Source: an uncultured Armatimonadetes bacterium (lineage in GTDB: Bacteria > Armatimonadota > UBA5829 > DTJY01). From it: DNA of 64,000 nt. The position numbers and the translations under genes are program-made. Positions within the stretch are counted from its first letter, which is position 1; every line of letters starts with the position of its first letter. Under the pieces are notes generated by a model, which worked only from the letters and a program-made list of their open reading frames with translations, made no database searches and had not been told where the DNA came from. This document shows, piece by piece, positions 1 through 64,000 of this stretch. The stretch covers positions 256,001-320,000 of the forward strand of contig OY970325.1 of assembly GCA_963717145.1 (NCBI GenBank), read 5' to 3'.

Positions 1-1235
1 GTCGAGGACGAGCAGACCTCTGACGGCGATGAGCCGACAAAGGATGCGACGGTCCAGGGCTGTCTGCTGGGTCCGTGCAGAGCGCTTGCAGTGAAGTGCA
101 AGCTCTGCCAAGCCAGGCGGTGACGGACGCCCCTGTTGCCAAAGAGGCGATCCCTGTCGCTGTTGAGAGGGGCACGACCGAGGTCGGGCCGAATCCTGCG
201 CAGCCGATTGCGGTGGAACCACCCGCCAAGGCCGCGCCGACCGACGGTTCGTTGCCGGTCGAGGGCGAGCAGTCTGAAGCGCCTCTCGTGGAAGCCGCAG
301 CGGGGACCGATCCACAGGTCAAGGCCAACGAGTTGCCTGTTGTGCATGGCAAGACGGCGCAAGTCAGCGTCGAAGTGCCCGAGCAGGCATCGCAGGCAAT
401 CAAGCCCGCTGTCGAACAGCCTGAGCCCGAGTCGTCACTGCCCGGTCCGCAGGCCGATCAGCCTGAGGAGCGATACGTGCCCCGAGAGGTCACCGCCCGT
501 GGTCACGCAGAGAGCTCGGAACTGCCCGAGTACCTGAGGCGCATCGTCGCCCAGGATAACAACCGGTCTGTGAGCCGGTTCATCCCCGATCAGACGGCTC
601 AGAGTATCGGGCCGACTCTCGACATCGATCCTGAGTTGGCGGCGATGCCGGTCGAAGGCCCGGAGCAGCGCGAGATCAGCTCATCCCTGCCCGAGGCAGA
701 GAGCCGCATCCAGTGGATGCCGATCGAGGCTCGTCCGATGGCCGTGAACGCCGGGGATCCCGTCGAAGTCATGACGCCGAGCCGGCCGATCGATCAGGTG
801 GATCGGACCAACGTCATTCACCAGATCGTTCGAACCGCGAAGGTCCACATCTTCGACGGTGGCGGCGAGATGGTCATGCGGCTGGAGCCGGCACACCTCG
901 GCTCGATCCGGATGAGCGTGACGGTGGATCACGGAGTCGTCGCGGCGAACCTGCGCGTCGGGTCCGAATCGGTCAGGCAGGCGCTCGAGTCCGGGATCGT
1001 GACTCTTCGTCAGTCGCTGGCCGATTCCGGCATCCACGTGGACTCGATCTCGGTCTCCGTGGGAGATAGCCTGAATCACGGCTGGAACTTGCATGCCGGG
1101 AGCCAGAACGACTCTCAGCAGGCCGACGGCCGTCAAAATGGCTATCCGACTGCTCGACTGTCCCGTGATGACGCGGTCCTGATGGATCAGCCGAGTCCGG
1201 CACACATCAGCGCCGGGTTCAACTACCTGGCGTAG
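1..1235 (+). CDS. fliK: Flagellar hook-length control protein, 5'-partial, probable frameshift near 55-75
   Basis: Pro/Glu/Ala-rich N-part, then FliK C-domain (MRLEPAHLGSIRMSVTV...LRQSLADSGI), directly upstream of flgD. Frame 1 from base 1 (VEDEQTSDGDEP...) appears to join the 75..1235 frame. Confidence 0.85.
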
Positions 1236-1247
1236 GAGGTGAATCGA

Positions 1248-1667
1248 ATGATCACTGAAGCGAGTTCGGCGACCGGGGTTAGCGTCGCCGGCACTCAGTT
1301 AGCACAGACTAACCAGATGGGCCAGGATACGTTCCTCAAGCTGCTGGTAACGCAGTTGAGGAACCAGGATCCTCTAAAGCCCATGGAAGACAAGGAGTTC
1401 ATCGCTCAGATGGCTCAGTTCTCGAGCCTCGAGCAGATGCAGAACATGAACAAGAACCTGCAGGCCTTCACCCAGGGCTTCCTGGACAGCGAATCCGGAT
1501 ATCGGGCCGTGAGCCTGATCGGGCGCACGATAACGGCCATCGATCCGGGCGACGCCGACAAGTCCGTCCAGGGTAAGGTCGAATACGTGCGGTTCGATGG
1601 TGGAATCGCGCTTCTGCGGGTCGGCGACAAGGACATCCCTGTTGCCAATGTCATGAAAGTCGAGTAG
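1248..1667 (+). CDS. flgD: Flagellar hook capping protein
   Basis: FLKLLVTQLRNQDPLKPM...FIAQMAQFSSLEQM motif; AGGAGG RBS. Confidence 0.95.
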   Translation: MITEASSATGVSVAGTQLAQTNQMGQDTFLKLLVTQLRNQDPLKPMEDKEFIAQMAQFSSLEQMQNMNKNLQAFTQGFLDSESGYRAVSLIGRTITAIDPGDADKSVQGKVEYVRFDGGIALLRVGDKDIPVANVMKVE

Positions 1668-1673
1668 AGCGAT

Positions 1674-2054
1674 ATGGCGCCACGGATCAACCCGACAATC
1701 CAGGTACAGCGTCCATCGGCTGAGCAGGCGATTCGGCCTCGACCGGTAGGGAAACAGGGCAGTTTTGCTGCGACCCTGGCGAAAGAGAACGAGCGCCTAG
1801 ACTCGCTGAAGATCTCAGCGCACGCCGAGAAGCGGCTGAACTCGTCGAACATCCGGCTCTCGGAGTCCGACGTCCGACGGATCGACGGTGCAGTTCAGCG
1901 CGCCGGTGAGAAGGGGTCGAACCAGTCGCTCATCATGCTCGACAACCTGGCGCTGGTAGTGAGCGTCAAGAACCGCGTCGTCATCACAGCGGTTGATGAT
2001 GCTCGTACCCGCGAAGGGGTCTTCACCAACATCGATAGCGTCGTGATCGCATAG
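1674..2054 (+). CDS. TIGR02530-family flagellar operon protein
   Basis: SAHAEKRL...LVVSVKNRVVITAVD...VFTNIDSVVI; typical position between flgD and flgE. Confidence 0.85.
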   Translation: MAPRINPTIQVQRPSAEQAIRPRPVGKQGSFAATLAKENERLDSLKISAHAEKRLNSSNIRLSESDVRRIDGAVQRAGEKGSNQSLIMLDNLALVVSVKNRVVITAVDDARTREGVFTNIDSVVIA

Positions 2055-2128
2055 TTCTCAGTCCTCAGTTTTCAGTTGTCAGTGGGCAGATCAATCACTG
2101 ATAACTGACCACTGATAGCTGATAACTA
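2053..2128. repeat. Inverted array of ~7-nt tandem repeats (CAGT-type)
   Basis: TCAGTCC-TCAGTTT-TCAGTTG-TCAGT followed by ACTGATA-ACTGACC-ACTGATA-GCTGATA. Confidence 0.75.
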
Positions 2129-2135
2129 CTTTCCC

Positions 2136-2187
2136 GGGCTGGACCTCATCTGAGGAAGCCCAGTGCCGATCGTTACCCGATCGGCAC
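2136..2187 (+). promoter_or_regulatory. Candidate structured RNA leader of flgE (two hairpins)
   Basis: GGGCT-GGA-CCTC(ATCT)GAGG-A-AGCCC and GTGCCGATCG-TTACC-CGATCGGCAC, ending ~30 nt before the flgE start. Confidence 0.45.
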
Positions 2188-2217
2188 AAAACAGAAGAAT
2201 CAGGAGGTCAATCAGAG

Positions 2218-3465
2218 ATGATTCAAGCTATGTACAACGGCGTCTCAGGCCTGAGGGCTCATAAGACGCAGATGGATGTAATCAGTAACAACATCGCCAA
2301 CGTCAATACCGTTGGCTTCAAGAGCAGCAGGGTGAACTTCCGTGAGATGTTCAACCAGACCCTTCGAGGCGCATCGGCCCCGAAGGATTCCGGGCTCGGC
2401 GGAACTAACCCCGCGCAGATCGGCCTCGGCGCAAGCATCGGCAGCATCGACGTGAGCCAGAGTCAGGGCTCATTGCAGCCCACAGGTAAGAACACCGACA
2501 TGGCCATCGAGGGCAACGGCTTCTTCATCCTCGGTGACGGCCAGGCGAAGTTCTACAGCCGTGACGGATCGTTTACACTCGATTCGGCGGGCAACCTGGT
2601 CTCCGCCGGCACAGGCCTGAAGGTGCTCGGATGGATGGCAGATGCCGTCGGCGACGTGCATTCGACAGCACCGGTAACGCCTTCATCGGCCATCAGTCTG
2701 CCGATAGGGCAGATGTCCATCGCAAAGCAGACGTCGATGCTTACTCTCGGAGGGAACCTCGATTCCAGCATGGCAGTAGGCTCCTCGAAGAGCGTCACGG
2801 CGGAGATCTATGACTCCCTCGGCAAAGCTCATACGTTGGCGATCGAGTTCACCAAGGAGGCCGCCGATGGCGAGTGGAGCTGGGAGGCAACCTCTCCCGA
2901 TGCGGCGGTCGGCGTTCCTGTCGGCAGCGGCCTGATAAACTTCGACTCTTCAGGCGGGTGCGTAACAGGCTTGGATTGGGTAGCGCTCACTCTCGCGAGC
3001 CCTAATGGCGCGGTCAATCCGCTGGGTGCGCAACTCGACTTCCACTCGGTCACACAGCTATCGGGCTACACGACGGTCAGCCCGACGCACCAGAACGGAC
3101 TGCCGCTCGGGATGCTCGACAGCTTCACAGTGGGCAAGGACGGCATCGTCTCCGGCGTGTTTACTAACGGAATGAGCCAGACCATCGGCCAGATCGCGCT
3201 GGCTCAGTTCAGCAACCCGGCCGGTATGAGCAAGGTAGGTAACAACCTGCTCAACGAGTCCGGCAACTCCGGACTGCCGCAGATCGGCGAGCCGTCGCTC
3301 GGCAGCATGGGGAAGGTCGTCGCGGGATTCCTCGAATCCTCGAACGTCGACCTGCCGACGGAGTTTGCGAACATGATAGTGTCGCAGCGCGGTTTCCAGG
3401 CGAACTCGCGCATCATTACAACAGCCGACGAGATCCTGCAGGAACTCGTCCAGTTGAAGCGCTAG
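2218..3465 (+). CDS. flgE: Flagellar hook protein
   Basis: SNNIANVNTVGFK N-motif; LESSNVDL...QRGFQANSR C-motif; 415 aa. Confidence 0.97.
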   Translation: MIQAMYNGVSGLRAHKTQMDVISNNIANVNTVGFKSSRVNFREMFNQTLRGASAPKDSGLGGTNPAQIGLGASIGSIDVSQSQGSLQPTGKNTDMAIEGNGFFILGDGQAKFYSRDGSFTLDSAGNLVSAGTGLKVLGWMADAVGDVHSTAPVTPSSAISLPIGQMSIAKQTSMLTLGGNLDSSMAVGSSKSVTAEIYDSLGKAHTLAIEFTKEAADGEWSWEATSPDAAVGVPVGSGLINFDSSGGCVTGLDWVALTLASPNGAVNPLGAQLDFHSVTQLSGYTTVSPTHQNGLPLGMLDSFTVGKDGIVSGVFTNGMSQTIGQIALAQFSNPAGMSKVGNNLLNESGNSGLPQIGEPSLGSMGKVVAGFLESSNVDLPTEFANMIVSQRGFQANSRIITTADEILQELVQLKR

Positions 3466-3481
3466 GAAGCAGATGGTTAAT

Positions 3482-4553
3482 TGTCAAGTCCCACCACGTT
3501 GTGAACGGTAGTTCAGTAAGTCGGTAGGCTCTTTGATAAACAGATCTGGTCTTTGCGCGTACCAATCGCAGACCTTCTCATAGGGTGTCTTGCCACCGAT
3601 CGCGCTGTGCTGTCTCCTTAGATTGTAGATGGTCAGCCACTGGTGGAGTCCATCTATCAACTCCGGATATCCAGGATATCTGTGCATCTTGTACGTGCCC
3701 TCCTGGATCAGTCCGTTCATGCGTTCCACCAGACCGTTGGTCTTTGGTGTATACGGCCGGGTGAGCCTGTGTTCAATACCACAGGCTGAGCATACTTCAT
3801 CAAAGAAGTGAGGTCTCTTCGCCGGACTGCCCCAACGGCTCCAATTGGCCAGAGTGAACTCTCTACCGTTGTCTGTCAGGATCTTGTGGATCATGAACGG
3901 ATAGAACCACATGCACAGTCCAAGGAAGCCCACTGCGGATTCCTTGGTTAGGTTGTCGTACACCTGGAGGAAGGCTAGCCTTGTTGCTCTGTCTACCGCA
4001 ACGAAGCAATACTTCCTCTTGCCCCCGATCTTGGGCAGGTAGAAACAGTCTATGTGAAGGTATCCAGGCAGATACTCTTTGAACTTGCCTGGACTTTCTC
4101 TCTTTTCTTTTTGGTACTGGGGGAGTCTGCTCACCCCTTTTCTGCTCAGTAAGCGATGTATACTGGCGCGTTCTGCATTCGGCAGAACTGTGACTACTGC
4201 ACGCACCAGTGCATCGAGTGCTAGACCTTTGTCCCGGAGCGAGAGGATGATCTCCTCCTCTTCGGGGCTGAATGCATAATGGATCTTCCTGGGCCGACTG
4301 CTGCGGTCTTGCTGGTCACCCCGGGCCTTCCATTTGCAGACTGTTGCCGGCGATACATGGCAGATATCTGCGAGCTTTCTGCAGCTCTTGGGACTCTGCC
4401 TGAAAAACCGCCGTTGCTTCATATTGCTGGTTGCGTTAGAATGGATCTGCATGCGAGTGGTCTCCTTTTTTGGTTTGGCGATCATCAAAGAGACTACCGC
4501 ATGCACCTCCTTCTTTTCAACCCACGGTGTTCATAATGTCATGAGACTGGACA
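3482..4553 (-). mobile_element. IS481-family insertion sequence, 1072 bp, apparently intact
   Basis: TGT...ACA ends; 25-bp IRs (3482-3506, 4529-4553; 19/25 match); 6-bp direct repeat GTTAAT at 3476-3481 and 4554-4559; lower GC than flanks. Confidence 0.93.
3484..4452 (-). CDS. IS481-family DDE transposase (rve core)
   Basis: MQIHSNAT start after AAGGAG; HTH; HID, LTDNGREF and TPKTNGLVERMN catalytic motifs. Confidence 0.93.
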   Translation of the reverse strand: MQIHSNATSNMKQRRFFRQSPKSCRKLADICHVSPATVCKWKARGDQQDRSSRPRKIHYAFSPEEEEIILSLRDKGLALDALVRAVVTVLPNAERASIHRLLSRKGVSRLPQYQKEKRESPGKFKEYLPGYLHIDCFYLPKIGGKRKYCFVAVDRATRLAFLQVYDNLTKESAVGFLGLCMWFYPFMIHKILTDNGREFTLANWSRWGSPAKRPHFFDEVCSACGIEHRLTRPYTPKTNGLVERMNGLIQEGTYKMHRYPGYPELIDGLHQWLTIYNLRRQHSAIGGKTPYEKVCDWYAQRPDLFIKEPTDLLNYRSQRGGT

Positions 4554-4633
4554 GTTAATGGTTGATGGTTGATGGTGAATGGCGGAGAGCATGCCGCTCC
4601 GCCATAAACCATCAACCATCTCCCATGAACCAT
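4554..4633. repeat. Inverted heptamer array (ATGGTTG)n/(CAACCAT)n, interrupted by the IS; left remnant 3471-3481
   Basis: GTTAATGGTTGATGGTTGATGGTGAATGG...CCATAAACCATCAACCATCTCCCAT. Confidence 0.8.
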
Positions 4634-4653
4634 TCCTCAGGAGGCAGGATAGT

Positions 4654-4842
4654 ATGATAAAGCTGCAGTTGATCAACGGAGATGAGATCGTGCTGAACTC
4701 CGATCTCATAGAGTTTATGGAACAGACGCCTGACACGATCATATCACTCTCGAACGGCAAGAAGATGATCGTCAAGGAGTCCGTTCCCGAGGTTGTGGAG
4801 AGAGTCGTCGAGTTCCGCCGACAGATCGGCATCGGAAGGTAA
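4654..4842 (+). CDS. flbD: Flagellar FlbD/SwrD family protein
   Basis: MIKLQLINGDEIVLNSDLIEFMEQTPDTIISLSNGKK; upstream of motA. Confidence 0.9.
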   Translation: MIKLQLINGDEIVLNSDLIEFMEQTPDTIISLSNGKKMIVKESVPEVVERVVEFRRQIGIGR

Positions 4843-4850
4843 TCGAGATC

Positions 4851-5635
4851 ATGGATCTTGCAACAATAATCGGCTTGCTCGTCGCCTGGGGTGCGATCAT
4901 GATCGCCCTGATGATGGACGGAGGTCACATCAAGGACCTGCTGATCCCATCCGCATTCGTGATTGTGGTCGGGGGAACCTGGGCGCCACGATAGTGTCAT
5001 TCCCGCTTCGGCAACTCCGGGGGCTTCCGGCGATCATCCGGAATGCGTTCCTCAGCACTGAGACGGACCTGAGGGACATCATCGACCTGCTGGTCGATTT
5101 CGCACGTGTCGCCAGGAAGCAGGGAATCCTCGAACTCGAGGCGGCCGCATCGGGAATAGATAACAAGTTCCTGCGAACGGGAGTCCAGCTCGTCGTCGAC
5201 GGTGTACCTTCGGAGATGGTGCGTGAGATCCTCGAAACCGAGATTGTCTCCCTGCAGGAGCGGCACAAGATCGGTGAGAGCATTTTCTCCACGATGGGGG
5301 GTTTTGCCCCAACTCTGGGGATTATCGGAACAGTCATGGGTCTGATCCACATGCTCGCTAGCCTCGATCAACCGGGCAGGATGGGGCCCGCGATCGCGTC
5401 TGCGTTCGTCGCGACCCTGTACGGCGTGGCGCTGGCGAATCTGGTCTTCCTGCCGATCAGCTCGAAGCTCAAGTCACGAACTGCGGAGGAGATCATCGCC
5501 TACGACATGATGGTCGAGGGCGTCCTCTCGATCCAGGCCGGCGACAGCCCCAGGATGGTGGAAGCCAAAATGCTGGCGTTCCTTCCTCCCAAGCTGCGCC
5601 AGACGTTCGACTATCAGGCGGTTGTCAAGGGGTAA
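4851..5635 (+). CDS. motA: Flagellar motor stator A; single-base frameshift ~4978
   Basis: MDLATIIGLL...IVVGGT from 4851 joins LGATIVSFP...APTLGIIGTVMGLI...ATLYG if one C is restored in ACC(C)TG. Confidence 0.9.
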
Positions 5636-6386
5636 CATTGTGCGTCGCCGGAGAACAACCGATCAGGAAACGGAAGGACGGCCCCAGGATGGAGGAGGAT
5701 CGTACCGCTGGCTGTTGACGTATGCGGATATGATCACCCTTCTGATGGCCTTCTTCATTCTCATGTACTCGATGTCGGTGCTCAATCTGAGCCGGTTCCA
5801 GGAGGTCGCCATCTCCATCAAGAGCGGGTTCGGCGGCATCATGGATGGTCGCGGCCAGTCGGTACTGGCGGACAGTGGCCGTCTCGGCAAGAACCTGGTC
5901 GCGGCGGGGGACCCGGAAGTGCCATGGCAGGTGGTGGCGAAGATACAGGAATTCGTGCAGGAAGAGCACCTCGAGAAGGCGGTCAAGATGCGGATGGACG
6001 AGCGTGGACTGATCGTCAGCCTGGTGACAGACAAGGTGATCTTCAAGCGCGGTGAGGCCGATCTCTCGCCCGCAACGATCAGGATCATCGATCGAATAGC
6101 CGATACTCTCAGGAGTGTGCCAAACAACATCCAGGTCGAGGGCCACACGTGCGATCTGCCGATCGCATCTCGCTACCCGTCGAACTGGGAGCTTTCGACC
6201 GCCCGCGCATCGACCGTCGTGCGGTACATGATCGAAGAGAAGAAGATCCCTCCGGAGCGGCTGTCGGCCTCCGGATATGCGGACAGCAAGCCGCTCGTTA
6301 CCAACACGAGCGAGAACAACCGCGCCATCAATCGGCGTGTAGATATCGTTGTGCTGAAGACCGAGCAATCAAAGAGCGAGAGGTGA
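5622..6386 (+). CDS. motB: Flagellar motor stator B
   Basis: WLLTYADMITLLMAFF; OmpA-like domain (EGHT...SNWELSTARA...NRRVDI). Confidence 0.96.
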   Translation: MSRGNIVRRRRTTDQETEGRPQDGGGSYRWLLTYADMITLLMAFFILMYSMSVLNLSRFQEVAISIKSGFGGIMDGRGQSVLADSGRLGKNLVAAGDPEVPWQVVAKIQEFVQEEHLEKAVKMRMDERGLIVSLVTDKVIFKRGEADLSPATIRIIDRIADTLRSVPNNIQVEGHTCDLPIASRYPSNWELSTARASTVVRYMIEEKKIPPERLSASGYADSKPLVTNTSENNRAINRRVDIVVLKTEQSKSER

Positions 6387-6391
6387 TTCAT

Positions 6392-6859
6392 ATGAGAATC
6401 TTGCGCGATACATCCGGCAGACTGCCGATCGTGATCATCATCGTGGCCGTGCTTGTCCTGGCACTGGGGGCGGGCGCATTTGCCTTCCTGAAGATGTCCC
6501 ACAAGGGCAAGTCGCCCGAGAAGAAGGAGCACGTCAAGACGGCGCAATGGGAACTGGGCGAGTTCCTCGTCAACCTGGCCGATCCGGGCGATCCCCGGTA
6601 CCTCAAGGTCAACCTGGTCGTCGAGATCGAGGACGGCGGCAAGAAGAAGGCCGGCGGACACGGCGAGGGTGCGGGGGATCCTGAGGAAGCCAAGGCCAAA
6701 GATGCCGTCATCTGCGCGTTGTCCAAGCACCGGATGAACGATCTGCTGACCGACCAGGGCAAGGACCTGCTTAAGTCCGAACTGAAATCCGCACTTACGG
6801 AAGCGCTGGAAGAGACCAAGGTCGTCAGCGTCTACTTCACCTCCTTCGCGATGCAATAA
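6392..6859 (+). CDS. fliL: Flagellar basal body-associated protein
   Basis: N-terminal TM, EFLVNLAD...RYLKV, ends VYFTSFAMQ. Confidence 0.93.
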   Translation: MRILRDTSGRLPIVIIIVAVLVLALGAGAFAFLKMSHKGKSPEKKEHVKTAQWELGEFLVNLADPGDPRYLKVNLVVEIEDGGKKKAGGHGEGAGDPEEAKAKDAVICALSKHRMNDLLTDQGKDLLKSELKSALTEALEETKVVSVYFTSFAMQ

Positions 6860-6861
6860 TC

Positions 6862-6976
6862 CCCGGAGACCCTCACCCCCGACCCCTCTCCCTCAGAAGG
6901 GCGAGGGGAGTGGTTCTCCGGACTTGTCTCCCCTCGCCCTTCTGAGGGAGAGGGGTCGGGGGTGAGGGTGTCCGGG
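6862..6976. repeat. Long palindrome of the CCCTCACCCC...CCCTCTCCC/GGGAGAGGG type
   Basis: ~42-bp perfect inverted arms spanning 6869-6969. Confidence 0.85.
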
Positions 6977-6977
6977 C

Positions 6978-6994
6978 TTGGCACGGGAATTGCT
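6978..6994 (+). promoter_or_regulatory. Sigma-54 (-24/-12) promoter upstream of fliN
   Basis: TTGGCAC-GGGAA-TTGCT matches TGGCAC-N5-TTGC. Confidence 0.75.
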
Positions 6995-7031
6995 GCAGTG
7001 ATCTCAGTACTCTGTAGAGGAGATCACGAAC

Positions 7032-7478
7032 ATGAGCAAGAATGAACCCGTTAGCCAGATCGAAGAGCAGATCGAGGCGGTCGCAGACCAGCTGGTCGAG
7101 ACACCTGCAGCCGAGCCCGAGGTCGAACTGCAGGTCGTAAACGGCGAGCAGAGGAGCGGAAGCTCCGTGCAGACCGCGCGTTTCGCTCCTGTACCGAACT
7201 TCCAGTCATCCACGGAGCAGGGATCGATCGACCTATTGTTCGATGTCCAGCTCCACCTCAGCGTCGAACTTGGGCGTACCTCAATCCCCGTCCGGGAGAT
7301 CCTGCAACTTGGACCCGGCTCGATAGTCGAGCTGGACAAGCTGGCGGGTGAGCCGGTCGATATCCTGGTCAACGGCAAGCTGATCGCCCGTGGTGAGGTC
7401 GTCGTGGTCGACGAGAACTTCGGCGTTCGAGTTACCGAAGTCGCAAGCCACACAGATGCGCTCAGCCAGGCGGCGTAG
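7032..7478 (+). CDS. fliN: Flagellar motor switch protein FliN
   Basis: [15 protein letters not shown]...[37 protein letters not shown]. Confidence 0.95.
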
Positions 7479-7484
7479 CAGGGG

Positions 7485-8360
7485 ATGACGAGCATGAGAC
7501 CACTTTTCCCCACAATCTGCGCTGTCGTCCTGCTGGCAATCCTGGGCTGCCTGCCTCTGTCCGCCGAATCGACCGATCCGGACGTCCAGGCTGCGCGTGC
7601 CGCCGAGCGCTCGGAATCAGTCAGGCTCGAGCAGAAACTCGACACGTCCACGCAGTCGCTCAACCTGAGCGTGACTGAGTCCCCGAAGCCCGTGGGCACT
7701 AAGGCGGCGACCAAGGACACAGACACTGACAAGGCGGCGGTCGTCCCCAAGGTTACCCATCGCAGTTCCCCGAAGCGCCCGATGCCGTCCGTCTCGACCG
7801 TCTTGCCCGACAAGTCGGAGAAGCCGGACACCGCCACGATGCCGGTGCGCGGCGATCGTCCCGACAAGGTCGCTCTGATGATGGGCGCCGACCAGCCGAA
7901 GCAGGCAGATCAGAAGCAGCCCGGCACATTCGGCACGATCCTGTTGACAATCCTCAAGCTCGCGTTGGTCCTGGTCCTGGCCTATCTGACCATCATGGGC
8001 TTGAAGTGGTTCTCGGCGAGGCATGACATCACTCCGTCCAACCACCGCCAGTTCAAGATGATGGACACGCTCCGGTTCAACAACACGAGCAGTCTGCACC
8101 TGGTGGAGGTGAAGGGCACGACCCTCCTTCTCGGATGCACGTCCGGACAGGTCAACGTCCTCAAGGAGTTCGACGAGGCCGCACTTGCGGATAGCGAGTC
8201 GGAGCCTGCGGGGAAGTTCGCGGAATACCTGGCGAAGTACTCGGATATGTCCCAGAAGCATGGGCCTTCCGGACGAATAGCAGGCCTTCTGCGCGATTGC
8301 AGCGGGTATCTGCGCGACCGGTGTCAGGGTGCACGGACAGGAGTGCATGATGAGAAATAG
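7485..8360 (+). CDS. fliO: FliO-family export chaperone with long N-terminal extension
   Basis: Signal peptide, TM helix, [15 protein letters not shown] motif; between fliN and fliP. Confidence 0.8.
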
Positions 8361-9093
8361 AACGCTCGCAGTCATATCGCTCCTTGCCGGTCTGGGTGCC
8401 TCGGCCTCAGCCCAGGGGATCATGCCTAAGCTCAACATCGGCGTCGAGGCTGCCAAGGGCCCGCAGGATGTATCGGTTAGTCTACAGATTCTGCTGATTC
8501 TTACACTGCTGTCACTGGCGCCGGCGCTGTTGATCACGCTGACCTCATTCACGCGAATCGTCATCGTGCTCTCGTTCACTCGGGGCGCACTCGGCACTCA
8601 GCAGACGCCGCCGAACTCCGTGCTTATCGGACTGGCGCTCTTCCTCACGTTTTTCACGATGGCGCCGATCTGCAGTCAGATCAACCAAACCGCACTGCAG
8701 CCCTATGTGCACAAGGAGATCGCATTCGACCAGGCGCTCGACAGGGCGTCGCAGCCGGTCCGCGAGTTCATGTTCTCACAGGTTCGAGAGAAAGATCTTG
8801 CACTGTTCGTCGGGCTCTCGAAGATGGACCGCCCGACGTCCGAGGCCGACGTGCCGACATACGTGTTGATCCCATCGTTCCTGATCAGCGAACTGCGGAC
8901 GGCGTTCAGCATCGGCTTCCTGATCTTTATACCATTCCTGATAATTGACATGGTGATCGCGGTGACCCTGATGTCGATGGGCATGATGATGCTCCCGCCG
9001 GTCGTGATCTCGCTGCCGTTCAAGATTCTGCTGTTCGTGCTGGTTGACGGGTGGCATCTGATCGTGCAGTCTCTGGCCCTCAGTTTCCGGTAG
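8347..9093 (+). CDS. fliP: Flagellar export gate protein FliP
   Basis: [11 protein letters not shown]...[22 protein letters not shown]...LVDGW. Confidence 0.97.
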
Positions 9094-9253
9094 TAGGGGC
9101 GAGAGCATTTGCCCTTCGAATAGATCGTGCTTTGGGATCGAGGCGCAAATGCTTCGCCCGGAACTTGCCCATGTGTGCGGTGTAGGGGCGAGAGCATTTG
9201 CCCTTCGAATAGATCGTGCTTTCGGACCGAGGCGCAAATGCTTCGCCCGGAAC
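9093..9253. repeat. Two tandem 72-bp GTAG-type palindromic units (REP family E)
   Basis: GTAGGGGCGAGAGCATTTGC...GCAAATGCTTCGCCCGGAAC at 9093-9164 and 9182-9253, 2 differences. Confidence 0.9.
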
Positions 9254-9286
9254 GAGCATGAGTATGAGTAGGAGTAGGAGGCAGAC

Positions 9287-9556
9287 ATGACCGATGTAAC
9301 CGTTATCGAGATAGCACAGAAGTCGATGGTCCTGGCGATCACGATATGCGCGCCGGTACTCGGATTCGGCCTCGCGGTCGGCCTGGCTGTCAGCATCTTC
9401 CAGGCGGCGACGCAGATCCACGAGATGACGCTCACGTTCATCCCGAAGATCCTGGCCGTTGCGGTTGCAATTGCCATCTTCGGCCAGTGGATGCTCACGC
9501 AGACCGTCTCGTTCACCACCGAGTTACTTCAGAACATCCCGACTCTGGTGAAGTAA
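9287..9556 (+). CDS. fliQ: Flagellar export protein FliQ
   Basis: SIFQAATQIHEMTLTFIPK. Confidence 0.97.
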   Translation: MTDVTVIEIAQKSMVLAITICAPVLGFGLAVGLAVSIFQAATQIHEMTLTFIPKILAVAVAIAIFGQWMLTQTVSFTTELLQNIPTLVK

Positions 9557-10339
9557 ATGGATTTGGCTTGGCTTGGGGCACAGAAACTCGAGGTCTTCAT
9601 CCTCGTGTTGGCACGGACCGCCGGTATCTTCACGGTCACGCCGATCTTCGGCGCGAATCAGGTGCCGCCACAGGTGCGAATCGCCGCCGCGGTCGGGATG
9701 GCGATCATCTTTGTACCATTGTGTCCGTCCGAAGTTGTACTCGCGGTGGATGTACTGCCGATGGCCCTGCTCGTGGCGAAGGAGGCGTTCGTCGGGCTGG
9801 TGATCGGCTTTGTGGTGACGCTGGTGTTCACGGTCTTCCAGATCGCGGGCGACTTTATCGACGTGCAAGCAGGCTTCAGTTTCGCTACTATGGTCGACCC
9901 GGTGAACGGCGCGCACACATCGATCGCGGCAAGGTTCCATCAGATACTGATCGGCCTGCTCTTCTTCGCGACGAATGCACATCACGTGGTGATCACCGGG
10001 CTGGCCGACAGCTTCAAGCTCGTGCCGGTCGGATCGATGTCCATGAACCCGCTTGTGGCAAGCGGTATGCTGGATATCTTCGCAACCCTGTTCGGAGTTG
10101 CACTGAGGATCGCGTCGCCGGTCGTGGCAGCGGTATTCCTCGCGGATGTGGCGCTGGCGATCATGTGCCGAGCCGTTCCGCAGATGAATGTCATCATCGC
10201 CGGCATGCCGTTGAAACTGGGCGTCGGCATGGTGGGGATGCTCGTGGCGATCCCCGTGCTGGTGACCTCCAGCCAGGGGATGTTTTCGGATATGTACGCG
10301 CAGATGGGCGGCATGCTCCATCTGCTGGTTGCACCGTAG
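9557..10339 (+). CDS. fliR: Flagellar export protein FliR
   Basis: Hydrophobic; FQIAGDFIDVQAGFSFATMVDP; RAVPQMNV. Confidence 0.96.
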   Translation: MDLAWLGAQKLEVFILVLARTAGIFTVTPIFGANQVPPQVRIAAAVGMAIIFVPLCPSEVVLAVDVLPMALLVAKEAFVGLVIGFVVTLVFTVFQIAGDFIDVQAGFSFATMVDPVNGAHTSIAARFHQILIGLLFFATNAHHVVITGLADSFKLVPVGSMSMNPLVASGMLDIFATLFGVALRIASPVVAAVFLADVALAIMCRAVPQMNVIIAGMPLKLGVGMVGMLVAIPVLVTSSQGMFSDMYAQMGGMLHLLVAP

Positions 10340-10495
10340 GGGAGGCCTTCAACGGCCTCCCGATCACCGTAGGGGCGATCCTTCCACGGTCGCCCGCTGG
10401 AGGCCGTTGAAGGCCTCCCCTACGGTGTCACTCGTTTGGCGTAGGGGCGATCCTTCCACGGTCGCCCGCTGGAGGCCGTTGAAGGCCTCCCCTAC
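10336..10495. repeat. Mosaic REP cluster (families A and B)
   Basis: A = GTAGGGGAGGCCTTCAACGGCCTCCC (10336; reversed at 10399-10423 and 10471-10495); B = GTAGGGGCGATCCTTCCACGGTCGCCC (10369, 10441). Confidence 0.9.
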
Positions 10496-10524
10496 GGTCT
10501 GAGCGCAGGTTTGGTAGCAAGCTC

Positions 10525-11601
10525 ATGGCAATGCAGGACAAGACAGAAACAGCGACCCCACGAAGGCGCGAAGATGCGCGCAACGAGGGAAAGGTCTGCA
10601 AGAGCGCGGATATCAACTCCGCCGTGACGCTGTTGATGTCGCTCTTCGTGCTGAAGATCGCCGGCCCATTTCTCTATGAGGGGCTGGCCTCGATCTCGAC
10701 AAAGACGTTTTCGACGCTCCACCAGCAGGAGATCGGCCCGGATCAGGCTCAGGGCATGATGATGTCCTACATGATGGACGGATTGCGGCTCTGTCTTCCG
10801 ATCATGTTGGGCGTCGGAGCGGTCGCGCTCGCATCGAACGTCCTGCAGGTCGGGTTCAAGGTGACCCCCAAGGCAATCGCTTGGGATTCGAGCCGGATCA
10901 ATCCGGTGAAGGGGATCGCGAACCTGGTGTCCGTGCGGTCGTCCGTCGAACTGCTCAAGTCGATCGCGAAGGTCACGATCGTCGGCGTTGTCGTCTATCT
11001 GTTCCTCCGGCAGCAGATGCCCGGACTCATCGACCTGGCGGACATGTCCGTTCCGGCCGCGGCGTCGGCGATCGGCGGGCTCTGCTGGCAACTGCTCATC
11101 CGTTCGTGCGTCGTGCTGGGAGTCATCGCGGTTCTCGACTACATATTCCAGCGGTTTCAGTACGAGCAGTCGCTGAAGATGACGAAGCAGGAAGTGAAAG
11201 AGGAATACAGGCGCACTGAAGGCGACCCGGCGATCAAGGGAAAAGTGCGTCAGAGGCAGCGCGAACTCGCCAGAAGCCGCATGGTAGAGGCGGTTTCCAG
11301 GGCCGATCTGGTGCTGACGAACCCGACTCACTATGCTGTCGCCCTGAAGTACGACCAGGCGGAGATGGCGGCCCCGACGGTTCTCGCCAAGGGTCAGCGG
11401 CTGATGGCACAAAAGATCAAGGATATCGCGGCGGCAAACGGCATTCCGATCGTCGAGAACCCGCCCGTGACCCGGATGATCTATAAGATGGTCGAGGTCG
11501 GCGGGCAGATTCCCGAGGAGCTTTACCAGACGGTGGCCGAGATCCTGGCATATGTCTACAAGCTGAGCGAACGAGCCGGCCGAGCGTGGAAAGCGGCGTA
11601 G
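10525..11601 (+). CDS. flhB: Flagellar export switch protein FlhB
   Basis: KTETATPRRR N-terminus; NPTH autocleavage motif. Confidence 0.97.
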   Translation: MAMQDKTETATPRRREDARNEGKVCKSADINSAVTLLMSLFVLKIAGPFLYEGLASISTKTFSTLHQQEIGPDQAQGMMMSYMMDGLRLCLPIMLGVGAVALASNVLQVGFKVTPKAIAWDSSRINPVKGIANLVSVRSSVELLKSIAKVTIVGVVVYLFLRQQMPGLIDLADMSVPAAASAIGGLCWQLLIRSCVVLGVIAVLDYIFQRFQYEQSLKMTKQEVKEEYRRTEGDPAIKGKVRQRQRELARSRMVEAVSRADLVLTNPTHYAVALKYDQAEMAAPTVLAKGQRLMAQKIKDIAAANGIPIVENPPVTRMIYKMVEVGGQIPEELYQTVAEILAYVYKLSERAGRAWKAA

Positions 11602-11626
11602 GCCCGGAATTCGAAGAGGTGAAACA

Positions 11627-13729
11627 GTGGCAGTGACAATCGCAAACGGAAAGCCATCGATCAGGCTGGAAGGCATCCTGAAGCACAGTGACATACTGGT
11701 CGCCGTCGCGGCGCTGGTGATCATCGGCATGATGGTCATCCCGTTGCCGTGCTGGCTTCTCGACATCCTGCTCACGGCCAACATCATGGTGGCGCTCGTC
11801 ATGCTTTTGGTCACCGTATATACGGTCCAGCCGCTGGAATTCTCTTCGTTCCCGTCGATGCTTCTGGTCGCGACTCTCTTCCGGCTCGCACTCAACATCG
11901 CCGCGACACGGCAGATTCTGCTCGACGCTCATGCAGGAGCGGTCATCACCGCGTTCGGATCGGTTGTCGTAGGCGGCAACTACGTCGTCGGCCTTGTAGT
12001 ATTCATCCTCCTGGTCATAATCCAGTTTGTCGTCGTTACCAACGGTACGGGCCGAGTCGCCGAGGTCGCCGCGAGGTTCACCCTCGACGCCATGCCGGGG
12101 AAGCAGATGGCCATCGACGCCGACCTGAACGCCGGCATCATCACTGAGGAGGAGGCAAAAGATCGGCGGAAGGCGGTCTCCCGTGAGGCCGACTTCTACG
12201 GAGCGATGGACGGCGCGAGCAAGTTCGTCAGGGGCGACGCGATCGCCGCCGTCATCATGATCGTCGTCAACATCATCGGTGGATTCCTCGTGGGCGTCGC
12301 TCAGCGGCACATGGAGTTCAACAGCGCCCTGCAGACGTACACCCTGCTGACCGTCGGTGAAGGCCTGGTCACTCAGGTGCCCGCGCTCCTGATCTCCGTG
12401 GCAGCCGGTCTGATGGTCACTAAGGCCGCATCGGACAACAGCCTCGGCCGAAATATGGCTTTCCAGATCTTCACTCAACCGAAGGCAATTGGCATCACCG
12501 CGGGTATCTGCGGTCTGCTCGCCCTCGTGCCCGGCATCCCCAAGATCCCGTTCATCCTTGCCGCCCTCGGTGGCGGGTTGCTCGCGAACATGCTCAAGCA
12601 GCAGCCGGCCGATCAAGTGGAGGAGCAGACGGTCGAAGCGCCGAGGCCGCCCGAGACGATGACCGACCTGCTGCTGGTCGATCCGATCGAGGTCGAACTC
12701 GGCTACGGGCTGATCCCGCTCGCCGACCCCAAGCAGGGGGGCGACCTGCTCGAGCGAATCACGGCCGTCAGACGCCAGACCGCCACGGAACTCGGGCTGC
12801 TCGTTCCGGCGATCCGCGTCCGGGACAACATGCAGCTCAAGCCGAACTCCTACAGCGTGAAACTGCGCGGGATCGAGATCGCCGGCGGTGAGGTCTATCC
12901 TGGCCAGATACTCGCGATGGACCCCGGTACTGCGACATCGGAACTCAAGGGGATACAGACGACCGAGCCTGCATTCGGCCTCCCCGCGACATGGATATCG
13001 GAGGCGCAGAAGCCCGAGGCCGAGATGAACGGCTTTACAGTCGTGGACCCGCTCACAGTCTTGATCACACATTTGGCGGAGATGATCCGCAAGCACGCGG
13101 ACGAGATTCTCACTCGACAGGACACTCAGACGCTGATCGACAGCCTCAAGGCGCAGTCGCCTGCGGTTGTCGAGGAGTTGATCCCGAACCTGCTCTCGGT
13201 CGGCGAGGTCCAGAAGGTCCTGCAGAACCTGCTGTCCGAGCGCGTATCGATCCGCGACCTGGCGGTCATCTTCGAGGGGCTTTCAGACGCGGCCCGGCTG
13301 ACCCGCGACACGGACTTGCTCACGGATTACGCCCGCCAGTACCTGAGCAGGCAGATCACGAAGCAGTACCTCTGCCCGGACAGCATCGTGCGGGTCTTCA
13401 CCCTCGATCCGATGGTCGAGCAGGCCATCGCAGACGGGATCAGGCACACGGAATCGGGCGCGCAACTCGTGCTCGAGCCGGGGGTGGCACAGGAATTGCT
13501 GGAGGAGACTCGGGAGCAGGCCGAAATGATGGCCTCAATGGGCTACATGCCGGTCGCCATCTGCTCGCCAAGAGTACGCATACACTACCGCCGTCTGGCT
13601 GAGCGCATGGCGCCCGCGCTGGCGGTGCTCTCGTTCAACGAACTAGCATCGGGCGTGAAGCTCGAGACTTTGGGAATGGTGACACTGGCACATGAGGATA
13701 GTGCGAATCAAAGCCTGCAATATGCATGA
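11627..13729 (+). CDS. flhA: Flagellar export ATPase platform FlhA
   Basis: RVAEVAARFTLDAMPGKQMAIDADLNAG; FYGAMDGASKFVRGDA. Confidence 0.98.
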   Translation: MAVTIANGKPSIRLEGILKHSDILVAVAALVIIGMMVIPLPCWLLDILLTANIMVALVMLLVTVYTVQPLEFSSFPSMLLVATLFRLALNIAATRQILLDAHAGAVITAFGSVVVGGNYVVGLVVFILLVIIQFVVVTNGTGRVAEVAARFTLDAMPGKQMAIDADLNAGIITEEEAKDRRKAVSREADFYGAMDGASKFVRGDAIAAVIMIVVNIIGGFLVGVAQRHMEFNSALQTYTLLTVGEGLVTQVPALLISVAAGLMVTKAASDNSLGRNMAFQIFTQPKAIGITAGICGLLALVPGIPKIPFILAALGGGLLANMLKQQPADQVEEQTVEAPRPPETMTDLLLVDPIEVELGYGLIPLADPKQGGDLLERITAVRRQTATELGLLVPAIRVRDNMQLKPNSYSVKLRGIEIAGGEVYPGQILAMDPGTATSELKGIQTTEPAFGLPATWISEAQKPEAEMNGFTVVDPLTVLITHLAEMIRKHADEILTRQDTQTLIDSLKAQSPAVVEELIPNLLSVGEVQKVLQNLLSERVSIRDLAVIFEGLSDAARLTRDTDLLTDYARQYLSRQITKQYLCPDSIVRVFTLDPMVEQAIADGIRHTESGAQLVLEPGVAQELLEETREQAEMMASMGYMPVAICSPRVRIHYRRLAERMAPALAVLSFNELASGVKLETLGMVTLAHEDSANQSLQYA

Positions 13730-14798
13730 GGCCCTGGCGGAAGCCAGGCGTCAACTCGGTGAGAGTGCGACCGTCCTGCACACCAGGCAGTTGGAGACAT
13801 CCGGCTGCCTCGGTCTCGTTCGCCGGCGCAAGGTCGAACTCCTTGCCGCTGTCGATTCACCCCCGGATCGCGCAGCCGTAGGGGAGGCCTTCAACGGCCT
13901 CCCGTCCGCCGGGAGGCCGTTGAAGGCCTCCCCTACGGCTGCGCGATCCGGGGGTGGTGATTCCGATATGGAGCAGATGGTCAGGGAGGTCTCAGAGCTT
14001 CGGCGTGTCGTGGCAAACATGGATTCACGGTTTTCGAGCGCCAACCAGCCAGTGGAGACGTCGCCGATCGTCGAGCGGCTTACACGAAGCGGAGTCCCCC
14101 ATGCCGTCGCTGAAGTGATCGACTCCGAGGGCAAGGGCGATCCGGCGAAGATCACCGAACTGATTGGACGGCGCATCAAATGCTCCGGGCCACTGAGGGT
14201 GGAGAAGACCCAGTCGCGAGTCGCACTGATCGGCCCGACCGGGGTGGGGAAAACCACCACAGTCGCCAAGCTCGCAGCGGAGTATACGCTGGTCCGGAAG
14301 AAGAAGGTCGCACTGCTCACGCTCGACACATATCGCATCGGGGCGGTCGAACAACTCGCCACATACGCGCGGCTTCTCGGCATCCCGCTTGAGGTCGCTC
14401 TCAGCCCCGAGGATGTCGCGAATCTGATCGCATCCCACGCGGACAAGGATCTGATACTCATCGATACTATCGGTCGGAGCCAACGCAGCCGCGAGCAGGT
14501 CGCCGAACTGGCCCGATTCCTGCGCGCTGCGGACCCGACGGAAGTGCATCTCGCGGTCTCAGCATCGGCCAACCCCGTCGCTCAGACCGAAGCCGTAAGC
14601 AGTTTTGGAATCATGTCCCCGAGCAGAATCGTGCTCACCAAGCTGGACGAGTGTCCGCAACCGGGATGCATCCTGGGGCTCTCGTCATCGAGCCTTCTGC
14701 CGATCTCATACGTGACCTACGGCCAGGACGTGCCGGACGACATTGCGGTGGCCCAGTCCGAGTCGCTCGCGAAGCTCGTCTGGGAGGGCGCGCCATGA
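13692..14798 (+). CDS. flhF: SRP-type GTPase FlhF carrying an in-frame palindrome insertion
   Basis: GPTGVGKTTT, DTYRIGA, DTIGRS, TKLDE, GQDVPDDI. Confidence 0.95.
   Translation: MRIVRIKACNMHEALAEARRQLGESATVLHTRQLETSGCLGLVRRRKVELLAAVDSPPDRAAVGEAFNGLPSAGRPLKASPTAARSGGGDSDMEQMVREVSELRRVVANMDSRFSSANQPVETSPIVERLTRSGVPHAVAEVIDSEGKGDPAKITELIGRRIKCSGPLRVEKTQSRVALIGPTGVGKTTTVAKLAAEYTLVRKKKVALLTLDTYRIGAVEQLATYARLLGIPLEVALSPEDVANLIASHADKDLILIDTIGRSQRSREQVAELARFLRAADPTEVHLAVSASANPVAQTEAVSSFGIMSPSRIVLTKLDECPQPGCILGLSSSSLLPISYVTYGQDVPDDIAVAQSESLAKLVWEGAP
13858..13956. repeat. Intragenic 47-bp perfect inverted repeat (REP-A doublet plus 20-bp arms) in flhF
   Basis: 13858-13904 is the exact reverse complement of 13910-13956. 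Confidence 0.95.
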
Positions 14799-15640
14799 CG
14801 GACCAGGCGTCGAGACTTCGAGCGCTCGTCATGGACCACGAACCCGCGGCAAGTGCTCTACGTGAGCCGGATGGGAACACCTCGATCACCGCCGTCACGA
14901 GCGGCAAGGGTGGGGTAGGGAAGACGACGATCGCTGTGAACCTTGCGGTCCTGTTCGCCGAACTCGGGGAGCGGGTCCTTCTTGTGGATGCGGACCTCGG
15001 GCTCGCGAACGTCGATGTCATGCTCGGAATGGAGTTCGGCCGGCACATGGGCCATCTCCTGATGAACGATTTCATGCCGGAGGATGTGTCGGTCGTCGGT
15101 CCGCGAGGGATATGTGTGATCTCCGGGGGATCGGGTCTCCGCGAGTTGGCTGATGCATCGGCCGCCGACCGCCTGGCGCTTCTCGATAAGCTGGCGGGAT
15201 ACTATCGGACCTTCGATCGGGTGGTCATCGACACCAGCCCCGGGATTGGGGCGGAGGTGACCGATTTTCTGGCTGGCGTTGACGAGATACTCCTGGTGAC
15301 GACGGTGGACCCCACGTCTCTGCGCGATACCTACGCGGCGCTGAAGAATATGACGCCTCTACGCCATAATGATAGTAGCATAAGATTGGTTGTCAACATG
15401 GTGACTTCAGAGGCACAGGCGGCACAGGCCGTCACGGTGCTGAACGAGGTCACGAACAGGTTTCTCGACCGGCGGTTCGATCATTGGCATTCGGTCAAGT
15501 CGGATGGGTTGGTTGGCAGGTCGATTCGCGCAAGGAAGCCGCTCGTCTGCGAGTATCGTCGCTCGGCGTCCGCGTTATGTTTGAGGGAGATGGCAGTTAG
15601 TCTCCAGTTACAGCGCAAAGGTTCTGTCGGAGGTCGCTAA
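14795..15640 (+). CDS. flhG: MinD-like ATPase FlhG/FleN
   Basis: DQASRLR N-terminal motif; SGKGGVGKT; DADLGLANVD. Confidence 0.93.
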   Translation: MTDQASRLRALVMDHEPAASALREPDGNTSITAVTSGKGGVGKTTIAVNLAVLFAELGERVLLVDADLGLANVDVMLGMEFGRHMGHLLMNDFMPEDVSVVGPRGICVISGGSGLRELADASAADRLALLDKLAGYYRTFDRVVIDTSPGIGAEVTDFLAGVDEILLVTTVDPTSLRDTYAALKNMTPLRHNDSSIRLVVNMVTSEAQAAQAVTVLNEVTNRFLDRRFDHWHSVKSDGLVGRSIRARKPLVCEYRRSASALCLREMAVSLQLQRKGSVGGR

Positions 15641-16662
15641 TGCGATGGTTTGGGAAGGCCAAGGAGCAAACTGATATCTTTCGGCTGGTGCGGGTCAACG
15701 ATCGCATCCAGGTCGAACTCGATGGCAAGACTCATCTTAGCCGCATCGAAGACATTCAGGGAGACGAACTGCACGTCGCGGCCCCCGTCGAACGCGGCGG
15801 GTCGCCGACGGTCAGGTCCGGCCAGGACATCACCGTCAACCTGTTCGAGGGCATGGGCATCAAGCAGTTCTACGGCACGGTGATCCGCGTCGAAACCAGC
15901 CGAGTAGCGATTGTGGTCGTCGGCGATCTCAAGTTCGTCGGCACCATTCAGCGGCGTGAACATGTGCGCATCTCTCAGAAGGTGCCGGTGCGCTTCAGAC
16001 TCGAAGAAGGTCCGGACGGTCGAGCGCCGTGGTTCGAGGGCGCCACACAGGATATCAGTGGCGGCGGAATGCAGATCGTGGCCGATTCACGCGGGATCGA
16101 CGCCATCGTGAAGGGCGACCTTCTCGAGATCGAGTTGTACCTCCCGGATCAGAGTCCGGTCAAAGCGGTTGGGCAGATTGTGCGAGCATCCTCCTCGAAC
16201 CCGCTTACTGCCACGACCGTGCGGTTCGGGGTGCAGTTCGTGGACATCGGCGCCGGGGAGCGCAGCCGGATCGTGCGGTATGTGCTCCGGAGGCAGGCGG
16301 ATACATTGTCGTCCCGCCGCGAGTTCACTGCGTGCCGGGAGCGGGTGGCCATCCAGTACAGAGGTATCAGCGAGGGTGCGAGCTCCGGGCTTCATTCGAC
16401 GTTTACGAGGGAGATGAGCGCTACCGGGTTGAAGATGGCGCTCGAGAAGGGCGATCTAGCGGCGGTCGGCGAGAAGCTGAGTCTGTATGTGTCGCTGCCC
16501 GACATGCAGACCGTCGAGGCAGAGGCCGAGATTGTGTGGATGGAGGAGGGAATGGCCGGGGCCGGCGAAGTGATCGGCCTCAGGTTCACCACCATCGACC
16601 GACAGTCTCAGCAGATGATCTCACAGTTCCTGACGAAACAGACGCAAGCGAAAGCAGCCTGA
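15640..16662 (+). CDS. YcgR-like flagellar brake with two PilZ domains
   Basis: QRREHVR and DISGGG; second domain RREF...EMSATG. Confidence 0.85.
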   Translation: MRWFGKAKEQTDIFRLVRVNDRIQVELDGKTHLSRIEDIQGDELHVAAPVERGGSPTVRSGQDITVNLFEGMGIKQFYGTVIRVETSRVAIVVVGDLKFVGTIQRREHVRISQKVPVRFRLEEGPDGRAPWFEGATQDISGGGMQIVADSRGIDAIVKGDLLEIELYLPDQSPVKAVGQIVRASSSNPLTATTVRFGVQFVDIGAGERSRIVRYVLRRQADTLSSRREFTACRERVAIQYRGISEGASSGLHSTFTREMSATGLKMALEKGDLAAVGEKLSLYVSLPDMQTVEAEAEIVWMEEGMAGAGEVIGLRFTTIDRQSQQMISQFLTKQTQAKAA

Positions 16663-16665
16663 ACC

Positions 16666-16745
16666 GTAGGGGAGGCCTTCAACGGCCTCCCGACTGGGGG
16701 GAATCGTATCGACTAGAGCGGGAGGCCGTTGAAGGCCTCCCCTAC
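16666..16745. repeat. REP-A inverted doublet
   Basis: GTAGGGGAGGCCTTCAACGGCCTCCC...GGGAGGCCGTTGAAGGCCTCCCCTAC. Confidence 0.92.
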
Positions 16746-16759
16746 GGGTGTGGAACCGT

Positions 16760-16969
16760 ATGGAAGGTTTGTACCGTTTTCTTAGTCTCATAGTTTCGCT
16801 GGCGGGGTTCACCGTCGTAGCCGGGACGCTCCTCATGCGTGGCGAGAGTCTCTTCACGGTTGCGACCAGGGGAGTCCTCGCATTCGTGGCGCTGTGGGTC
16901 GTGCAGGGCGCGATCGGCGGCATATTCAAGCTGGCCGCCAGTTCCGAACGACGCCGTGATGGCGCGTAG
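16760..16969 (+). CDS. Small two-TM hypothetical protein
   Basis: Two hydrophobic helices; fills the gap before fliA. Confidence 0.65.
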   Translation: MEGLYRFLSLIVSLAGFTVVAGTLLMRGESLFTVATRGVLAFVALWVVQGAIGGIFKLAASSERRRDGA

Positions 16970-16980
16970 ATTGATCAGAC

Positions 16981-17751
16981 ATGCCGAATGTAGAGCATCT
17001 GTGGAAACGATATAAGGCGCGCAGGGATCCCAAGGCCAGGGAGGAGATCATTCTGGCCTACGTGTACCTGGCCAAGTATGTGGTGGACCGCATGCCCGTT
17101 CGACCGTCGGCTGCTATCTCCTACGATGACCTGGTCAGCCATGCCGTGGTGGGTCTGATCGACGCCGTGGAGAAGTATGATCCCTCGCGCGATGTCAAGT
17201 TCGAGACCTATGCCGTCACACGCATCCGTGGCTCTGTGCTCGATGCCAAGAAGGGCCTCGACTGGATGCCGAGGTCTCTCAGAGCGACTGAGCAGGAACT
17301 GAAGCGGACCTTCGTGGGTCTGGAGGCCAGGCACGGACGTCCTGCGACCGACCAAGAAGTTTCCGAAGCGCTCGGTATAGGGGTTGATGAGCTGCACGAG
17401 CGGCTATCCGACGTCGGGCAGTCGGCGCTCCTCTCGCTCGAGGACCTGATGATCTACGGCGAGGAGAATACGGGTCTCGCCGGCCTGTGCAGCCTTCCCG
17501 ATCCTGAGAGCGATCCGTTATTGTCCGCCGAGATGGGCGAACGAACGAGGCTGCTGGCATCGGCGATCTCGCAGCTCCCTGAGAAGGAGAAGCTGGTGAT
17601 CAGCCTGTACTACAACGACGGCCTCACACTGAAAGAGATTGCGGCGGTGCTCGGCGTAACCGAGTCGAGGGCCTGTCAGTTGCACTCCAAGGCCGCGGTG
17701 AGGCTCCACGGGAAGCTCGCAAGGCACGAGGACCTTCTCCTCGCCGCCTGA
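16981..17751 (+). CDS. fliA: Flagellar sigma-28 factor (FliA/WhiG)
   Basis: KFETYAVTRIRG...DWMPRS; region 4 LTLKEIAAVLGVTESRACQLH. Confidence 0.95.
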   Translation: MPNVEHLWKRYKARRDPKAREEIILAYVYLAKYVVDRMPVRPSAAISYDDLVSHAVVGLIDAVEKYDPSRDVKFETYAVTRIRGSVLDAKKGLDWMPRSLRATEQELKRTFVGLEARHGRPATDQEVSEALGIGVDELHERLSDVGQSALLSLEDLMIYGEENTGLAGLCSLPDPESDPLLSAEMGERTRLLASAISQLPEKEKLVISLYYNDGLTLKEIAAVLGVTESRACQLHSKAAVRLHGKLARHEDLLLAA

Positions 17752-17754
17752 GGG

Positions 17755-17850
17755 AATGGTTGATGGTTGATGGTTAATGGTCGATGGGGAATGGTTGATG
17801 AGGGATGGAAGCAGCTCCGGTCTGCCATTAACCATAAGCCATCAACCATT
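17755..17850. repeat. Inverted (ATGGTTG)n heptamer array
   Basis: ATGGTTGATGGTTGATGGTTAATGGTCGATGG...CCATTAACCATAAGCCATCAACCATT. Confidence 0.82.
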
Positions 17851-17863
17851 CCGGAGAGAGTCG

Positions 17864-18151
17864 ATGGATGTACGAGTGACATTGCCGGCGGATCCGGCCG
17901 GTAGATTCGAACGAGAGAATGCAGGAGCGGCCAAACACAAGCCGCACGTGTTCGCGCCGGATGGTATTGCTGCCGATGTGGCATCGGAGGCTGACAGCTA
18001 TGTCGGTCGCCCGAGAGCCAAGGACCCGAGGGAGGAGCGAAAGGGCAAGCCGAAGCATCCTCCTGAGGCTGGTCCGATCATTGCCGATGCTCCACCCGAT
18101 CTCGGTTCCGATGAGTCGGGCGAGCACCATGTCCTTGATGTGAGAGTGTAG
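17864..18151 (+). CDS. Hypothetical protein (95 aa)
   Basis: GGAG RBS; charged, ends HHVLDVRV. Confidence 0.55.
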   Translation: MDVRVTLPADPAGRFERENAGAAKHKPHVFAPDGIAADVASEADSYVGRPRAKDPREERKGKPKHPPEAGPIIADAPPDLGSDESGEHHVLDVRV

Positions 18152-18154
18152 AAG

Positions 18155-18247
18155 GGGAGGGCGAGGCTCCGTCCGAGCCGGATGCTTCGGTAGCGCCGCT
18201 CTGTTCTGCTGCCGAAGCATCCGGCTCGGACGGAGCCTCGCCCTCCC
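18155..18247. repeat. Nested palindrome: GGGAGGGCGAGGCTCC outer element around GATGCTTCGGTAGC (family F) inner element
   Basis: Near-perfect 93-bp hairpin. Confidence 0.85.
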
Positions 18248-18263
18248 ATCGAAAGGTTGAGAA

Positions 18264-18707
18264 ATGTCCAGCGGTTGGTTCGTCTTCACAGTAGTCGCGT
18301 CGATAGTCATCTGTGCCGGGAGCATCCTCGCTACGGCCATCATGCGCGCGGCCTGGGCTCACCATCGCAATGAGGCGCTGACCTCATCCGACCTGCGCGC
18401 CCTCGAGGAATCCGCATTGCTCCTGATCCAGCAGATCAAATCCGAGGCTGATCGGGGCATCGCGGAGTTGGACGAGCGTTCGTCTCAGTTGCGATCTCTG
18501 ATCGAGAAGGCCGATGCGAGGCTCAAGGCGCTGCATGAGTCAGCCCTCCCGGTCTTCGATCATCCGGCAACCCCAATCGGATCGGTGGATCGCGGTCAAG
18601 TGATGGAGCTGGCATCGAGCGGGATGGACTGCACGGACATCGCGCGCGCGACCGGTCTCGGATGCGGCGAGGTAAAGCTGATGCTGGGTCTGGCGAAGGC
18701 CCGATAG
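18264..18707 (+). CDS. Membrane-anchored coiled-coil protein with C-terminal HTH-like end (DUF2802/DUF6115-like)
   Basis: N-terminal TM, coiled coil, DIARATGLGCGEVKLML. Confidence 0.7.
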   Translation: MSSGWFVFTVVASIVICAGSILATAIMRAAWAHHRNEALTSSDLRALEESALLLIQQIKSEADRGIAELDERSSQLRSLIEKADARLKALHESALPVFDHPATPIGSVDRGQVMELASSGMDCTDIARATGLGCGEVKLMLGLAKAR

Positions 18708-18719
18708 GTCCCACGAGTC

Positions 18720-19913
18720 CTATGCGACTCGAGCCCCGACTCCCTTTCCCCTGTCCGATGGACGCACCCGTTGCTGATGGATGATCGCTACCCTGGCATG
18801 AAGGGGCAGGTTCGCGCGCACTACGTCAGTCAGCGGCATTCGGTATACCGGCCGGCCATACACAGGCACATCGCTCGCCTTCTTCTTAGCCCCCAGGCTG
18901 CGCACCATGATATACGTCGTCGCCGCCACGATCACTATCCAGCAGGCGATATCACCGACGCCGGTTGAGGCCTTGGGTCGAGGCTCCTGCACTCGTGGGA
19001 ACACCGACTGCGGCTTCCCCAGGCTCAGACTGACAGCCGCCAACTGAGCGCCAATACGTGGATCGTCGGATCGTGCGAGCGTGCGGACGGCCGTGATCAC
19101 GACGTCCCGGTACAGGCGCTTCCGGGTCTCCCTCGGCTGATCGGATGCCGTCTCGACCAGCAGACCGCATATCCCCAGGCCCGCGAAATGCCGGTGTGCC
19201 AGCCGGGTGTCTGCCTCGTCTCGGTAGAAGACCATCTGCGGGATGTTTGCGCTCGTCATCCCATGGCGGGTGAAGGCCGATAGAAGCCTTGCCAGCTTGA
19301 GTTGAGGCTTGCTCCCGAAACCGGCCACCTCGATGCAGTTTGTGTGAAGAGGATTCCGGTCCATCCATTCGTGCAGGTCGATCACCACTTGCGGCTTGAA
19401 CCGGTTCACCAGCTTCTGAACGGAGAGCGTCTCCGGCACAGTTGGGGATGCCCAACTCCTGTTCGGATCGGCGCCCTGGGAGTTCAGCCTGCGGTGGGAC
19501 GCAAACCCGTCCGGATTCACGACTGGTACCAGCACGAGTCTCACTCGAGGAGGCAATCCCCCGCGCGACAGCTCCCCCGCGAGGTCGAGCATCGCATAGA
19601 CCGGGCTCACTTCATCCCCGTGCTGACCGCTCATCACGAGCACGCGCACCTGGCCCTGAGGGTCGTCCGCCTTGGCGTCCGCGAGCAGCACGGCGAAGAT
19701 CGGCCGTCCGCCCGCCGATTTGCCGATCTCGAGGACTCGGGCGCACGGAGATCCATCGATTGCTTTCACGCGCGAGATGACTGCGGCATATGGGTCAGCC
19801 GCCTGGAGAGGGCCCTCGATGAGGAACGCGATTGCGACCAGGGAGAGCAACCACGCTGGGAGTGGCCGCCGTCGCAGAGAGGTATCAACGCATGCTGTCG
19901 AGGAATCTTGCAT
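18720..19913 (-). CDS. M14 zinc carboxypeptidase, N-terminal signal/TM and C-terminal TM (start uncertain)
   Basis: QHGDE, NPDG, DPNR, DLHE and LVET motifs. Confidence 0.85.
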   Translation of the reverse strand: MQDSSTACVDTSLRRRPLPAWLLSLVAIAFLIEGPLQAADPYAAVISRVKAIDGSPCARVLEIGKSAGGRPIFAVLLADAKADDPQGQVRVLVMSGQHGDEVSPVYAMLDLAGELSRGGLPPRVRLVLVPVVNPDGFASHRRLNSQGADPNRSWASPTVPETLSVQKLVNRFKPQVVIDLHEWMDRNPLHTNCIEVAGFGSKPQLKLARLLSAFTRHGMTSANIPQMVFYRDEADTRLAHRHFAGLGICGLLVETASDQPRETRKRLYRDVVITAVRTLARSDDPRIGAQLAAVSLSLGKPQSVFPRVQEPRPKASTGVGDIACWIVIVAATTYIMVRSLGAKKKASDVPVYGRPVYRMPLTDVVRANLPLHARVAIIHQQRVRPSDRGKGVGARVA

Positions 19914-20319
19914 CTTGGTCCCGGAGGTTGCTGCTATAGGTCCGGCGCAGGCCGCTATGTTGTTCGAGAGTGATGAGGTCATTACGGCATTGCGCCATTC
20001 GTGCTGACATCTCGGCCTCGCAGTGCCTCTGGTCCTCGTTCAGCGAGATCAGATCCAGGTGGATGTCATCCAGGAAGGTTCGGAGTTCATCGTCCAGACC
20101 GGCGTCAGAGCGTTCGATCTCCTGCACGAGCGGTTTCAGTGCCTCCCCGCACCTCACAAGCTCCATGCACAGAATCGACCGCGATTCGATCAGGTCTCCG
20201 GTGGACTCGATCCCCGACTCGTCGAGCGTTCTCAGAAAATCGTCTCGGATATCCGACAGCCGACGGATCAGGCTGTTGTATTCGTTTCCGCACTCCAGCG
20301 CTCGATCTCGGAGGGTCAT
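19885..20319 (-). CDS. FliT/FlgN-like helical export chaperone
   Basis: All-helical ~144 aa after fliS, ends ARFLDSMR. Confidence 0.6.
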   Translation of the reverse strand: MTLRDRALECGNEYNSLIRRLSDIRDDFLRTLDESGIESTGDLIESRSILCMELVRCGEALKPLVQEIERSDAGLDDELRTFLDDIHLDLISLNEDQRHCEAEMSARMAQCRNDLITLEQHSGLRRTYSSNLRDQDARFLDSMR

Positions 20320-20738
20320 GCTGCTTTGACCTCCTGGCCTCTCCCGGAGCGGACCATCATTTCGGCATCCGCCCATGCCGACCTGAGATCGCTCAGGAGG
20401 CCGATGACCTCCTGCAAAGCTCCGGCGTTGTCATGTATGTTGGCGTCAGTCAGGCGGTCGAACATGTAGCTGTAGAGACTGGCCAGGCTATCTGCCAACT
20501 CGGGATTGCTCTCCCTGTCGAGGCACGACGTCAGCTCGGTAAGGATTGCCTGCGTCCTGGTGATGCTGGTGCTCTGGACATCGAGTCTGCCGGCTTTCAT
20601 CCCTTCCATGCCCGTCTTGGCAAACCGGATTGCGCCATCGTAGGCAAGGACAATGAGCCTGCCTGGAGTTGCAGTATTGATCTGGGTGTCAGTGTACTGA
20701 GAAAACGGGTTCTTCATTACCATGGCAGAGGCTGTCAT
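20316..20738 (-). CDS. fliS: Flagellin chaperone FliS
   Basis: TATPGRLIVLAYDGAIRF...LASLYSYM...LRSAW. Confidence 0.95.
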   Translation of the reverse strand: MTASAMVMKNPFSQYTDTQINTATPGRLIVLAYDGAIRFAKTGMEGMKAGRLDVQSTSITRTQAILTELTSCLDRESNPELADSLASLYSYMFDRLTDANIHDNAGALQEVIGLLSDLRSAWADAEMMVRSGRGQEVKAA

Positions 20739-20766
20739 CTCCTGAGTAGTAGTCGCCTGCTGTGCG

Positions 20767-22744
20767 CTAGAGCCATCCATTCGACGCCGAAGCCAGTTGG
20801 CCGCTGAGGAATGATCCCTGGCTCTGCAACTGGCTGAGCGCGCTCTCCATCCTGGCGTACTGGATTACCAACCGTTCGCGTCTTGCCTCGACCCGTGTCT
20901 CCAGGTCGGCGATGTCTTCGTCGATGTCCTTCATCATCGTCGTCAGAGTGTCCTGAGACGTCTTGATGGCTCCTGTACCGGGCCATGTGATGAAATCGAG
21001 ATACTCGGACAGGACCGTTCCGACGCCCTTGGTGATGGCGATCGTGCCGTAGCTTCCGGTTGCCTGAGCCGTGATCCTGATCTTCAGGCCGTCGGTCGTC
21101 AGGTTTCCGGAGTTGCCTACGAGCACCTGGCCCGCGCCAGTCGCGGCCTCGCCGTTGATCGTTCCTGCGACATCCGTCCCGGCGGCGCCTGTGCCTGTCC
21201 CTGCTTCGCCACCCGGGCTTGCGATGGTGACCTGCACGGTTCCGAGGCCGGATGCAGTCCCGCCCCCGCCGTTCGATACAGTGGAGACGGCTGAGATGGT
21301 CTGAGCCGATCCGTGTGTTGCTTGCGTCAGCGTCAGGTAGTTGCCGGATCCGGTACCGCTGCTGTCCGTCAGCGAGGCGATGACGCCTGTCTCGGCGGTC
21401 TGTTCATTGATCCTGGCGGCCACCTGGAGTTGTGTCATGCCGGCAGTTAGGTTCACCGTCTTGCCGTTGATAGTGAGCTGCTCATCTGCCAGCAATACCG
21501 CCGTCTGCGCGACCCCCGCGGTCACCCTTGCCTGGGTGGCCACCGCCGTTATCACGACCGGATAGGCCGCCCCGGTCGCCTCGGTCTTGTCCGTCGTGCC
21601 TACGAACGATACGAATGGGCTGGTTGCGTCCCCCATAGTGGCGAACAAGTTCTTGATCTGCGGCAGGTCGTTGGAGAGGGCCTCATCCAGTATGCTGTCA
21701 TCTACAGTCAGCTTGTTGCCGCCGACTGCGGTCTTGATGCCGATCTGCGATAGAAGCGTGATTTCCTGGTCGAGGCCGGGAACGCTCCCAAAAAGCTTGT
21801 TGAAGAGATCGCCCTGAACCGAGCGCAGGTTCGAATCAGAGAAGAGCGCGCCCGAACTCTTGGTCGCAGGGTCATACTTGAACTGCTTGTTAATATAGTC
21901 GGTCAGGTTGTTGTACTGGTCGACGAAATCCTTGATCGCCTGTTTCACGGCGGCGGTGTCCTCGCCGATCGTTACCGCCACGGTCTTAGTCACATCAGCC
22001 GACTGAACATCGAGGGTCACGCCGGGGATGAGGCCTGTCACCTTGTTGGTGCTGCTCTCGACGGTGATCGCTCCCACGCCTTCTCCCATCGTCACTGACG
22101 CGTTCTGGGCCGTCTGGACGACCGTGTTGAACGTCGGGACAGTTCCGGTGGTCGATATCGTCATCTGGCCGGAGGACCCGCTGGTAGTGCTGGTCAGGAC
22201 GAGGTGATAGGGCGTATCACCGGTGCCGTCATCGATGATGGAAGCCTTCACCTCGGCGCCCGAGCGGTTGATGGCATCACGGAGGCCTGTCAAAGTGTTG
22301 TTCGAATCATCGAGCGTGATTACGGTAGGGTCGCCGTCGCCGGTGGTGATGCTGATCGTGCCCGTCCCGATAGTGGCAGTAGTCGCATCGACGTAGCCGT
22401 CACCGTCCGTCCGGATCTGATGCGCCCGGGCGACGGAGTTGACCTTGACGTAGTAGATGCCGGCATCGGCGCCGGTGGTCACGGTACCCTTGAGGAGAGA
22501 GTCATCGCTAGTTGAGAACGTCCTGGCGTCGAAGGTGATGCTCCGCGACAGAGCGTCCATCTTCTCCTTGAGGGCCAGGATGCGGGTGTTCATCTCCTGC
22601 CAGGCGGCAAGCTTGATGTTGAGCTTGCTCCTCCTGGACTCGCAGCCTGGTGATGGGGATTCGCTCGAGTTCGACGAGCTTGGCGATGATATCCTGGGTG
22701 TTCAACCCCGAGGCTAATCCACCGATCGATGTCGTTCCCGGCAT
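20767..22744 (-). CDS. fliD: Filament cap protein FliD; single frameshift ~22652
   Basis: GLASGLNTQDIIAKLVELER N-terminus joins ...KLAAWQEMNTRIL...; C-terminus YARMESALSQLQSQ. Confidence 0.92.
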
Positions 22745-22771
22745 CTAGGTCATCCCTCTCGTGCTTGAGCG

Positions 22772-22848
22772 AAAGAAGCGGCCGTCCCTCCCCCCACGTC
22801 GGGGATGGAATTCAACTCCATCCCCAACACGGAGGGAGGGGACGGCCG
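22772..22848 (-). terminator. Long GC hairpin followed by a pyrimidine tract, after fliC
   Basis: CGGCCGTCCC...GGGACGGCCG then CTTCTTTC on the minus strand. Confidence 0.55.
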
Positions 22849-22875
22849 TGTTAGTCACTTACGCGTTCCTCAGGC

Positions 22876-23700
22876 CTATCTCAGGAGAGAGAGAAGCGAC
22901 TGAGGAGCAGCATTGGCCTGTGTCAGCATTGCAGTGCCGGCCTGGAGCAGGATCTGGTTCCGAGTGAAGTTAACCATCTCGGCGGCCATATCCGTGTCTC
23001 TGACCGTGCTCTCGGATGCCGCGATGTTCTCACGGGCAACGCTCAGGGAGTTGATGTTCGACTCCATGTCCATCTGAGCAGCACCCAGCTCGGCCCTCAG
23101 GGTCGAGACAGTGCTGATCGCGGTATCCAACAGACCGATAGCCAGGGTCGCATTGGCAGCGGTCGACACGTCGAGCGCGTTAATGCCCAGCGCGGTCGCA
23201 TCGCTATCTGCGATCGTGACCGTGGCGGTCTGGTTGGCGTTGGCGCCGATCTGGAAGTCGATGCCCGCGGCGAATGTGCCGTCGAGCAACTTCTTAGTCC
23301 CGAACTGAGTATTGTCCGAGATCCTGGTCAGAGCCAGTGCCGCTGCGTCGATCTGCGTCTGGTCTGCAGCGACTGAGGTGGCGTCGTTCGCACCTTCGTT
23401 CGCTGCATGCACTGCCAGGTTGCGCATGGTACGGAGCAGAGAGTGAACCTCAGCGAGGGCTCCCTCTGCGGTCCGGATCACGTTGACGGCGTCGCTCGAG
23501 TTCGCGATCGCCTGGCCGAGTCCACTGACCTGCGCACGCAAGTTCTCGGAAATCGCCAGTCCGGCGGGATCGTCCGCAGCGCGGTTGATCCGATAGCCGG
23601 ATGACAATCGCTCGATAGAGACGCTCAGAGCCTTGTCTGTGCTCTGCAACTGTCGGTGCGCGCTCAGCGCTGCTGAGTTAAGGTTGATACGAAGTGACAT
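22876..23700 (-). CDS. fliC: Flagellin (short, 274 aa)
   Basis: ERLSSGYRINRAADDPAGLAISE; RDTDMAAEM...QAGTAMLTQAN. Confidence 0.98.
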   Translation of the reverse strand: MSLRINLNSAALSAHRQLQSTDKALSVSIERLSSGYRINRAADDPAGLAISENLRAQVSGLGQAIANSSDAVNVIRTAEGALAEVHSLLRTMRNLAVHAANEGANDATSVAADQTQIDAAALALTRISDNTQFGTKKLLDGTFAAGIDFQIGANANQTATVTIADSDATALGINALDVSTAANATLAIGLLDTAISTVSTLRAELGAAQMDMESNINSLSVARENIAASESTVRDTDMAAEMVNFTRNQILLQAGTAMLTQANAAPQSLLSLLR

Positions 23701-23706
23701 ACCGTA

Positions 23707-23745
23707 GATCCTCCTTGAGATCGACTACCCCGAATCCTTTCGGAG
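23707..23745 (-). promoter_or_regulatory. Putative CsrA-binding GGA motifs in the flagellin 5' UTR
   Basis: CTCCGAA-AGGA-TTCGGGG hairpin and GATCTC-AAGGAG-GATC overlapping the SD. Confidence 0.6.
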
Positions 23746-23959
23746 TGGGGGCAATATTGCCCCTGTAGCTATTACCGGCTTGGTTATTCCACATTCGGCT
23801 CCATTACCGGCAACTATTTCCAGCGCTGGGAACCGAAAACTCAGGGATGTGCGGCAGCGCCTGCTAAAGGTGCGCCGCACCTACTACGCGCATATCTCAT
23901 CACGCTCCTTCCGGTTGCCGTGATAACGACCGCGTATTTTGCTGCAGCCGAGACCGACG

Positions 23960-24199
23960 TTATTCTGCCTTCTTGGCAGGCAGGACTTGGTCCAGTTTTT
24001 CGCCGCCATCAAGGGCGGACGCCGCCGCCTGCATGTTCTCGGCGGTCACCTGTTCCAGAAGCTCTTTCCTATGTACGGCTATGCTCCGTGGCGCCGTTAT
24101 GCCTATGCGCACCTGTTCGCCGCGGACATCCACGACTGTGATCTCGATGTCACCCGCGATCACTATGCGTTGGCCGATTTTTCGTGATAGAATAAGCAT
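23960..24199 (-). CDS. csrA: Carbon storage regulator CsrA
   Basis: MLILSRKIGQRIVI...VRIGITAPRSIAVHRKE. Confidence 0.96.
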   Translation of the reverse strand: MLILSRKIGQRIVIAGDIEITVVDVRGEQVRIGITAPRSIAVHRKELLEQVTAENMQAAASALDGGEKLDQVLPAKKAE

Positions 24200-24215
24200 C
24201 GTGCTTTGCCCCCAA

Positions 24216-24671
24216 TCAGGCTGCTCTAGCCGTCTGCGAGTCCATCCTTGGCAACTCGCAGATTGTGTGTTTTGCCCCGTATCGTTCGTCCTGTAGCACG
24301 AACTGCCTCGCCGTCAGGCTGCGCGAGTTCATGACTACCGGTCCCAGCAGGTTAGTAGTGATCATGCCATCGTTGTCGATGGTCACCGTCGTCAGCATCG
24401 CAGCGTCGCTGGGATCGCCGAGATCCAGGGATTCAGCCTGCTCATCCGTGAGTTCGATCTCGTAATACGGGAAGAACTCCATCGGATTGACGACGATGAA
24501 CGCCAGCGACGGCTCATCCACCGCCTGCAGCCACTTGTATGCCGTATCCGGTCGGTCCTCCAGCAGCGCATAGCGTCTGACGGACTCGAATCCGAACATC
24601 CCTTCGGGCATGTGGATGATGGATTCCTCAGCGATCTCGATTGTCCCGAACCTGGTCGTGTCGATATTCAT
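24216..24671 (-). CDS. fliW: Flagellar assembly factor FliW
   Basis: TTRFG...GMFGFE...WLQAVDEPSLAF...TNLLGPVV. Confidence 0.95.
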   Translation of the reverse strand: MNIDTTRFGTIEIAEESIIHMPEGMFGFESVRRYALLEDRPDTAYKWLQAVDEPSLAFIVVNPMEFFPYYEIELTDEQAESLDLGDPSDAAMLTTVTIDNDGMITTNLLGPVVMNSRSLTARQFVLQDERYGAKHTICELPRMDSQTARAA

Positions 24672-24694
24672 AGCTTACAACCCTCCCCTTATGG

Positions 24695-25609
24695 CTACTG
24701 CAGAAAATCTGCAAGTGTTATATCAAGCAGCCTTCCTGCAGTCGATATTGCCGCCTGGTATACGTTCTCTCTTACTCGGAGCGCCACCAGGGCCTCCGCC
24801 ATATCCGCATCCTCATTGCGCGAAAGCAGTTCACTCGCGTTGATCTTCGAATCTGCGAGCGCATCGCTGTTCAGCTCGAGTCGTCTCAACGTCTCACCGA
24901 CTTGCGATCTGATGGATATCGCGTTGCCGAGATTCGCGTCGATATCGGTGATCTCAGCGGACATTGCAGCGACGTCACCCGCCAGGACAGCGTCTCTAAG
25001 ATCCCGTACCATCGTGAAAACGTCCGGCGTCCCGGGCGCAGATGCGCTCCCAATGTTGAACACCGTATCTCCGGTGACCCCGGCCTGGACGAGCGATCCC
25101 GGGCCGACCCGGATGTTCAGCCGGTTGCCGTCACCCTGGTAAAGATAAGGGGGCGATCCGGCGACATTCTCTATTATCGGTTGGGTATTGCTCAGACTAC
25201 CAGAAAAAATATATTTGCCCATGTGCAGGGTGTTTCCGGTGTTTGCGAGAGTCTCCCCGATCTTCTCTATCTGGGTAGCCAGGTTGGCCCTTGCAGCCTC
25301 TGTCACTGCAGGACTGGCGGCCGATAGGGCGAGCGTCCTCAACTGCTGAATCGAGCCGACGACCGAGTCGAGAGCGCTGCTGGTAACAGACAATTGGCTC
25401 ACGGCCACGTCTGTGTTCCGGTTGTACTGCTCGATCGAGGAGAGCGCCGACCGCAGGCTGAGAGACTTGCCCGTCCCGATCGGATCGTCCGATGGCGTGG
25501 CGATCCGCTTGCCGGTGGTCGCCATGTTCTGCGCCCGGAGCAACTGATCGGAACTGGACATCAAATTCGTTCGTATCCTTTCGGAGAGCATGGAAGTTGT
25601 GACTCTCAT
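24695..25609 (-). CDS. flgL: Hook-associated protein 3
   Basis: TGKRIATPSDDP; YIFSG; EDADMAEA. Confidence 0.95.
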   Translation of the reverse strand: MRVTTSMLSERIRTNLMSSSDQLLRAQNMATTGKRIATPSDDPIGTGKSLSLRSALSSIEQYNRNTDVAVSQLSVTSSALDSVVGSIQQLRTLALSAASPAVTEAARANLATQIEKIGETLANTGNTLHMGKYIFSGSLSNTQPIIENVAGSPPYLYQGDGNRLNIRVGPGSLVQAGVTGDTVFNIGSASAPGTPDVFTMVRDLRDAVLAGDVAAMSAEITDIDANLGNAISIRSQVGETLRRLELNSDALADSKINASELLSRNEDADMAEALVALRVRENVYQAAISTAGRLLDITLADFLQ

Positions 25610-25613
25610 CCAT

Positions 25614-26999
25614 CTACCTCCCGGTCCCCATGCGGTTGACGACCGTATCGATCATCTCATCGATGACCGAGACAACGCGGGCCGCAGCATTGTAGGCCTG
25701 CTGGAACTTGACCAGGTTGATCATCTCTTCGTCGATCGACACGCCGGCCAGCGATTCGCGCTGGGTCTCCAGGTATTGCAGGGACACGGTGTTGACCTCA
25801 TTCTGAGTGGTCACCTCGCGCGAATTCGAACCCATATGCACTACCAGGTTGTTGTAGGCCACACCGACGGGCTGACTGTCGATCAGGGCTTCATCCCTGA
25901 CCCCCGTGATGGCCATCGCGAGCTGGTTGTCGCCCGGTCTACCGGTCGTCGAAGTGGCAACCGTCGAAGGCACGGCGACCAGTGCAGGATCTACACCTAT
26001 GTTGGATGCGTCAGCGCCCGGAATGAAGAACGGGCCGGTAGGGTTGCCGTTCAGGTCGACTCCAGTCGAGTGCAACTCGTTGACCCGGTTGACCAGCGTG
26101 GAAGCGATCGTGTTCAGAGAGTCTATGTAGCCGCTGACCGTCACGCTGCGTACCTTCATGAGCCCTTCGATCTCGCCGCCTTCGGGTTCGAAAGTCGATC
26201 CGTCGCCGGTCCACTTGAGTTCACTCCAGCCGTCCGCTCCTGTCGAGACCGCCAGCTCGGTGACATGCTCTCCCTGCACCAGGACTTTGCCGCTGATGCT
26301 GACGATGCAATCAGCGCCTCCACTGCCGAAAGTCTGTATCCGCGCCATGCTCGACAGCTCATCGATGAGGATATCTCGCCGGTCCAGCAGATCATTTGGC
26401 GCGACGACGCCGTTCTCGGAACGGACCAACTCTCTGTTGATGTCCGCAATCTGATGGGCCAGGTCATTGATGCGCGAGGCATCGTTCCGGATCTCCTTGT
26501 CAGCCTGAACCTGAACCTCGTGCAGATTGGCGTTCAGCGTCCGGAACCTGTCCGACAGGGCAACGCCTGCCTCGACGACACCGATGCGGGCGGATATGTT
26601 GTCGGGATTCGATGAGAGTTCATCCCATGCGTTCCAGAACTTGTCGAGCGCCGTCGACAGACCCGCTCCTCCGGGTTCGGCGAAGACCGACTCCACCTGC
26701 TTGAGGCTGTCGCTTTGTGCGCTGTACGAGCCGAGGAACTGGTTCATCTCTCGTATCTGACCGTCGATGTGGCTGCTCTGCAAGCGCCGGACTTCATGGA
26801 TAGTGACCCCGGTGCCGAGCTGCGGGATGCCCTGGCCGGTCGACGTTCCGCCCGATGTTGTTGTGCCCGGCAGGAAGACCGCCTCCTGGCGATGGTACCC
26901 TTTGGTGCCGGCGTTAGCGATGTTGTTGCCCGTGACGTTAAGGGCATACTGGTTCGCACGCAGGGCGCTTATTGCGATGTCGAGTCCAAGGAATGACAC
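25614..26999 (-). CDS. flgK: Hook-associated protein 1
   Basis: NNIANAGTKGYHRQ; NDLLDRRD; GVSIDEEMINL. Confidence 0.96.
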   Translation of the reverse strand: MSFLGLDIAISALRANQYALNVTGNNIANAGTKGYHRQEAVFLPGTTTSGGTSTGQGIPQLGTGVTIHEVRRLQSSHIDGQIREMNQFLGSYSAQSDSLKQVESVFAEPGGAGLSTALDKFWNAWDELSSNPDNISARIGVVEAGVALSDRFRTLNANLHEVQVQADKEIRNDASRINDLAHQIADINRELVRSENGVVAPNDLLDRRDILIDELSSMARIQTFGSGGADCIVSISGKVLVQGEHVTELAVSTGADGWSELKWTGDGSTFEPEGGEIEGLMKVRSVTVSGYIDSLNTIASTLVNRVNELHSTGVDLNGNPTGPFFIPGADASNIGVDPALVAVPSTVATSTTGRPGDNQLAMAITGVRDEALIDSQPVGVAYNNLVVHMGSNSREVTTQNEVNTVSLQYLETQRESLAGVSIDEEMINLVKFQQAYNAAARVVSVIDEMIDTVVNRMGTGR

Positions 27000-27012
27000 T
27001 GTGGACCTCCGA

Positions 27013-27534
27013 CTAAACCTTTCTGTCCAGGAGCAGGGCAGCGCCGCCTGGATCCGCCGCCGGATCGTAGGTCTGCTGCTCGCTCACAAGCTTGGATATG
27101 ATGCCGACGGAGAACTGGACGTACTCCATCATGGTCTTGAGCAATTGCGTATTGCCTGCCACCAGAGCCTGAAGAACGACCGCCAGGGCTCTGGTCTCCC
27201 GGTTGATCCCGGCGTATTGCGCCTCGAACTCGGACGCTGATGCTTCGGTAGGGGAGGCCTTCAGCGGCCTCCCGGCCGGGAGGCCGTTGAAGGCCTCCCC
27301 TACGGGACCATCCGACTCCGCGAGCATCCCGAGCAGCGACTCCTCGCGCTTCTCGACCTTCGCCAGATCGATCAGCAGCGGGTCGTGCTTCCTCAGGTTC
27401 TCCTGCAGGTCAGCATGTCGCCGCTCCAGGAGTATGGCGCGTTGTTCCTCGGCCAGTGAGATCAGCTCCTGCAAACGCTGAAGCCTGAACCGTGCGGCCG
27501 TTATCAACTCGTTTCTGATGGTAGTAGCGTCCAT
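27013..27534 (-). CDS. flgN: Export chaperone FlgN carrying an in-frame palindrome insertion
   Basis: Helical protein between flgM and flgK, ends LLDRKV. Confidence 0.8.
   Translation of the reverse strand: MDATTIRNELITAARFRLQRLQELISLAEEQRAILLERRHADLQENLRKHDPLLIDLAKVEKREESLLGMLAESDGPVGEAFNGLPAGRPLKASPTEASASEFEAQYAGINRETRALAVVLQALVAGNTQLLKTMMEYVQFSVGIISKLVSEQQTYDPAADPGGAALLLDRKV
27248..27303. repeat. Intragenic REP-A doublet in flgN
   Basis: GTAGGGGAGGCCTTCAGCGGCCTCCCGGCCGGGAGGCCGTTGAAGGCCTCCCCTAC. Confidence 0.93.
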
Positions 27535-27542
27535 GGATACAC

Positions 27543-27839
27543 CTAGTTGCCGAATCTGCCGTCTGCGGCGCTCTTGAACATGCTCTGAGCCAGTTGGCTC
27601 TCGTTGACTTCGTAGTCGCCGGCAGAGACCTTCTGCCTGATGCCGTCGACTATGTCGTTTCTGATATCCGGTAGCGATGCCATCGCCTGTTTTATCTTCT
27701 GCATTTCCGTCGCCTGTCTGGATATGGTAAGTCTGTCCGCCCCGCGGGCGGCATCAACGCCGGGCAACGATTGCATCCCATACACCTTGTGCATGTGAAG
27801 CTCCATGACCCTGTTTATCTGAGTGCTGCTGATATGCAT
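27543..27839 (-). CDS. flgM: Anti-sigma-28 factor FlgM
   Basis: DRLTISRQA...PDIRNDIVDGIRQKVSAGDYEV. Confidence 0.9.
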   Translation of the reverse strand: MHISSTQINRVMELHMHKVYGMQSLPGVDAARGADRLTISRQATEMQKIKQAMASLPDIRNDIVDGIRQKVSAGDYEVNESQLAQSMFKSAADGRFGN

Positions 27840-27878
27840 GACTGACACCCTTTTTCGATTTCGTGGCTACCGAGTTAA

Positions 27879-27906
27879 TCCTCGGCACTTTCCACCGGGA
27901 CTTTAG
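27879..27906 (-). promoter_or_regulatory. Sigma-28 promoter of flgM
   Basis: CTAAA-N15-GCCGAGGA. Confidence 0.65.
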
Positions 27907-28193
27907 CGCTTTTTCAGCGCCGCCAGTTGGGCGTAGATCGTATCGCCAAGCCCGATCGCGCCGCTCTCCGACATCTGCGTGGCATACTGCTCATCGAGCA
28001 TGCCCTGGAATATCTCTTCCTTGTCCTTGGATCCAAAGAGATCGCTCTTCGGGATCGATGCGCGCATCTTGGACAGCATCTGCTGAACCAACAGCGACTC
28101 GAAGTCCCGGCATGCCTTCCTGAGCTTCACGTCCTCTATGTCAGGCTTTGTCTGTGCCGCAGGACCAGCCGCCTGCACGTTCTCGATTCTCAT
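27903..28193 (-). CDS. flgJ: FlgJ, rod-binding domain only
   Basis: LRKACRDFESLLVQQMLSKMR...GMLDEQYA...GLGDTIYAQL; no muramidase domain. Confidence 0.88.
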   Translation of the reverse strand: MRIENVQAAGPAAQTKPDIEDVKLRKACRDFESLLVQQMLSKMRASIPKSDLFGSKDKEEIFQGMLDEQYATQMSESGAIGLGDTIYAQLAALKKR

Positions 28194-28210
28194 GGTTCCA
28201 ATCTCCCAAC

Positions 28211-28317
28211 GTAGTGGCCGCGCCTCTGTGCCGGCCATCTGTCTCCAAACCGGTAGCGGCCGCGCCTCTGTGCCGGCCATCCCCCGTCGCTGGCCGGCAC
28301 GGAGGCACGGCCACTAC
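28211..28317. repeat. REP family D cluster (3 copies)
   Basis: GTAG(T/C)GGCCGCGCCTCTGTGCCGGCCA at 28211 and 28253; reversed variant at 28291-28317. Confidence 0.85.
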
Positions 28318-28320
28318 GTG

Positions 28321-29415
28321 TTAGAGTATCTCCAACTCCGCGTGGAGGGCGCCCGCTTCCTTGAGTGCCTGCAGGATCGCAACTACATCCCTCGGCGTGA
28401 CCTTCAGCTCATTCATCGCCCTGACCAACTCCGCCAACGTCGCGCCCGGCTCGAGGTCGATCATCCGGTGACCGTCCTCGGTAGCCTGGACCGTCGTGTT
28501 CTCGACGACTTCGGTCTTGCCCGTCTTGGAGAGCGGGTTGGGCTGAGATACCTGCGTCTCGGTGGCGACCTCGACGCTCAGACTGCCATGTGCCACGGCC
28601 ACGGGTGACAGCCTCACGTCGCTGCCGATCACCACCGTGCCCGTCCGCTCGTTCACGATCACCTTGGCGATCGCGCTCTCCATGACAGACAGCTCCCCGA
28701 CCTCAGCGATGAGCCCGATGACATCCTGTGACCCGGCCTTGACCTCTATGGTGGCCGCATCGAGGGCACGGGCGTTTCCCGGGCCGAGCTTGTCGTTAAC
28801 CGCCTGAGCGACTCGGATGGCGGTCGTGAATTCCGGGTTGTTCAGCAGGATATGTATGCCACCTCCATCGGTGAGGGCAGTCGGGACCGCCTGTTCGATG
28901 ATCGCTCCGTTCGGTATCCGGCCGACTGTGGTGTGGTTCTTCGTAACCTTCGTATCCGCCCCGCCCGCGGTGAATCCGCCGGTCGATATGCTGCCCTGTG
29001 CGACCGCGTAGACCTGACCGTTCGCCGCCTGAAGCGGTGTCTGGAGCAGCGTGCCTCCCTGGAGACTGCGGCAGTCACCAAGTGACGAGGCATTCACGTC
29101 GATCTTCGCGCCGGGTCGAACAAACGGGGGGAGATCGGCGGTCACGATCACAGCGGCCACGTTCTTTACCTTGAGTCGGTCAGCCGGCACGGTGATCCCG
29201 AACTTCTGCAGCATGTTCGCCACCGACTGCGCGGTAAAGAGCGCCTGCTGGGTGTCGCCGGTTCCGTCGAGGCCGATCACGAGTCCGTAGCCGAACAACT
29301 GGTTGCTCCTCGCGCCCTCGATCTTGGCGACGTTCTTGATCTTCACGTTCTGGTCCGCCCATGCCATCGTGCTGATGGCCAGCAGGGCGATTATCATGTA
29401 TCTCGAGTAACGCAT
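28321..29415 (-). CDS. flgI: Flagellar P-ring protein
   Basis: NQLFGYGLVIGLDGTGD; KNVAAV; SLQGGTLL. Confidence 0.97.
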   Translation of the reverse strand: MRYSRYMIIALLAISTMAWADQNVKIKNVAKIEGARSNQLFGYGLVIGLDGTGDTQQALFTAQSVANMLQKFGITVPADRLKVKNVAAVIVTADLPPFVRPGAKIDVNASSLGDCRSLQGGTLLQTPLQAANGQVYAVAQGSISTGGFTAGGADTKVTKNHTTVGRIPNGAIIEQAVPTALTDGGGIHILLNNPEFTTAIRVAQAVNDKLGPGNARALDAATIEVKAGSQDVIGLIAEVGELSVMESAIAKVIVNERTGTVVIGSDVRLSPVAVAHGSLSVEVATETQVSQPNPLSKTGKTEVVENTTVQATEDGHRMIDLEPGATLAELVRAMNELKVTPRDVVAILQALKEAGALHAELEIL

Positions 29416-29437
29416 AAATTCTCCTTAGTCTCTCAGG

Positions 29438-29558
29438 GTGCGGTGGATTGTCCGTAGGGAACGGTCGCCGTCCCGTTCCGTTCTCTCTCGTGTGCAGGGA
29501 ATCGTCGCTGGATGACGGAACGGGACGGCGACCGTTCCCTACGGACAATCCACCGCAC
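29438..29558. repeat. REP family C doublet with 16-bp inverted outer arms
   Basis: GTAGGGAACGGTCGCCGTCCCGTTCC...GGAACGGGACGGCGACCGTTCCCTAC. Confidence 0.9.
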
Positions 29559-29567
29559 TCCAAAACC

Positions 29568-30145
29568 CTAGAACACGAAGCTCAGAATCTGAGTGATGAT
29601 GCCTTCCCGCTGGCGTCTCCCACTGGGTCCCTTACCGATGTAGTCGATCGCCACGTCGGCCAGGCTGGTGGAGAGCACCGTGTTGTCCGACGCTATGTCC
29701 TGTGGACGAACAATGCCCCTCAGCGTGACCGTCTGCTTCTCGCTGTTCATATTGAGCGAGCGGACCGCCTCGATCTGCAGGTTTCCGTTCGGCATGACTT
29801 TGGTCACGGTCGCTGCCAGTCGGGTCGCGAACTTGCTGGTCATCGTGGACTGCCCGGCCGACGAACTGGTCTGGCCCGATTGGAAGGATAGGTCCGGTAT
29901 CAGACTGATGAACGGGCCTACTCCGGCGGCGTTGCTGTGGTCCGTGTCTTTCGCGAGATCAGTGCTGGCTTTCTGTGAGGACGCCGCTTCCTCGATGATC
30001 AGCACCGTCACCAGGTCGCCGACCTGACTTGGACGCAGGTCAACGCACAGGTTCCTGGAACCCGGGTCCAGAGCGATTCCGCCCCCAGGGGCGCGAGAAT
30101 CGATACCAGCATGATTGTCGCTGTGATGATACGAATGTATGACAT
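29568..30145 (-). CDS. flgH: Flagellar L-ring protein; single frameshift ~30066
   Basis: MSYIRII...AESLW joins ...VGDLVTVLIIE...VMPNGNLQIE...GIVRPQDI. Confidence 0.9.
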
Positions 30146-30150
30146 GTCTG

Positions 30151-31125
30151 CTACCTCCTGCCGATGAGTATCTCTACAAGTCCCGGCCCGGACACGGTTC
30201 CGCGGACCTCTCGGCCCTCGCCGGCAAGCCGGATCTTGATCTTGTCACCAATGGAGCCGTCCTGGGCCGCGACGCCCTTGTCGGTCAGCCTGACCGCTCC
30301 ACTGCGTACAATGATGAGAACCTGGTCGCCCGAGTGAACTGCCGACGGAGCGCAAACCCACGACTTCCGTAGGATCGATCCCTCGGCGATCGCGAGGCTC
30401 GCCGTCCAGCCGGTTTCGGGCAACTCGGTGAGTACGTCGTCCGGGAGCATGGTCACATCCCTGTCCTGGAGAGCAATGTTGACTCCACCGATCTGCTCGG
30501 ACCTCGCAATGGCCTTCAGCGCCACTGCCACGGGAGCGACCACCTTGACCGTGACCGACACCTGGATGGTGCGATAAACCTTGTCCTCGACCACCATCTC
30601 GACCGAGGCAGTGTTCCTGCCCTTGCGGATGGCCGTCGTACCTGCCTTGATCCTGAGGTCGAGCTTCCCAATCGGAACAACCTGATCCGCCGGCGGAAGT
30701 GCCGTCTCCACTGAGACCGTCCCGGTCCAGGTCTGCGCGGCAAGGACGTGCTTCCGTACCGCCTCGACCAGGTCTGCGCCCCCGACGACTGCCGATGCTC
30801 TCACCACCACGATCTCGGGCGGGCAGAGCAGTGCGGCGCTGTCGGCGAGAATCCCGGCGCGCTTCGTCGCGGTGATGATCTGATCGTCCGTCAGCTTCCG
30901 AGACTTCCCGGGAAGCGGCGACGAGCACACCGGTATGGCCCTGAGGCATTCCGTCTGCTTCACGTCGGCGCCTTGGATCGAGGCGATGTCACCGAGAGTG
31001 ACACTTGCCCCCGCGACCTCAGATGCCGGCTTGACTGCCACCGTCACCTCAGCCGCAGCCGATGCCGCCACCGCGAGGCCGAGGACCAGGACCGCTATCA
31101 CTTGTGTGTGTCTGCTGACCATCAT
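30151..31125 (-). CDS. flgA: P-ring chaperone FlgA
   Basis: Signal peptide; VTLGDIASI; SAF-like end (GVAAQDGSIGDKIKIR). Confidence 0.9.
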   Translation of the reverse strand: MMVSRHTQVIAVLVLGLAVAASAAAEVTVAVKPASEVAGASVTLGDIASIQGADVKQTECLRAIPVCSSPLPGKSRKLTDDQIITATKRAGILADSAALLCPPEIVVVRASAVVGGADLVEAVRKHVLAAQTWTGTVSVETALPPADQVVPIGKLDLRIKAGTTAIRKGRNTASVEMVVEDKVYRTIQVSVTVKVVAPVAVALKAIARSEQIGGVNIALQDRDVTMLPDDVLTELPETGWTASLAIAEGSILRKSWVCAPSAVHSGDQVLIIVRSGAVRLTDKGVAAQDGSIGDKIKIRLAGEGREVRGTVSGPGLVEILIGRR

Positions 31126-31128
31126 CTA

Positions 31129-31917
31129 CTACCGCCTCAGGTTGTTAGCGATGTTAAGCATCTCGTCGGAGGTCTGAATGGCTTTCGAGGTGACCTCGTA
31201 GGCGCGCTGAGCGACGATCATGTTGACCATCTCCTCGACGACCTTGACGTTCGACATCTCAATGAACCCGTGTCCGAGCGTGCCCAGTCCGTTCTCACCC
31301 GGTGAGCCGATAACGGCATCACCCGAGGCTGCGGTGTTCTGCAGAAGGTTGCGTCCCAGGCTCGATAGGCCCGCCGGGTTGGGGAACTTGGCGATGCCGA
31401 TCTTGCCGAGTTCCTGCGGCGCGGACTGGCCGGGGAGCAATACCGATACGGTGCCGTCAGCTCCCACGGACACGCTGGTGGATTCGGCTGGGATGCTGAT
31501 CTCAGGGTCGAGCGGGTATCCGTCGGACGTGACGAGTCGGCCCTGAGCGTCGAGCTTGAACGTGCCGTCTCGTGTATAGGCTATCGATCCGCTCGGCATC
31601 AGTACCTGGAAGAACCCGTCGCCCTCGATAACGAGGTCCAGAGGGTTCTCGGTCTGCTGGAAATCGCCCTGCGTGAAGATCCGGCCGATCGCGGCGGCCC
31701 GAGTGCCGAGTCCGACCTGCACACCGGTCGGTACCTGAACGCCCTGTGCCTGCGTGGTGCCCGCTGGTCGAAGGGTCTGATACAGCAGGTCCTGAAAGTC
31801 CACGCGGCTCTTCTTGAAGCCCGCCGTGTTCACGTTCGCGAGGTTGTTGGAGATCACGTCGATGTTCAACTGCTGGGCTGCCATCCCGGTGGCCGCTGTG
31901 AATAGGGATCTGATCAT
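31129..31917 (-). CDS. flgG: Distal rod protein FlgG
   Basis: [36 protein letters not shown]. Confidence 0.97.
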
Positions 31918-31931
31918 GTCCTTAACTCCTT

Positions 31932-32621
31932 CTATGCAAACCTGGCCATCTGGTTGATGACCTTGTCGAGTGTCTGATCTACTGCCTGGATGCTCTTCTG
32001 GTTGGCCTCGTACGCTCGGAGCACGGAGATCATGGAGACCATCTCCTGGACCGCATTAACATTCGAGGCTTCGAGGCGGCCCTGGTAGACTGAGTCCGGA
32101 TCGGTGACGGGCACTCCCGGCGCTGATTCGATCCGCAGCTTATCTACAATGCTGTTGTCGATTATGACGCTGCCGTCTCGGCTCACCGTCCAGTTGGCGC
32201 TTGTGATGGAGATCGGTCCGCTCTGACCGAGCACCGGGTAGGCGTCGGAGGTGATGAGTTGGCCGGTCGAGTCGAGCCCGAAGTCGCCACAGCGCGTCAG
32301 GCGCTCTCCGGCCGGAGTCTGTACGACGAACGAGCCGCTTCCCTCGACCGCCAGGCTCGTCGGGGATCCGGTGTCCTGGATCATTCCCGGCTTGGTGTCC
32401 TGCTGCACGACGAGCGTCGGCATGGCACAGGGCGCGTGAGGCGGCATTGGGGTCATTGGGTTGGGGACGGCCTGCTGGAACTGGGTCGCGATCGAGGCGA
32501 AACTCACACTCGATCGCTTGAAGCCCGGTGTGCTGACATTCGCCAGGTTGTTCGCGATGACGTCCTGGCAGTCGACCTGGGCTTTCATTCCGGCTGCTGA
32601 AACTTGTAGACCTTGGATCAC
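31932..32621 (-). CDS. flgF: Proximal rod protein FlgF (GTG start)
   Basis: [25 protein letters not shown]; upstream of flgG. Confidence 0.88.
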
Positions 32622-32642
32622 GTTGTTCACCTTCCGTCTCAT

Positions 32643-32671
32643 GTCTCGACAGCCCGCCCCGGTAACTTTAG
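32643..32671 (-). promoter_or_regulatory. Possible sigma-28 promoter of flgF
   Basis: CTAAA-N16-GTCGAGAC, an imperfect match. Confidence 0.4.
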
Positions 32672-32726
32672 CGGTTTCTCTCTTCCACGTAAGGATTCTC
32701 CGGGCACAGGCGATCGTAACACTCCA

Positions 32727-32825
32727 GATGCTTCGGTAGCAGAGGCCTGGCGGCGCTGCCGAAGCATGGTATGATGACCGTGCGATGCTTCGGCAGCGCC
32801 GCCAGGCCTCTGCTACCGAAGCATC
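32727..32825. repeat. Family F palindromic doublet
   Basis: GATGCTTCGGTAGCAGAGGCCTGGCGGCGCTGCCGAAGCAT and its reverse complement. Confidence 0.85.
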
Positions 32826-32886
32826 GAGTGGAGGCACCGACAGCGACGAGCACCTCGCCACCGTCGGGCAAATGGGAATCTCAACC

Positions 32887-32915
32887 TTGACACCCCATAC
32901 CGCCGATGCTATACT
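32887..32915 (+). promoter_or_regulatory. Sigma-70 promoter of the hrcA operon
   Basis: TTGACA-N17-TATACT with extended -10 TG. Confidence 0.75.
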
Positions 32916-32978
32916 TCTGCCGGGGAACCGATCGGATGCACGGCGTCTTTGCCGACCGAATCCCCGGAGGTGCAATCG

Positions 32979-34016
32979 ATGGAGCTGGGTGAACGCAAAT
33001 GCAGGATTCTCGGAGCCGTTGTCCACGATTACATCGCCACCGCCGAGCCCGTCGGCTCTGAGTCTCTCGCTCAGAAGTACAACCTCGGGGTCAAGCCCGC
33101 CACTATCCGCAACGAAATGGCCGCCATGTCGGAGTTGGGGTATCTGCGTCAGCCCCACACCTCAGCAGGCCGTGTGCCTTCCGACCTCGGCTACCGGTAC
33201 TACGTCGACCGCCTGATGCCCGCGCCAAGGCTCGGCTCGCGTGAGAGCGATCGCGCTCGTCACGGCTTCGACAACTGCGAGACCGAGGTCGAGGAGCTGA
33301 TCCAGCAGACCTGCCGCATACTCTCATCCCTTACGCGGTACACCTCCATGGCTACCCCGCCGAAGACCGATGGCGTCAGCGTGAAGCACGTCATGGTCTC
33401 GATCGTGAGTCCGCACAAGCTGCTGGTGGTCACTCTGCTGAATACCGGCCACGTGGATCACCGCTTCGTCGAGTACGACGGATCATTGACGCCCGCCGAT
33501 GTGCCGGCGATGACTAACCTTGCCAACGAGCGTCTGCACGGCGCTGAGTCGAGCACTGTGTCCAAGCAGGGGCAGTCGCCTTTCCCGCGCGAGTTGACCC
33601 GCTTCAAGGGCGTGTACGATAAGATCGCGCAGACCGTCCGTCAGGCGCTGACCGCCGCCGAGGACGATGAGATATATATGGATGGCACGGGGAACATGCT
33701 GCGCCAGCCGGAGTTTCACAATGGAGACCGAATCGCCGATCTGCTCAACGCACTCGAACAGCGCAAGCTGCTCTACCAGGTGCTCAGCCAGGCGCTGCTC
33801 GGCCCGAATGTGACGGTCATCATCGGCAGCGAAAACCAGCTCGCGGATATGCGCGAGTGCAGCTTCGTCACCGCGCGGTACACCGTCGGGGACAGGGTAG
33901 TCGGGAGCATCGGAGTCATCGGCCCGACGCGCATGGACTACCGCCGCGCCGTCGGGGCCGTGAAGTTCATGGCATCGAACCTCAGCGAGATGCTCGTGCA
34001 TATCAGCATAGAGTAG
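32979..34016 (+). CDS. hrcA: Heat-inducible transcription repressor
   Basis: EPVGS...ATIRNEM...QPHTSAGRVPSDLGYRYYVD; GPTRMDY. Confidence 0.97.
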   Translation: MELGERKCRILGAVVHDYIATAEPVGSESLAQKYNLGVKPATIRNEMAAMSELGYLRQPHTSAGRVPSDLGYRYYVDRLMPAPRLGSRESDRARHGFDNCETEVEELIQQTCRILSSLTRYTSMATPPKTDGVSVKHVMVSIVSPHKLLVVTLLNTGHVDHRFVEYDGSLTPADVPAMTNLANERLHGAESSTVSKQGQSPFPRELTRFKGVYDKIAQTVRQALTAAEDDEIYMDGTGNMLRQPEFHNGDRIADLLNALEQRKLLYQVLSQALLGPNVTVIIGSENQLADMRECSFVTARYTVGDRVVGSIGVIGPTRMDYRRAVGAVKFMASNLSEMLVHISIE

Positions 34017-34038
34017 CCTTTGGAGTGCGGAAGCGAAG

Positions 34039-34151
34039 CCTGTATCCGTAGGGGCGATCCTTCAACGGTCGCCCGATTCTTCGGCAGCGACACTGTCTTC
34101 TGCTACCGAACTATCGGGCGACCGTTGAAGGATCGCCCCTACGGATACAGG
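34039..34151. repeat. REP-B doublet with 9-bp outer arms and inner family-F remnant
   Basis: CCTGTATCC-GTAGGGGCGATCC...GGATCGCCCCTAC-GGATACAGG. Confidence 0.88.
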
Positions 34152-34165
34152 ACTGGACAACCATC

Positions 34166-35716
34166 ATGAGTTCCAACGTCAAACAAGTCAGCAAGGGCGC
34201 GGATGTCGACGAGCGGCTCGCCGCGCTGCTCTCGAACGCGGGAGCGGTACGCGCGGTTGCCTCGTCGATCGAGGGCACGCTCGGTCCAAAGGGCCTCAAC
34301 TGCATGCTCGTCGATAAGTTCGGCGATGTCACCATCACGAACGACGGCAGTGCAATCCTGAGCAAGGTCGATGCCAACCATCCCGCCGCCCGCATGCTCA
34401 TCCGGATCGCCAGGGCACAGGACGAGGAGGTCGGCGACGGCACCACCACGGCCGCCGTGCTCGCCAGTGCGCTCCTCGCGGAGGGAGTCAGCCAAGTCGC
34501 GCGTGGAGTGCCGGTCACGAAGGTGATCGAGGGCATCTCGATCGGTATCCGCAAGGCGCTCGAGGTCGTCGAGTCGGCCGCGAGACCGATCTCCGGCTGG
34601 GACGACCCGCTTCTCTGGCAGGCGGCATATATCGCCGGTCGGGAGAGCAATGACATCGCGGACCTGGTCGTCCGAGCCGCGCAACTGGTCGGCGAGGAGA
34701 AGCTGAAGGATCCCGGATTCCGGCTTTCCGATTGTGTGGTCGCCCGTGAAGGAGCGCAGAACGAGGTCTTCACCGGTCTCATCATCGAGAAGGAGCGCAT
34801 GAACCGCCAGATGCCGCGCTCGATCGAAAATGTTCGGGTACTCGTCGTGGACGATGCGCTCGAGCCGGAACAGATCGAGGACGACGCGCTCGGCACGGAA
34901 TCGGGATTTGCGCGATACGTCCAGCTTCAGAACGAGTTTCGCGACGACCTGCGCAAGCTCATTGACCTCAACATCGGCATGGTGGTCGTCCACAAGGCGG
35001 TTGCCGATGCGGCGGAGGATGTCCTTACTGACGAGGGGGTGCTCGTCATCCGCCGAGCATCCTCGAAAGATATAGCCCGAATCGTCGAGCACACCGGAGC
35101 GCGGACCATCAAGCGCACGGGGCTCAAGAAGCCGTCCGAGGAGCTGGGAAAGTTTGTCGGAAAATGCGAGCGGGTATACGAGGATGAACGTCTCGAACAC
35201 ACCCGCATCATCGGTGGCGCAGGGAAACCTGCGGCGACGATACTGGTCGGCGCGGCCACCCGTGAGGTGAAAGAGGAGCGGGAGCGCATCGCCGAAGACG
35301 CGGCTGCGTCGGTGCAGGCCGTCGTCGTCGGCGGGATCGTCCCGGGCGGTGGCGCCATCGAGATCGCGGCCTCCAGGGAGGTCGCGGCGATGAGGGATGG
35401 CGTGAAGGGCATGACTTCCTACGGCGTGGACGCCGTCGCCGAAGCCCTGAAGCGCCCGCTCGGTCAGATCGTGACCAACGCCGGGTTCAACCCACTCGAG
35501 AAGGTCGAGGATGTGGTTGCCGCTCAAGCCGTGGACGGGAAGAACAGCCTGGCGGTGAACTGCGATACCGGCGAGATAGCCGATATGATGGAGATCGGTG
35601 TCGTCGATCCGGCAAAGGTCAAGCTCTATGCGCTCAAGGCCGCCGCCGAGATCGCGGAAGCGATCCTGCGAATCAACACGATCATCAAGTGCAGAGACGG
35701 GCAGTCTAACGAGTAA
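34166..35716 (+). CDS. Thermosome-like (group III) chaperonin
   Basis: TLGPKG, ITNDG, VGDGTTT, VPGGGAIE, ILRIN; no GGM tail; no groES nearby. Confidence 0.9.
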   Translation: MSSNVKQVSKGADVDERLAALLSNAGAVRAVASSIEGTLGPKGLNCMLVDKFGDVTITNDGSAILSKVDANHPAARMLIRIARAQDEEVGDGTTTAAVLASALLAEGVSQVARGVPVTKVIEGISIGIRKALEVVESAARPISGWDDPLLWQAAYIAGRESNDIADLVVRAAQLVGEEKLKDPGFRLSDCVVAREGAQNEVFTGLIIEKERMNRQMPRSIENVRVLVVDDALEPEQIEDDALGTESGFARYVQLQNEFRDDLRKLIDLNIGMVVVHKAVADAAEDVLTDEGVLVIRRASSKDIARIVEHTGARTIKRTGLKKPSEELGKFVGKCERVYEDERLEHTRIIGGAGKPAATILVGAATREVKEERERIAEDAAASVQAVVVGGIVPGGGAIEIAASREVAAMRDGVKGMTSYGVDAVAEALKRPLGQIVTNAGFNPLEKVEDVVAAQAVDGKNSLAVNCDTGEIADMMEIGVVDPAKVKLYALKAAAEIAEAILRINTIIKCRDGQSNE

Positions 35717-35834
35717 CAAGTAGTCCGTAGGGGCGATCCTTCTACGGTCGCCCGGTTGGGGTGATAGACTTGGAAGGATTGTCCCGACGAACCGGGCGAC
35801 CGTAGAAGGATCGCCCCTACGGACTACTTGTTAC
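35713..35834. repeat. REP-B doublet with 14-bp outer arms
   Basis: GTAACAAGTAGTCC-GTAG...CTAC-GGACTACTTGTTAC. Confidence 0.9.
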
Positions 35835-35845
35835 CTGAGGTCACC

Positions 35846-36502
35846 ATGGCAGAGAAGCGAAGATTCGACATAGACCCGGATGACATCCTTGGCGCTCCGA
35901 AGTCCGCTGCACAGAAGCAGCGCGACCGCGAGCTTATAGATACCGGTTCCGTCCCGTCGGACGCACTGCGCGAGTCGCCGGACGAAGGGGATGTCGTTGC
36001 CGAGTCGGACCCCGAGCGAGTCCTGCCGGGTGATATTCGCCTTCTGAGGGACCGGTGCGAAGAGGCCGAGAAACGCGCGGAAGAGGAGCACGACAACTTC
36101 CTGCGAACACTCGCCGAGTTCACCAATTTCCGGCGCCGGTCCCGTGAGGAACTCGATCAGGCGCGCAGGTTCGCCTCAGAGAACTTCATCATCCGCCTGC
36201 TGCCGATACTCGACAACTTCGACCGTGCGATCAAGGCCGCTGAGGAGATCGGCGACTTCAACGTCCTGCACGGCGGCGTCATCCTGATCCTGCGCCAGCT
36301 CCAGGACCTCCTCGAGAAGGAGGGCGTGCAGCCGATCGAGGCCGTCGGTCAGGAATTCGATCCGAATGTACACGAAGCCGTGATGCGTGAGGACACCGAC
36401 GACTATCCGGATAACGCCGTGATCGAAGAGTTCCAGAGGGGCTACACCATGGGCGACAGAGTGGTCCGTCCGAGCATGGTGAAAGTTGCCCGGAACTCCT
36501 AG
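35846..36502 (+). CDS. grpE: Nucleotide exchange factor GrpE
   Basis: LAEFTNFRRR; FDPNVHEAV; QRGY...RPSMVKV. Confidence 0.96.
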   Translation: MAEKRRFDIDPDDILGAPKSAAQKQRDRELIDTGSVPSDALRESPDEGDVVAESDPERVLPGDIRLLRDRCEEAEKRAEEEHDNFLRTLAEFTNFRRRSREELDQARRFASENFIIRLLPILDNFDRAIKAAEEIGDFNVLHGGVILILRQLQDLLEKEGVQPIEAVGQEFDPNVHEAVMREDTDDYPDNAVIEEFQRGYTMGDRVVRPSMVKVARNS

Positions 36503-36505
36503 CGG

Positions 36506-36590
36506 AATGGTTGATGGCAGATCCATCCCCCATCCGCCTCCCCAATGAGCCATGAACCATCAACCATCAACCATCCAGCCATCCTGCCAT
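36506..36590. repeat. Degenerate inverted ATGGTTG/CAACCAT heptamer array
   Basis: GAATGGTTGATGG...CCATGAACCATCAACCATCAACCATCC. Confidence 0.7.
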
Positions 36591-36713
36591 GTCACCCCCT
36601 GATTCTCCACTCACCAGACCGAACTGCGCCAGCCCGTGGTCACGGCATTTGACGCCTTGTACCACATGACTTCCAATACCTGCTTACTCTTCAGACTCAC
36701 ATATTGATGCCAG

Positions 36714-36740
36714 GTTTAACCCTTTCTCATGCCGGGGTAT
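36714..36740 (+). promoter_or_regulatory. Possible SigB/SigF-type promoter
   Basis: GTTTAA-N15-GGGTAT. Confidence 0.4.
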
Positions 36741-36809
36741 CAGTACGCGGAGCACGCAGATGCCAGAGAGCTTAGGAACGAAAGAGCATTGAAAGGAGAC
36801 AGAAAGGCA

Positions 36810-37910
36810 ATGAAAACCGCAATCGCAGCAGTGATCGTGCTGATGCTGGCCGGTGCAGCGTTGGCAGGAGTGAACAACGTCAGTCTGAGGTCGGATGCGG
36901 ATCCCGGATTCACCGGTACCGCCACGATCATCACCGGCCAGTTCGGCGGCGCGACACCGTATACGAGTCTAGAGGTGAATGCGCGTCTCAGTGGCATGCC
37001 TTCATCGGGCATGATCTGCGAGGCCTGGCTCGTGGACAAAGACAGCACCATGAAGCGGAGCCTCGGTGTGCTCGATGGGAGCATGCTCAGCGCGCGCACG
37101 AAGATGGCGAGCTTCAAGCCGGGATCGCCCTGGGACTCGATCGCCATTACGATGGAGCCCGCGGACGACACTGATCCCATGCCTGGCAAGATCATCGCAC
37201 AGGGTGATCTGCCCGGCAGAAACGTGATGAGCAGCGACTGGGCCGCAGTCGCAGTGCTGCCCGAGAACGAGATGTTCCAGCAGCAGTTGGCGATGCAGCG
37301 CTGGGATCTGACCAGCGATCAGTTCATGGCACTTCGCATGGACGGCCTGATGTACAGCGACATCAACCTGGTGTCGAACATCGCATCACGGTGCAATCGC
37401 ACTCCGACCCAGGTGGCTGCGGACTACATGATGTGGGGTGGCAACCTGAGCAGGCTTGCGGACACCTGCAACATGACCGTCGCGCAGCTCCTGATGCCGG
37501 TGCCGATGGTTGCTGTTGCCGGCTCGATCCAGGAGATGAGCCCCGAATCCACGACGATGATACCGGGCTACTATCTGAAGCGGCCGAATGGTCAGGTGGT
37601 CGTCAGCCGAGCCGACTGGATGCGCCATCAGAGCGCCGGGTACACCTGGCGCGAGGTCGCCATGGCTGCGAACATCGCGAAGCGGACCGGCATAAGCGTT
37701 GGGGACATCCTGCGGATCAACAAGGTGCAGGGAAAGGGCTTCAGCCAGATCGCGCTGGATCACGGTCTGAGGCCCAGTGCAGTGATGGATGTCAGCCGCT
37801 GGCCGTGGGAGCGCGGCGGAGGCATGGAGACGATGGTGCCAGTCAAGCCTGAGCCGATGCCCTCCGAGATGACGCCTGAAACGACCTACGAGGAGATCGA
37901 TAGCTACTAG
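36810..37910 (+). CDS. Secreted Met-rich protein: RskA C-terminal-like domain plus two helical repeats
   Basis: AAGGAG RBS; signal peptide; EAWLVD...SLGVL...AITMEP. Confidence 0.7.
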   Translation: MKTAIAAVIVLMLAGAALAGVNNVSLRSDADPGFTGTATIITGQFGGATPYTSLEVNARLSGMPSSGMICEAWLVDKDSTMKRSLGVLDGSMLSARTKMASFKPGSPWDSIAITMEPADDTDPMPGKIIAQGDLPGRNVMSSDWAAVAVLPENEMFQQQLAMQRWDLTSDQFMALRMDGLMYSDINLVSNIASRCNRTPTQVAADYMMWGGNLSRLADTCNMTVAQLLMPVPMVAVAGSIQEMSPESTTMIPGYYLKRPNGQVVVSRADWMRHQSAGYTWREVAMAANIAKRTGISVGDILRINKVQGKGFSQIALDHGLRPSAVMDVSRWPWERGGGMETMVPVKPEPMPSEMTPETTYEEIDSY

Positions 37911-37957
37911 CACCGACCTCGATCGCATCCGCCCAGGCGGATGCAGGTAGAGTCAAT

Positions 37958-38035
37958 GAAGGGAGCGGGCCTCCCCGATGCATCGGTAGCAGAGCAGAGC
38001 GGCGCTGCCGATGCATCGGGGAGGCCCGCTCCTTC
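37958..38035. repeat. Palindrome between convergent genes containing a family F core
   Basis: GGAGCGGGCCTCCCCGATGCATCGG...CCGATGCATCGGGGAGGCCCGCTCC. Confidence 0.8.
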
Positions 38036-38784
38036 TATTCGTCATCCGGGACAGGCGCACCGAACGTGCGAATGATGCTGTCCATCAGGCCGATGCTCTG
38101 CAGGCGGAGGACCTCCGTCACCCGCGTTATCACCCAGGCGGTGAGCACGGCCATCCCCGCCAGGTTCATCCGCGCGATGTCGGCGGCCGGCGCCAGCGTT
38201 CGACCGATCAACCATGCGATCCAGACGACGAGCAGTATGATCGCGCCGCACAAGAGGTACGTCCACACCGGCGTCCGGAGTTCGTAGTCCAACCGCGCAT
38301 GCTTCTCACCGTCGGGCTCGACACGAAGGATCGCGTGCTCGAAGAGCATCTGGTGCTGCTTGGCCGGGAGCGCTGCATCATCGAGCGCATTCAGCGGCCA
38401 GTCGGCATAAGAGTGCGCGCGGATCTCCACGGTGTCGTGCGTGAGCCAATCGATTTCGATCCCGGTCTCGAACACCTGCTTGCCGGTCAGCGGGGCCAGC
38501 GCCATGACGCTGCCGGTTCGTCCTCGGGCCTCGATCATCGCGGCGGCTTCAGCGTAGGACATCTCGGGCAGGCTGTCGATCATCTCCTTCACGTGCGCAA
38601 CCGGTTTGTCGAGCACGAAGCTCCGAGCGGCCCACGATCTCAGTCCGAAGCGCCTTCGCCCTTGGAACGGCCGGTCGCTCGCCGGCTCGCGCTCGACCCA
38701 TGCGTGCCACCTCCGATACAGGAGGAAGATCGGTATGCCGACCGCGACCAGGATGATGATGTCGATCAGGATCATGAGGAACAT
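38035..38784 (-). CDS. Hypothetical membrane protein (3 TM)
   Basis: Hydrophobic N-terminus and two C-terminal TM helices; AAGGGG RBS. Confidence 0.7.
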   Translation of the reverse strand: MFLMILIDIIILVAVGIPIFLLYRRWHAWVEREPASDRPFQGRRRFGLRSWAARSFVLDKPVAHVKEMIDSLPEMSYAEAAAMIEARGRTGSVMALAPLTGKQVFETGIEIDWLTHDTVEIRAHSYADWPLNALDDAALPAKQHQMLFEHAILRVEPDGEKHARLDYELRTPVWTYLLCGAIILLVVWIAWLIGRTLAPAADIARMNLAGMAVLTAWVITRVTEVLRLQSIGLMDSIIRTFGAPVPDDE

Positions 38785-38810
38785 GGTTGCCCCTTAGGAG
38801 TAAGTAAGTC

Positions 38811-38896
38811 GCCGACCGATGTAGGGAACGGCCGCCGTCCCGTTCCGCGCCGCGGCAAACGGAACGGGACGGCGGTCGTTCCCTACATCGGTCGGC
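38811..38896. repeat. REP-C doublet with 10-bp outer arms
   Basis: GCCGACCGAT-GTAGGGAACGG...CGTTCCCTAC-ATCGGTCGGC. Confidence 0.88.
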
Positions 38897-38929
38897 TTCC
38901 GCACTCCACGAGCATTATACCAGATCGCG

Positions 38930-38958
38930 TTGACCCAGCGTTCGGTGGCGACTATAAT
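38930..38958 (+). promoter_or_regulatory. Sigma-70 promoter
   Basis: TTGACC-N17-TATAAT. Confidence 0.65.
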
Positions 38959-39006
38959 GGGCGTGTTCGAGTCATCACCTGCGAGGATGCCGAGTTGGAG
39001 AACGTA

Positions 39007-39507
39007 TTGAGCGAGACAACGGAAGAACCAGTCCTGCTGAGCTGGGAGATGCCGGCAGAGGAACGAACGTTCTCCCGCAAGCTTGCTCAGCGAATCAGCG
39101 TTGTATTCTTTGCCATCATCTTTGTCGTCGCTCTGATTGGGAGTCTGATGGAAGACATGACCTGGAAGGTCCACGTGACGGTTTGGCTGGTTGTGGCCAC
39201 TATTGCCATCCCTCTGATTCCCTGGCTCATCCGGCTTGTCCTCCAATCCAGTTCGGTCGTGTCGCTTGATTGTACAAGCTCTGGGATACTAGTGACGATG
39301 CCTGATTGGGAAAAGCGTCACGTGGCTTGGCACGAGATAAAGGTATTGGCCAAGTATGGAAAGGGCTTCACAATGTTACGATACGGCCGCTTGGCTCGAC
39401 AGCGCCTGTACCTGCCCATTCCCTCCGATGTGCGTGACAAGCTGATCGCCATCCTGCGGGAGACGAGCAACGCGCGGATCGTCGGCTTCGGGACGGAGGA
39501 AAGCTGA
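39007..39507 (+). CDS. Two-TM protein with PH-like C-terminal region (TTG start, approximate)
   Basis: GGAG RBS; two TM helices; lower GC; abuts the next gene. Confidence 0.6.
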   Translation: MSETTEEPVLLSWEMPAEERTFSRKLAQRISVVFFAIIFVVALIGSLMEDMTWKVHVTVWLVVATIAIPLIPWLIRLVLQSSSVVSLDCTSSGILVTMPDWEKRHVAWHEIKVLAKYGKGFTMLRYGRLARQRLYLPIPSDVRDKLIAILRETSNARIVGFGTEES

Positions 39508-39508
39508 C

Positions 39509-40597
39509 ATGTTCGACCCCGCCAAGTATCACGATCGCATAGAGGAATCGCGCGAGCGGGTCGAGATATCCGCCTCGTGGCAGGAGCCCGACCGCGTGCC
39601 GATCCGCATCAGTACCGCCGGGAGCTTCTACTCCAAGCTCTTCGGATACAATATCCGCGACTACTACACCGACCCCGAGGTTTGCCTGGAGGTCCAACTG
39701 AAGGGCCTCGAGTGGGCGTTCGAGGAGCTTCAGGACGACCGGACCGGATACGGCGTGCACCTCGACTTCGGGCCGATCGGGGAGGGGATCTACTTCGACC
39801 TCCCGACCGAGTACCCCGATGACACCTCGCCCTGGACCGTGAGGATGCTTCAGACGCCCGCTGATATCGAGGCGTTCGAGATACCCGATCCCGCCGAGAG
39901 CAGGGGACTGAGGGAAGCTTACTGCCGCGTCGAGGAGTTCAAGAACCTGGTTCGGAAGCAGGGCATCGATCTCCCCGCCGGCGGAGGGGTCGGGATTCAT
40001 CCGCCGCTGAGTTGTGCGTGCGCGCTCGCCGAGCCGGAGTTGATCTACACACTGATGGCCGAGGAGCCGGAGCTGATCCACCGGTTCTTTGCGAAGCTCC
40101 TCGATGCGTTCTGCCGGCTCACTGACTGGCGCGATGGCATCACCGGGCGCAAGACCGAGTCGATCGGCCTCGCGGACGACCATTCGGCGTTCGTGTCCAA
40201 TGCGATGTACCGCGAGATGGTCTTCCCGTACAACATGGCGATCTACGAGCGATATGGGAAGAGGGGACGCCACCTGCACGCCGATGGCCCGAACGACCAC
40301 CATTTCGAGATGTACGCGAACGACATGAAGCTGACGACCATGGATATCGGCGGCTTCAGCGACATAGCCAACGCCAAGCCCGCGCTTCACGGCAAGACGA
40401 GGTTCTCCGGCGGGTTGAACTGCCGGGACCTGTACTATGATTTGGAGACCGCCAAGCCGGTGATCGACCGGGCGCTTCGAATCGGAGCGCCCGGCGGCGG
40501 GTTCACGCTGGCGGTCGGCGGCGAGACGTATGTCGGGGTGAACCCCGACACGCTCATTCGCGCCGTCGCATATGCGAAGGAAGCGGGGAAGTATTGA
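39509..40597 (+). CDS. Uroporphyrinogen decarboxylase (URO-D/MtaA-like) family protein
   Basis: EPDRVPI; YREMVFPY; LHADG; APGGGFTL. Confidence 0.8.
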   Translation: MFDPAKYHDRIEESRERVEISASWQEPDRVPIRISTAGSFYSKLFGYNIRDYYTDPEVCLEVQLKGLEWAFEELQDDRTGYGVHLDFGPIGEGIYFDLPTEYPDDTSPWTVRMLQTPADIEAFEIPDPAESRGLREAYCRVEEFKNLVRKQGIDLPAGGGVGIHPPLSCACALAEPELIYTLMAEEPELIHRFFAKLLDAFCRLTDWRDGITGRKTESIGLADDHSAFVSNAMYREMVFPYNMAIYERYGKRGRHLHADGPNDHHFEMYANDMKLTTMDIGGFSDIANAKPALHGKTRFSGGLNCRDLYYDLETAKPVIDRALRIGAPGGGFTLAVGGETYVGVNPDTLIRAVAYAKEAGKY

Positions 40598-40668
40598 GAC
40601 TCTAGACCTTAGACTTTGGACAGCGGGCCGCTGACGTCTGGTGTCCAGAGTCTAGGGTCTAATGTCTC
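40597..40668. repeat. Inverted ~7-nt tandem array (AGAC-type)
   Basis: GAGACTCTAGACCTTAGACTTTGGAC...GTCCAGAGTCTAGGGTCTAATGTCTC. Confidence 0.7.
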
Positions 40669-40763
40669 GTTGCACGGATTGTATACCGCCACGAATGCCC
40701 TTAGCGTCTAATGTATGTCCTTGGCGCTCCTGGCGTCTTGGCGGTTCAGTCCGCCGCAGGGCC

Positions 40764-40841
40764 GTAGGGGCGATCCTTCCACGGTCGCCCGTGCGTGCTG
40801 ACATGACCGCCCGCCGGGAGGCCGTTGAAGGCCTCCCCTAC
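40764..40841. repeat. Hybrid REP-B/REP-A doublet
   Basis: Family B forward at 40764, family A reversed ending 40841. Confidence 0.88.
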
Positions 40842-40860
40842 GGATTGAGGAGAGCAACCA

Positions 40861-41760
40861 TTGTCCAGACTAGATAACGTGTCCGGCATCATTCCACCGC
40901 TCATCACGCCGCTAACCGAAGACCGGAAGATCGACGAAGCGGGTCTGCGCAAAGTCACGCGCCACGTGCTCGATGGAGGCGTCCACGGCGTGTTCGTCAT
41001 GGGATCGAGCGGAGAGTTCCCGTTCTTCGACAGGGATGACCGTCGCCGGGTGATCGAGGTCGTGTTGGATGAAGTCGCGGGCAAGGTCCCGGTCTTCGCC
41101 GGCATCAGCGACTCCGGCACGGAACTGGCTGCTGGGAATGCGAGGGATGCCGAGTCCGCCGGCGCCGATGCCTTGGTCCTCACTATGCCATACTACTTCC
41201 CGGCGTTCAGCGATCAGGACATCCTTGTCCACTACCGCTATGTCGCCCAGGTCACCGGGCTGCCGCTCGTGCTGTACAACATCCCGCGCACGGTGAAGAC
41301 CATGATCGGCGTGGATGTGATCGCTCAGCTCGCGGAGGAGGGCACGATCCGCGCCACCAAGGACAGCTCGACGGATTTCAATCACTTTCAGAAGCTGCTG
41401 ATCCGCATGAGCGAGATGCCGGGCTTCCGTATCTTCCAGGGCAGTGAGTTCCAGGCGGCTGCGAGCATTCTCATGGGAGCGCACGGCTGCGTGCTCGGGA
41501 TCGCTAACATTGTGCCGGGTTTGTGCGTACAATTGTATGAGGCAGCGGTCCGTGGCGATTCCGCTCAGGCTCGCGAACTGCAGCGTCGGGTGACAGCCGT
41601 GTCACAGATATTCTGGGCCGGCGAGGCGCCGCTTCCGAGCCTCAAGATGGCGGCATCGATACTCGGCCTTTGTGCTCCGACGCTGCACCTGCCGATGCCG
41701 ACGATATCCGATGCCTCGAGGGACAAGATTCGCAAGATTCTGGAGAACAATGACGTATAG
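40861..41760 (+). CDS. DHDPS/N-acetylneuraminate lyase-family aldolase
   Basis: GSSGEF, LYNIP, Schiff-base KDSS. Confidence 0.9.
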   Translation: MSRLDNVSGIIPPLITPLTEDRKIDEAGLRKVTRHVLDGGVHGVFVMGSSGEFPFFDRDDRRRVIEVVLDEVAGKVPVFAGISDSGTELAAGNARDAESAGADALVLTMPYYFPAFSDQDILVHYRYVAQVTGLPLVLYNIPRTVKTMIGVDVIAQLAEEGTIRATKDSSTDFNHFQKLLIRMSEMPGFRIFQGSEFQAAASILMGAHGCVLGIANIVPGLCVQLYEAAVRGDSAQARELQRRVTAVSQIFWAGEAPLPSLKMAASILGLCAPTLHLPMPTISDASRDKIRKILENNDV

Positions 41761-41923
41761 CGGCCCTGGATGCTGAATCAACTGGATGCTGAACTTGGTT
41801 CAGCATCCAGTGGCCACCGCACTCCAGAGGGGGCTCCTACTGCGCACAGGCGATTCTCCCGAATATGCCTATTAGAGACAACTCCGGCTTGCCGGAAAAC
41901 ATACCTGCACACAGGAGGTCAAT

Positions 41924-44242
41924 ATGAACCCGACACGTTGGTTTGTCACGGCGATCATCGCACTCACATTTGTATTATCCGCGGTTGCTCATGCGGCCCA
42001 GCCGACCCCGCCGTTCCTCTGGGAGGCGGACTCGACCCTCGGTGGAATCGCCGGCAAGGCTGAACTCACCAGGTATCTGGACAACCTTCAGGCCCGAGGC
42101 GTCAACGGCGTCTGGGTCCAGGTCGAACTCTACTCCAACGGCACGGTCAACTACAAGAAGACCACCATGAGCGGCCTCCCGACGGCCGACAAGTTCAAGA
42201 CCGGCGAGTGGGCGAACGACGACTTCCTCAGCTACGTCATCGGCCAGGCGCGGAGTCGGGGGATGAGCGTCATGATCAAGTTCCACGGCAGCAATCACGC
42301 CGCATGGGACAAGAATCCCGACTGGCGCATGGTCGACAGCAATGGCAAGGAAGTCCTCTGGGGAGGCACGCTCAAGAACTTCTGCGTGAATGCTCCGTAC
42401 TGGGACAGCATCTTCTTCCCCATGATGAAGGAGATCGGCGCGGGCTATGACGTGGACGGTTTCTATCTCGACACCTGTCAGGTAGCCTATCCGAACGACG
42501 ACACCTGCTTCTGCGGATACTGCAAGGCCAGGTTCGAGAAGGAGACCGGCAAGAAACTCCCGCTGAAGTCGGTCGCGAAGGCGAACTGGACCGATCCTGC
42601 TGTCAAGGAATACGCCCTCAAGCGCGTCGAGTGGCTTAACGGCTTCTACGAGAAGTATGGCAAGGCTGTCGAGGAGTCGAAGCCGGGAGCCGCCTCGATG
42701 CTCAACGTCAGCGGCGCATACAACTCCTACGCCGATGGTGTCTCGGCCCGTCATGCTTCGAAGTACGTCACTTATGTTACCCCCGAGCCGGTGAACACCC
42801 CTCGAATGTACGCGGTCAGTCGGAACAAGGCGCTCAAGCAAGCCGGTGAGAAGCCCGCCAACGAAATGCAGTTTGCACGGACCGAGGTGGCCTACAACAT
42901 GACCCGGTTCGGCTACCTCGAGTTCCTGGTGAAGACGATGCGCGGCGAGGGCGCCGGCAAGCCGGTCATCCCGTTTGCCCGCCAGTGGTTCACCAACAAA
43001 GAGAGCGGATACACCGGCCCGGTGGACCTCGAGATCGCGCAGATCGAGGCCGCGCTCGGAGGGGGAGCGAAGGGATACTGCTTCTTCGGCTACCTCGGGA
43101 CGGCTCTCGAGACGTCTGAGACCTCGGGTACCGCCTGGGATAACCCGGAGTATATCGCCTATCTGAAGAGCATCACATCGGGAGACCATGCGAAGTGGCT
43201 TGCGGACATGCAGCCCGACTCACATGCTGCGATTCTGTACGACAGGGATGCCTCATTCTGGAATCGCGACTATTGGGACCAGTTCCGGAGCGTCGGCGGT
43301 CTCTATTCGCTGCTGCAGTACTGGCGCAAGGTCCCCATGGACCTGGTGTCATCAAGCGAGCCGAGCATCCCAGGCTTCGCGGCGACGGGCTACAAGCTTA
43401 CGGCAGATACCCTCAATAAGTACGATCTGATCATTGCTCCGGGCCTCGATTACGTTACCAGGGAGGACCTGGAGACGCTGAAAGCTTACGTCGATGGCGG
43501 CGGTCACCTCCTGATATTGGGAGCGATCGGCAGACATGGCAAGTTCCTCGGTGAGTCGATCAGCGACGACGCCTACAACATCCTCGGCATCACCACGGTG
43601 GGTGATCCCACGCCGTCGGGATTCCTTCGTCCGTTGTCGAAGCATCCCGCCTTTGCGGGGTTCACGCCCACAGGCATGTTCGGCACCTTCCGTATGTCCA
43701 ACGACAAGAACGCCTCCCTGACCTATGAGACCAAGCGCGGTGAGGGCTGGGAAGTGCTCGCGGACGAGGTAACTGATGCCGGGCGACGCGCATCGATCCT
43801 CAGCAGGCAGATCAGAGTCGAGGGAATCATCCGTCCGGCCTACATCACCTATATCAATAGCTCCGACGTAGCGGACTTCTCGGGCGACATGATGCTCACG
43901 CTCGCGAACTTGGCGACGATCACGGCGACAAAGAGCGCTGACATCCAGGCGACCGGTTTCAGCAAGACGTCGAGCATCAATATGTTCAAGTCGTCAGATG
44001 GCCTGGTGAGGTACATCCACATCTTCACGCTCGACGGCGAGAAAGGTGCCACTGCGGTTCTTCGCGGTGAAGGCTTGTACCCAATGTCCGCCGAGATCAT
44101 GCAGAACGGCCATGTCGAGCCCTTGGCAATGGATGTGAAACCGTCCGGGAATTGCAAGATCACGCTACCCGACCTCGAGCCGTACTACGCCATCATAAGG
44201 ATCCAATGTAGGCAGATGGAAAGGCCCGGCAGCAACGGGTAG
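41924..44242 (+). CDS. Secreted TIM-barrel glycoside hydrolase-like protein with GH42-like trimerisation domain
   Basis: Signal peptide; YDVDGFYLD; CFCGYC; class I glutamine amidotransferase-like domain. Confidence 0.75.
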   Translation: MNPTRWFVTAIIALTFVLSAVAHAAQPTPPFLWEADSTLGGIAGKAELTRYLDNLQARGVNGVWVQVELYSNGTVNYKKTTMSGLPTADKFKTGEWANDDFLSYVIGQARSRGMSVMIKFHGSNHAAWDKNPDWRMVDSNGKEVLWGGTLKNFCVNAPYWDSIFFPMMKEIGAGYDVDGFYLDTCQVAYPNDDTCFCGYCKARFEKETGKKLPLKSVAKANWTDPAVKEYALKRVEWLNGFYEKYGKAVEESKPGAASMLNVSGAYNSYADGVSARHASKYVTYVTPEPVNTPRMYAVSRNKALKQAGEKPANEMQFARTEVAYNMTRFGYLEFLVKTMRGEGAGKPVIPFARQWFTNKESGYTGPVDLEIAQIEAALGGGAKGYCFFGYLGTALETSETSGTAWDNPEYIAYLKSITSGDHAKWLADMQPDSHAAILYDRDASFWNRDYWDQFRSVGGLYSLLQYWRKVPMDLVSSSEPSIPGFAATGYKLTADTLNKYDLIIAPGLDYVTREDLETLKAYVDGGGHLLILGAIGRHGKFLGESISDDAYNILGITTVGDPTPSGFLRPLSKHPAFAGFTPTGMFGTFRMSNDKNASLTYETKRGEGWEVLADEVTDAGRRASILSRQIRVEGIIRPAYITYINSSDVADFSGDMMLTLANLATITATKSADIQATGFSKTSSINMFKSSDGLVRYIHIFTLDGEKGATAVLRGEGLYPMSAEIMQNGHVEPLAMDVKPSGNCKITLPDLEPYYAIIRIQCRQMERPGSNG

Positions 44243-44345
44243 ATGACGGGCGTCCTCAATTGTCACTGCCAGGGCCGGAGTTGAACTCCGGCCCTAACAC
44301 AGGGCGTCCGAACGGACGCCCGATTCATTTGCGGGAGGAAAGACC

Positions 44346-46544
44346 GTGAACTGGTACGAACGGCCGGTGAGAATGATGCGGCTGGATTACCTCGATGCCC
44401 TCGATCGGATGAAAGCCGCCAACCTCGATGAACTGGCGCGGACCAAACGAGAGGAGTGGCACATCAACTGCGAGTGGGTGATCGGGACGCCCGGCATCGC
44501 ACCCGGGATGGGCTATGTCACCACTTTCAACACCCCCAAGTTCGAGAAGTACGAGCCGCTCGGCGATTGGGACCTCATCCGGGAGTACCTGCCACACGCG
44601 CGGAAGTACGGCATCAGGGTGCTCGCTTACCTCAACATGCACTGGTTTGCATACGAGTTTGCCGATCAGCACGAGGGCTGGGAGCAACTCCTGGCGGACG
44701 GCACTCCCTACGGGCGCGTGAGCCCGCTCTACGGCGGCGGGACGACCCTTTGCGTGAACGGCGGATGGCGCGACTGGGCTCGGGACATGATCGTCGAGGT
44801 TATGAAGACCGGCATTGATGGGGTCTTCCTCGACGGGCCGGTTGTCTTCCCTGGAGGCTGCTACTGTGCCGACTGTCGCGAGCAGTTCCGCGCGGAGTAC
44901 GGGGGCGATGTCCCCGAGTCCGAGGACTGGACAAGCGATACCTGGAAGGACTTCATCGAGTTCCGCGAGGACTCGATGGCGCGGTTCCTGGCCGACTGCC
45001 GGGAGTCGATGCGGTCGGTCAACCCCGAGGGCGTGATCTTCCTGAACGGTGGGAGTTGGCACGCAGGCGGATGGAGAGTGGCACGGGACATCGAGAAGGT
45101 CGGCGACCACGAGGATTTCAACGGCGCGGAGGCGTTCTTTCATCCCGGTCCGAGGCAGCATGTCCTGCACTTCTGGGCCACCGCCGCAAAGCATCTGATG
45201 GCCGGTGGGAAGCCCGCGGTCGTGTTCAGCCACCACGCGCTCGGCTCGTGGCACTACATCCCGCTGCCGCCCGTCGAAACCGAACTGGCGATCGCACAGA
45301 CCGTTGCATGTGGGGCGAATCCCTGGTTCGCGGTGTTCGACTACTCGCTCGATCACAGCCGCGAGCTGGCCCTCGCTCCCATCAGAAGGATTCAGGGCTT
45401 CCTGGAGCGCCACGAGGAGTACTACACGGCCACTGAGTCCGCCGCCGATGTCGCGCTTCTCTTCTCACGCCAGGGCTCGACGTTCTACATCTCGCACGAG
45501 GATGAGATATACGGCGACCTCGGCAGCGGCAAAGAGCAGGATCTGATCGCCGACCTCGGCACCGGCAAGAAGATCGTCGACTGGAAGCGCCGGAAGCAGG
45601 TCTGCGACGAGATGTGCGGCAACTCCTACCTCGGCTACTTCACTGCCCTCACTCGATCCCATGTGCCATTCGATGTGGTCCTCGATAAGGACCTCTCCGA
45701 TGACGGCCTCGCCCGCTTCAAGATGCTGATCCTCCCGAACGCCGCGTGTCTCTCGGACGATCAGGTGTCCGCGATCAGGCGATTCGTCGAGTCGGGCGGG
45801 GGACTCGTCGCCGATTTCGAGACCGGCCTCTACGACGAGCGCGGCCACAAGCGAGAGAGCAATCCGCTCGCCGATCTCCTCGGCGTCGCCGAGTACTCCG
45901 GCGCGATGATCCCCTCGGTCGCGGAGGAATACGTCAAGGTCAAAGAGACGCATCCGACCGTGAAGCAGTTCGGCGTCGGGCAGTTGGTCGCCCGCCCTCA
46001 GTACTGCCTCCAGGTGAGGAGGAGTGATGGTGTGGGAGCGCCGATCGTGTTCATGGAACGGATTGGCAGGCTGTATTCCGGCTTGAAGGGCGAGACGGAT
46101 GCCCCGGCGCTGATCACGAACTGCGTCGGCGAGGGCAGAGTCGCGTACATGCCGGGCCTCATCGGCGACTTCTATGCCAAGTACAAGATGAGCGAATACC
46201 AGTCGCTGATCACCGATTCGGTCCTCTGGGCGCGGGGCGACTCGCCGCTTCCATTCGAGGTCGAATGCCCGGCGACCGTCGAGGTCGAGATCCGTCGGCA
46301 GTCCGATCCCGAGAGGCTGCTCATCCATTTCGTCAACAACACCGGGGACATGCAGCGGCCGCTGCAGGAGATCATCCCGCTGCAGGACATTCGGGTGAAG
46401 GTTCCCGTAACTGGCGACTGGACCGTGAGCGCCGAAGTCCTCGCGCTGGATCTTGAATACGACGAGGTCGATGGGGGTATAGAGTTCGAGTTACCGAAAC
46501 TGGACCTGTATGAGCTGGTGGTGCTCGAGGAGTTCCATGGTTGA
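44346..46544 (+). CDS. GHL6/GH151-like glycoside hydrolase with trimerisation domain
   Basis: IDGVFLDG; CYCADC; LILPNAACLSD; LLIHFVN. Confidence 0.78.
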   Translation: MNWYERPVRMMRLDYLDALDRMKAANLDELARTKREEWHINCEWVIGTPGIAPGMGYVTTFNTPKFEKYEPLGDWDLIREYLPHARKYGIRVLAYLNMHWFAYEFADQHEGWEQLLADGTPYGRVSPLYGGGTTLCVNGGWRDWARDMIVEVMKTGIDGVFLDGPVVFPGGCYCADCREQFRAEYGGDVPESEDWTSDTWKDFIEFREDSMARFLADCRESMRSVNPEGVIFLNGGSWHAGGWRVARDIEKVGDHEDFNGAEAFFHPGPRQHVLHFWATAAKHLMAGGKPAVVFSHHALGSWHYIPLPPVETELAIAQTVACGANPWFAVFDYSLDHSRELALAPIRRIQGFLERHEEYYTATESAADVALLFSRQGSTFYISHEDEIYGDLGSGKEQDLIADLGTGKKIVDWKRRKQVCDEMCGNSYLGYFTALTRSHVPFDVVLDKDLSDDGLARFKMLILPNAACLSDDQVSAIRRFVESGGGLVADFETGLYDERGHKRESNPLADLLGVAEYSGAMIPSVAEEYVKVKETHPTVKQFGVGQLVARPQYCLQVRRSDGVGAPIVFMERIGRLYSGLKGETDAPALITNCVGEGRVAYMPGLIGDFYAKYKMSEYQSLITDSVLWARGDSPLPFEVECPATVEVEIRRQSDPERLLIHFVNNTGDMQRPLQEIIPLQDIRVKVPVTGDWTVSAEVLALDLEYDEVDGGIEFELPKLDLYELVVLEEFHG

Positions 46545-47537
46545 CGATCACAAATACAGCCTGAACCGCACGGTGGCCTATCGCCATCCCGACCCCGCGC
46601 ACGATCCCGCTGTGTACGGGCCGGGCGGCCCGGATCGCACCAGTGGCATCATCATTGATGTGGGCCTGATCGACGATGATGAGCCCTGGTGGCAGTACAC
46701 GATCAGGAACGCATTCTCCGACGAGGTCCGTCAGGTTCGCGAGTCGGAGATCTTCATGGTGCGGATCAGGAATACCTGGACCTCCGCCGGCGCGATGGAA
46801 TTGCGTGGCGGATCGAGCCCTCCGATTCCGCGGCAGGAGAGTTCTGGCAGGGCGCGCTGAAGCAGTTCATCCGCGACGAGATTCCGAAGCTCCTGCAGCG
46901 AGAGGAAGAGGACGAACGCACTCGGAACGAGGGGCGGGACCTTCGCCTGGCCGAGGGAGACTACATCAAGGTCCGCGGCGACCTGAGATCGGAGTCGGCC
47001 CCGATCCACAATCTCTACGCCAGAGTGCTGTCGGTTTCGGCCTCGCAGACCGAGACGCTCACCATGCCTGAAGGGCCTCACAGGCTGCGGGCGGCTTACC
47101 ATGTGCTCCTGGAAGATAGTTCCGAGGCGGACATCTACGATGTCGAGGTCAAAGTCGCCTACACGACCCACGGCCGTTCAACGGTGCTCAACTGGAGGGC
47201 GGCGACCTTCCTGGCAGAGGCCTTCGGCGACGATCCGCCATATGATCTCCAGCTCGACTATCTGAACAACCATGTCTTCACGCGCGAGGAGTTGGATGGA
47301 CTTTGTGCCCACGAGTTGGCCGATCTGCTCGCGGGGATTCTCTACGTAAAGGGTCAGATCACGTGGGATGAGGTCCCCGCCAAGCAGGAGTCGCTCGCGG
47401 GCTCGCCTGATACGTATCTGCGCGATCAGGTCCTGGCGAACTCGCGATTCGACATGGAGCGGAACCGCCCATTGACCGCCGAGGAGATCGCACAGGTGCG
47501 CACCGAAGACCGGCGGCTCAGGGATTTGATCGAGTAG
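46537..47537 (+). CDS. Hypothetical protein, probable frameshift ~46755
   Basis: MVDDHKYS...RESEIF joins HGADQEYLDL... if one base is restored. Confidence 0.55.
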
Positions 47538-47557
47538 CGGCCCTTGGGGTTCTTCCT

Positions 47558-47702
47558 TGAAAATGCTGGTTCGGGCGGATCTGTAATCCAGCCCGCATTG
47601 GCAATCTGGGGATCTGTGATCCCGCGGCGTCCCGGATGGCATCACAGATGCCCGTTTGCCACCGGGTGCTGGATGACAGATCCGCACCAACCAGCATTTT
47701 CA
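47558..47702. repeat. ~145-bp imperfect palindrome between convergent genes
   Basis: TGAAAATGCTGGTT...GCGGATCTGT...ACAGATCCGC...AACCAGCATTTTCA. Confidence 0.75.
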
Positions 47703-47772
47703 TCCGCTGTTGCGAAACTAAGGGGCGGGAGTCCAACTCCCGCCCCAACGAATGTCCAGAGTCCAGGTCTTC

Positions 47773-50700
47773 CTACTCCACCTTCACCGTTACCTTGGTG
47801 GATGCCGCGTTGCCGGCCTGATCGACCGCCTTCACCTCCACGGTATGGTTGCCCTTCGAGAGAGGCTGCGTCGTCAGCGTGAAGTTCTCGAACGTCGAGT
47901 CAAAGATACCATCAGTCGGTGCGGCCGCAGCCCAGTCCCCTGAATCGACCTTGTACTGGACGCCCGCCAGTCCTACGAGGTTGTGGTAGGCGGCTCCCTC
48001 GATCCGAGCGCTGTTGTCCGCGAGGATCGTGATCGTTTTCTTGAACGCGACGACTCGCGGCGTCTGGTTGCTCACCACCAGCGGGTCGGAGATCGCCTCG
48101 CCGGTCATCGCATCGGTCGGGTTGCTCGTCCTGTCGGAAGCCACTACCTTCACAACGTACCTGCCATCCGGGTACTTGGTCGTGTCCCAGGTCAGGCTTG
48201 TCGATTTTGTCCCGTTGCTCGCAGGCTTCGCGGCGGGCTCGGTCTTCGGCTGCTCTATCGGCTTCGCGGGCGCAGCTTCGGTTTTGGCCTTCTCGATCAT
48301 CTGCGGCGCTTCGGCCATGATCTTGTCCTTCACATCCTGAGGGATCTCCGGATGCTGGTCCAACTCAGAGGCCATCTGAGCAATGACCTCGTCCGGATTC
48401 GTCAAGTCGATCTTCACCGCTTGATCGGCGGGAGCGGCCGCCGGTGGCTCTTCAGCAGGAGTCGCCTCCTCGGTCGGGCTGGTCTCGCTGGGCTTGGCGA
48501 CGGCGGGCTTCGCGGTGCTTTCGAGCGGTTTCCAGGTCTGGCCACTGTCGCCGGAGTAGAAAACCTCGTAGGTGAGATTGTCCTTGTCAGGATCCGTTCC
48601 GGCCCACTTGACTGTCTTGGTCCTGGCCCACTTCTCACCGCCCTTGGGACTCGCCAGGGTTACTTTGGGAGTCTGATTCTGCGTCAGATAGACGAGGCTG
48701 ACATCCTTGACCACCGGGCTGACCGACGGTATCCTCGGTGCTCAGCGTCGCCAGGTATTGCACGTACCTCCCCGGCGCGCTGACGATCGGCGTGTCCGAA
48801 GCCGCATAGGGTTCCGACCAGCCGCTCCATGAGGAATCGGGCTCGGCGACATCTCCCGTGCGGGTCTGAAGGGTCAATGACGTTCCCTTCGGAAGATCAG
48901 CGGTCCAACCGATCATGCCCCACTTGGACGACACCTTGCAGTCGTGGACCAGGGACTCGTATGTGCCTTTGAGGGATGTGCCCTCGGCGGCGGTGTAGAT
49001 GGAGCCGATGTTCCCCGTCCCGGCGTAGATCTTGCCGTCAGTTGATGCCAGGCACAGGAACTGCAGGTCGTCGTTGTTCTGGATCGCGGCGACGGTGTCG
49101 TCCTTCATCAGCCTGAAGATGGTGCTTGCGTTTGTGGCGTAGATGCTACCGTCTTTGCACGCCGTCATGCTCAGAATGCCTGATCCTGCCTTGTCATAGA
49201 CCACCTTGGGGGCGGTTTTCGGAGCGAGTCTGTAGACGACTCCCTTGGGCGCAGTTCCGGCATACAGGTTGCCCTCATTATCGACAGCCAACGCCGCGAT
49301 GGACGGCTCGGCCGCATCGTAAAGCACGCGGGTCTTGCCATCCGGAGTCACCTTGTAGAGGATACCATTCTGTCCCGTACCGATGTAGACATTGTCATCC
49401 TTATCGACCGCCAGCGAGAGCGCATTCGACTCGGAGGAGTCGATGATCACGTCGGCCTTGCCGTCGGGCGCGATCTTGTAGACCTTGCACTTGTCGCCGG
49501 CCGCAGCGTAGACGTTGTCCTTGCTGTCGGTCTTCAGCGAGACGATGTACTTCTCGTCGGCGTCGAAGAAGACGCTCCCGGCGCCACCAGGCATGATCTT
49601 GTAGATGATCCCGTTCGGCGATGTGCCCGCATAGACGTTGCCCGTGGAGTCCTTTGCCAGGGAATGGATCTCCAACTCGGGCGAGTCATACAGGGCGGAC
49701 GACTTACCGTCGGCGACGACCTTGTAGACGATGCCGTGGTTCCCGGTACCTGCATAGACGCCTCCATCACCGGCCGGAAGCATGCACCAGATGTAGGTCT
49801 CCGGAGACTCGTAGAGCGGCTTGAGCGAGCCGCCCAGCATAAAGGCATCTTTGGTCGTTGCGACCGTGTTCTCCAGAGTGCCGAGAGTGAACTCAGTCCT
49901 GGATGTCTGTTTCCAGACCGTCGGCGCTCTACCGATCGCCTTCTCGTCGGGCTTCGGCTTGGCCTCCGGTTTCTTCCCGGTAGTCACAGTCTCGTCAGTC
50001 GAGGCGCTCTCATCCGTTCCGGCAGACTCATCCGAGCTGTCCGCCGTCGCCGATGAGGGATCCGCGGAAAACTCGCTGATCACCGCCATCGCTGTGAACT
50101 GCTCGGAAGCTGCTCCTGCAGGCGTCAGTTCGTCCGGCATTGCGTTCATTTCCTCGGATGAGGGATCGCCGCCGGTCTCGTCTGCGGTAGGGTCTCCTCC
50201 CGAGGTGTCCATGGATGGGTCCGGTCCGCCGGAGCTTGATCCGGCGGTAGGCTTCTCGGCCTTGTTCTTGCGCTCGACGGTTATCATCAACTGCTGCTGG
50301 CCCATGACGACCCACTCGGTCGGGACGACTTGCTTGACTTCCTCGCGCTCGCTTCCGAGTGTTGTGGCCTTCGCCGATCTCATCGCCTCGGAGATAGTCG
50401 GTGGCAGTCCGGAAAGCTTCTCGCCTGCGATAGAAATGGCTGACATCGGCAGTACGACTTTCGCCACCAGTTCGTTGTTCTTCTCGCGTTCGAGAAGCTT
50501 CTTGATGAGCTGCTGGACGTTCTCGATGGTGGGGGACGAACTCCCGCTCATACCGCCTCCCGATTCCATCGACGGCGACTCCATACCCATCGGGCCGGAC
50601 CCCGGCGTTCATGCCGCGAACCATCAGCGGCATGCGTCCGGTCGGCATGTCTTTGGGGAGCTTGAGGCTGACCGTCCTTGTGACCGGATCGGCCTTGAAC

Positions 50701-52154
50701 GGCTTTATGACGATGCCCACGTCAATCGTGTCGCCCGGCGCGAACTTGCTTTCCTTCACAAAGATACGCTGGATCTGAGCGGTCTGGTGCTTCGGCGTAA
50801 TCTCGACCGTGACATCGACCTTCTTCACTCCGATGGGGTAGAACCTGTTGTTCTGGAGCGCCATGAGTATCTGCTGCAGGTCGCCGGTGGCGGCCATGTC
50901 GATCATCACCGGATCGAAAAAGGTGTTCTCCCGCACGATGCTGCCGATCTCATCGGCAACGACTTCGGTCCTCACCTTGGCGGTTGCATCATCGGGGCTC
51001 CCGCGCATCTCGAAGATCGCCTCCGTGGTCGCTCCGACTATCATGCTGCTGGAGAAAAGCGGGTGGTTTATCACCTGGACATTGAAGTCTTTCTTCAGGT
51101 CGCGGGACTTGTCGTCGACGTGGATCGTTACCGGAATCATCTTCGGAGCGGTACCGATCTCGCCGGCGATGCTCCAGGGGCGGTCCTGGAATACACGGCC
51201 GACCGTCCTGATCGGAGAGGCTATCTTGCTGGAGATCATAACGCTGGGGAAGACCTCGTGCACGTAGGCGGTCGTCATCGGCGCATCGAGCGGCCCCATG
51301 CCGTTCATGAACGGACTGGAAATCATCGGGTGACCGAACGCGAGTATCCTGTTTCCCCTGCGGTAAGTTATCGTGCCGACTCCTGTGATGTCGAGATCGC
51401 CCGTGACCAGCGACAGACCCACCGCCGCGCCCGGCACCAGTTCGACGTTGAGGTTCGCCTTGTCAGCGGGAACGCCGGCGCCCGCGACCGGCACCATGTT
51501 CAACGGCTTGAGCTGTTCGGCCAGCACGGACATCATCCGCGGCGACATCCCCCGCACCGCAAGGGGCATGGCGAGTGGCCGGAATACCAGGGTGCCGCTA
51601 TCGTAACTCTGGCTGCCGTCATCTATCGCGACCTTGCTGAACAACCGGCCGGCGAGCGGTATCGGCTTATCGAGGTTGGTGGCGTCGAGCTGGTAGAAGG
51701 TCGATGGCGTCGATGGCAGGGACGGATCCCAGGCTTCCAGCATGTGCTCGATCGGGGTGACCATCCCGATCGGCTCTTTGATGAATGCCTCACCATAGGC
51801 GAACGCGCCGAGCAGCTTGCCGTTGACATAGACCGGGCTCCCGCTCATTCCCTGGATCAGGTTGGCGCCGCGCTCCGTGATCGGGCCGCCCTTCATCTTT
51901 ACAAGGATGAGGCTCTTGCCGAAGTTCATCTTCTCCATTACGCTGAGCACTTCGACTTCGAACGTCTCGATCTTCGTGCCGCGGAAGACGGTCTTGCCGT
52001 AGCCCTTCATGCCAGGCTTGACGTCCTTGACGAGCATGATGTTCTTCAGGTCCTGCGGATCTATCTTTCGCTCCGGTGTCTTGCTCGTCGCAGCGCAGGC
52101 GATTCCGGCCAGCCAGACCAGCATGAGAGCAATTGCTAAGCGCCGATTCAACAT
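47773..52154 (-). CDS. Secreted SpoIVB-like S55 peptidase fused to beta-propeller and Ig-like domains (~1460 aa; frameshifts ~50600 and ~48730)
   Basis: GMSGSPVY and AFGHP S55 motifs; repeated G-x-x-YAGT propeller blades; three ORFs joined by single indels. Confidence 0.8.
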
Positions 52155-52219
52155 GTAAGGCCCCTTTCGGTGACGAAAAAAGGTGTGAGCGGAATCCCGG
52201 GAGTCCGCCCACTGGATTA

Positions 52220-52284
52220 TTTATAGCATTCATCGTGGCAGCATGTCAAGCGCATTTGACACCCCGTTGGCGCCGTGATAGACT
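52220..52284. promoter_or_regulatory. Back-to-back sigma-70 promoters
   Basis: Minus strand TTGACA-N18-TATAAA (52249-52220); plus strand TTGACA-N17-TAGACT (52256-52284). Confidence 0.6.
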
Positions 52285-52293
52285 GCCTGCGAG

Positions 52294-53211
52294 ATGTGTC
52301 GAAGAACCCTCGGTTTCCTCTTACTGATACTTCTGCTCGCAAGGGCCGCCACCGCAGGCGAAAACTGGCGTGTGACGCGTACAAGCCACTTCATTATCTA
52401 TTACGCAAATAAGTCCGCCTCGGTTGCATCCAAGACCGCTACATCTGCTGAAAAGTGGTATATTCGCCTGTCCGACAAGCTGGGGTTTTCCCCGGGCGGC
52501 GTGACGCCGGTCTACCTGTATCCTGATAGAGCCGCTTTCTCCGATGCAACTGGTGTCGGTCGAGCGGAGACCATAGTCGGCATTGCTCAGGCGCACGTCA
52601 TCCGAGTGGACGCATCAGGTGTATACGCCGACGTCGAGCAGATTCTTGCCCACGAGATGGTCCACGTCTTCATCGTCCGTCGGCTTCACGGGTACACCTC
52701 TCGTCTGCCACTATGGTTCCATGAGGGACTCGCACAATACCTTACTGACGACTGGAGCGAAGCGGATCAGCAGGTGCTGGGGGACGCGGTATCCAGCGGC
52801 GAAATCCGCGACCTCGCAAGCATCACTACGAGCTTTCCCAGGGATCAGAAGGGCAGGGAGATCGCCTACGCCGAGAGCTACTCGATCGTTGGGTACATCG
52901 CCCGCAGGTATACGCTCCAGGCCCTGCGGGACCTTGTGACCGAAACGAAACAAGGCAGGCCGTTCGATGTCGCATGCCTGTATAGCCTCGGCACGGAGCC
53001 CGATGTGCTCGAACGAGAGTGGAGGGACTCCCTCTCGAAGCAGTATGGCGTCCAGCGCTGGTTCCGGCTTGGGGCGGCGGTCATCTCGGCATTCATGGCC
53101 GTGTTCGGGATTCTGGCGTTCGCTGCACGGATTCGTCAGAAGCGCCGCCAGGCCCAGCAGTTCGAGGAGGAGCAGAAATCACGCTGGCGCGATGCCGATG
53201 ACCTCACGTAA
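52294..53211 (+). CDS. Peptidase MA-like (gluzincin) metalloprotease with C-terminal TM
   Basis: HEMVH, PLWFHEGLAQY, AYAES; signal peptide. Confidence 0.85.
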   Translation: MCRRTLGFLLLILLLARAATAGENWRVTRTSHFIIYYANKSASVASKTATSAEKWYIRLSDKLGFSPGGVTPVYLYPDRAAFSDATGVGRAETIVGIAQAHVIRVDASGVYADVEQILAHEMVHVFIVRRLHGYTSRLPLWFHEGLAQYLTDDWSEADQQVLGDAVSSGEIRDLASITTSFPRDQKGREIAYAESYSIVGYIARRYTLQALRDLVTETKQGRPFDVACLYSLGTEPDVLEREWRDSLSKQYGVQRWFRLGAAVISAFMAVFGILAFAARIRQKRRQAQQFEEEQKSRWRDADDLT

Positions 53212-53217
53212 GGTCCG

Positions 53218-55218
53218 TCACTCTGTCCCGGCCCGGGCCTCGATCAGCCGCCAGCTCATTCCATCGAATTCGATCGGAATGGACTCTCCCGTCAGCGTCA
53301 AAGGCTTCCCGCTGATGGCGTCAACGGCTGACAGCGCTCCCGACTTGAGGCCAAGCTTCGCTCGATCGAGAGTGATCGTCGTCGAAGCCGGCTCGCGCTT
53401 CAAGTGGCTTACGAAGATCAGCGCCTTTCCTTGCCTGGCGAACGCACTCGCCTTGACCGATCCATCACTCGACGTTACCCCGGATCCCTTCCAGTAAGGC
53501 AGCCACTTCGCCGAAGCGATTCCGAACCGATCGCATGCATTCCAGATCGGTGCAACAGCCTTCAGGGTGTCCAGACCGCCGGGCCTAACTTCGACGCCGT
53601 GCACCCAGGCCATCGCGATCGCTTCATCGAAGGTGAACGGATTGTTCACGTAACACAGGAACTCGGCGTCAATCCCGTGAGCCCAGCCCATGAACTCGGC
53701 GCGGAACGCATCGAGCGGTATCTCGACCTTGTCGGCGGACGTGTATCCCTGGTACTGCTCACCGTCCCAGTAGCTGTCGCAGAACGATAGGGTCGGCATC
53801 GTGAGACTGGCTGACATGTGTACGTCGAGAATCGCGTCCGGCCTGTGCTTACGGACGATGTCGGCGATTCGGCGCATCATGCTTCGAACCGACAGCACCG
53901 GGTAGGTATTCCGGATGACGCCGGCTTCATCTTTCCATCCGCAGCCGTGCGACTCGTTCTGACACCGCCACGCTTCGGAAGTCCCGTCGAAGTACAGCCC
54001 ATCGAGCTTGTAATCGGTGAACAGCTTGTCGATGCCCTTGACGAGCCATTCGCTCCAGGTGCTTCGGGCGCACGTGGCATCGAAGGACCGGAACTCGGCC
54101 TTGTAGTCGGGTACCCACGGGATGAGCGGCAGCACGGACCACTCGTCGTGATGCCCCTGGATCTCGGGCGCTGATCTGGCGACGCCGTAGCCGACATAGA
54201 CGAGCAGCTTCAGCCCTCGCTGGTGGCATGCATCGATCAGCTTGCGCAACTCCTCCGGATCCGGCGGCACGAGTTGCCCGTAGTATTCGGGCCACATGTC
54301 GTGGTAGACGACCGTCTTCACCCCGGCATCGCGGTACGCATCGAGAAGGATCTTCCCGTCCTGATCCGGCTCATCGCTCTCATAACTGATGTAGTGGCAT
54401 ATTCGAGCCTGCGATCGCCACTCGAACGAGACCGGCTTGACGGGAGTAGCCTGAAGCCCGAAGCGGATGTGCACCGGTGAGTCAATCGTTGCCTTGTGAT
54501 CGAGAAACGTTGTCGTGAAGAGGACCGTGTCGCCGTCGGTTCGAACGTGGAGCGCGTTGGTCGGCTCGTTCAGCCGCCAGCCCTCGTCCGATTCGCAGCA
54601 CCACGCCAGACCGCGATCTTCATCGCCGAGCCAGACGTACGGCATGAACTTCTGTCTCCACTTGCCGCCGTATTCCGGCAAGCCGCTCGTCAACTGGCCT
54701 CCCCACTCAAAACATGCAGCATGAATATATCGGGCCGATTCCGTCTTTCGTGGGATCTCGAGTCGAAGCGAGGTCAGCTCGATGGGTTTCTTCGGCGTGA
54801 GGGTGACGTCGTACCAGCAGAACCCGTCGCAGTCGCCCGTCATCCGCGCGCTGATCTCGAACCCATGCGACTCGCCGAGCCATTCCCAGGTCGCGGAGTC
54901 TGCGCCACCTTCTGTGACCTTTCCCTGGCCCTTGATGTCACTCATCGAGGCGGCCGGATCCGCTGTTATGCGGATAGGTGATGCGAGAAGGGGCTTACCG
55001 GCGGCTGTGATCTGCTGTGGGAGAAGCATCGCTCCGAGGCTCGTATCGCGTCCCAGGCAGCGAAACGACTTGGAGGTCGCTTTGACGGGCGTGTACGGCT
55101 TCGGGACAGCCGTCCATCCGGTGGATGACAGAGCGATCAACAGGATGCTCGTGGCGATGAGAGCCATGCGGAAAGGACATGTAAACATGCCATCATGTTC
55201 CAGCAGGTTCCGGTGCAT
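53218..55218 (-). CDS. Secreted DUF6067/GH123-like glycoside hydrolase (start uncertain)
   Basis: PYVWLG...GLAW; FGLQATPVKP; LDGLYFDG. Confidence 0.7.
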   Translation of the reverse strand: MHRNLLEHDGMFTCPFRMALIATSILLIALSSTGWTAVPKPYTPVKATSKSFRCLGRDTSLGAMLLPQQITAAGKPLLASPIRITADPAASMSDIKGQGKVTEGGADSATWEWLGESHGFEISARMTGDCDGFCWYDVTLTPKKPIELTSLRLEIPRKTESARYIHAACFEWGGQLTSGLPEYGGKWRQKFMPYVWLGDEDRGLAWCCESDEGWRLNEPTNALHVRTDGDTVLFTTTFLDHKATIDSPVHIRFGLQATPVKPVSFEWRSQARICHYISYESDEPDQDGKILLDAYRDAGVKTVVYHDMWPEYYGQLVPPDPEELRKLIDACHQRGLKLLVYVGYGVARSAPEIQGHHDEWSVLPLIPWVPDYKAEFRSFDATCARSTWSEWLVKGIDKLFTDYKLDGLYFDGTSEAWRCQNESHGCGWKDEAGVIRNTYPVLSVRSMMRRIADIVRKHRPDAILDVHMSASLTMPTLSFCDSYWDGEQYQGYTSADKVEIPLDAFRAEFMGWAHGIDAEFLCYVNNPFTFDEAIAMAWVHGVEVRPGGLDTLKAVAPIWNACDRFGIASAKWLPYWKGSGVTSSDGSVKASAFARQGKALIFVSHLKREPASTTITLDRAKLGLKSGALSAVDAISGKPLTLTGESIPIEFDGMSWRLIEARAGTE

Positions 55219-55253
55219 TCCTTCCGGCTATTCAAAGGCATCTCCATGCCGCC

Positions 55254-55817
55254 CTATATCAGTGGCATGGAGATGATCTCGTCGCCGGTCTCCAAGTCGA
55301 TGATTGCCACCTTGCCATCCTGGATCAATCCCACAGTTGGCGTGAGGACGCCGTTCCGCTCGAGCTTGGGATGTGCGGGACTCCCGGGGTTGACGTGAAT
55401 CATGCCGCCGATCCGCTCTACTGCGGGCAAGTGAGTATGACCGGTGACGAGCAGATCGGTCTGTCCACGCTCAGCCAATCGGCGAATCGATTCCGGGGTC
55501 AGGGTGTGGCCGTGACTCACTGCAATCCTCAGACCGCCGGATTGCACGAAGGCATACGGCGAAAGCACCGGTATATCGAGCAGCTCCTCGTAGACCTCAG
55601 CGTCGCAGTTGCCCCTCGCCAGCACGATGGGAATGGGGCATGCGTTCAGCAACTCGACCAGCCCGGGGACGTCGTACCCGGGCCGGCGCCCGAGCCTCGG
55701 GGGATGGTAGAGGATATCTCCCGCATGGATGATGAGATCCGCGCCCGCGAACCTGACCATCGCCTTGTGCCACGCCGGAACGTTGCCATGTGTATCGCTT
55801 ATGATACCAATCTTCAT
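55254..55817 (-). CDS. YfcE-family metallophosphoesterase
   Basis: SDTHG, HAGD, RGNCD, HGH, GHTH, NPGS. Confidence 0.92.
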   Translation of the reverse strand: MKIGIISDTHGNVPAWHKAMVRFAGADLIIHAGDILYHPPRLGRRPGYDVPGLVELLNACPIPIVLARGNCDAEVYEELLDIPVLSPYAFVQSGGLRIAVSHGHTLTPESIRRLAERGQTDLLVTGHTHLPAVERIGGMIHVNPGSPAHPKLERNGVLTPTVGLIQDGKVAIIDLETGDEIISMPLI

Positions 55818-55835
55818 CCGATCGTCTCGTCCCGG

Positions 55836-58800
55836 CTAGTGGAAGGTTATCGACAGGTTGTCTATGCCGGTGTGCAGCCAGTATCCCTTCCACGGCTGCA
55901 GCAGCGTTGTGTCCGCATAGTCGTCGTCGAGGCCCAGGGTCATGATGTTGCTGCCATTGTTGTCCCACCAGTAGCAGATGGTGTTCAGCCAACCAAGGTT
56001 CCTCGCCGTGGAGATCGGTCGTGTATACAGACCTTGGCTCACCGTAACCATGTTCCAGTCCTTGGGTCCCATGAACGGGCAGCCGATGATGTACCACCCG
56101 GCTCTGGGAAGGGCAATGGTACGCTCGGTCTGGGGCGCTACGTCGGCCGGTTCGTAGCTGATGGTCGAGGGCACCGGTGTCCAGAGCCAGTAGCCGTCGT
56201 CTATGCTTACATCGCCGAAATCCGACGGACTGTACTGCGAATAGATGATCAGGTTTTGGGTGGCGCCATCCCGGCGATACAGAGTGCCATCGATATCGAT
56301 CCCCTGGAAGACAACGAGAGGATTGGGGTCCGCGGGCTGGGCCGGAAGGCTAAGCAGGTTCCATCCTGCGGTAACCATGCCGGGCGGAGACGTCAACATG
56401 CCCGACTCGATCGCCGCATCCTTTCGGAGCACGTCGCCCGCCGAGAGTTCGAGTCCACCGAACGCCTTAGGCCCGTAGCCCTCCTTGCTGATCGCCACTC
56501 TGTAGATCCCCGGGGGCAGGTCAAGGAACGCGTACGTGCCTGTGGCATCGGTGCGAGTCGTTCTTTCGACCGGCCCTCTGATCGTTACGGACGCTTTGTA
56601 TATCCAATTGCGGTAGATCGGATGGTTCGGCTCAGCTACATCCGTGATCGTCCCGAAGATGATTCCTGTTGTCGGTTGATCCTTCCATGGCATGTCGGGG
56701 ATCGGCGCCGGCTGGCTGAACAGGTCCGCCGTGACGGCATCGAAGAAGGCCCCCGCCGGTTGACCATCCTTGTTGGTCACGGCGTAGCTGTACGCACACA
56801 GTCCGTCGCACCCGGAGTTGCGCGAGTAGGTCATCTGATCGATACTCGCAGAGATCGAGTTCATGTAGATGCCCTGTCCATCGACTGCAAGCCTTCCGGA
56901 TGAGCCTGCCGCTCTGGGCAGCCAGTTCGCCCATTCGCGATAGCTCGCCTTCTGGACTGTGTTGTACTCGCGCTTGTAGTTCATGAGGATGTTGATGTCA
57001 ATGATATGCTGATTCATCCAGCCACGGGCATCCTGGAAGACGCCGGCATACTGGGGCGTGCGTTCGTACTCCGTATTGGGATCCGCGCCGTCCCAGCCAA
57101 CGGTATCGACCGACATCTTGATCCGCGGGTTCAGGTACATGGCCTCGACGTAGCACTTCGTCAGCAGATCGGTGACCTGCTGCCTTCGATAATCGCACCA
57201 GACCTGCCAGTTCGCAGAGGGGTTGCTGCCATCCTCGCCCACAGGCGAGGTCGGGGGATAGTAGCCGTGCTCGTACTGGAAGCGCCACCTGACGTACTGG
57301 TTGTAGCCCCAGTTCGTGCCGGGATAGCGCACATAGTCGAAGTTGATGCCGTCCAGCGTCTGGTACTGGCCGACGATGTCCTTCACGATGTTGGCGATAT
57401 AATCCTGAACGCCCGGAACACCGGGGTCGATGTTCAGGCTGTTGCCTTCCTGATAGCCGCCTCCTGAGGTCCTCATCGACCAGTCCTCGGCGGATTCCGG
57501 CCCGTGTTCAGCCCAGACGTGTCCCGCCTCAGCATCCGGATAAGTGAGAAACCATGCCCGGTAGGTCACGATCCACGCATGGACCTCGATCCCCTTGGCG
57601 TGTGCCTTGTCGATTAGATCCTGGAGCGGGTCGTATGCCCCCTCAGGCGGCGTTATATTCGTGCCCCATGGCTCGTATTGGGAAATGTAGTAGGCATCCC
57701 CCGCCTTCCTGACCTCCACCACGATGGCGTTGTAGTTGGCGGCGGAGACCTTATTCACGAACGCAGTCGTCTCTTCAGCGCTGAGGAAGCCGTTGTGCCA
57801 AGTGTCAGCCCAGATCATGCGGTATTCCGGGGCGGTGGACGAGGTGGCGAATGTGTGATCCTCGGAAACCGTCGTATTCCCGGCGCCGTCCGTGGACTTG
57901 ACCCGGAAGTGATAGAGCGTATCGGTCAGCAGACCTTCGAGGGTCACGCTGTGCAGGGTGACGAGGTTTACGTCAAGGGGCGATTCGGAGCCGTAGTCTG
58001 TCGTGATCCCATACTCCACCTGGGAGTTGGCCGGCTCGTTCGTTTTCCACCTCACGATGGCCGAGTCCATGCGCCTGGACACGGATATCTCGGAGATGAC
58101 GGGCGGCGTCTCATCAGGGCCTCCGGTGGTGAAGTAGAATGGCCCCACGTTGATCTCATTCGACTCGGCGTCCTTGGATACCACACAGTAGGTGTAGGTC
58201 GTGTCTGGATCGAGTCCCGTTATCACGACTCTGTGGTCCGTTACGAGTTCTGAGTCGAGTGGGGTCTGCGAGGTGTAGCCCCCGATGCCGTATCCGACCA
58301 GCGATGTTGCAGGCTCATCTGTGACCCAGGTGATGACGACCGAGTTGGATCCCGGGTCGGCGCTGACCTCTGATATCACCGGTGGAGTAACATCGGCCGA
58401 CTTCGTCGTGAACCAATATACTCCCTTGGTGACGCAGTTTCGGCGCGCGTCACAAGACACAACCGCGTAGTAGTATTTCGTATCCGGCAGCAGGTTCGTC
58501 AGAGTGACGGAGTGATCCGTTACCAGCGTTATGTCTTCGACCGTCTCGCCGGTCGGAGGATTGGATGTTCCGTAGCGCACCTGAGATGTTGCCGGCTCGT
58601 CGGTCACCCAGGTGATGACGCAGGTACGCGATCCGGGATCAGCCTTCACCGTGTACGTCTTGGGTGGAGCGATATCGAGCGCCTTGGTGGTGAACGTGTG
58701 ATCGCTGGATACAGAGGTGTTCCCCGAGTCGTCGGTCGAGATCACGCGATAGTGGTAATCTGTCTCCGGCAGCAGGTTCGGAATGAGCACGCTGTGGTCC

Positions 58801-60026
58801 ATGACCAGTTCCAGATCCTCTGTCGTGATGTTTCCGTACGATGACGTCGGACCGTACTCCACCTGTGATGTCGAATTCTCGTTGGTGTGCCAGGTTATCA
58901 GTACCGAGTTGGTCTCCGGGTATGCCGTCTCCTCGCTGATCTCGGGTGGAGTTGTATCCAGTGGGGTAGTGGTGAACGCCACGTCGTCGGACACGCCAGT
59001 GTTGCCCGCTCCATCGAGCGATTGCGCCCTGAGGTGGTACCCGGTCGAGGGCTCGAGCCCCCTGATGGTCACATGGTGATAGGTGATGAGTCTGGTGTCC
59101 AGCACGCTGGAGCTGCCATATGAGGTTGTTTCGCCATAGCTCACCAGAGTATCAGCCGGTTCATCCGTCAGCCAGGTGACGACCACGGATCTGGCGCCGG
59201 GCACTACGGTCAGGCCGGAAATCAGTGGCGGAAACTTGTCTTCTCCCTCCAGACGGAACGTGTGGTCGGGAGAAATCGCAGAGTTGCCCACTGCGTCGGT
59301 GGAGTGAATCCTGAAGTGGTAGAGTGTCAGCGGATCGAGTCCCGTGATGCTCACCGAGTGCTGCGTGACGTCAGCGTTGTCCAGGGTGGTCAGGTTGCCG
59401 TAGCCGATGGTAGTTCCGTACTCGACCTGCGAGTCAGCGGGTTCGTCGGTATCCCAGGTGATCACAGCCGATTCCGAGCCCGCGACGACCTGCACGTTCG
59501 AGATGATCGGAGGCGACTGGTCGCCGCCGTGGGAATAGAATCGAACCGCATCTGCGACAACGATCTTGTTGATATCCGGGCCATTGTTCGTTATCTGAAC
59601 GTAGTTGCCGGTCCCGGGGTTCATGTCATACGTTCCCAGGAAGACCCACGTGCCGCCGTTCTGCTGCTGATTGACTTGCAGGACGGTGTCAGGCTCGGTT
59701 CCGGCATGGTGCACCGTGACGTTGGCGCGCACCGTCCTGTCCATTCCAGCCGGGTACCAGATGTAGACCTCCCACTGCATGCCTGTCGCCCCCAGGTCCG
59801 GGGTGAAGGTCACCGAGTTGCCGTTTCCAGGGCTCTGACTGCAGTAGAGGTAGCTGTCGCCCTTCTTGGCGCTCGACGAGGTGCCCGTCGTCCAAGTGCC
59901 CGTCACACTGATCCATTCGGAGTTCACCTTGTCATCGATGATTATGTCGTTGGCCATCACTGCCGGTGACAGCAGTGCCACGACAAGCGCCGTTATCAGG
60001 ACGAACCTCGGCCGTAGGACTTGCAT
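55836..60026 (-). CDS. Large secreted protein: golvesin-like domain, six FN3-like repeats, GHL10 hydrolase, carboxypeptidase-regulatory-like domain, conserved C-terminal domain
   Basis: VADAVRF; six PP-IS...W-TDEP...YG repeats; EVHAW, DGINFDYVRYP; GWNLLSLP. Confidence 0.85.
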   Translation of the reverse strand: MQVLRPRFVLITALVVALLSPAVMANDIIIDDKVNSEWISVTGTWTTGTSSSAKKGDSYLYCSQSPGNGNSVTFTPDLGATGMQWEVYIWYPAGMDRTVRANVTVHHAGTEPDTVLQVNQQQNGGTWVFLGTYDMNPGTGNYVQITNNGPDINKIVVADAVRFYSHGGDQSPPIISNVQVVAGSESAVITWDTDEPADSQVEYGTTIGYGNLTTLDNADVTQHSVSITGLDPLTLYHFRIHSTDAVGNSAISPDHTFRLEGEDKFPPLISGLTVVPGARSVVVTWLTDEPADTLVSYGETTSYGSSSVLDTRLITYHHVTIRGLEPSTGYHLRAQSLDGAGNTGVSDDVAFTTTPLDTTPPEISEETAYPETNSVLITWHTNENSTSQVEYGPTSSYGNITTEDLELVMDHSVLIPNLLPETDYHYRVISTDDSGNTSVSSDHTFTTKALDIAPPKTYTVKADPGSRTCVITWVTDEPATSQVRYGTSNPPTGETVEDITLVTDHSVTLTNLLPDTKYYYAVVSCDARRNCVTKGVYWFTTKSADVTPPVISEVSADPGSNSVVITWVTDEPATSLVGYGIGGYTSQTPLDSELVTDHRVVITGLDPDTTYTYCVVSKDAESNEINVGPFYFTTGGPDETPPVISEISVSRRMDSAIVRWKTNEPANSQVEYGITTDYGSESPLDVNLVTLHSVTLEGLLTDTLYHFRVKSTDGAGNTTVSEDHTFATSSTAPEYRMIWADTWHNGFLSAEETTAFVNKVSAANYNAIVVEVRKAGDAYYISQYEPWGTNITPPEGAYDPLQDLIDKAHAKGIEVHAWIVTYRAWFLTYPDAEAGHVWAEHGPESAEDWSMRTSGGGYQEGNSLNIDPGVPGVQDYIANIVKDIVGQYQTLDGINFDYVRYPGTNWGYNQYVRWRFQYEHGYYPPTSPVGEDGSNPSANWQVWCDYRRQQVTDLLTKCYVEAMYLNPRIKMSVDTVGWDGADPNTEYERTPQYAGVFQDARGWMNQHIIDINILMNYKREYNTVQKASYREWANWLPRAAGSSGRLAVDGQGIYMNSISASIDQMTYSRNSGCDGLCAYSYAVTNKDGQPAGAFFDAVTADLFSQPAPIPDMPWKDQPTTGIIFGTITDVAEPNHPIYRNWIYKASVTIRGPVERTTRTDATGTYAFLDLPPGIYRVAISKEGYGPKAFGGLELSAGDVLRKDAAIESGMLTSPPGMVTAGWNLLSLPAQPADPNPLVVFQGIDIDGTLYRRDGATQNLIIYSQYSPSDFGDVSIDDGYWLWTPVPSTISYEPADVAPQTERTIALPRAGWYIIGCPFMGPKDWNMVTVSQGLYTRPISTARNLGWLNTICYWWDNNGSNIMTLGLDDDYADTTLLQPWKGYWLHTGIDNLSITFH

Positions 60027-60139
60027 TCGTGTACCTCCTCGCTCTCGATCGAAGGAACGGACGTGATGAATCGAGTGGCCCGCATCGCCGGGCGGTGGCG
60101 GCGCGGGACCACTCGATGGAAAGTCACGCAATCATCACC

Positions 60140-62873
60140 CTACTGCAGGGTGAGCGTTATGTCATTAACGTAGGTCTGCACCCAGTAGCCGTGCCATGGC
60201 CTGATGATGTTCCAGGCAACGAAGTCCTCCGGTAGACCGAAGTCCACCAGGCTCTGAGTCTCCGCATCCCACCAGTAGCCGGTGGAATTCATCCAGTTGT
60301 TGGTCTGAGCGGCCGTGAGTATGGTCACCGTCTCAGCGCCATGCTTGACCGTGGTATCCGCCCACTGTCTGTCGGTCTCGAACGGGCAGCCCATGATCGC
60401 CCATCCTGCTGTGGGCAGAGGAATGTCGTGGGAGCTGCCGCTGCTCGGATTCGCCTCGTACGAAATCGTCCCGGCAGAGGCTGCTTGCAGCCAGTAGCCG
60501 TTTTCGATATCCATGTTGCCGAACTGCTCGGGACTCCATGTGTCGTAGATGAGGAGGCTCTGCGTCGGGTTGTCCCACCTGTAGAGCGCGCCGTCTATGC
60601 TGATTCCGCTGAGCACAACCGCCGGATCGGGGTTCACCGGCTGAAGTGGAAGGCTGATCAGACTCCAACCGTTGACAAGCACGCCGGCCGGGGATGTCTT
60701 GGTCACAGTTCCGAGCGCGACGTCCTTCCTGACCATCTGGCCTGCGCTCACCGATACGGCAGTGATCACCTGTGTCGGGAATCCGGTCTTGCTGATTGTG
60801 ACAGCGTAGGTTCCCGGCGTCAGATCGAGGAATCCGTATGTGCCAGTGGCGTCAGTCTGAGTGCTGCTGATCTCGGGGCCGCTCAGGGAGACTGTCGCCT
60901 TGTAGATCCAGTCTGCGTAAATCGGATCGTTGGGGGTCGATGCGTCCGTCACCGTTCCGAAGATCACGCCATTGGTAGGCTGAGTTTTCCAGGTCATCTC
61001 AGGTACGGGGACGTATTCCGGATAGACCTGGCTCTCCACGGTGCCGAAGAATAAGGGGGGATCCAGCACCGGAGGGCTGACGTGGGGAACCGCGTAGCTA
61101 TAGTTGCACATGCCACCATTGCCTGTCGATCGGCTATAGAGCATCTGAGTGACCGTATCTGCTATCGAGTTCAGATATGCGCCGTTTCCGTCAACAGAGA
61201 ATCTGCCGCTGGTGTCGCCGAGGTTGGCCAGGTAGTCGCTCCATATGCGGAAGTCCGGACCCTGTGCGGCATCGAACTCTCGCTTGTAGTTCATCTGGAC
61301 CGTCATATCGACTATGTGGTCGAGCATCCACTGCTTGCCGTTCTGATAGACATCGGCATACTGGCGGGTTCCCTCGAAGCTCGTGTTCGGGTTGCCCTGC
61401 GACCATGCGACCGTGTCTACCGAAACGTTGATCGTCGGGTTGATATAGGTTGCCTCCAGCCAAATCTTCTTCATGAGATCGCTGACCTGCTGCCTGCGAT
61501 AGTCGCACCAGGTGCTCCAACCGGCGCCTGCACTCGTGGTCGGCGGCATGTATCCATACTCGTCGAAGAAGCGCTGCATGGTGAGTTCGTTATATCCCCA
61601 TGTGGTGCCGGGATATCGAATGTAGTCGAAGTTGACACCGTCCATCGTCGGGTATTTCGACACGCAGTCTGTGACGACCTTGCAGAGATAGTCCTGCACG
61701 CCCGGAACGCCTGGATCGAGGTTCCAACTGGTGCCATCAGTGATGCTTCCGGTATTGGTCTTCATTGCCCACTCAGGATGCAGTGTCCAGACATGATTCG
61801 CGGGCGGGGCGGGCCAGTTATTCCTCCAGACCCGATATGCTACGAACCAGCCATGTACCTCGATGCCTTGCGCATGACACTTGGTCAGCATGTCCGCAAG
61901 TGGATCATAGGCGCCGCCACCCGGGCTGATGTTGGTTGCCCAGGGCTCGTAGGCCGAGTTATAGTAGGCGTCTCCTGATTTTCTGATCTCAGGGATCAGC
62001 ACATTGTAATTGGCCGCTGCCATCGTATTAACGAGGTTTGTCGTCTCCGCTTCAGTCAGGAAGCCGTTGTGCCATGTGTCGGCCCAGATCGCACGGACCT
62101 CGGGGACTGGAGGGGCGGTCGTGAACTGATAGTCGCCGGAAGCTGCCGGATTCCCCGAGCCATCGTCGGATTTGACGCGAAAATGAAACAGCGTCTGGGA
62201 TGTCAACCCCGAAACGGTGACAGAGTGGCTGGTAACCAGACCGGTATCCTTGGTCGTCTGGCTGCCATACCCCGCGGTCAGGCCGTACTCGACCTGCGAG
62301 GTAGCGGCCTCATCGGTGGTCCAGGTGATGATCGCGCTGTTCACACCCGGAGCCGAGGACACGCCACTGATCACCGGCGGAGTTGTATCGCCCGCGGTGA
62401 CCGAATAGAAGCGCATCGCGTCCGCGATTGCCCTTCTTGTTCCGCTGGCGGCGTAATTCGTGATGCGGGTGTAGTTTCCCGTGCCCGCATTCATCGTGTA
62501 CGCACCAACCAATACCCACATGCCCTGGTTTGCGTTCTGGGGTATGATGACGGTCGTATCCCCCAGCGGCGTGGTGCGTAATGAACTGCGTTCCCTGAGA
62601 TGATTGACTCACTGTTGGGAACCAGGTGTACACCTGCCAATCACTCGCCGTGGACGGTATGTTCGGCGTATACGTGGCAGTAGCCGATCCCGAGCTGCTC
62701 TGGTTGACGTACCGGTAGTCCGCCCCATACTTGTTCGTGGCGCTGGTCGCCGTGACCCAGGTGCCCGCAAATACAGCACTCGGATTGTCCACGATCACTT
62801 CCTGTGATGCTGTTGCCGGGACAACCAGGCCTATCAGCAACACAGCCAGGATGACCCACATTCCAGTCTTCAT
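60140..62873 (-). CDS. Paralogous secreted GHL10 protein with one FN3 repeat; frameshift ~62562
   Basis: MKTGMWVIL signal; extra G in a G run; DGVNFDYIRYP; GWSLISLP. Confidence 0.85.
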
Positions 62874-63007
62874 AATGCGATTCCTCCACTCCCTTGATAT
62901 TGAAGCTCCACTCTCAAAGCGTATCAACGAGAGGTCAAGAGCGTAATGACCTCCCTGTGCGGGGTTAACCATCAACAATACAGACGCATGCCCATCATTG
63001 AGCATAC

Positions 63008-63024
63008 TGCAAGATTGGTGCCAG
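63008..63024 (-). promoter_or_regulatory. Sigma-54 promoter
   Basis: CTGGCAC-CAATC-TTGCA on the minus strand, ~135 nt upstream of 62873. Confidence 0.72.
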
Positions 63025-63122
63025 TTACGCCGTTTTGCCCGCTATCAGGTAATCTCATAAGGTTACCCGACCTGCTGTCCCCTGCAGTAAAGACGTGCGA
63101 GCGTCACATCCGTTTCCTGTTC

Positions 63123-64000
63123 TTACTGCAATATCAGCGACAGATCGCCCACATAGGTCTGCACCCAGTAGCCGTGCCACGGCTGAATGATCTCGCTCGA
63201 GGCGAAGTCTTCCGGTATACCGAAGTCACACAGGCTCTGAGTGACAGCATCCCACCAATAACCGCTGGAATTTAGCCACTCGTTCGTCTTGGCGGCCGCG
63301 AGAATGGGTACCGTCTCAGTTCCATGCTTGACGAGGGTGTCTCCCCATTGTCTCTCAGTCTCGAACGGGCAGCCGATGATCGCCCATCCCATCGTCGGAA
63401 GCGATATCGTCCGCTGAGCGGACGTTCCGCCGTATGCCTGGTAGCTGATATTCGCAACCGATTCGGACTGCAGCCAGTAGCCGCTTCTCGATGCTCACAG
63501 TCCCGAACTGCTCGGGCTCCATGAATCGTAGAGCAGGAGACTCTGCGTCGGATTGTCCCACCTGTACAATCTGCCATCGATGTTGATGCCGCTGAATACC
63601 GACGCGGGATCGGGATTCGCAGGCATACAGGGAATGCTCAGCAGACTCCAGCCGTTCACGACGACTCCCTCAGGCGATGTCACAGTCACGAAGCCGAGAT
63701 CGAAGTCCTCCCGGAGCGCCTGACCGGCTGCAAGGACCTGCGCAGTGTAACTCCTGGTCGGGAATCCGCTCTTGGATGTGGTGACCGTGTAAGTCCCGGG
63801 AGGCAGATCGAGGAATCCATATGTCCCGGTGGCGTCGGTGCTCGTGCTGCGGGTGACGGGTCCGGTGAGGTTCACCGTCGCCTTGTAGATCCAATTCTTG
63901 TAGATCGAGTCGTTCGGCTTGGCGGCGTTCGTCACGGTCCCGAAGATCGTGCCCGTGGTCGGTGCGGTCTTCCACGGCATGTCCGGGATCGCGGCGGGCG
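63123..64000 (-). CDS. 3' part of a third paralog (two compensating indels ~63515 and ~63485)
   Basis: MPWKTAPTTGTIFG...GWSLLSIP...GWAIIGCPF...PWHGYW. Confidence 0.82.

Follow-up and report, generated by a model that had tools for sequence, protein, structure and literature searches.

How does a long and perfect palindrome come to lie inside the reading frame of flhF, and is it carried for the sake of the transcript, of the protein or of neither? The initial annotation of the 64,000-nucleotide stretch analysed here (the window) described a perfect 47-bp inverted repeat at codons 56-88 of an intact flhF, with an otherwise intergenic REP-A doublet as its core. Our analysis confirmed this description and narrowed the doublet. 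The features at the locus are:

11627..13729, plus strand: flhA (FHIPEP), the end of which overlaps the flhF start by 38 nt
13692..14798, plus strand: flhF, 368 aa, with a folded N-terminal domain (about residues 1-55), a variable linker (56-92) and a helix plus NG GTPase
13858..13904, plus strand: left arm of the perfect 47-bp inverted repeat
13858..13877, plus strand: outer 20-bp symmetric flank, found only at the flhF site and mirrored at 13937-13956
13878..13903, plus strand: REP-A copy 1, with the GTAG tetranucleotide, an 8-bp stem and a 6-nt loop
13910..13956, plus strand: right arm of the inverted repeat
13911..13936, minus strand: REP-A copy 2, inverted, which with copy 1 forms a GTAG-outward doublet (REPIN-like)
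14795..15640, plus strand: flhG-like MinD/ParA ATPase gene, directly downstream of flhF

The two arms (13858-13904 and 13910-13956) are 47 nt long, 100% complementary and separated by a 5-nt loop, and the predicted RNA fold of the repeat region reaches −118.7 kcal/mol (z = −18.8), a stability matched by none of 200 shuffles. The palindrome reads from the second base of codon 56 to the first base of codon 89, i.e. residues 56-88, with the encoded peptide as initially given. The REP doublet proper is confined to 13878-13936 (59 bp). Beyond it, the outermost 20 bp of each arm matched nothing else in the genome at up to two mismatches and one place at three, and a source of this flank elsewhere in the genome was rejected.

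The ORF at 13692-14798 was identified as FlhF by the NCBIfam model TIGR03499 (203.8 bits, cut-off 174.15); it retains an intact SRP-type GTPase (SRP54 domain at 176-361), its best PDB matches are FlhF proteins and the gene stands in the order flhA-flhF-flhG. An AlphaFold model based on 25 orthologues had a mean pLDDT of 86.5, with high confidence for residues 1-55, of which residues 2-54 are predicted to form strand-helix-strand-strand (E-H-E-E), and with residues 58-88 as the only segment below 50. Linker length varied widely among the 25 orthologues, and their alignment placed the insert in the variable linker that separates the GTPase from the N-terminal domain, in agreement with the flexible B-region proposed at the outset. 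Counted by hand, the stretch from AVD to the next helix comprises 37 residues here versus 16 and 23 in two palindrome-free close relatives. The palindrome thus appears to have replaced part of an existing linker; judged from these sequences the net gain is about 14-21 residues, short of the 33 residues of the whole peptide.

The 26-nt REP-A unit comprises GTAG, an 8-bp stem and a 6-nt loop. It occurs 10 times in the window (0.00 expected, 100 shuffles) and 126 times at up to three mismatches in the 5.37-Mb single-contig genome, which the names carried by homologous sequences place probably in Armatimonadota. At up to two mismatches we counted 123 copies here, nine in the closest genome, G001, one in G038 and none in the other 38 of the 41 genomes searched, i.e. 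the repeat is high-copy, dispersed and lineage-restricted. Inverted doublets such as 13878+/13936− were likewise counted genome-wide. A search of the genome for Y1 transposases gave seven matches, five of which were scanned with the model NF047646 (REP-associated tyrosine transposase): three scored above the cut-off of 80 bits and two below. The RAYT gene L032, about 27.5 kb from the flhF palindrome, scores 96.9 bits on this model and has REP-A on both sides, as expected of the cognate RAYT, and the GTAG-REP family postulated in the initial annotation was thereby corroborated. Four other RAYT-like genes have abundant GTAG families at their flanks, a different one for each gene. In all, the genome contains at least five RAYT-like genes with GTAG flanks of their own, in addition to a single IS200-like gene and a single Y1 gene without REPs close by.

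We compared the same linker in the closest FlhF sequences. The FlhF of G001 (82% identity) carries in this linker an array, likewise in frame, of another GTAG REP, which has 151 copies in G001 and none here and which flanks G001's own RAYT. In P0002 the linker, translated by hand, appears to match a doublet of the REP-I family of the present genome, and the linker of P0003 back-translates to a putatively self-complementary stretch. When 116 linkers were scored by back-translation, the query, P0002 and P0003 ranked top and were the only ones clearly above their shuffles, in a test with false negatives, as the known palindromic linker of G001 scored no higher than its shuffles. L152 is identical to P0002 at 272 of 277 residues (98%) over the GTPase part, and the visible linkers of the two are wholly different; that of L152, which lies at a contig end with 17 linker residues visible, contains the right arm of yet another repeat, one matched 65 times in the present genome. 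The exact L152 motif was found elsewhere only in two distant genomes. No palindrome was seen in the linkers of P0005-P0007, of which P0007 may be frameshifted. Hence palindrome-derived linkers were found in five of the eight closest FlhF sequences, and judged by sequence these five are apparently of five different kinds. In the tree the query, P0002, P0003 and L152 formed a supported clade, while G001 was placed tentatively beside P0007. The best tree required two changes and one was compatible as well, so that either a single origin with overwriting or two or more insertions would fit.

The comparison was extended to nine insert sites. G001 has a different palindrome at three of them (flhF, nadE and a U32 protein, the last two by eye), a short tandem repeat at uvrC and nothing at gltX, metG, mtnA, the SIS protein and flgN. 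We considered gltX as a second hotspot and rejected it, since none of 18 homologues and none of 13 aligned relatives had an insert at its site. For nadE, the five database homologues had short linkers only. Both results argue against a general rule of recolonisation. At flhF itself, the sequences suggest that the linker site has been repeatedly recolonised or overwritten. The wider proposal, that palindromic repeats, RAYT-driven or not, overwrite the same protein linkers again and again in this Armatimonadota lineage, is one that we hold tentatively and place slightly on the doubtful side of an even balance. If overwriting is the correct reading, 25-60 residues would be swapped wholesale between strains with GTPase domains still 98% identical. 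The FlhF linker would then be a coding site where repeats turn over rapidly, through preferential targeting of a hairpin already present or through selection for a hairpin.

The latter possibility leads to the best of the competing explanations, namely that selection acts on the hairpin as RNA or as DNA and that the stem in the flhA-flhF-flhG transcript tunes FlhF output or mRNA decay. The balance of FlhF and FlhG sets the flagellar pattern, the stem is perfect and very stable, and unrelated palindrome families recur at the flhF site in the closest relatives, all of which would fit such a role. However, P0005-P0007 and nearly all distant relatives among the 116 linkers scored show no palindrome, and G001 lacks an element at five of the nine sites compared. 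Moreover, perfect symmetry of the outer flanks is frequent in these families (at least 10 symmetric flank bases at 81 of 381 doublets genome-wide versus 843 of 25,232 mismatched control pairs) and thus needs no special selection. We therefore regard selection on the hairpin as improbable and favour insertion of a RAYT-spread doublet into a tolerant tether.

For a genome-wide census we combined a hexamer gene caller of our own with 12 motif families; since flhF itself was missed by the gene caller, the internal counts are lower bounds. The 1,194 REP matches fell into 597 arrays, 405 of them intergenic, 111 overlapping a gene end and 21 inside a gene near an end. The repeats are thus mostly extragenic, with 18 of the 87 REP-A-containing arrays and 60 of the 597 arrays of all families being internal, the latter in 55 genes. 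After one doubtful internal call (weak family M) was dropped, 54 of the 55 genes were scanned for families, and 22 of them had NCBIfam matches at 1e-30 and 36 had Pfam matches at 1e-12. Insert-bearing genes include gltX, metG, NAD synthase, uvrC, mtnA, moaA, cysNC and iorA. Orthologue alignments of eight further genes (gltX, metG, nadE, mtnA, the SIS protein, the U32 protein, uvrC and flgN) showed that in relatives the segment is absent, shortened or exchanged for other sequence while the frame is preserved; the insert was absent altogether from the gltX, metG, mtnA, SIS protein and flgN orthologues. For moaA, the query used found no orthologue in five genomes. The flgN case also lies in the window:

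27248..27303, strand not assigned: second in-frame REP-A doublet of the window, inside flgN (27013-27534, minus strand), absent from the G001 orthologue

The tRNA synthetase genes gltX and metG each had one match in this genome; if they are essential, the insert-bearing proteins must work. Both gltX (L054, G000:C1:1735168-1736709) and metG (L055, 1778112-1780358) have their in-frame REP-A array in or next to the anticodon-binding region, and in gltX the last residues of the REP resemble ancestral ones that were apparently replaced. A non-GTAG palindrome family with C/G runs lies in frame at a second insert site of metG (residues about 575-610), and also in nadE (L127) and U32 (L147) of G001. 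The metG of G006 (L109) is eight residues shorter than most relatives at the REP site, possibly an excision scar. A second in-frame insert was likewise seen in uvrC (L046, residues about 290-330), a different, imperfect palindrome outside the motif families, which means that the census undercounts.

The initial annotation held that the family adds peptide segments to proteins. The probe peptides VGEAFNGLP, GRPLKASPT, RGGLQRPP and EAVEGLPY, proposed there for a search of conserved genes, were found well inside 8, 9, 3 and 6 predicted genes, gltX and metG among them. That part of the claim stood, and the flhF segment, being no net gain of 33 residues, qualifies it. The reading frame of both REP-A arms differs from gene to gene, and therefore no one peptide is conserved; G, P and A are abundant in the coding inserts. 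Of the three frames of each arm, two are free of stops. A rough landing model (random sites, 56% stop-free frames, one third of lengths in frame and no protein-level selection) predicted that about 50% of arrays would be internal versus 10% seen, pointing to strong filtering in which most frame-keeping insertions are purged or avoided.

That the REP-encoded peptide itself serves a function, for instance as a novel interaction module, might be suspected from the recurrence of the same 8-9 residue motifs in several proteins. This recurrence follows from the repetition of the DNA, however; several frames and unrelated families are used, the peptides of the relatives at the flhF site are wholly different and the segment is predicted to be disordered, and we consider a peptide function very unlikely. 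REP peptides were also seen to yield false homologies between unrelated proteins.

The remaining alternative is that the repeat is not truly coding, with flhF starting downstream, decaying or being misassembled, and an in-frame ATG at 13968, picked by a naive gene caller, would suit the first of these; yet the conserved start, the pattern of codon differences, the confidently folded residues 1-55, the collinear locus and dozens of frame-keeping inserts, which cannot be assembly noise, leave it scarcely credible. The ATG at 13692 is in the same position relative to the flhA end in 10 of the 10 loci shown, and a stop lies in the same frame four codons before it. Over codons 14-54, the differences from G001 fall on 6, 3 and 17 first, second and third positions, respectively, and 43 of residues 1-55 are identical. 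A downstream start, by which the initial annotation would have fallen, was rejected given the conserved position of 13692 and the third-position bias. With the start conserved, every sequence criterion marks the repeat as coding. To the left and right of the palindrome the locus is collinear with that of G001. None of the relatives' contigs (about 88-96% identity) spans the element, and three cease to align at 13856, its outer edge. Sequencing runs screened for words of this genome included none with half of them, and no matching RNA run was listed. The flhA/flhF overlap (13692-13729) is common to most relatives examined, and the flhA tail has the same last three residues and stop in seven of the nine relatives shown. 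The flhF start has been moved by one public gene call (P0001), as it was by our own gene caller.

We thus consider it quite probable that a RAYT-spread doublet sits in frame in a tolerant tether of FlhF and is carried as a disordered G/P/A-rich peptide. In sequence, REP-A is a high-copy GTAG hairpin flanking a RAYT gene, and most other abundant REP families of this genome likewise flank a RAYT-like gene of their own. As known from RAYT biology, the transposase would spread doublets, some of them into genes. Since each arm stops in only one of three frames, many insertions would keep the frame, and those in loops and linkers would persist. In flhF, the doublet with its 20-bp mirrored flanks would have come to occupy the tether that joins the N-terminal domain to the GTPase, at the expense of part of the earlier linker sequence. 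Its predicted translation is a G/P/A-rich disordered tether that leaves both domains intact, and with both intact FlhF probably still works. The sequences show the anatomy of the element, its RAYT linkage and its absence or replacement in relatives; we infer the mobilisation of REP-A by the RAYT, the translation of the insert and normal FlhF function. The FlhF linker may in addition be a recurrent sink for different palindrome families, by repeated insertion or overwriting; pure neutrality does not by itself explain palindromic linkers in five of eight FlhF sequences versus none of 18 gltX homologues.

Further repeats were observed in the window. Intergenic doublets of another family with 11-14 bp mirrored flanks lie at 35713-35834 and 34039-34151, and one flank of the former resembles the empty-site sequence of G001, suggesting that host DNA was copied inverted. 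A mixed two-family REP array (10334-10498) starts at the fliR stop codon, the TAG of its GTAG ending the gene; a REP GTAG supplying the stop codon of a gene has been reported for other REPs. Large internal repeats (spacing 2983 and 4304) and 282-bp repeated units occur at 55900-64000 in long minus-strand genes.

The basic event has already been published and the present case therefore overturns nothing. Its value lies in a single genome that combines several RAYT/REP pairs with no fewer than 60 inserts that keep the frame, some of them in single-copy tRNA synthetases, which amounts to a natural map of tolerant loops. Should the linker turnover be real overwriting, the way in which REPINs choose and replace their targets becomes testable, as the reading frame records every exchange. 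Moreover, the moved flhF starts and the false homologies from REP peptides are a warning for annotators.

Among known systems, the Rickettsia palindromic elements (RPEs) are palindromic repeats found in frame in many unrelated proteins. They are predominantly coding, with one favoured frame and peptide; RPE-1 is about 150 bp long and RPE-4/6 are of the CGTC type. The flhF element shares with them the palindrome and the in-frame presence in many unrelated proteins. In contrast, it is shorter than RPE-1, GTAG-type and linked to a RAYT, and most of its copies are extragenic and those in genes are read in several frames.

The domain layout resembles that of Shewanella FlhF, described in the sections consulted as a FliG-interacting domain of three strands and one helix in the first 60 residues, an uncharacterised linker and NG (PMC11236974). 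The same FID-linker-NG layout is predicted here, with E-H-E-E in residues 2-54 and the insert beginning at residue 56, four residues before position 60.

The organisation agrees with that of REPIN-RAYT systems, where, in the portion of the preprint available, an inverted REP pair of about 100 bp, a RAYT flanked by its own REP and several RAYT/REP pairs per genome are described; Bertels and Rainey state there that REPINs are almost exclusively extragenic (bioRxiv 10.1101/2021.07.10.451892). According to the part of the REPORTH study available, 13 of 20 always-occupied sites in P. chlororaphis mix REPIN types, which the authors interpret as possible overwriting (bioRxiv 10.1101/2024.10.14.618302). 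Those sites are extragenic, whereas here an exchange would rewrite a protein linker.

Literature searches for REPs or RAYTs in Armatimonadota gave no relevant account, and the "intragenic repeats" of PMC2718517 were rejected as a precedent, being protein domains and not REPs. The closest precedent is the work of Di Nocera, De Gregorio and Rocco (2013), who described GTAG REP dimers that code in frame for 20-30 residues (PMC3733652). That paper, in its section 15 and supplementary file 3, places many such dimers in genes of Opitutus, Pseudomonas, Stenotrophomonas and Xanthomonas, so that two premises of the initial annotation, that REPs are extragenic by definition and that in-frame palindromes are known mainly from Rickettsia, had to be abandoned. 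About 70 rows concern Opitutus terrae, and the hosts include the SRP-GTPase FtsY (itself among the Opitutus rows), UvrA and tRNA synthetases; the authors suggest neutrality in flexible linkers (PMC3733652). A word search of supplementary file 3 found neither flhF nor any other flagellar gene. Two Xanthomonas species carry different REPs at approximately the same position of recB (PMC3733652), and beyond this remark the literature that we saw, in part as excerpts, contained no account of REPIN overwriting inside proteins. GTAG hairpins, in-frame dimers and many hosts are common to that study and ours; the host lineage, the REP sequence and the approximately five kinds of palindrome at one coding site are new here. 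Thus an in-frame REP doublet in a gene is a known kind of event, and the occupation of the same site by different hairpin families in close relatives is its twist.

Follow-up and report, generated by a model that had tools for sequence, protein, structure and literature searches.

Whether a strongly palindromic REP can enter a flagellar gene and leave it open, and where such an insert comes from, is the question raised by flgN in a 64,000-nt stretch of DNA from an uncultured Armatimonadetes bacterium (the window). An earlier note, made from the sequence alone, had described an in-frame REP insertion in flgN that reads VGEAFNGLPAGRPLKASPT at residues 78–96 of the protein. Our analysis recovered the same coordinates and the same peptide in an intact ORF. 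In the reading that we hold with good confidence, the insert is a lineage-specific, in-frame insertion of a REPIN-like doublet of one repeat family (family A) between the older arms of another (family F), and it is tolerated as near-neutral selfish DNA. We infer that the insert is neutral and that FlgN is made and working. The coordinates of the features are collected in Table 1.

Table 1. Genes and repeat features discussed in the text, in window coordinates.
Feature	Position	Strand	Setting	Details
flgN coding sequence	27013..27534	minus		173 aa, intact ORF
flgM	27543..27848	minus	adjoins flgN upstream, same direction	Pfam PF04316, E 4.9e-15
flgK	25614..26999	minus		Pfam FlgK_D1, E 9.4e-62
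flgL	24695-25609	minus	next in flgM-flgN-flgK-flgL order	
Family A REP doublet	27248..27303	not applicable	flgN	56 nt; tail-to-tail, GTAG heads outward
19 codons read as VGEAFNGLPAGRPLKASPT	27303 down to 27247	minus	flgN	FlgN residues 78-96
Family F arm GATGCTTCGGTAG, exact	27239..27251	plus	flgN	GTAG common to F arm and family A head
Degenerate partner F arm	27300..27312	minus	flgN	10/13 vs left arm; reads DGPV
flhF coding sequence	13692..14798	plus		368 aa; NCBIfam TIGR03499
99-nt palindrome	13858..13956		flhF	contains family A doublet 13878-13936; outer arms of 20 nt, locus-specific
Family A + B arm cluster	10336..10495		between fliR and flhB	fliR stop TAG within GTAG head
Doublet with longer spacer, family A	16666..16745		intergenic	between the end of the PilZ gene (stop at 16662) and fliA
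Hybrid doublet, family B arm + family A arm	40764..40841		intergenic	
Reference family F hairpin	18181..18221		intergenic	DASAAEQSGATEAS in one frame
Three family D REP units	28221..28318		upstream of likely flgJ-like start	one frame reads SGRASVPASD

The flgN product matched the Pfam FlgN family (PF05130) with an E value of 2.8e-10 and 41.2 bits, above the cut-off of 30.5, and its residues 8–160 aligned on profile positions 4–143 of 147. No model matched in an NCBIfam scan of the same protein. The gene order flgM-flgN-flgK-flgL, as for the FlgN family, was present with all four genes on the minus strand, and flgK begins at a GTG codon, preceded by GGAGG, 13 nt past the flgN stop. Judged from the window ORFs, the flagellar cluster around flgN was intact. 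An ORF for an rve-type integrase (an IS element; 3487–4506, minus strand) lies between flgE and motA within this cluster.

The doublet itself is a near-perfect palindrome. An arm that starts with GTAGGGG (27248–27273) is followed by the spacer GGCC (27274–27277) and the inverted arm (27278–27303), with 27/28 complementarity between the arms. All family A arms share this plan, namely the GTAGGGG head and then a 7-bp stem (GGAGGCC / GGCCTCC) with a 6-nt loop. Compared with the consensus, a single base differs in flgN, on the plus-strand arm (CAGCGG, not CAACGG), which changes TTG to CTG on the coding strand (Leu to Leu) and leaves the hairpin with one pair fewer. RNA folding of 106 nt around the doublet gave −73 kcal/mol (z −6.6), and none of 200 shuffles was equally stable. 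Ribosomes translating flgN would have to pass a hairpin of about 26 bp. Two of the three frames through the element are open and the third contains stop codons; the second open frame reads RGGLQRPPGRE..EGLPY. Since the doublet is a palindrome, the identical peptide is obtained from either orientation. Scans of the window returned no Rfam family at the gathering score and no tRNA. An intrinsic terminator was considered as another identity for the hairpin and rejected: there is no T-run, the hairpin is followed on the coding strand by CGAAGCATCAGCG, and a terminator scan of 26800–28400 did not include it.

The other in-frame copy in the window lies in flhF. TIGR03499 matched FlhF with 203.8 bits (cut-off 174.15), placing residues 1–261 on profile positions 1–286 of 286; because the model aligns from the first residue, the repeat at residues 63–82 (VGEAFNGLPSAGRPLKASPT) is inside the coding sequence. 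The peptide is read in the same frame as in FlgN, its loop is one residue longer (PSAG vs PAG), and the doublet spacer in flhF is longer than that in flgN. Both genes are open, and family models match across the insert. A public FlhF model (P0022) begins at the second ATG (13722, 358 aa); the family model aligns from the first ATG (13692), which gives 368 aa and an overlap of 38 nt with the end of flhA.

Set beside the flhF copy, most of what the earlier note had said of the flgN insertion was borne out, with some corrections. The two insertions are independent, as it proposed, for they differ in gene, loop and flanks, and the FlgN loop is indeed unlike that of FlhF. The shared reading frame is real and carries little weight, as only two frames are open and the palindrome gives the same peptide either way. 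The one substitution that it counted is one DNA base; it is synonymous, so that outside the loop the peptide is identical to that of FlhF. The claim that the flgN doublet has no outer arms is not quite accurate: the 17 nt flanking both GTAG heads are complementary at 11/17 positions (binomial p about 0.003), and F arms are found on both sides, the exact 13-mer on the left and a 10/13 version on the right. The junction with a family F end was correctly recognized, as GATGCTTCGGTAG and its inverse gave seven matches in the window at ≤1 mismatch (four exact) against 0.07 expected. The left F arm reads ...PTEAS on the coding strand, and TEAS is found also in FlgN orthologues without family A. Taken as a whole, the inverted repeat at flgN (I1) has 45-nt arms (27231–27275 / 27276–27320) that are 84% complementary. 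The nesting of the doublet in an older translated repeat common to orthologues, described below, was absent from the earlier note.

Repeats of these kinds are abundant in the window. The 23-nt arm has 10 copies at ≤3 mismatches (seven exact, three with one mismatch), with zero copies in each of 100 shuffles. GTAGGGG heads number 19 and belong to at least three stem families (A, B and C); family D is also GTAG-headed. All seven loci with A/B doublets are heads-out, five being intergenic and two lying in frame within flhF and flgN. The intergenic doublets in the window frequently adjoin a stop codon; the stop of the PilZ gene, for instance, is 3 nt ahead of a doublet. The stop codons of fliR (TAG, 10337–10339) and fliP (TAG, 9091–9093) are supplied by, or overlap, REP GTAG heads.

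Several further observations concern repeats elsewhere in the window. The first residues of a flgJ-like rod-binding ORF (27903–28280) are two MAGTEARPL units from family D REPs, and a later ATG at 28193 is preceded by GGGAG; translation probably starts downstream of the REPs, and the longer ORF is likely an annotation trap. Family F hairpins occur within longer near-perfect palindromes at 18150–18248 (about 95 nt) and 37960–38025 (about 65 nt), whose outer layers differ. Upstream of groEL, the spacer of a family B doublet (34048–34142) contains an F-like hairpin with one frame reading PDSSAATLSSATELS, which resembles the first unit of the linker in one FlgN orthologue (P0003, below), and nesting of the repeat families occurs in both orders. 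Repeats of 7-nt units (GGTTGAT / ATCAACC type) occupy intergenic sites at 4555–4637, 17753–17853 and 36504–36585, one of which adjoins the IS element. Three tandem paralogous genes for GHL10 / carboxypeptidase-regulatory-domain proteins (55839–63980, minus strand) share DNA blocks of 60–78% identity, and the largest paralogue has 282-nt internal repeats.

The placement of these REPs bears on what might keep the flgN hairpin. The arms are nearly unmutated (no change in FlhF, one synonymous change in FlgN), which fits a recent insertion and equally fits conservation for an RNA or DNA role. The hairpin could be retained for a function in the flgM-flgN-flgK-flgL transcript, as a shield against 3′ exonucleases or as a site of ribosome pausing, with the peptide as a by-product; paused ribosomes could tune the ratio of FlgM/FlgN to FlgK/FlgL. 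The high stability of the stem would suit such a role, and most other REPs of the cluster lie directly past stops in same-direction runs (fliP, fliR, the PilZ gene, groEL), the position for which Di Nocera et al. (PMC3733652) make a case for a role of REPs as RNA elements. The sole change in the FlgN copy is compatible with this as well, being synonymous, so that constraint at the protein level and at the RNA level are not separable there. Nevertheless, the element was missing from 10/10 orthologues, the single substitution breaks rather than preserves a base pair, and the element occurs also in unrelated genes without shared regulation. We therefore regard an RNA role as improbable, and near-neutral insertion as the better account.

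To place the insertion among relatives, FlgN was searched against 5.8 billion protein clusters, and 10 relatives were obtained among 332 candidates (61–77% identical, 151–189 aa). The 10 orthologues and the window FlgN begin and end at the same residues, and the alignment has 83 invariant columns on either side of a single variable linker. Bounded by LLGML on one side and by the (D/E)F(E/Q) motif on the other, this linker ranges from 8 to 46 residues. The family A peptide was absent from all 10 orthologues in the alignment, with both flanks conserved. Without its 19 codons, the window FlgN would have 154 aa, the same length as P0007 and P0010.

The linkers of P0002, P0004–6 and P0021 read TDASAAA(PG/LR/TG)SATEAS, matching in-frame translations of F copies in the window, of which one frame gives DASAAEQSGATEAS (18181 copy) and DASAAPLCSATDAS (37977 copy). 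The P0003 linker consists of DSSAAALRSATEES, SGRASVPASD and DASVAAPGSATEAS, in which a family D unit stands between an F-like unit and another F unit. As a control, all of the window except flgN was translated in six frames and scanned for the longest exact peptide matches of the linkers. For the F-type linkers the longest match was SATEAS, located on F copies at 32726–32743 and 32809–32826, and SGRASVPASD of P0003 was 10/10 identical to a family D frame at 28286–28315. In this translation, no match of ≥5 residues was obtained for the linkers of P0007 and P0010, which are short and free of REPs, and the linkers of P0009 and P0011 had one 5-mer match each, at non-repeat sites. The P0008 linker (…TERR…RYRSIA…) shares 5-mers with another F frame, and two of its five five-residue matches fall on repeats; its link to family F is weak. 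One orthologue appears, from its peptide, to read F in a shifted frame.

A tree of 143 non-linker columns (12 rows, midpoint root) placed P0003 as the sister of the window FlgN (support 97/93) and P0009 with P0011 across the midpoint root from them (95/91), and left the remaining rows as a polytomy. These sequences do not prove that F was gained just once, as the repeat-free P0007 shares the polytomy with F-bearing orthologues. Relatives thus differ in presence and absence: A in the window FlgN only, and F and D, at the peptide level, at the same site in some orthologues. The F and D elements of the orthologues and the boundaries of the insertions are inferred from peptides. Read in this way, the FlgN linker is a recurrent in-frame REP nest, because closer orthologues carry F there and the sister carries D.

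In the protein, the insert falls in a predicted loop, and the added residues appear harmless. The AlphaFold model of the window FlgN (alignment of 11 sequences; mean pLDDT 82.2, pTM 0.66) has helices at 3–36, 40–48, 50–74, 95–153 and 162–172. Residues 75–94 are non-helical and 77–94 have pLDDT below 50, so the insert is modelled, with low confidence, as a loop that joins two long predicted helices. The model of the REP-free P0010 (mean pLDDT 72.7) has helices at 43–73 and 80–134, connected by a 6-residue turn. By these models, FlgN forms a long helical hairpin whose turn the insert would extend from about 6 residues to about 20, with the helices kept in place. A Foldseek search with the FlgN model gave no match at E≤0.001; the P. 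aeruginosa FlgN structure 2fup ranked 21st (E 0.63, TM 0.40/0.52) among generic helical bundles. A PDB sequence search with FlgN gave nothing below E 0.09.

The earlier note had further suggested that many proteins of this genome carry the peptide. FlgN residues 68–107, covering one of the two open frames, were used as the query against the 5.8 billion protein clusters. Among proteins of 95–303 aa there was no carrier beyond FlgN itself (1/6 candidates passed), and among those of 304–2000 aa, 4/76 candidates passed at E≤10 (P0012, P0013, P0014 and P0015). P0012, P0013 and P0015 are listed from the same 5,366,867-nt contig as the window FlgN, and P0014 from a 17,218-nt contig. P0012 is a GH38 mannosidase of 1148 aa with three head and two tail peptides at two sites, one between the middle domain and the C domain (612–651) and one inside the C domain (809–836), where the match has about 28 extra residues. 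P0013 (468 aa) and P0015 (699 aa) are HdrA/GltD-like, with the peptide at residues 230–248 and 145–163, respectively; P0014 (390 aa) is a Gfo/Idh/MocA protein with the peptide at 209–227, and its cluster mate P0020 carries the peptide too. In these carriers, the peptides lie either at the edges of domains or inside a domain match, as additional residues. Counting FlhF, the tally comes to no fewer than five gene models, with the peptide inserted at six or seven sites. This count is a lower bound, since the search missed the 358-aa FlhF model in the same collection, and therefore copies with other spacers. Other coding copies do exist, as the earlier note expected: FlhF, P0012, P0013 and P0015 on the same contig and P0014 on another. 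They amount to a handful, and "many" is not shown.

At the DNA level, a collection of genome contigs scanned with the 20-nt arm core gave three single matches. One (L001) was rejected as a family A copy, being a terminator-like chance hairpin. The others (L002, 1993–2024; L003, 1997–2028), which are unrelated MAG records from other sources, have one unit each, identical to family A over 27–28 nt including the GTAG head. No family B, D or F motif was found within 2 kb of these two units.

In the same NCBIfam models, P0013 aligns to positions 29–336 of 566 and P0015 to the part that follows, 355–538, so that the two may be pieces of one HdrA/GltD-like fusion gene, split or frameshifted; the Arg-rich tail of P0015 looks out of frame. 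This pair would count for a reading in which the insertion disables flgN and turns it into a pseudogene. For flgN we consider this very improbable, given that its ORF is full-length, that it shares its ends and the 83 invariant columns, both helices included, with the orthologues, and that the insert sits at a loop. The flagellar cluster is also intact, with flgK following closely behind its own ribosome-binding site.

Another reading of the carriers would be that the peptide is a selected binding or targeting motif and the palindrome is secondary. In its favour, four proteins share the 19 residues without a difference, and one of these proteins comes from another contig. Yet the same DNA occurs at intergenic sites, palindromy is a property of DNA, the carriers are functionally unrelated, and the peptide has pLDDT below 50. 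Moreover, the 40-residue piece searched against 1.84 billion cluster representatives gave five matches at E≤0.001, one being the query and none marking another family; the other four, long repetitive Ig-like or fibronectin-like proteins, were rejected as unrelated, their scores being sums of weak stretches. A selected motif is hardly credible on this evidence, and the insert is most likely tolerated, near-neutral selfish DNA.

How the doublet came to lie in flgN is a separate matter. It may have been formed in place, by snap-back or template-switch copying of a resident REP or by a core swap between GTAG heads. Three doublets have locus-specific outer complementary arms (20 nt at flhF, 13858–13956; 12 nt at the 34048 locus, 34036–34154; 17 nt at the 35727 locus, 35710–35837), as an inverted flank duplication would leave. 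Hybrid A+B doublets occur at 40764–40841 and in the 10336 cluster, and in flgN the A core lies exactly at the expected position of the F core, with GTAG shared. However, arms unique to a locus would fit insertion into pre-existing hairpins as well as in situ fold-back duplication, and the outer arms could thus be the hairpins that were targeted. The compact 19-residue form is identical in FlgN, P0013, P0015 and P0014, with different flanks, and movement of a ready-made unit is therefore favoured. Formation in place is in our judgement unlikely, though it keeps some weight beside the insertion of a mobile doublet.

A course of events can be proposed for the mobile doublet. Family F would have entered the FlgN linker in the ancestor of the inner clade. 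Family A would then have entered the inter-helix turn, or replaced the F core there, in the window lineage only, and family D and a second F would have been added in the sister lineage (P0003). As the net change was a multiple of three in a frame without stops, the gene would have stayed open and gained a Gly/Pro-rich loop of 19 residues, probably disordered. The doublet may have been mobilized by a tyrosine transposase of the RAYT type or through template switching driven by hairpins, and it may have targeted a pre-existing hairpin. Among the 66 window ORFs, Pfam revealed no RAYT / Y1 transposase gene, the sole transposase-like match being the rve integrase at 3487–4506.

In-frame REP insertion is already known from other bacteria (described 2000–2013), and flgN adds an example. 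Di Nocera et al. (2013, BMC Genomics 14:522, PMC3733652) described, in the passages cited here, intragenic REPs of the GTAG and CGTC types from several species. Over half of these intragenic inserts were dimers or groups, encoding 20–30 aa; some single ORFs had multiple (double) inserts, Xanthomonas recB genes carried different REPs at about the same site, and placement in flexible linkers or loops was suggested. With its GTAG head, short G+C-rich stem-loop and inverted dimer, the flgN element is like the GTAG REP dimers of that paper, a likeness set by these shared features. It differs from the cases in those passages in its flagellar hosts and in the nesting of the doublet between arms of another family that is translated in orthologues. 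Four supplementary files of the paper make no mention of flagellar genes, FlgN, FlhF or the peptide.

REPINs, as introduced by Bertels and Rainey (2011, PMC3116915), are two inverted REPs with a spacer that form one long hairpin, and RAYT tyrosine transposases are given as mobilizing REP doublets (PMC3116915, PMC3733652). By that account, doublets outnumber singlets, several families occur per genome, and the elements, defined from extragenic sequence, have spacings of 71 and 110 bp. The flgN doublet likewise consists of inverted REPs folding as one hairpin, in a window with several families, but is 56 nt long with a 4-nt spacer and lies within a coding frame. The RPEs of Rickettsia (Ogata et al. 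2000, via PMC3733652 and PMC3184786) are, according to these two sources, palindromes of about 105–146 bp with a CGTC end, inserted in frame in still-functional genes and adding a peptide segment to many unrelated proteins. The flgN element resembles them in being in frame in an open gene and in giving its peptide to unrelated proteins. Its identification as an RPE was rejected, as it has GTAG rather than CGTC and 56 nt rather than 105–146 bp, although it works like one; its host genome is of a free-living type (5.4 Mb), whereas RPEs belong to an obligate intracellular lineage. BRE repeats are cited as lying inside about nine Bordetella protein genes (Hot et al. 2011, cited in Delihas 2011, PMC3184786); they too are small repeats internal to several protein genes of one genome, but of another repeat class and in another taxon.

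The most interesting aspect of flgN is that one loop has been used repeatedly, in nested fashion, by three repeat families. It is a concrete illustration that a protein loop can grow through palindromic selfish DNA while the gene stays intact, and the tip of the FlgN helical hairpin tolerates from 6 to more than 40 residues. REP peptides are also a trap for annotation and homology search, as the same 19-mer turns up in unrelated proteins and the starts chosen by gene callers may be displaced near REPs. Existing hairpins seem to matter, because the flgN doublet lies between F arms and other doublets have outer arms of 12–20 nt. With three families at one codon-level site, the question whether REPs aim for hairpins already present becomes tractable here. 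We put forward, as a plausible but tentative idea, that a REP hairpin fixed in a tolerant loop serves as a landing pad for further REPs, so that the linker can evolve mainly by palindrome turnover; the arrival of F, then of A in one lineage and of D and a second F in its sister, at the same inter-helix turn, would follow this pattern. If true, the FlgN linker would be a REP nest that is both inherited and translated, and it would preserve a natural record of REP insertion targeted to hairpins inside a gene.
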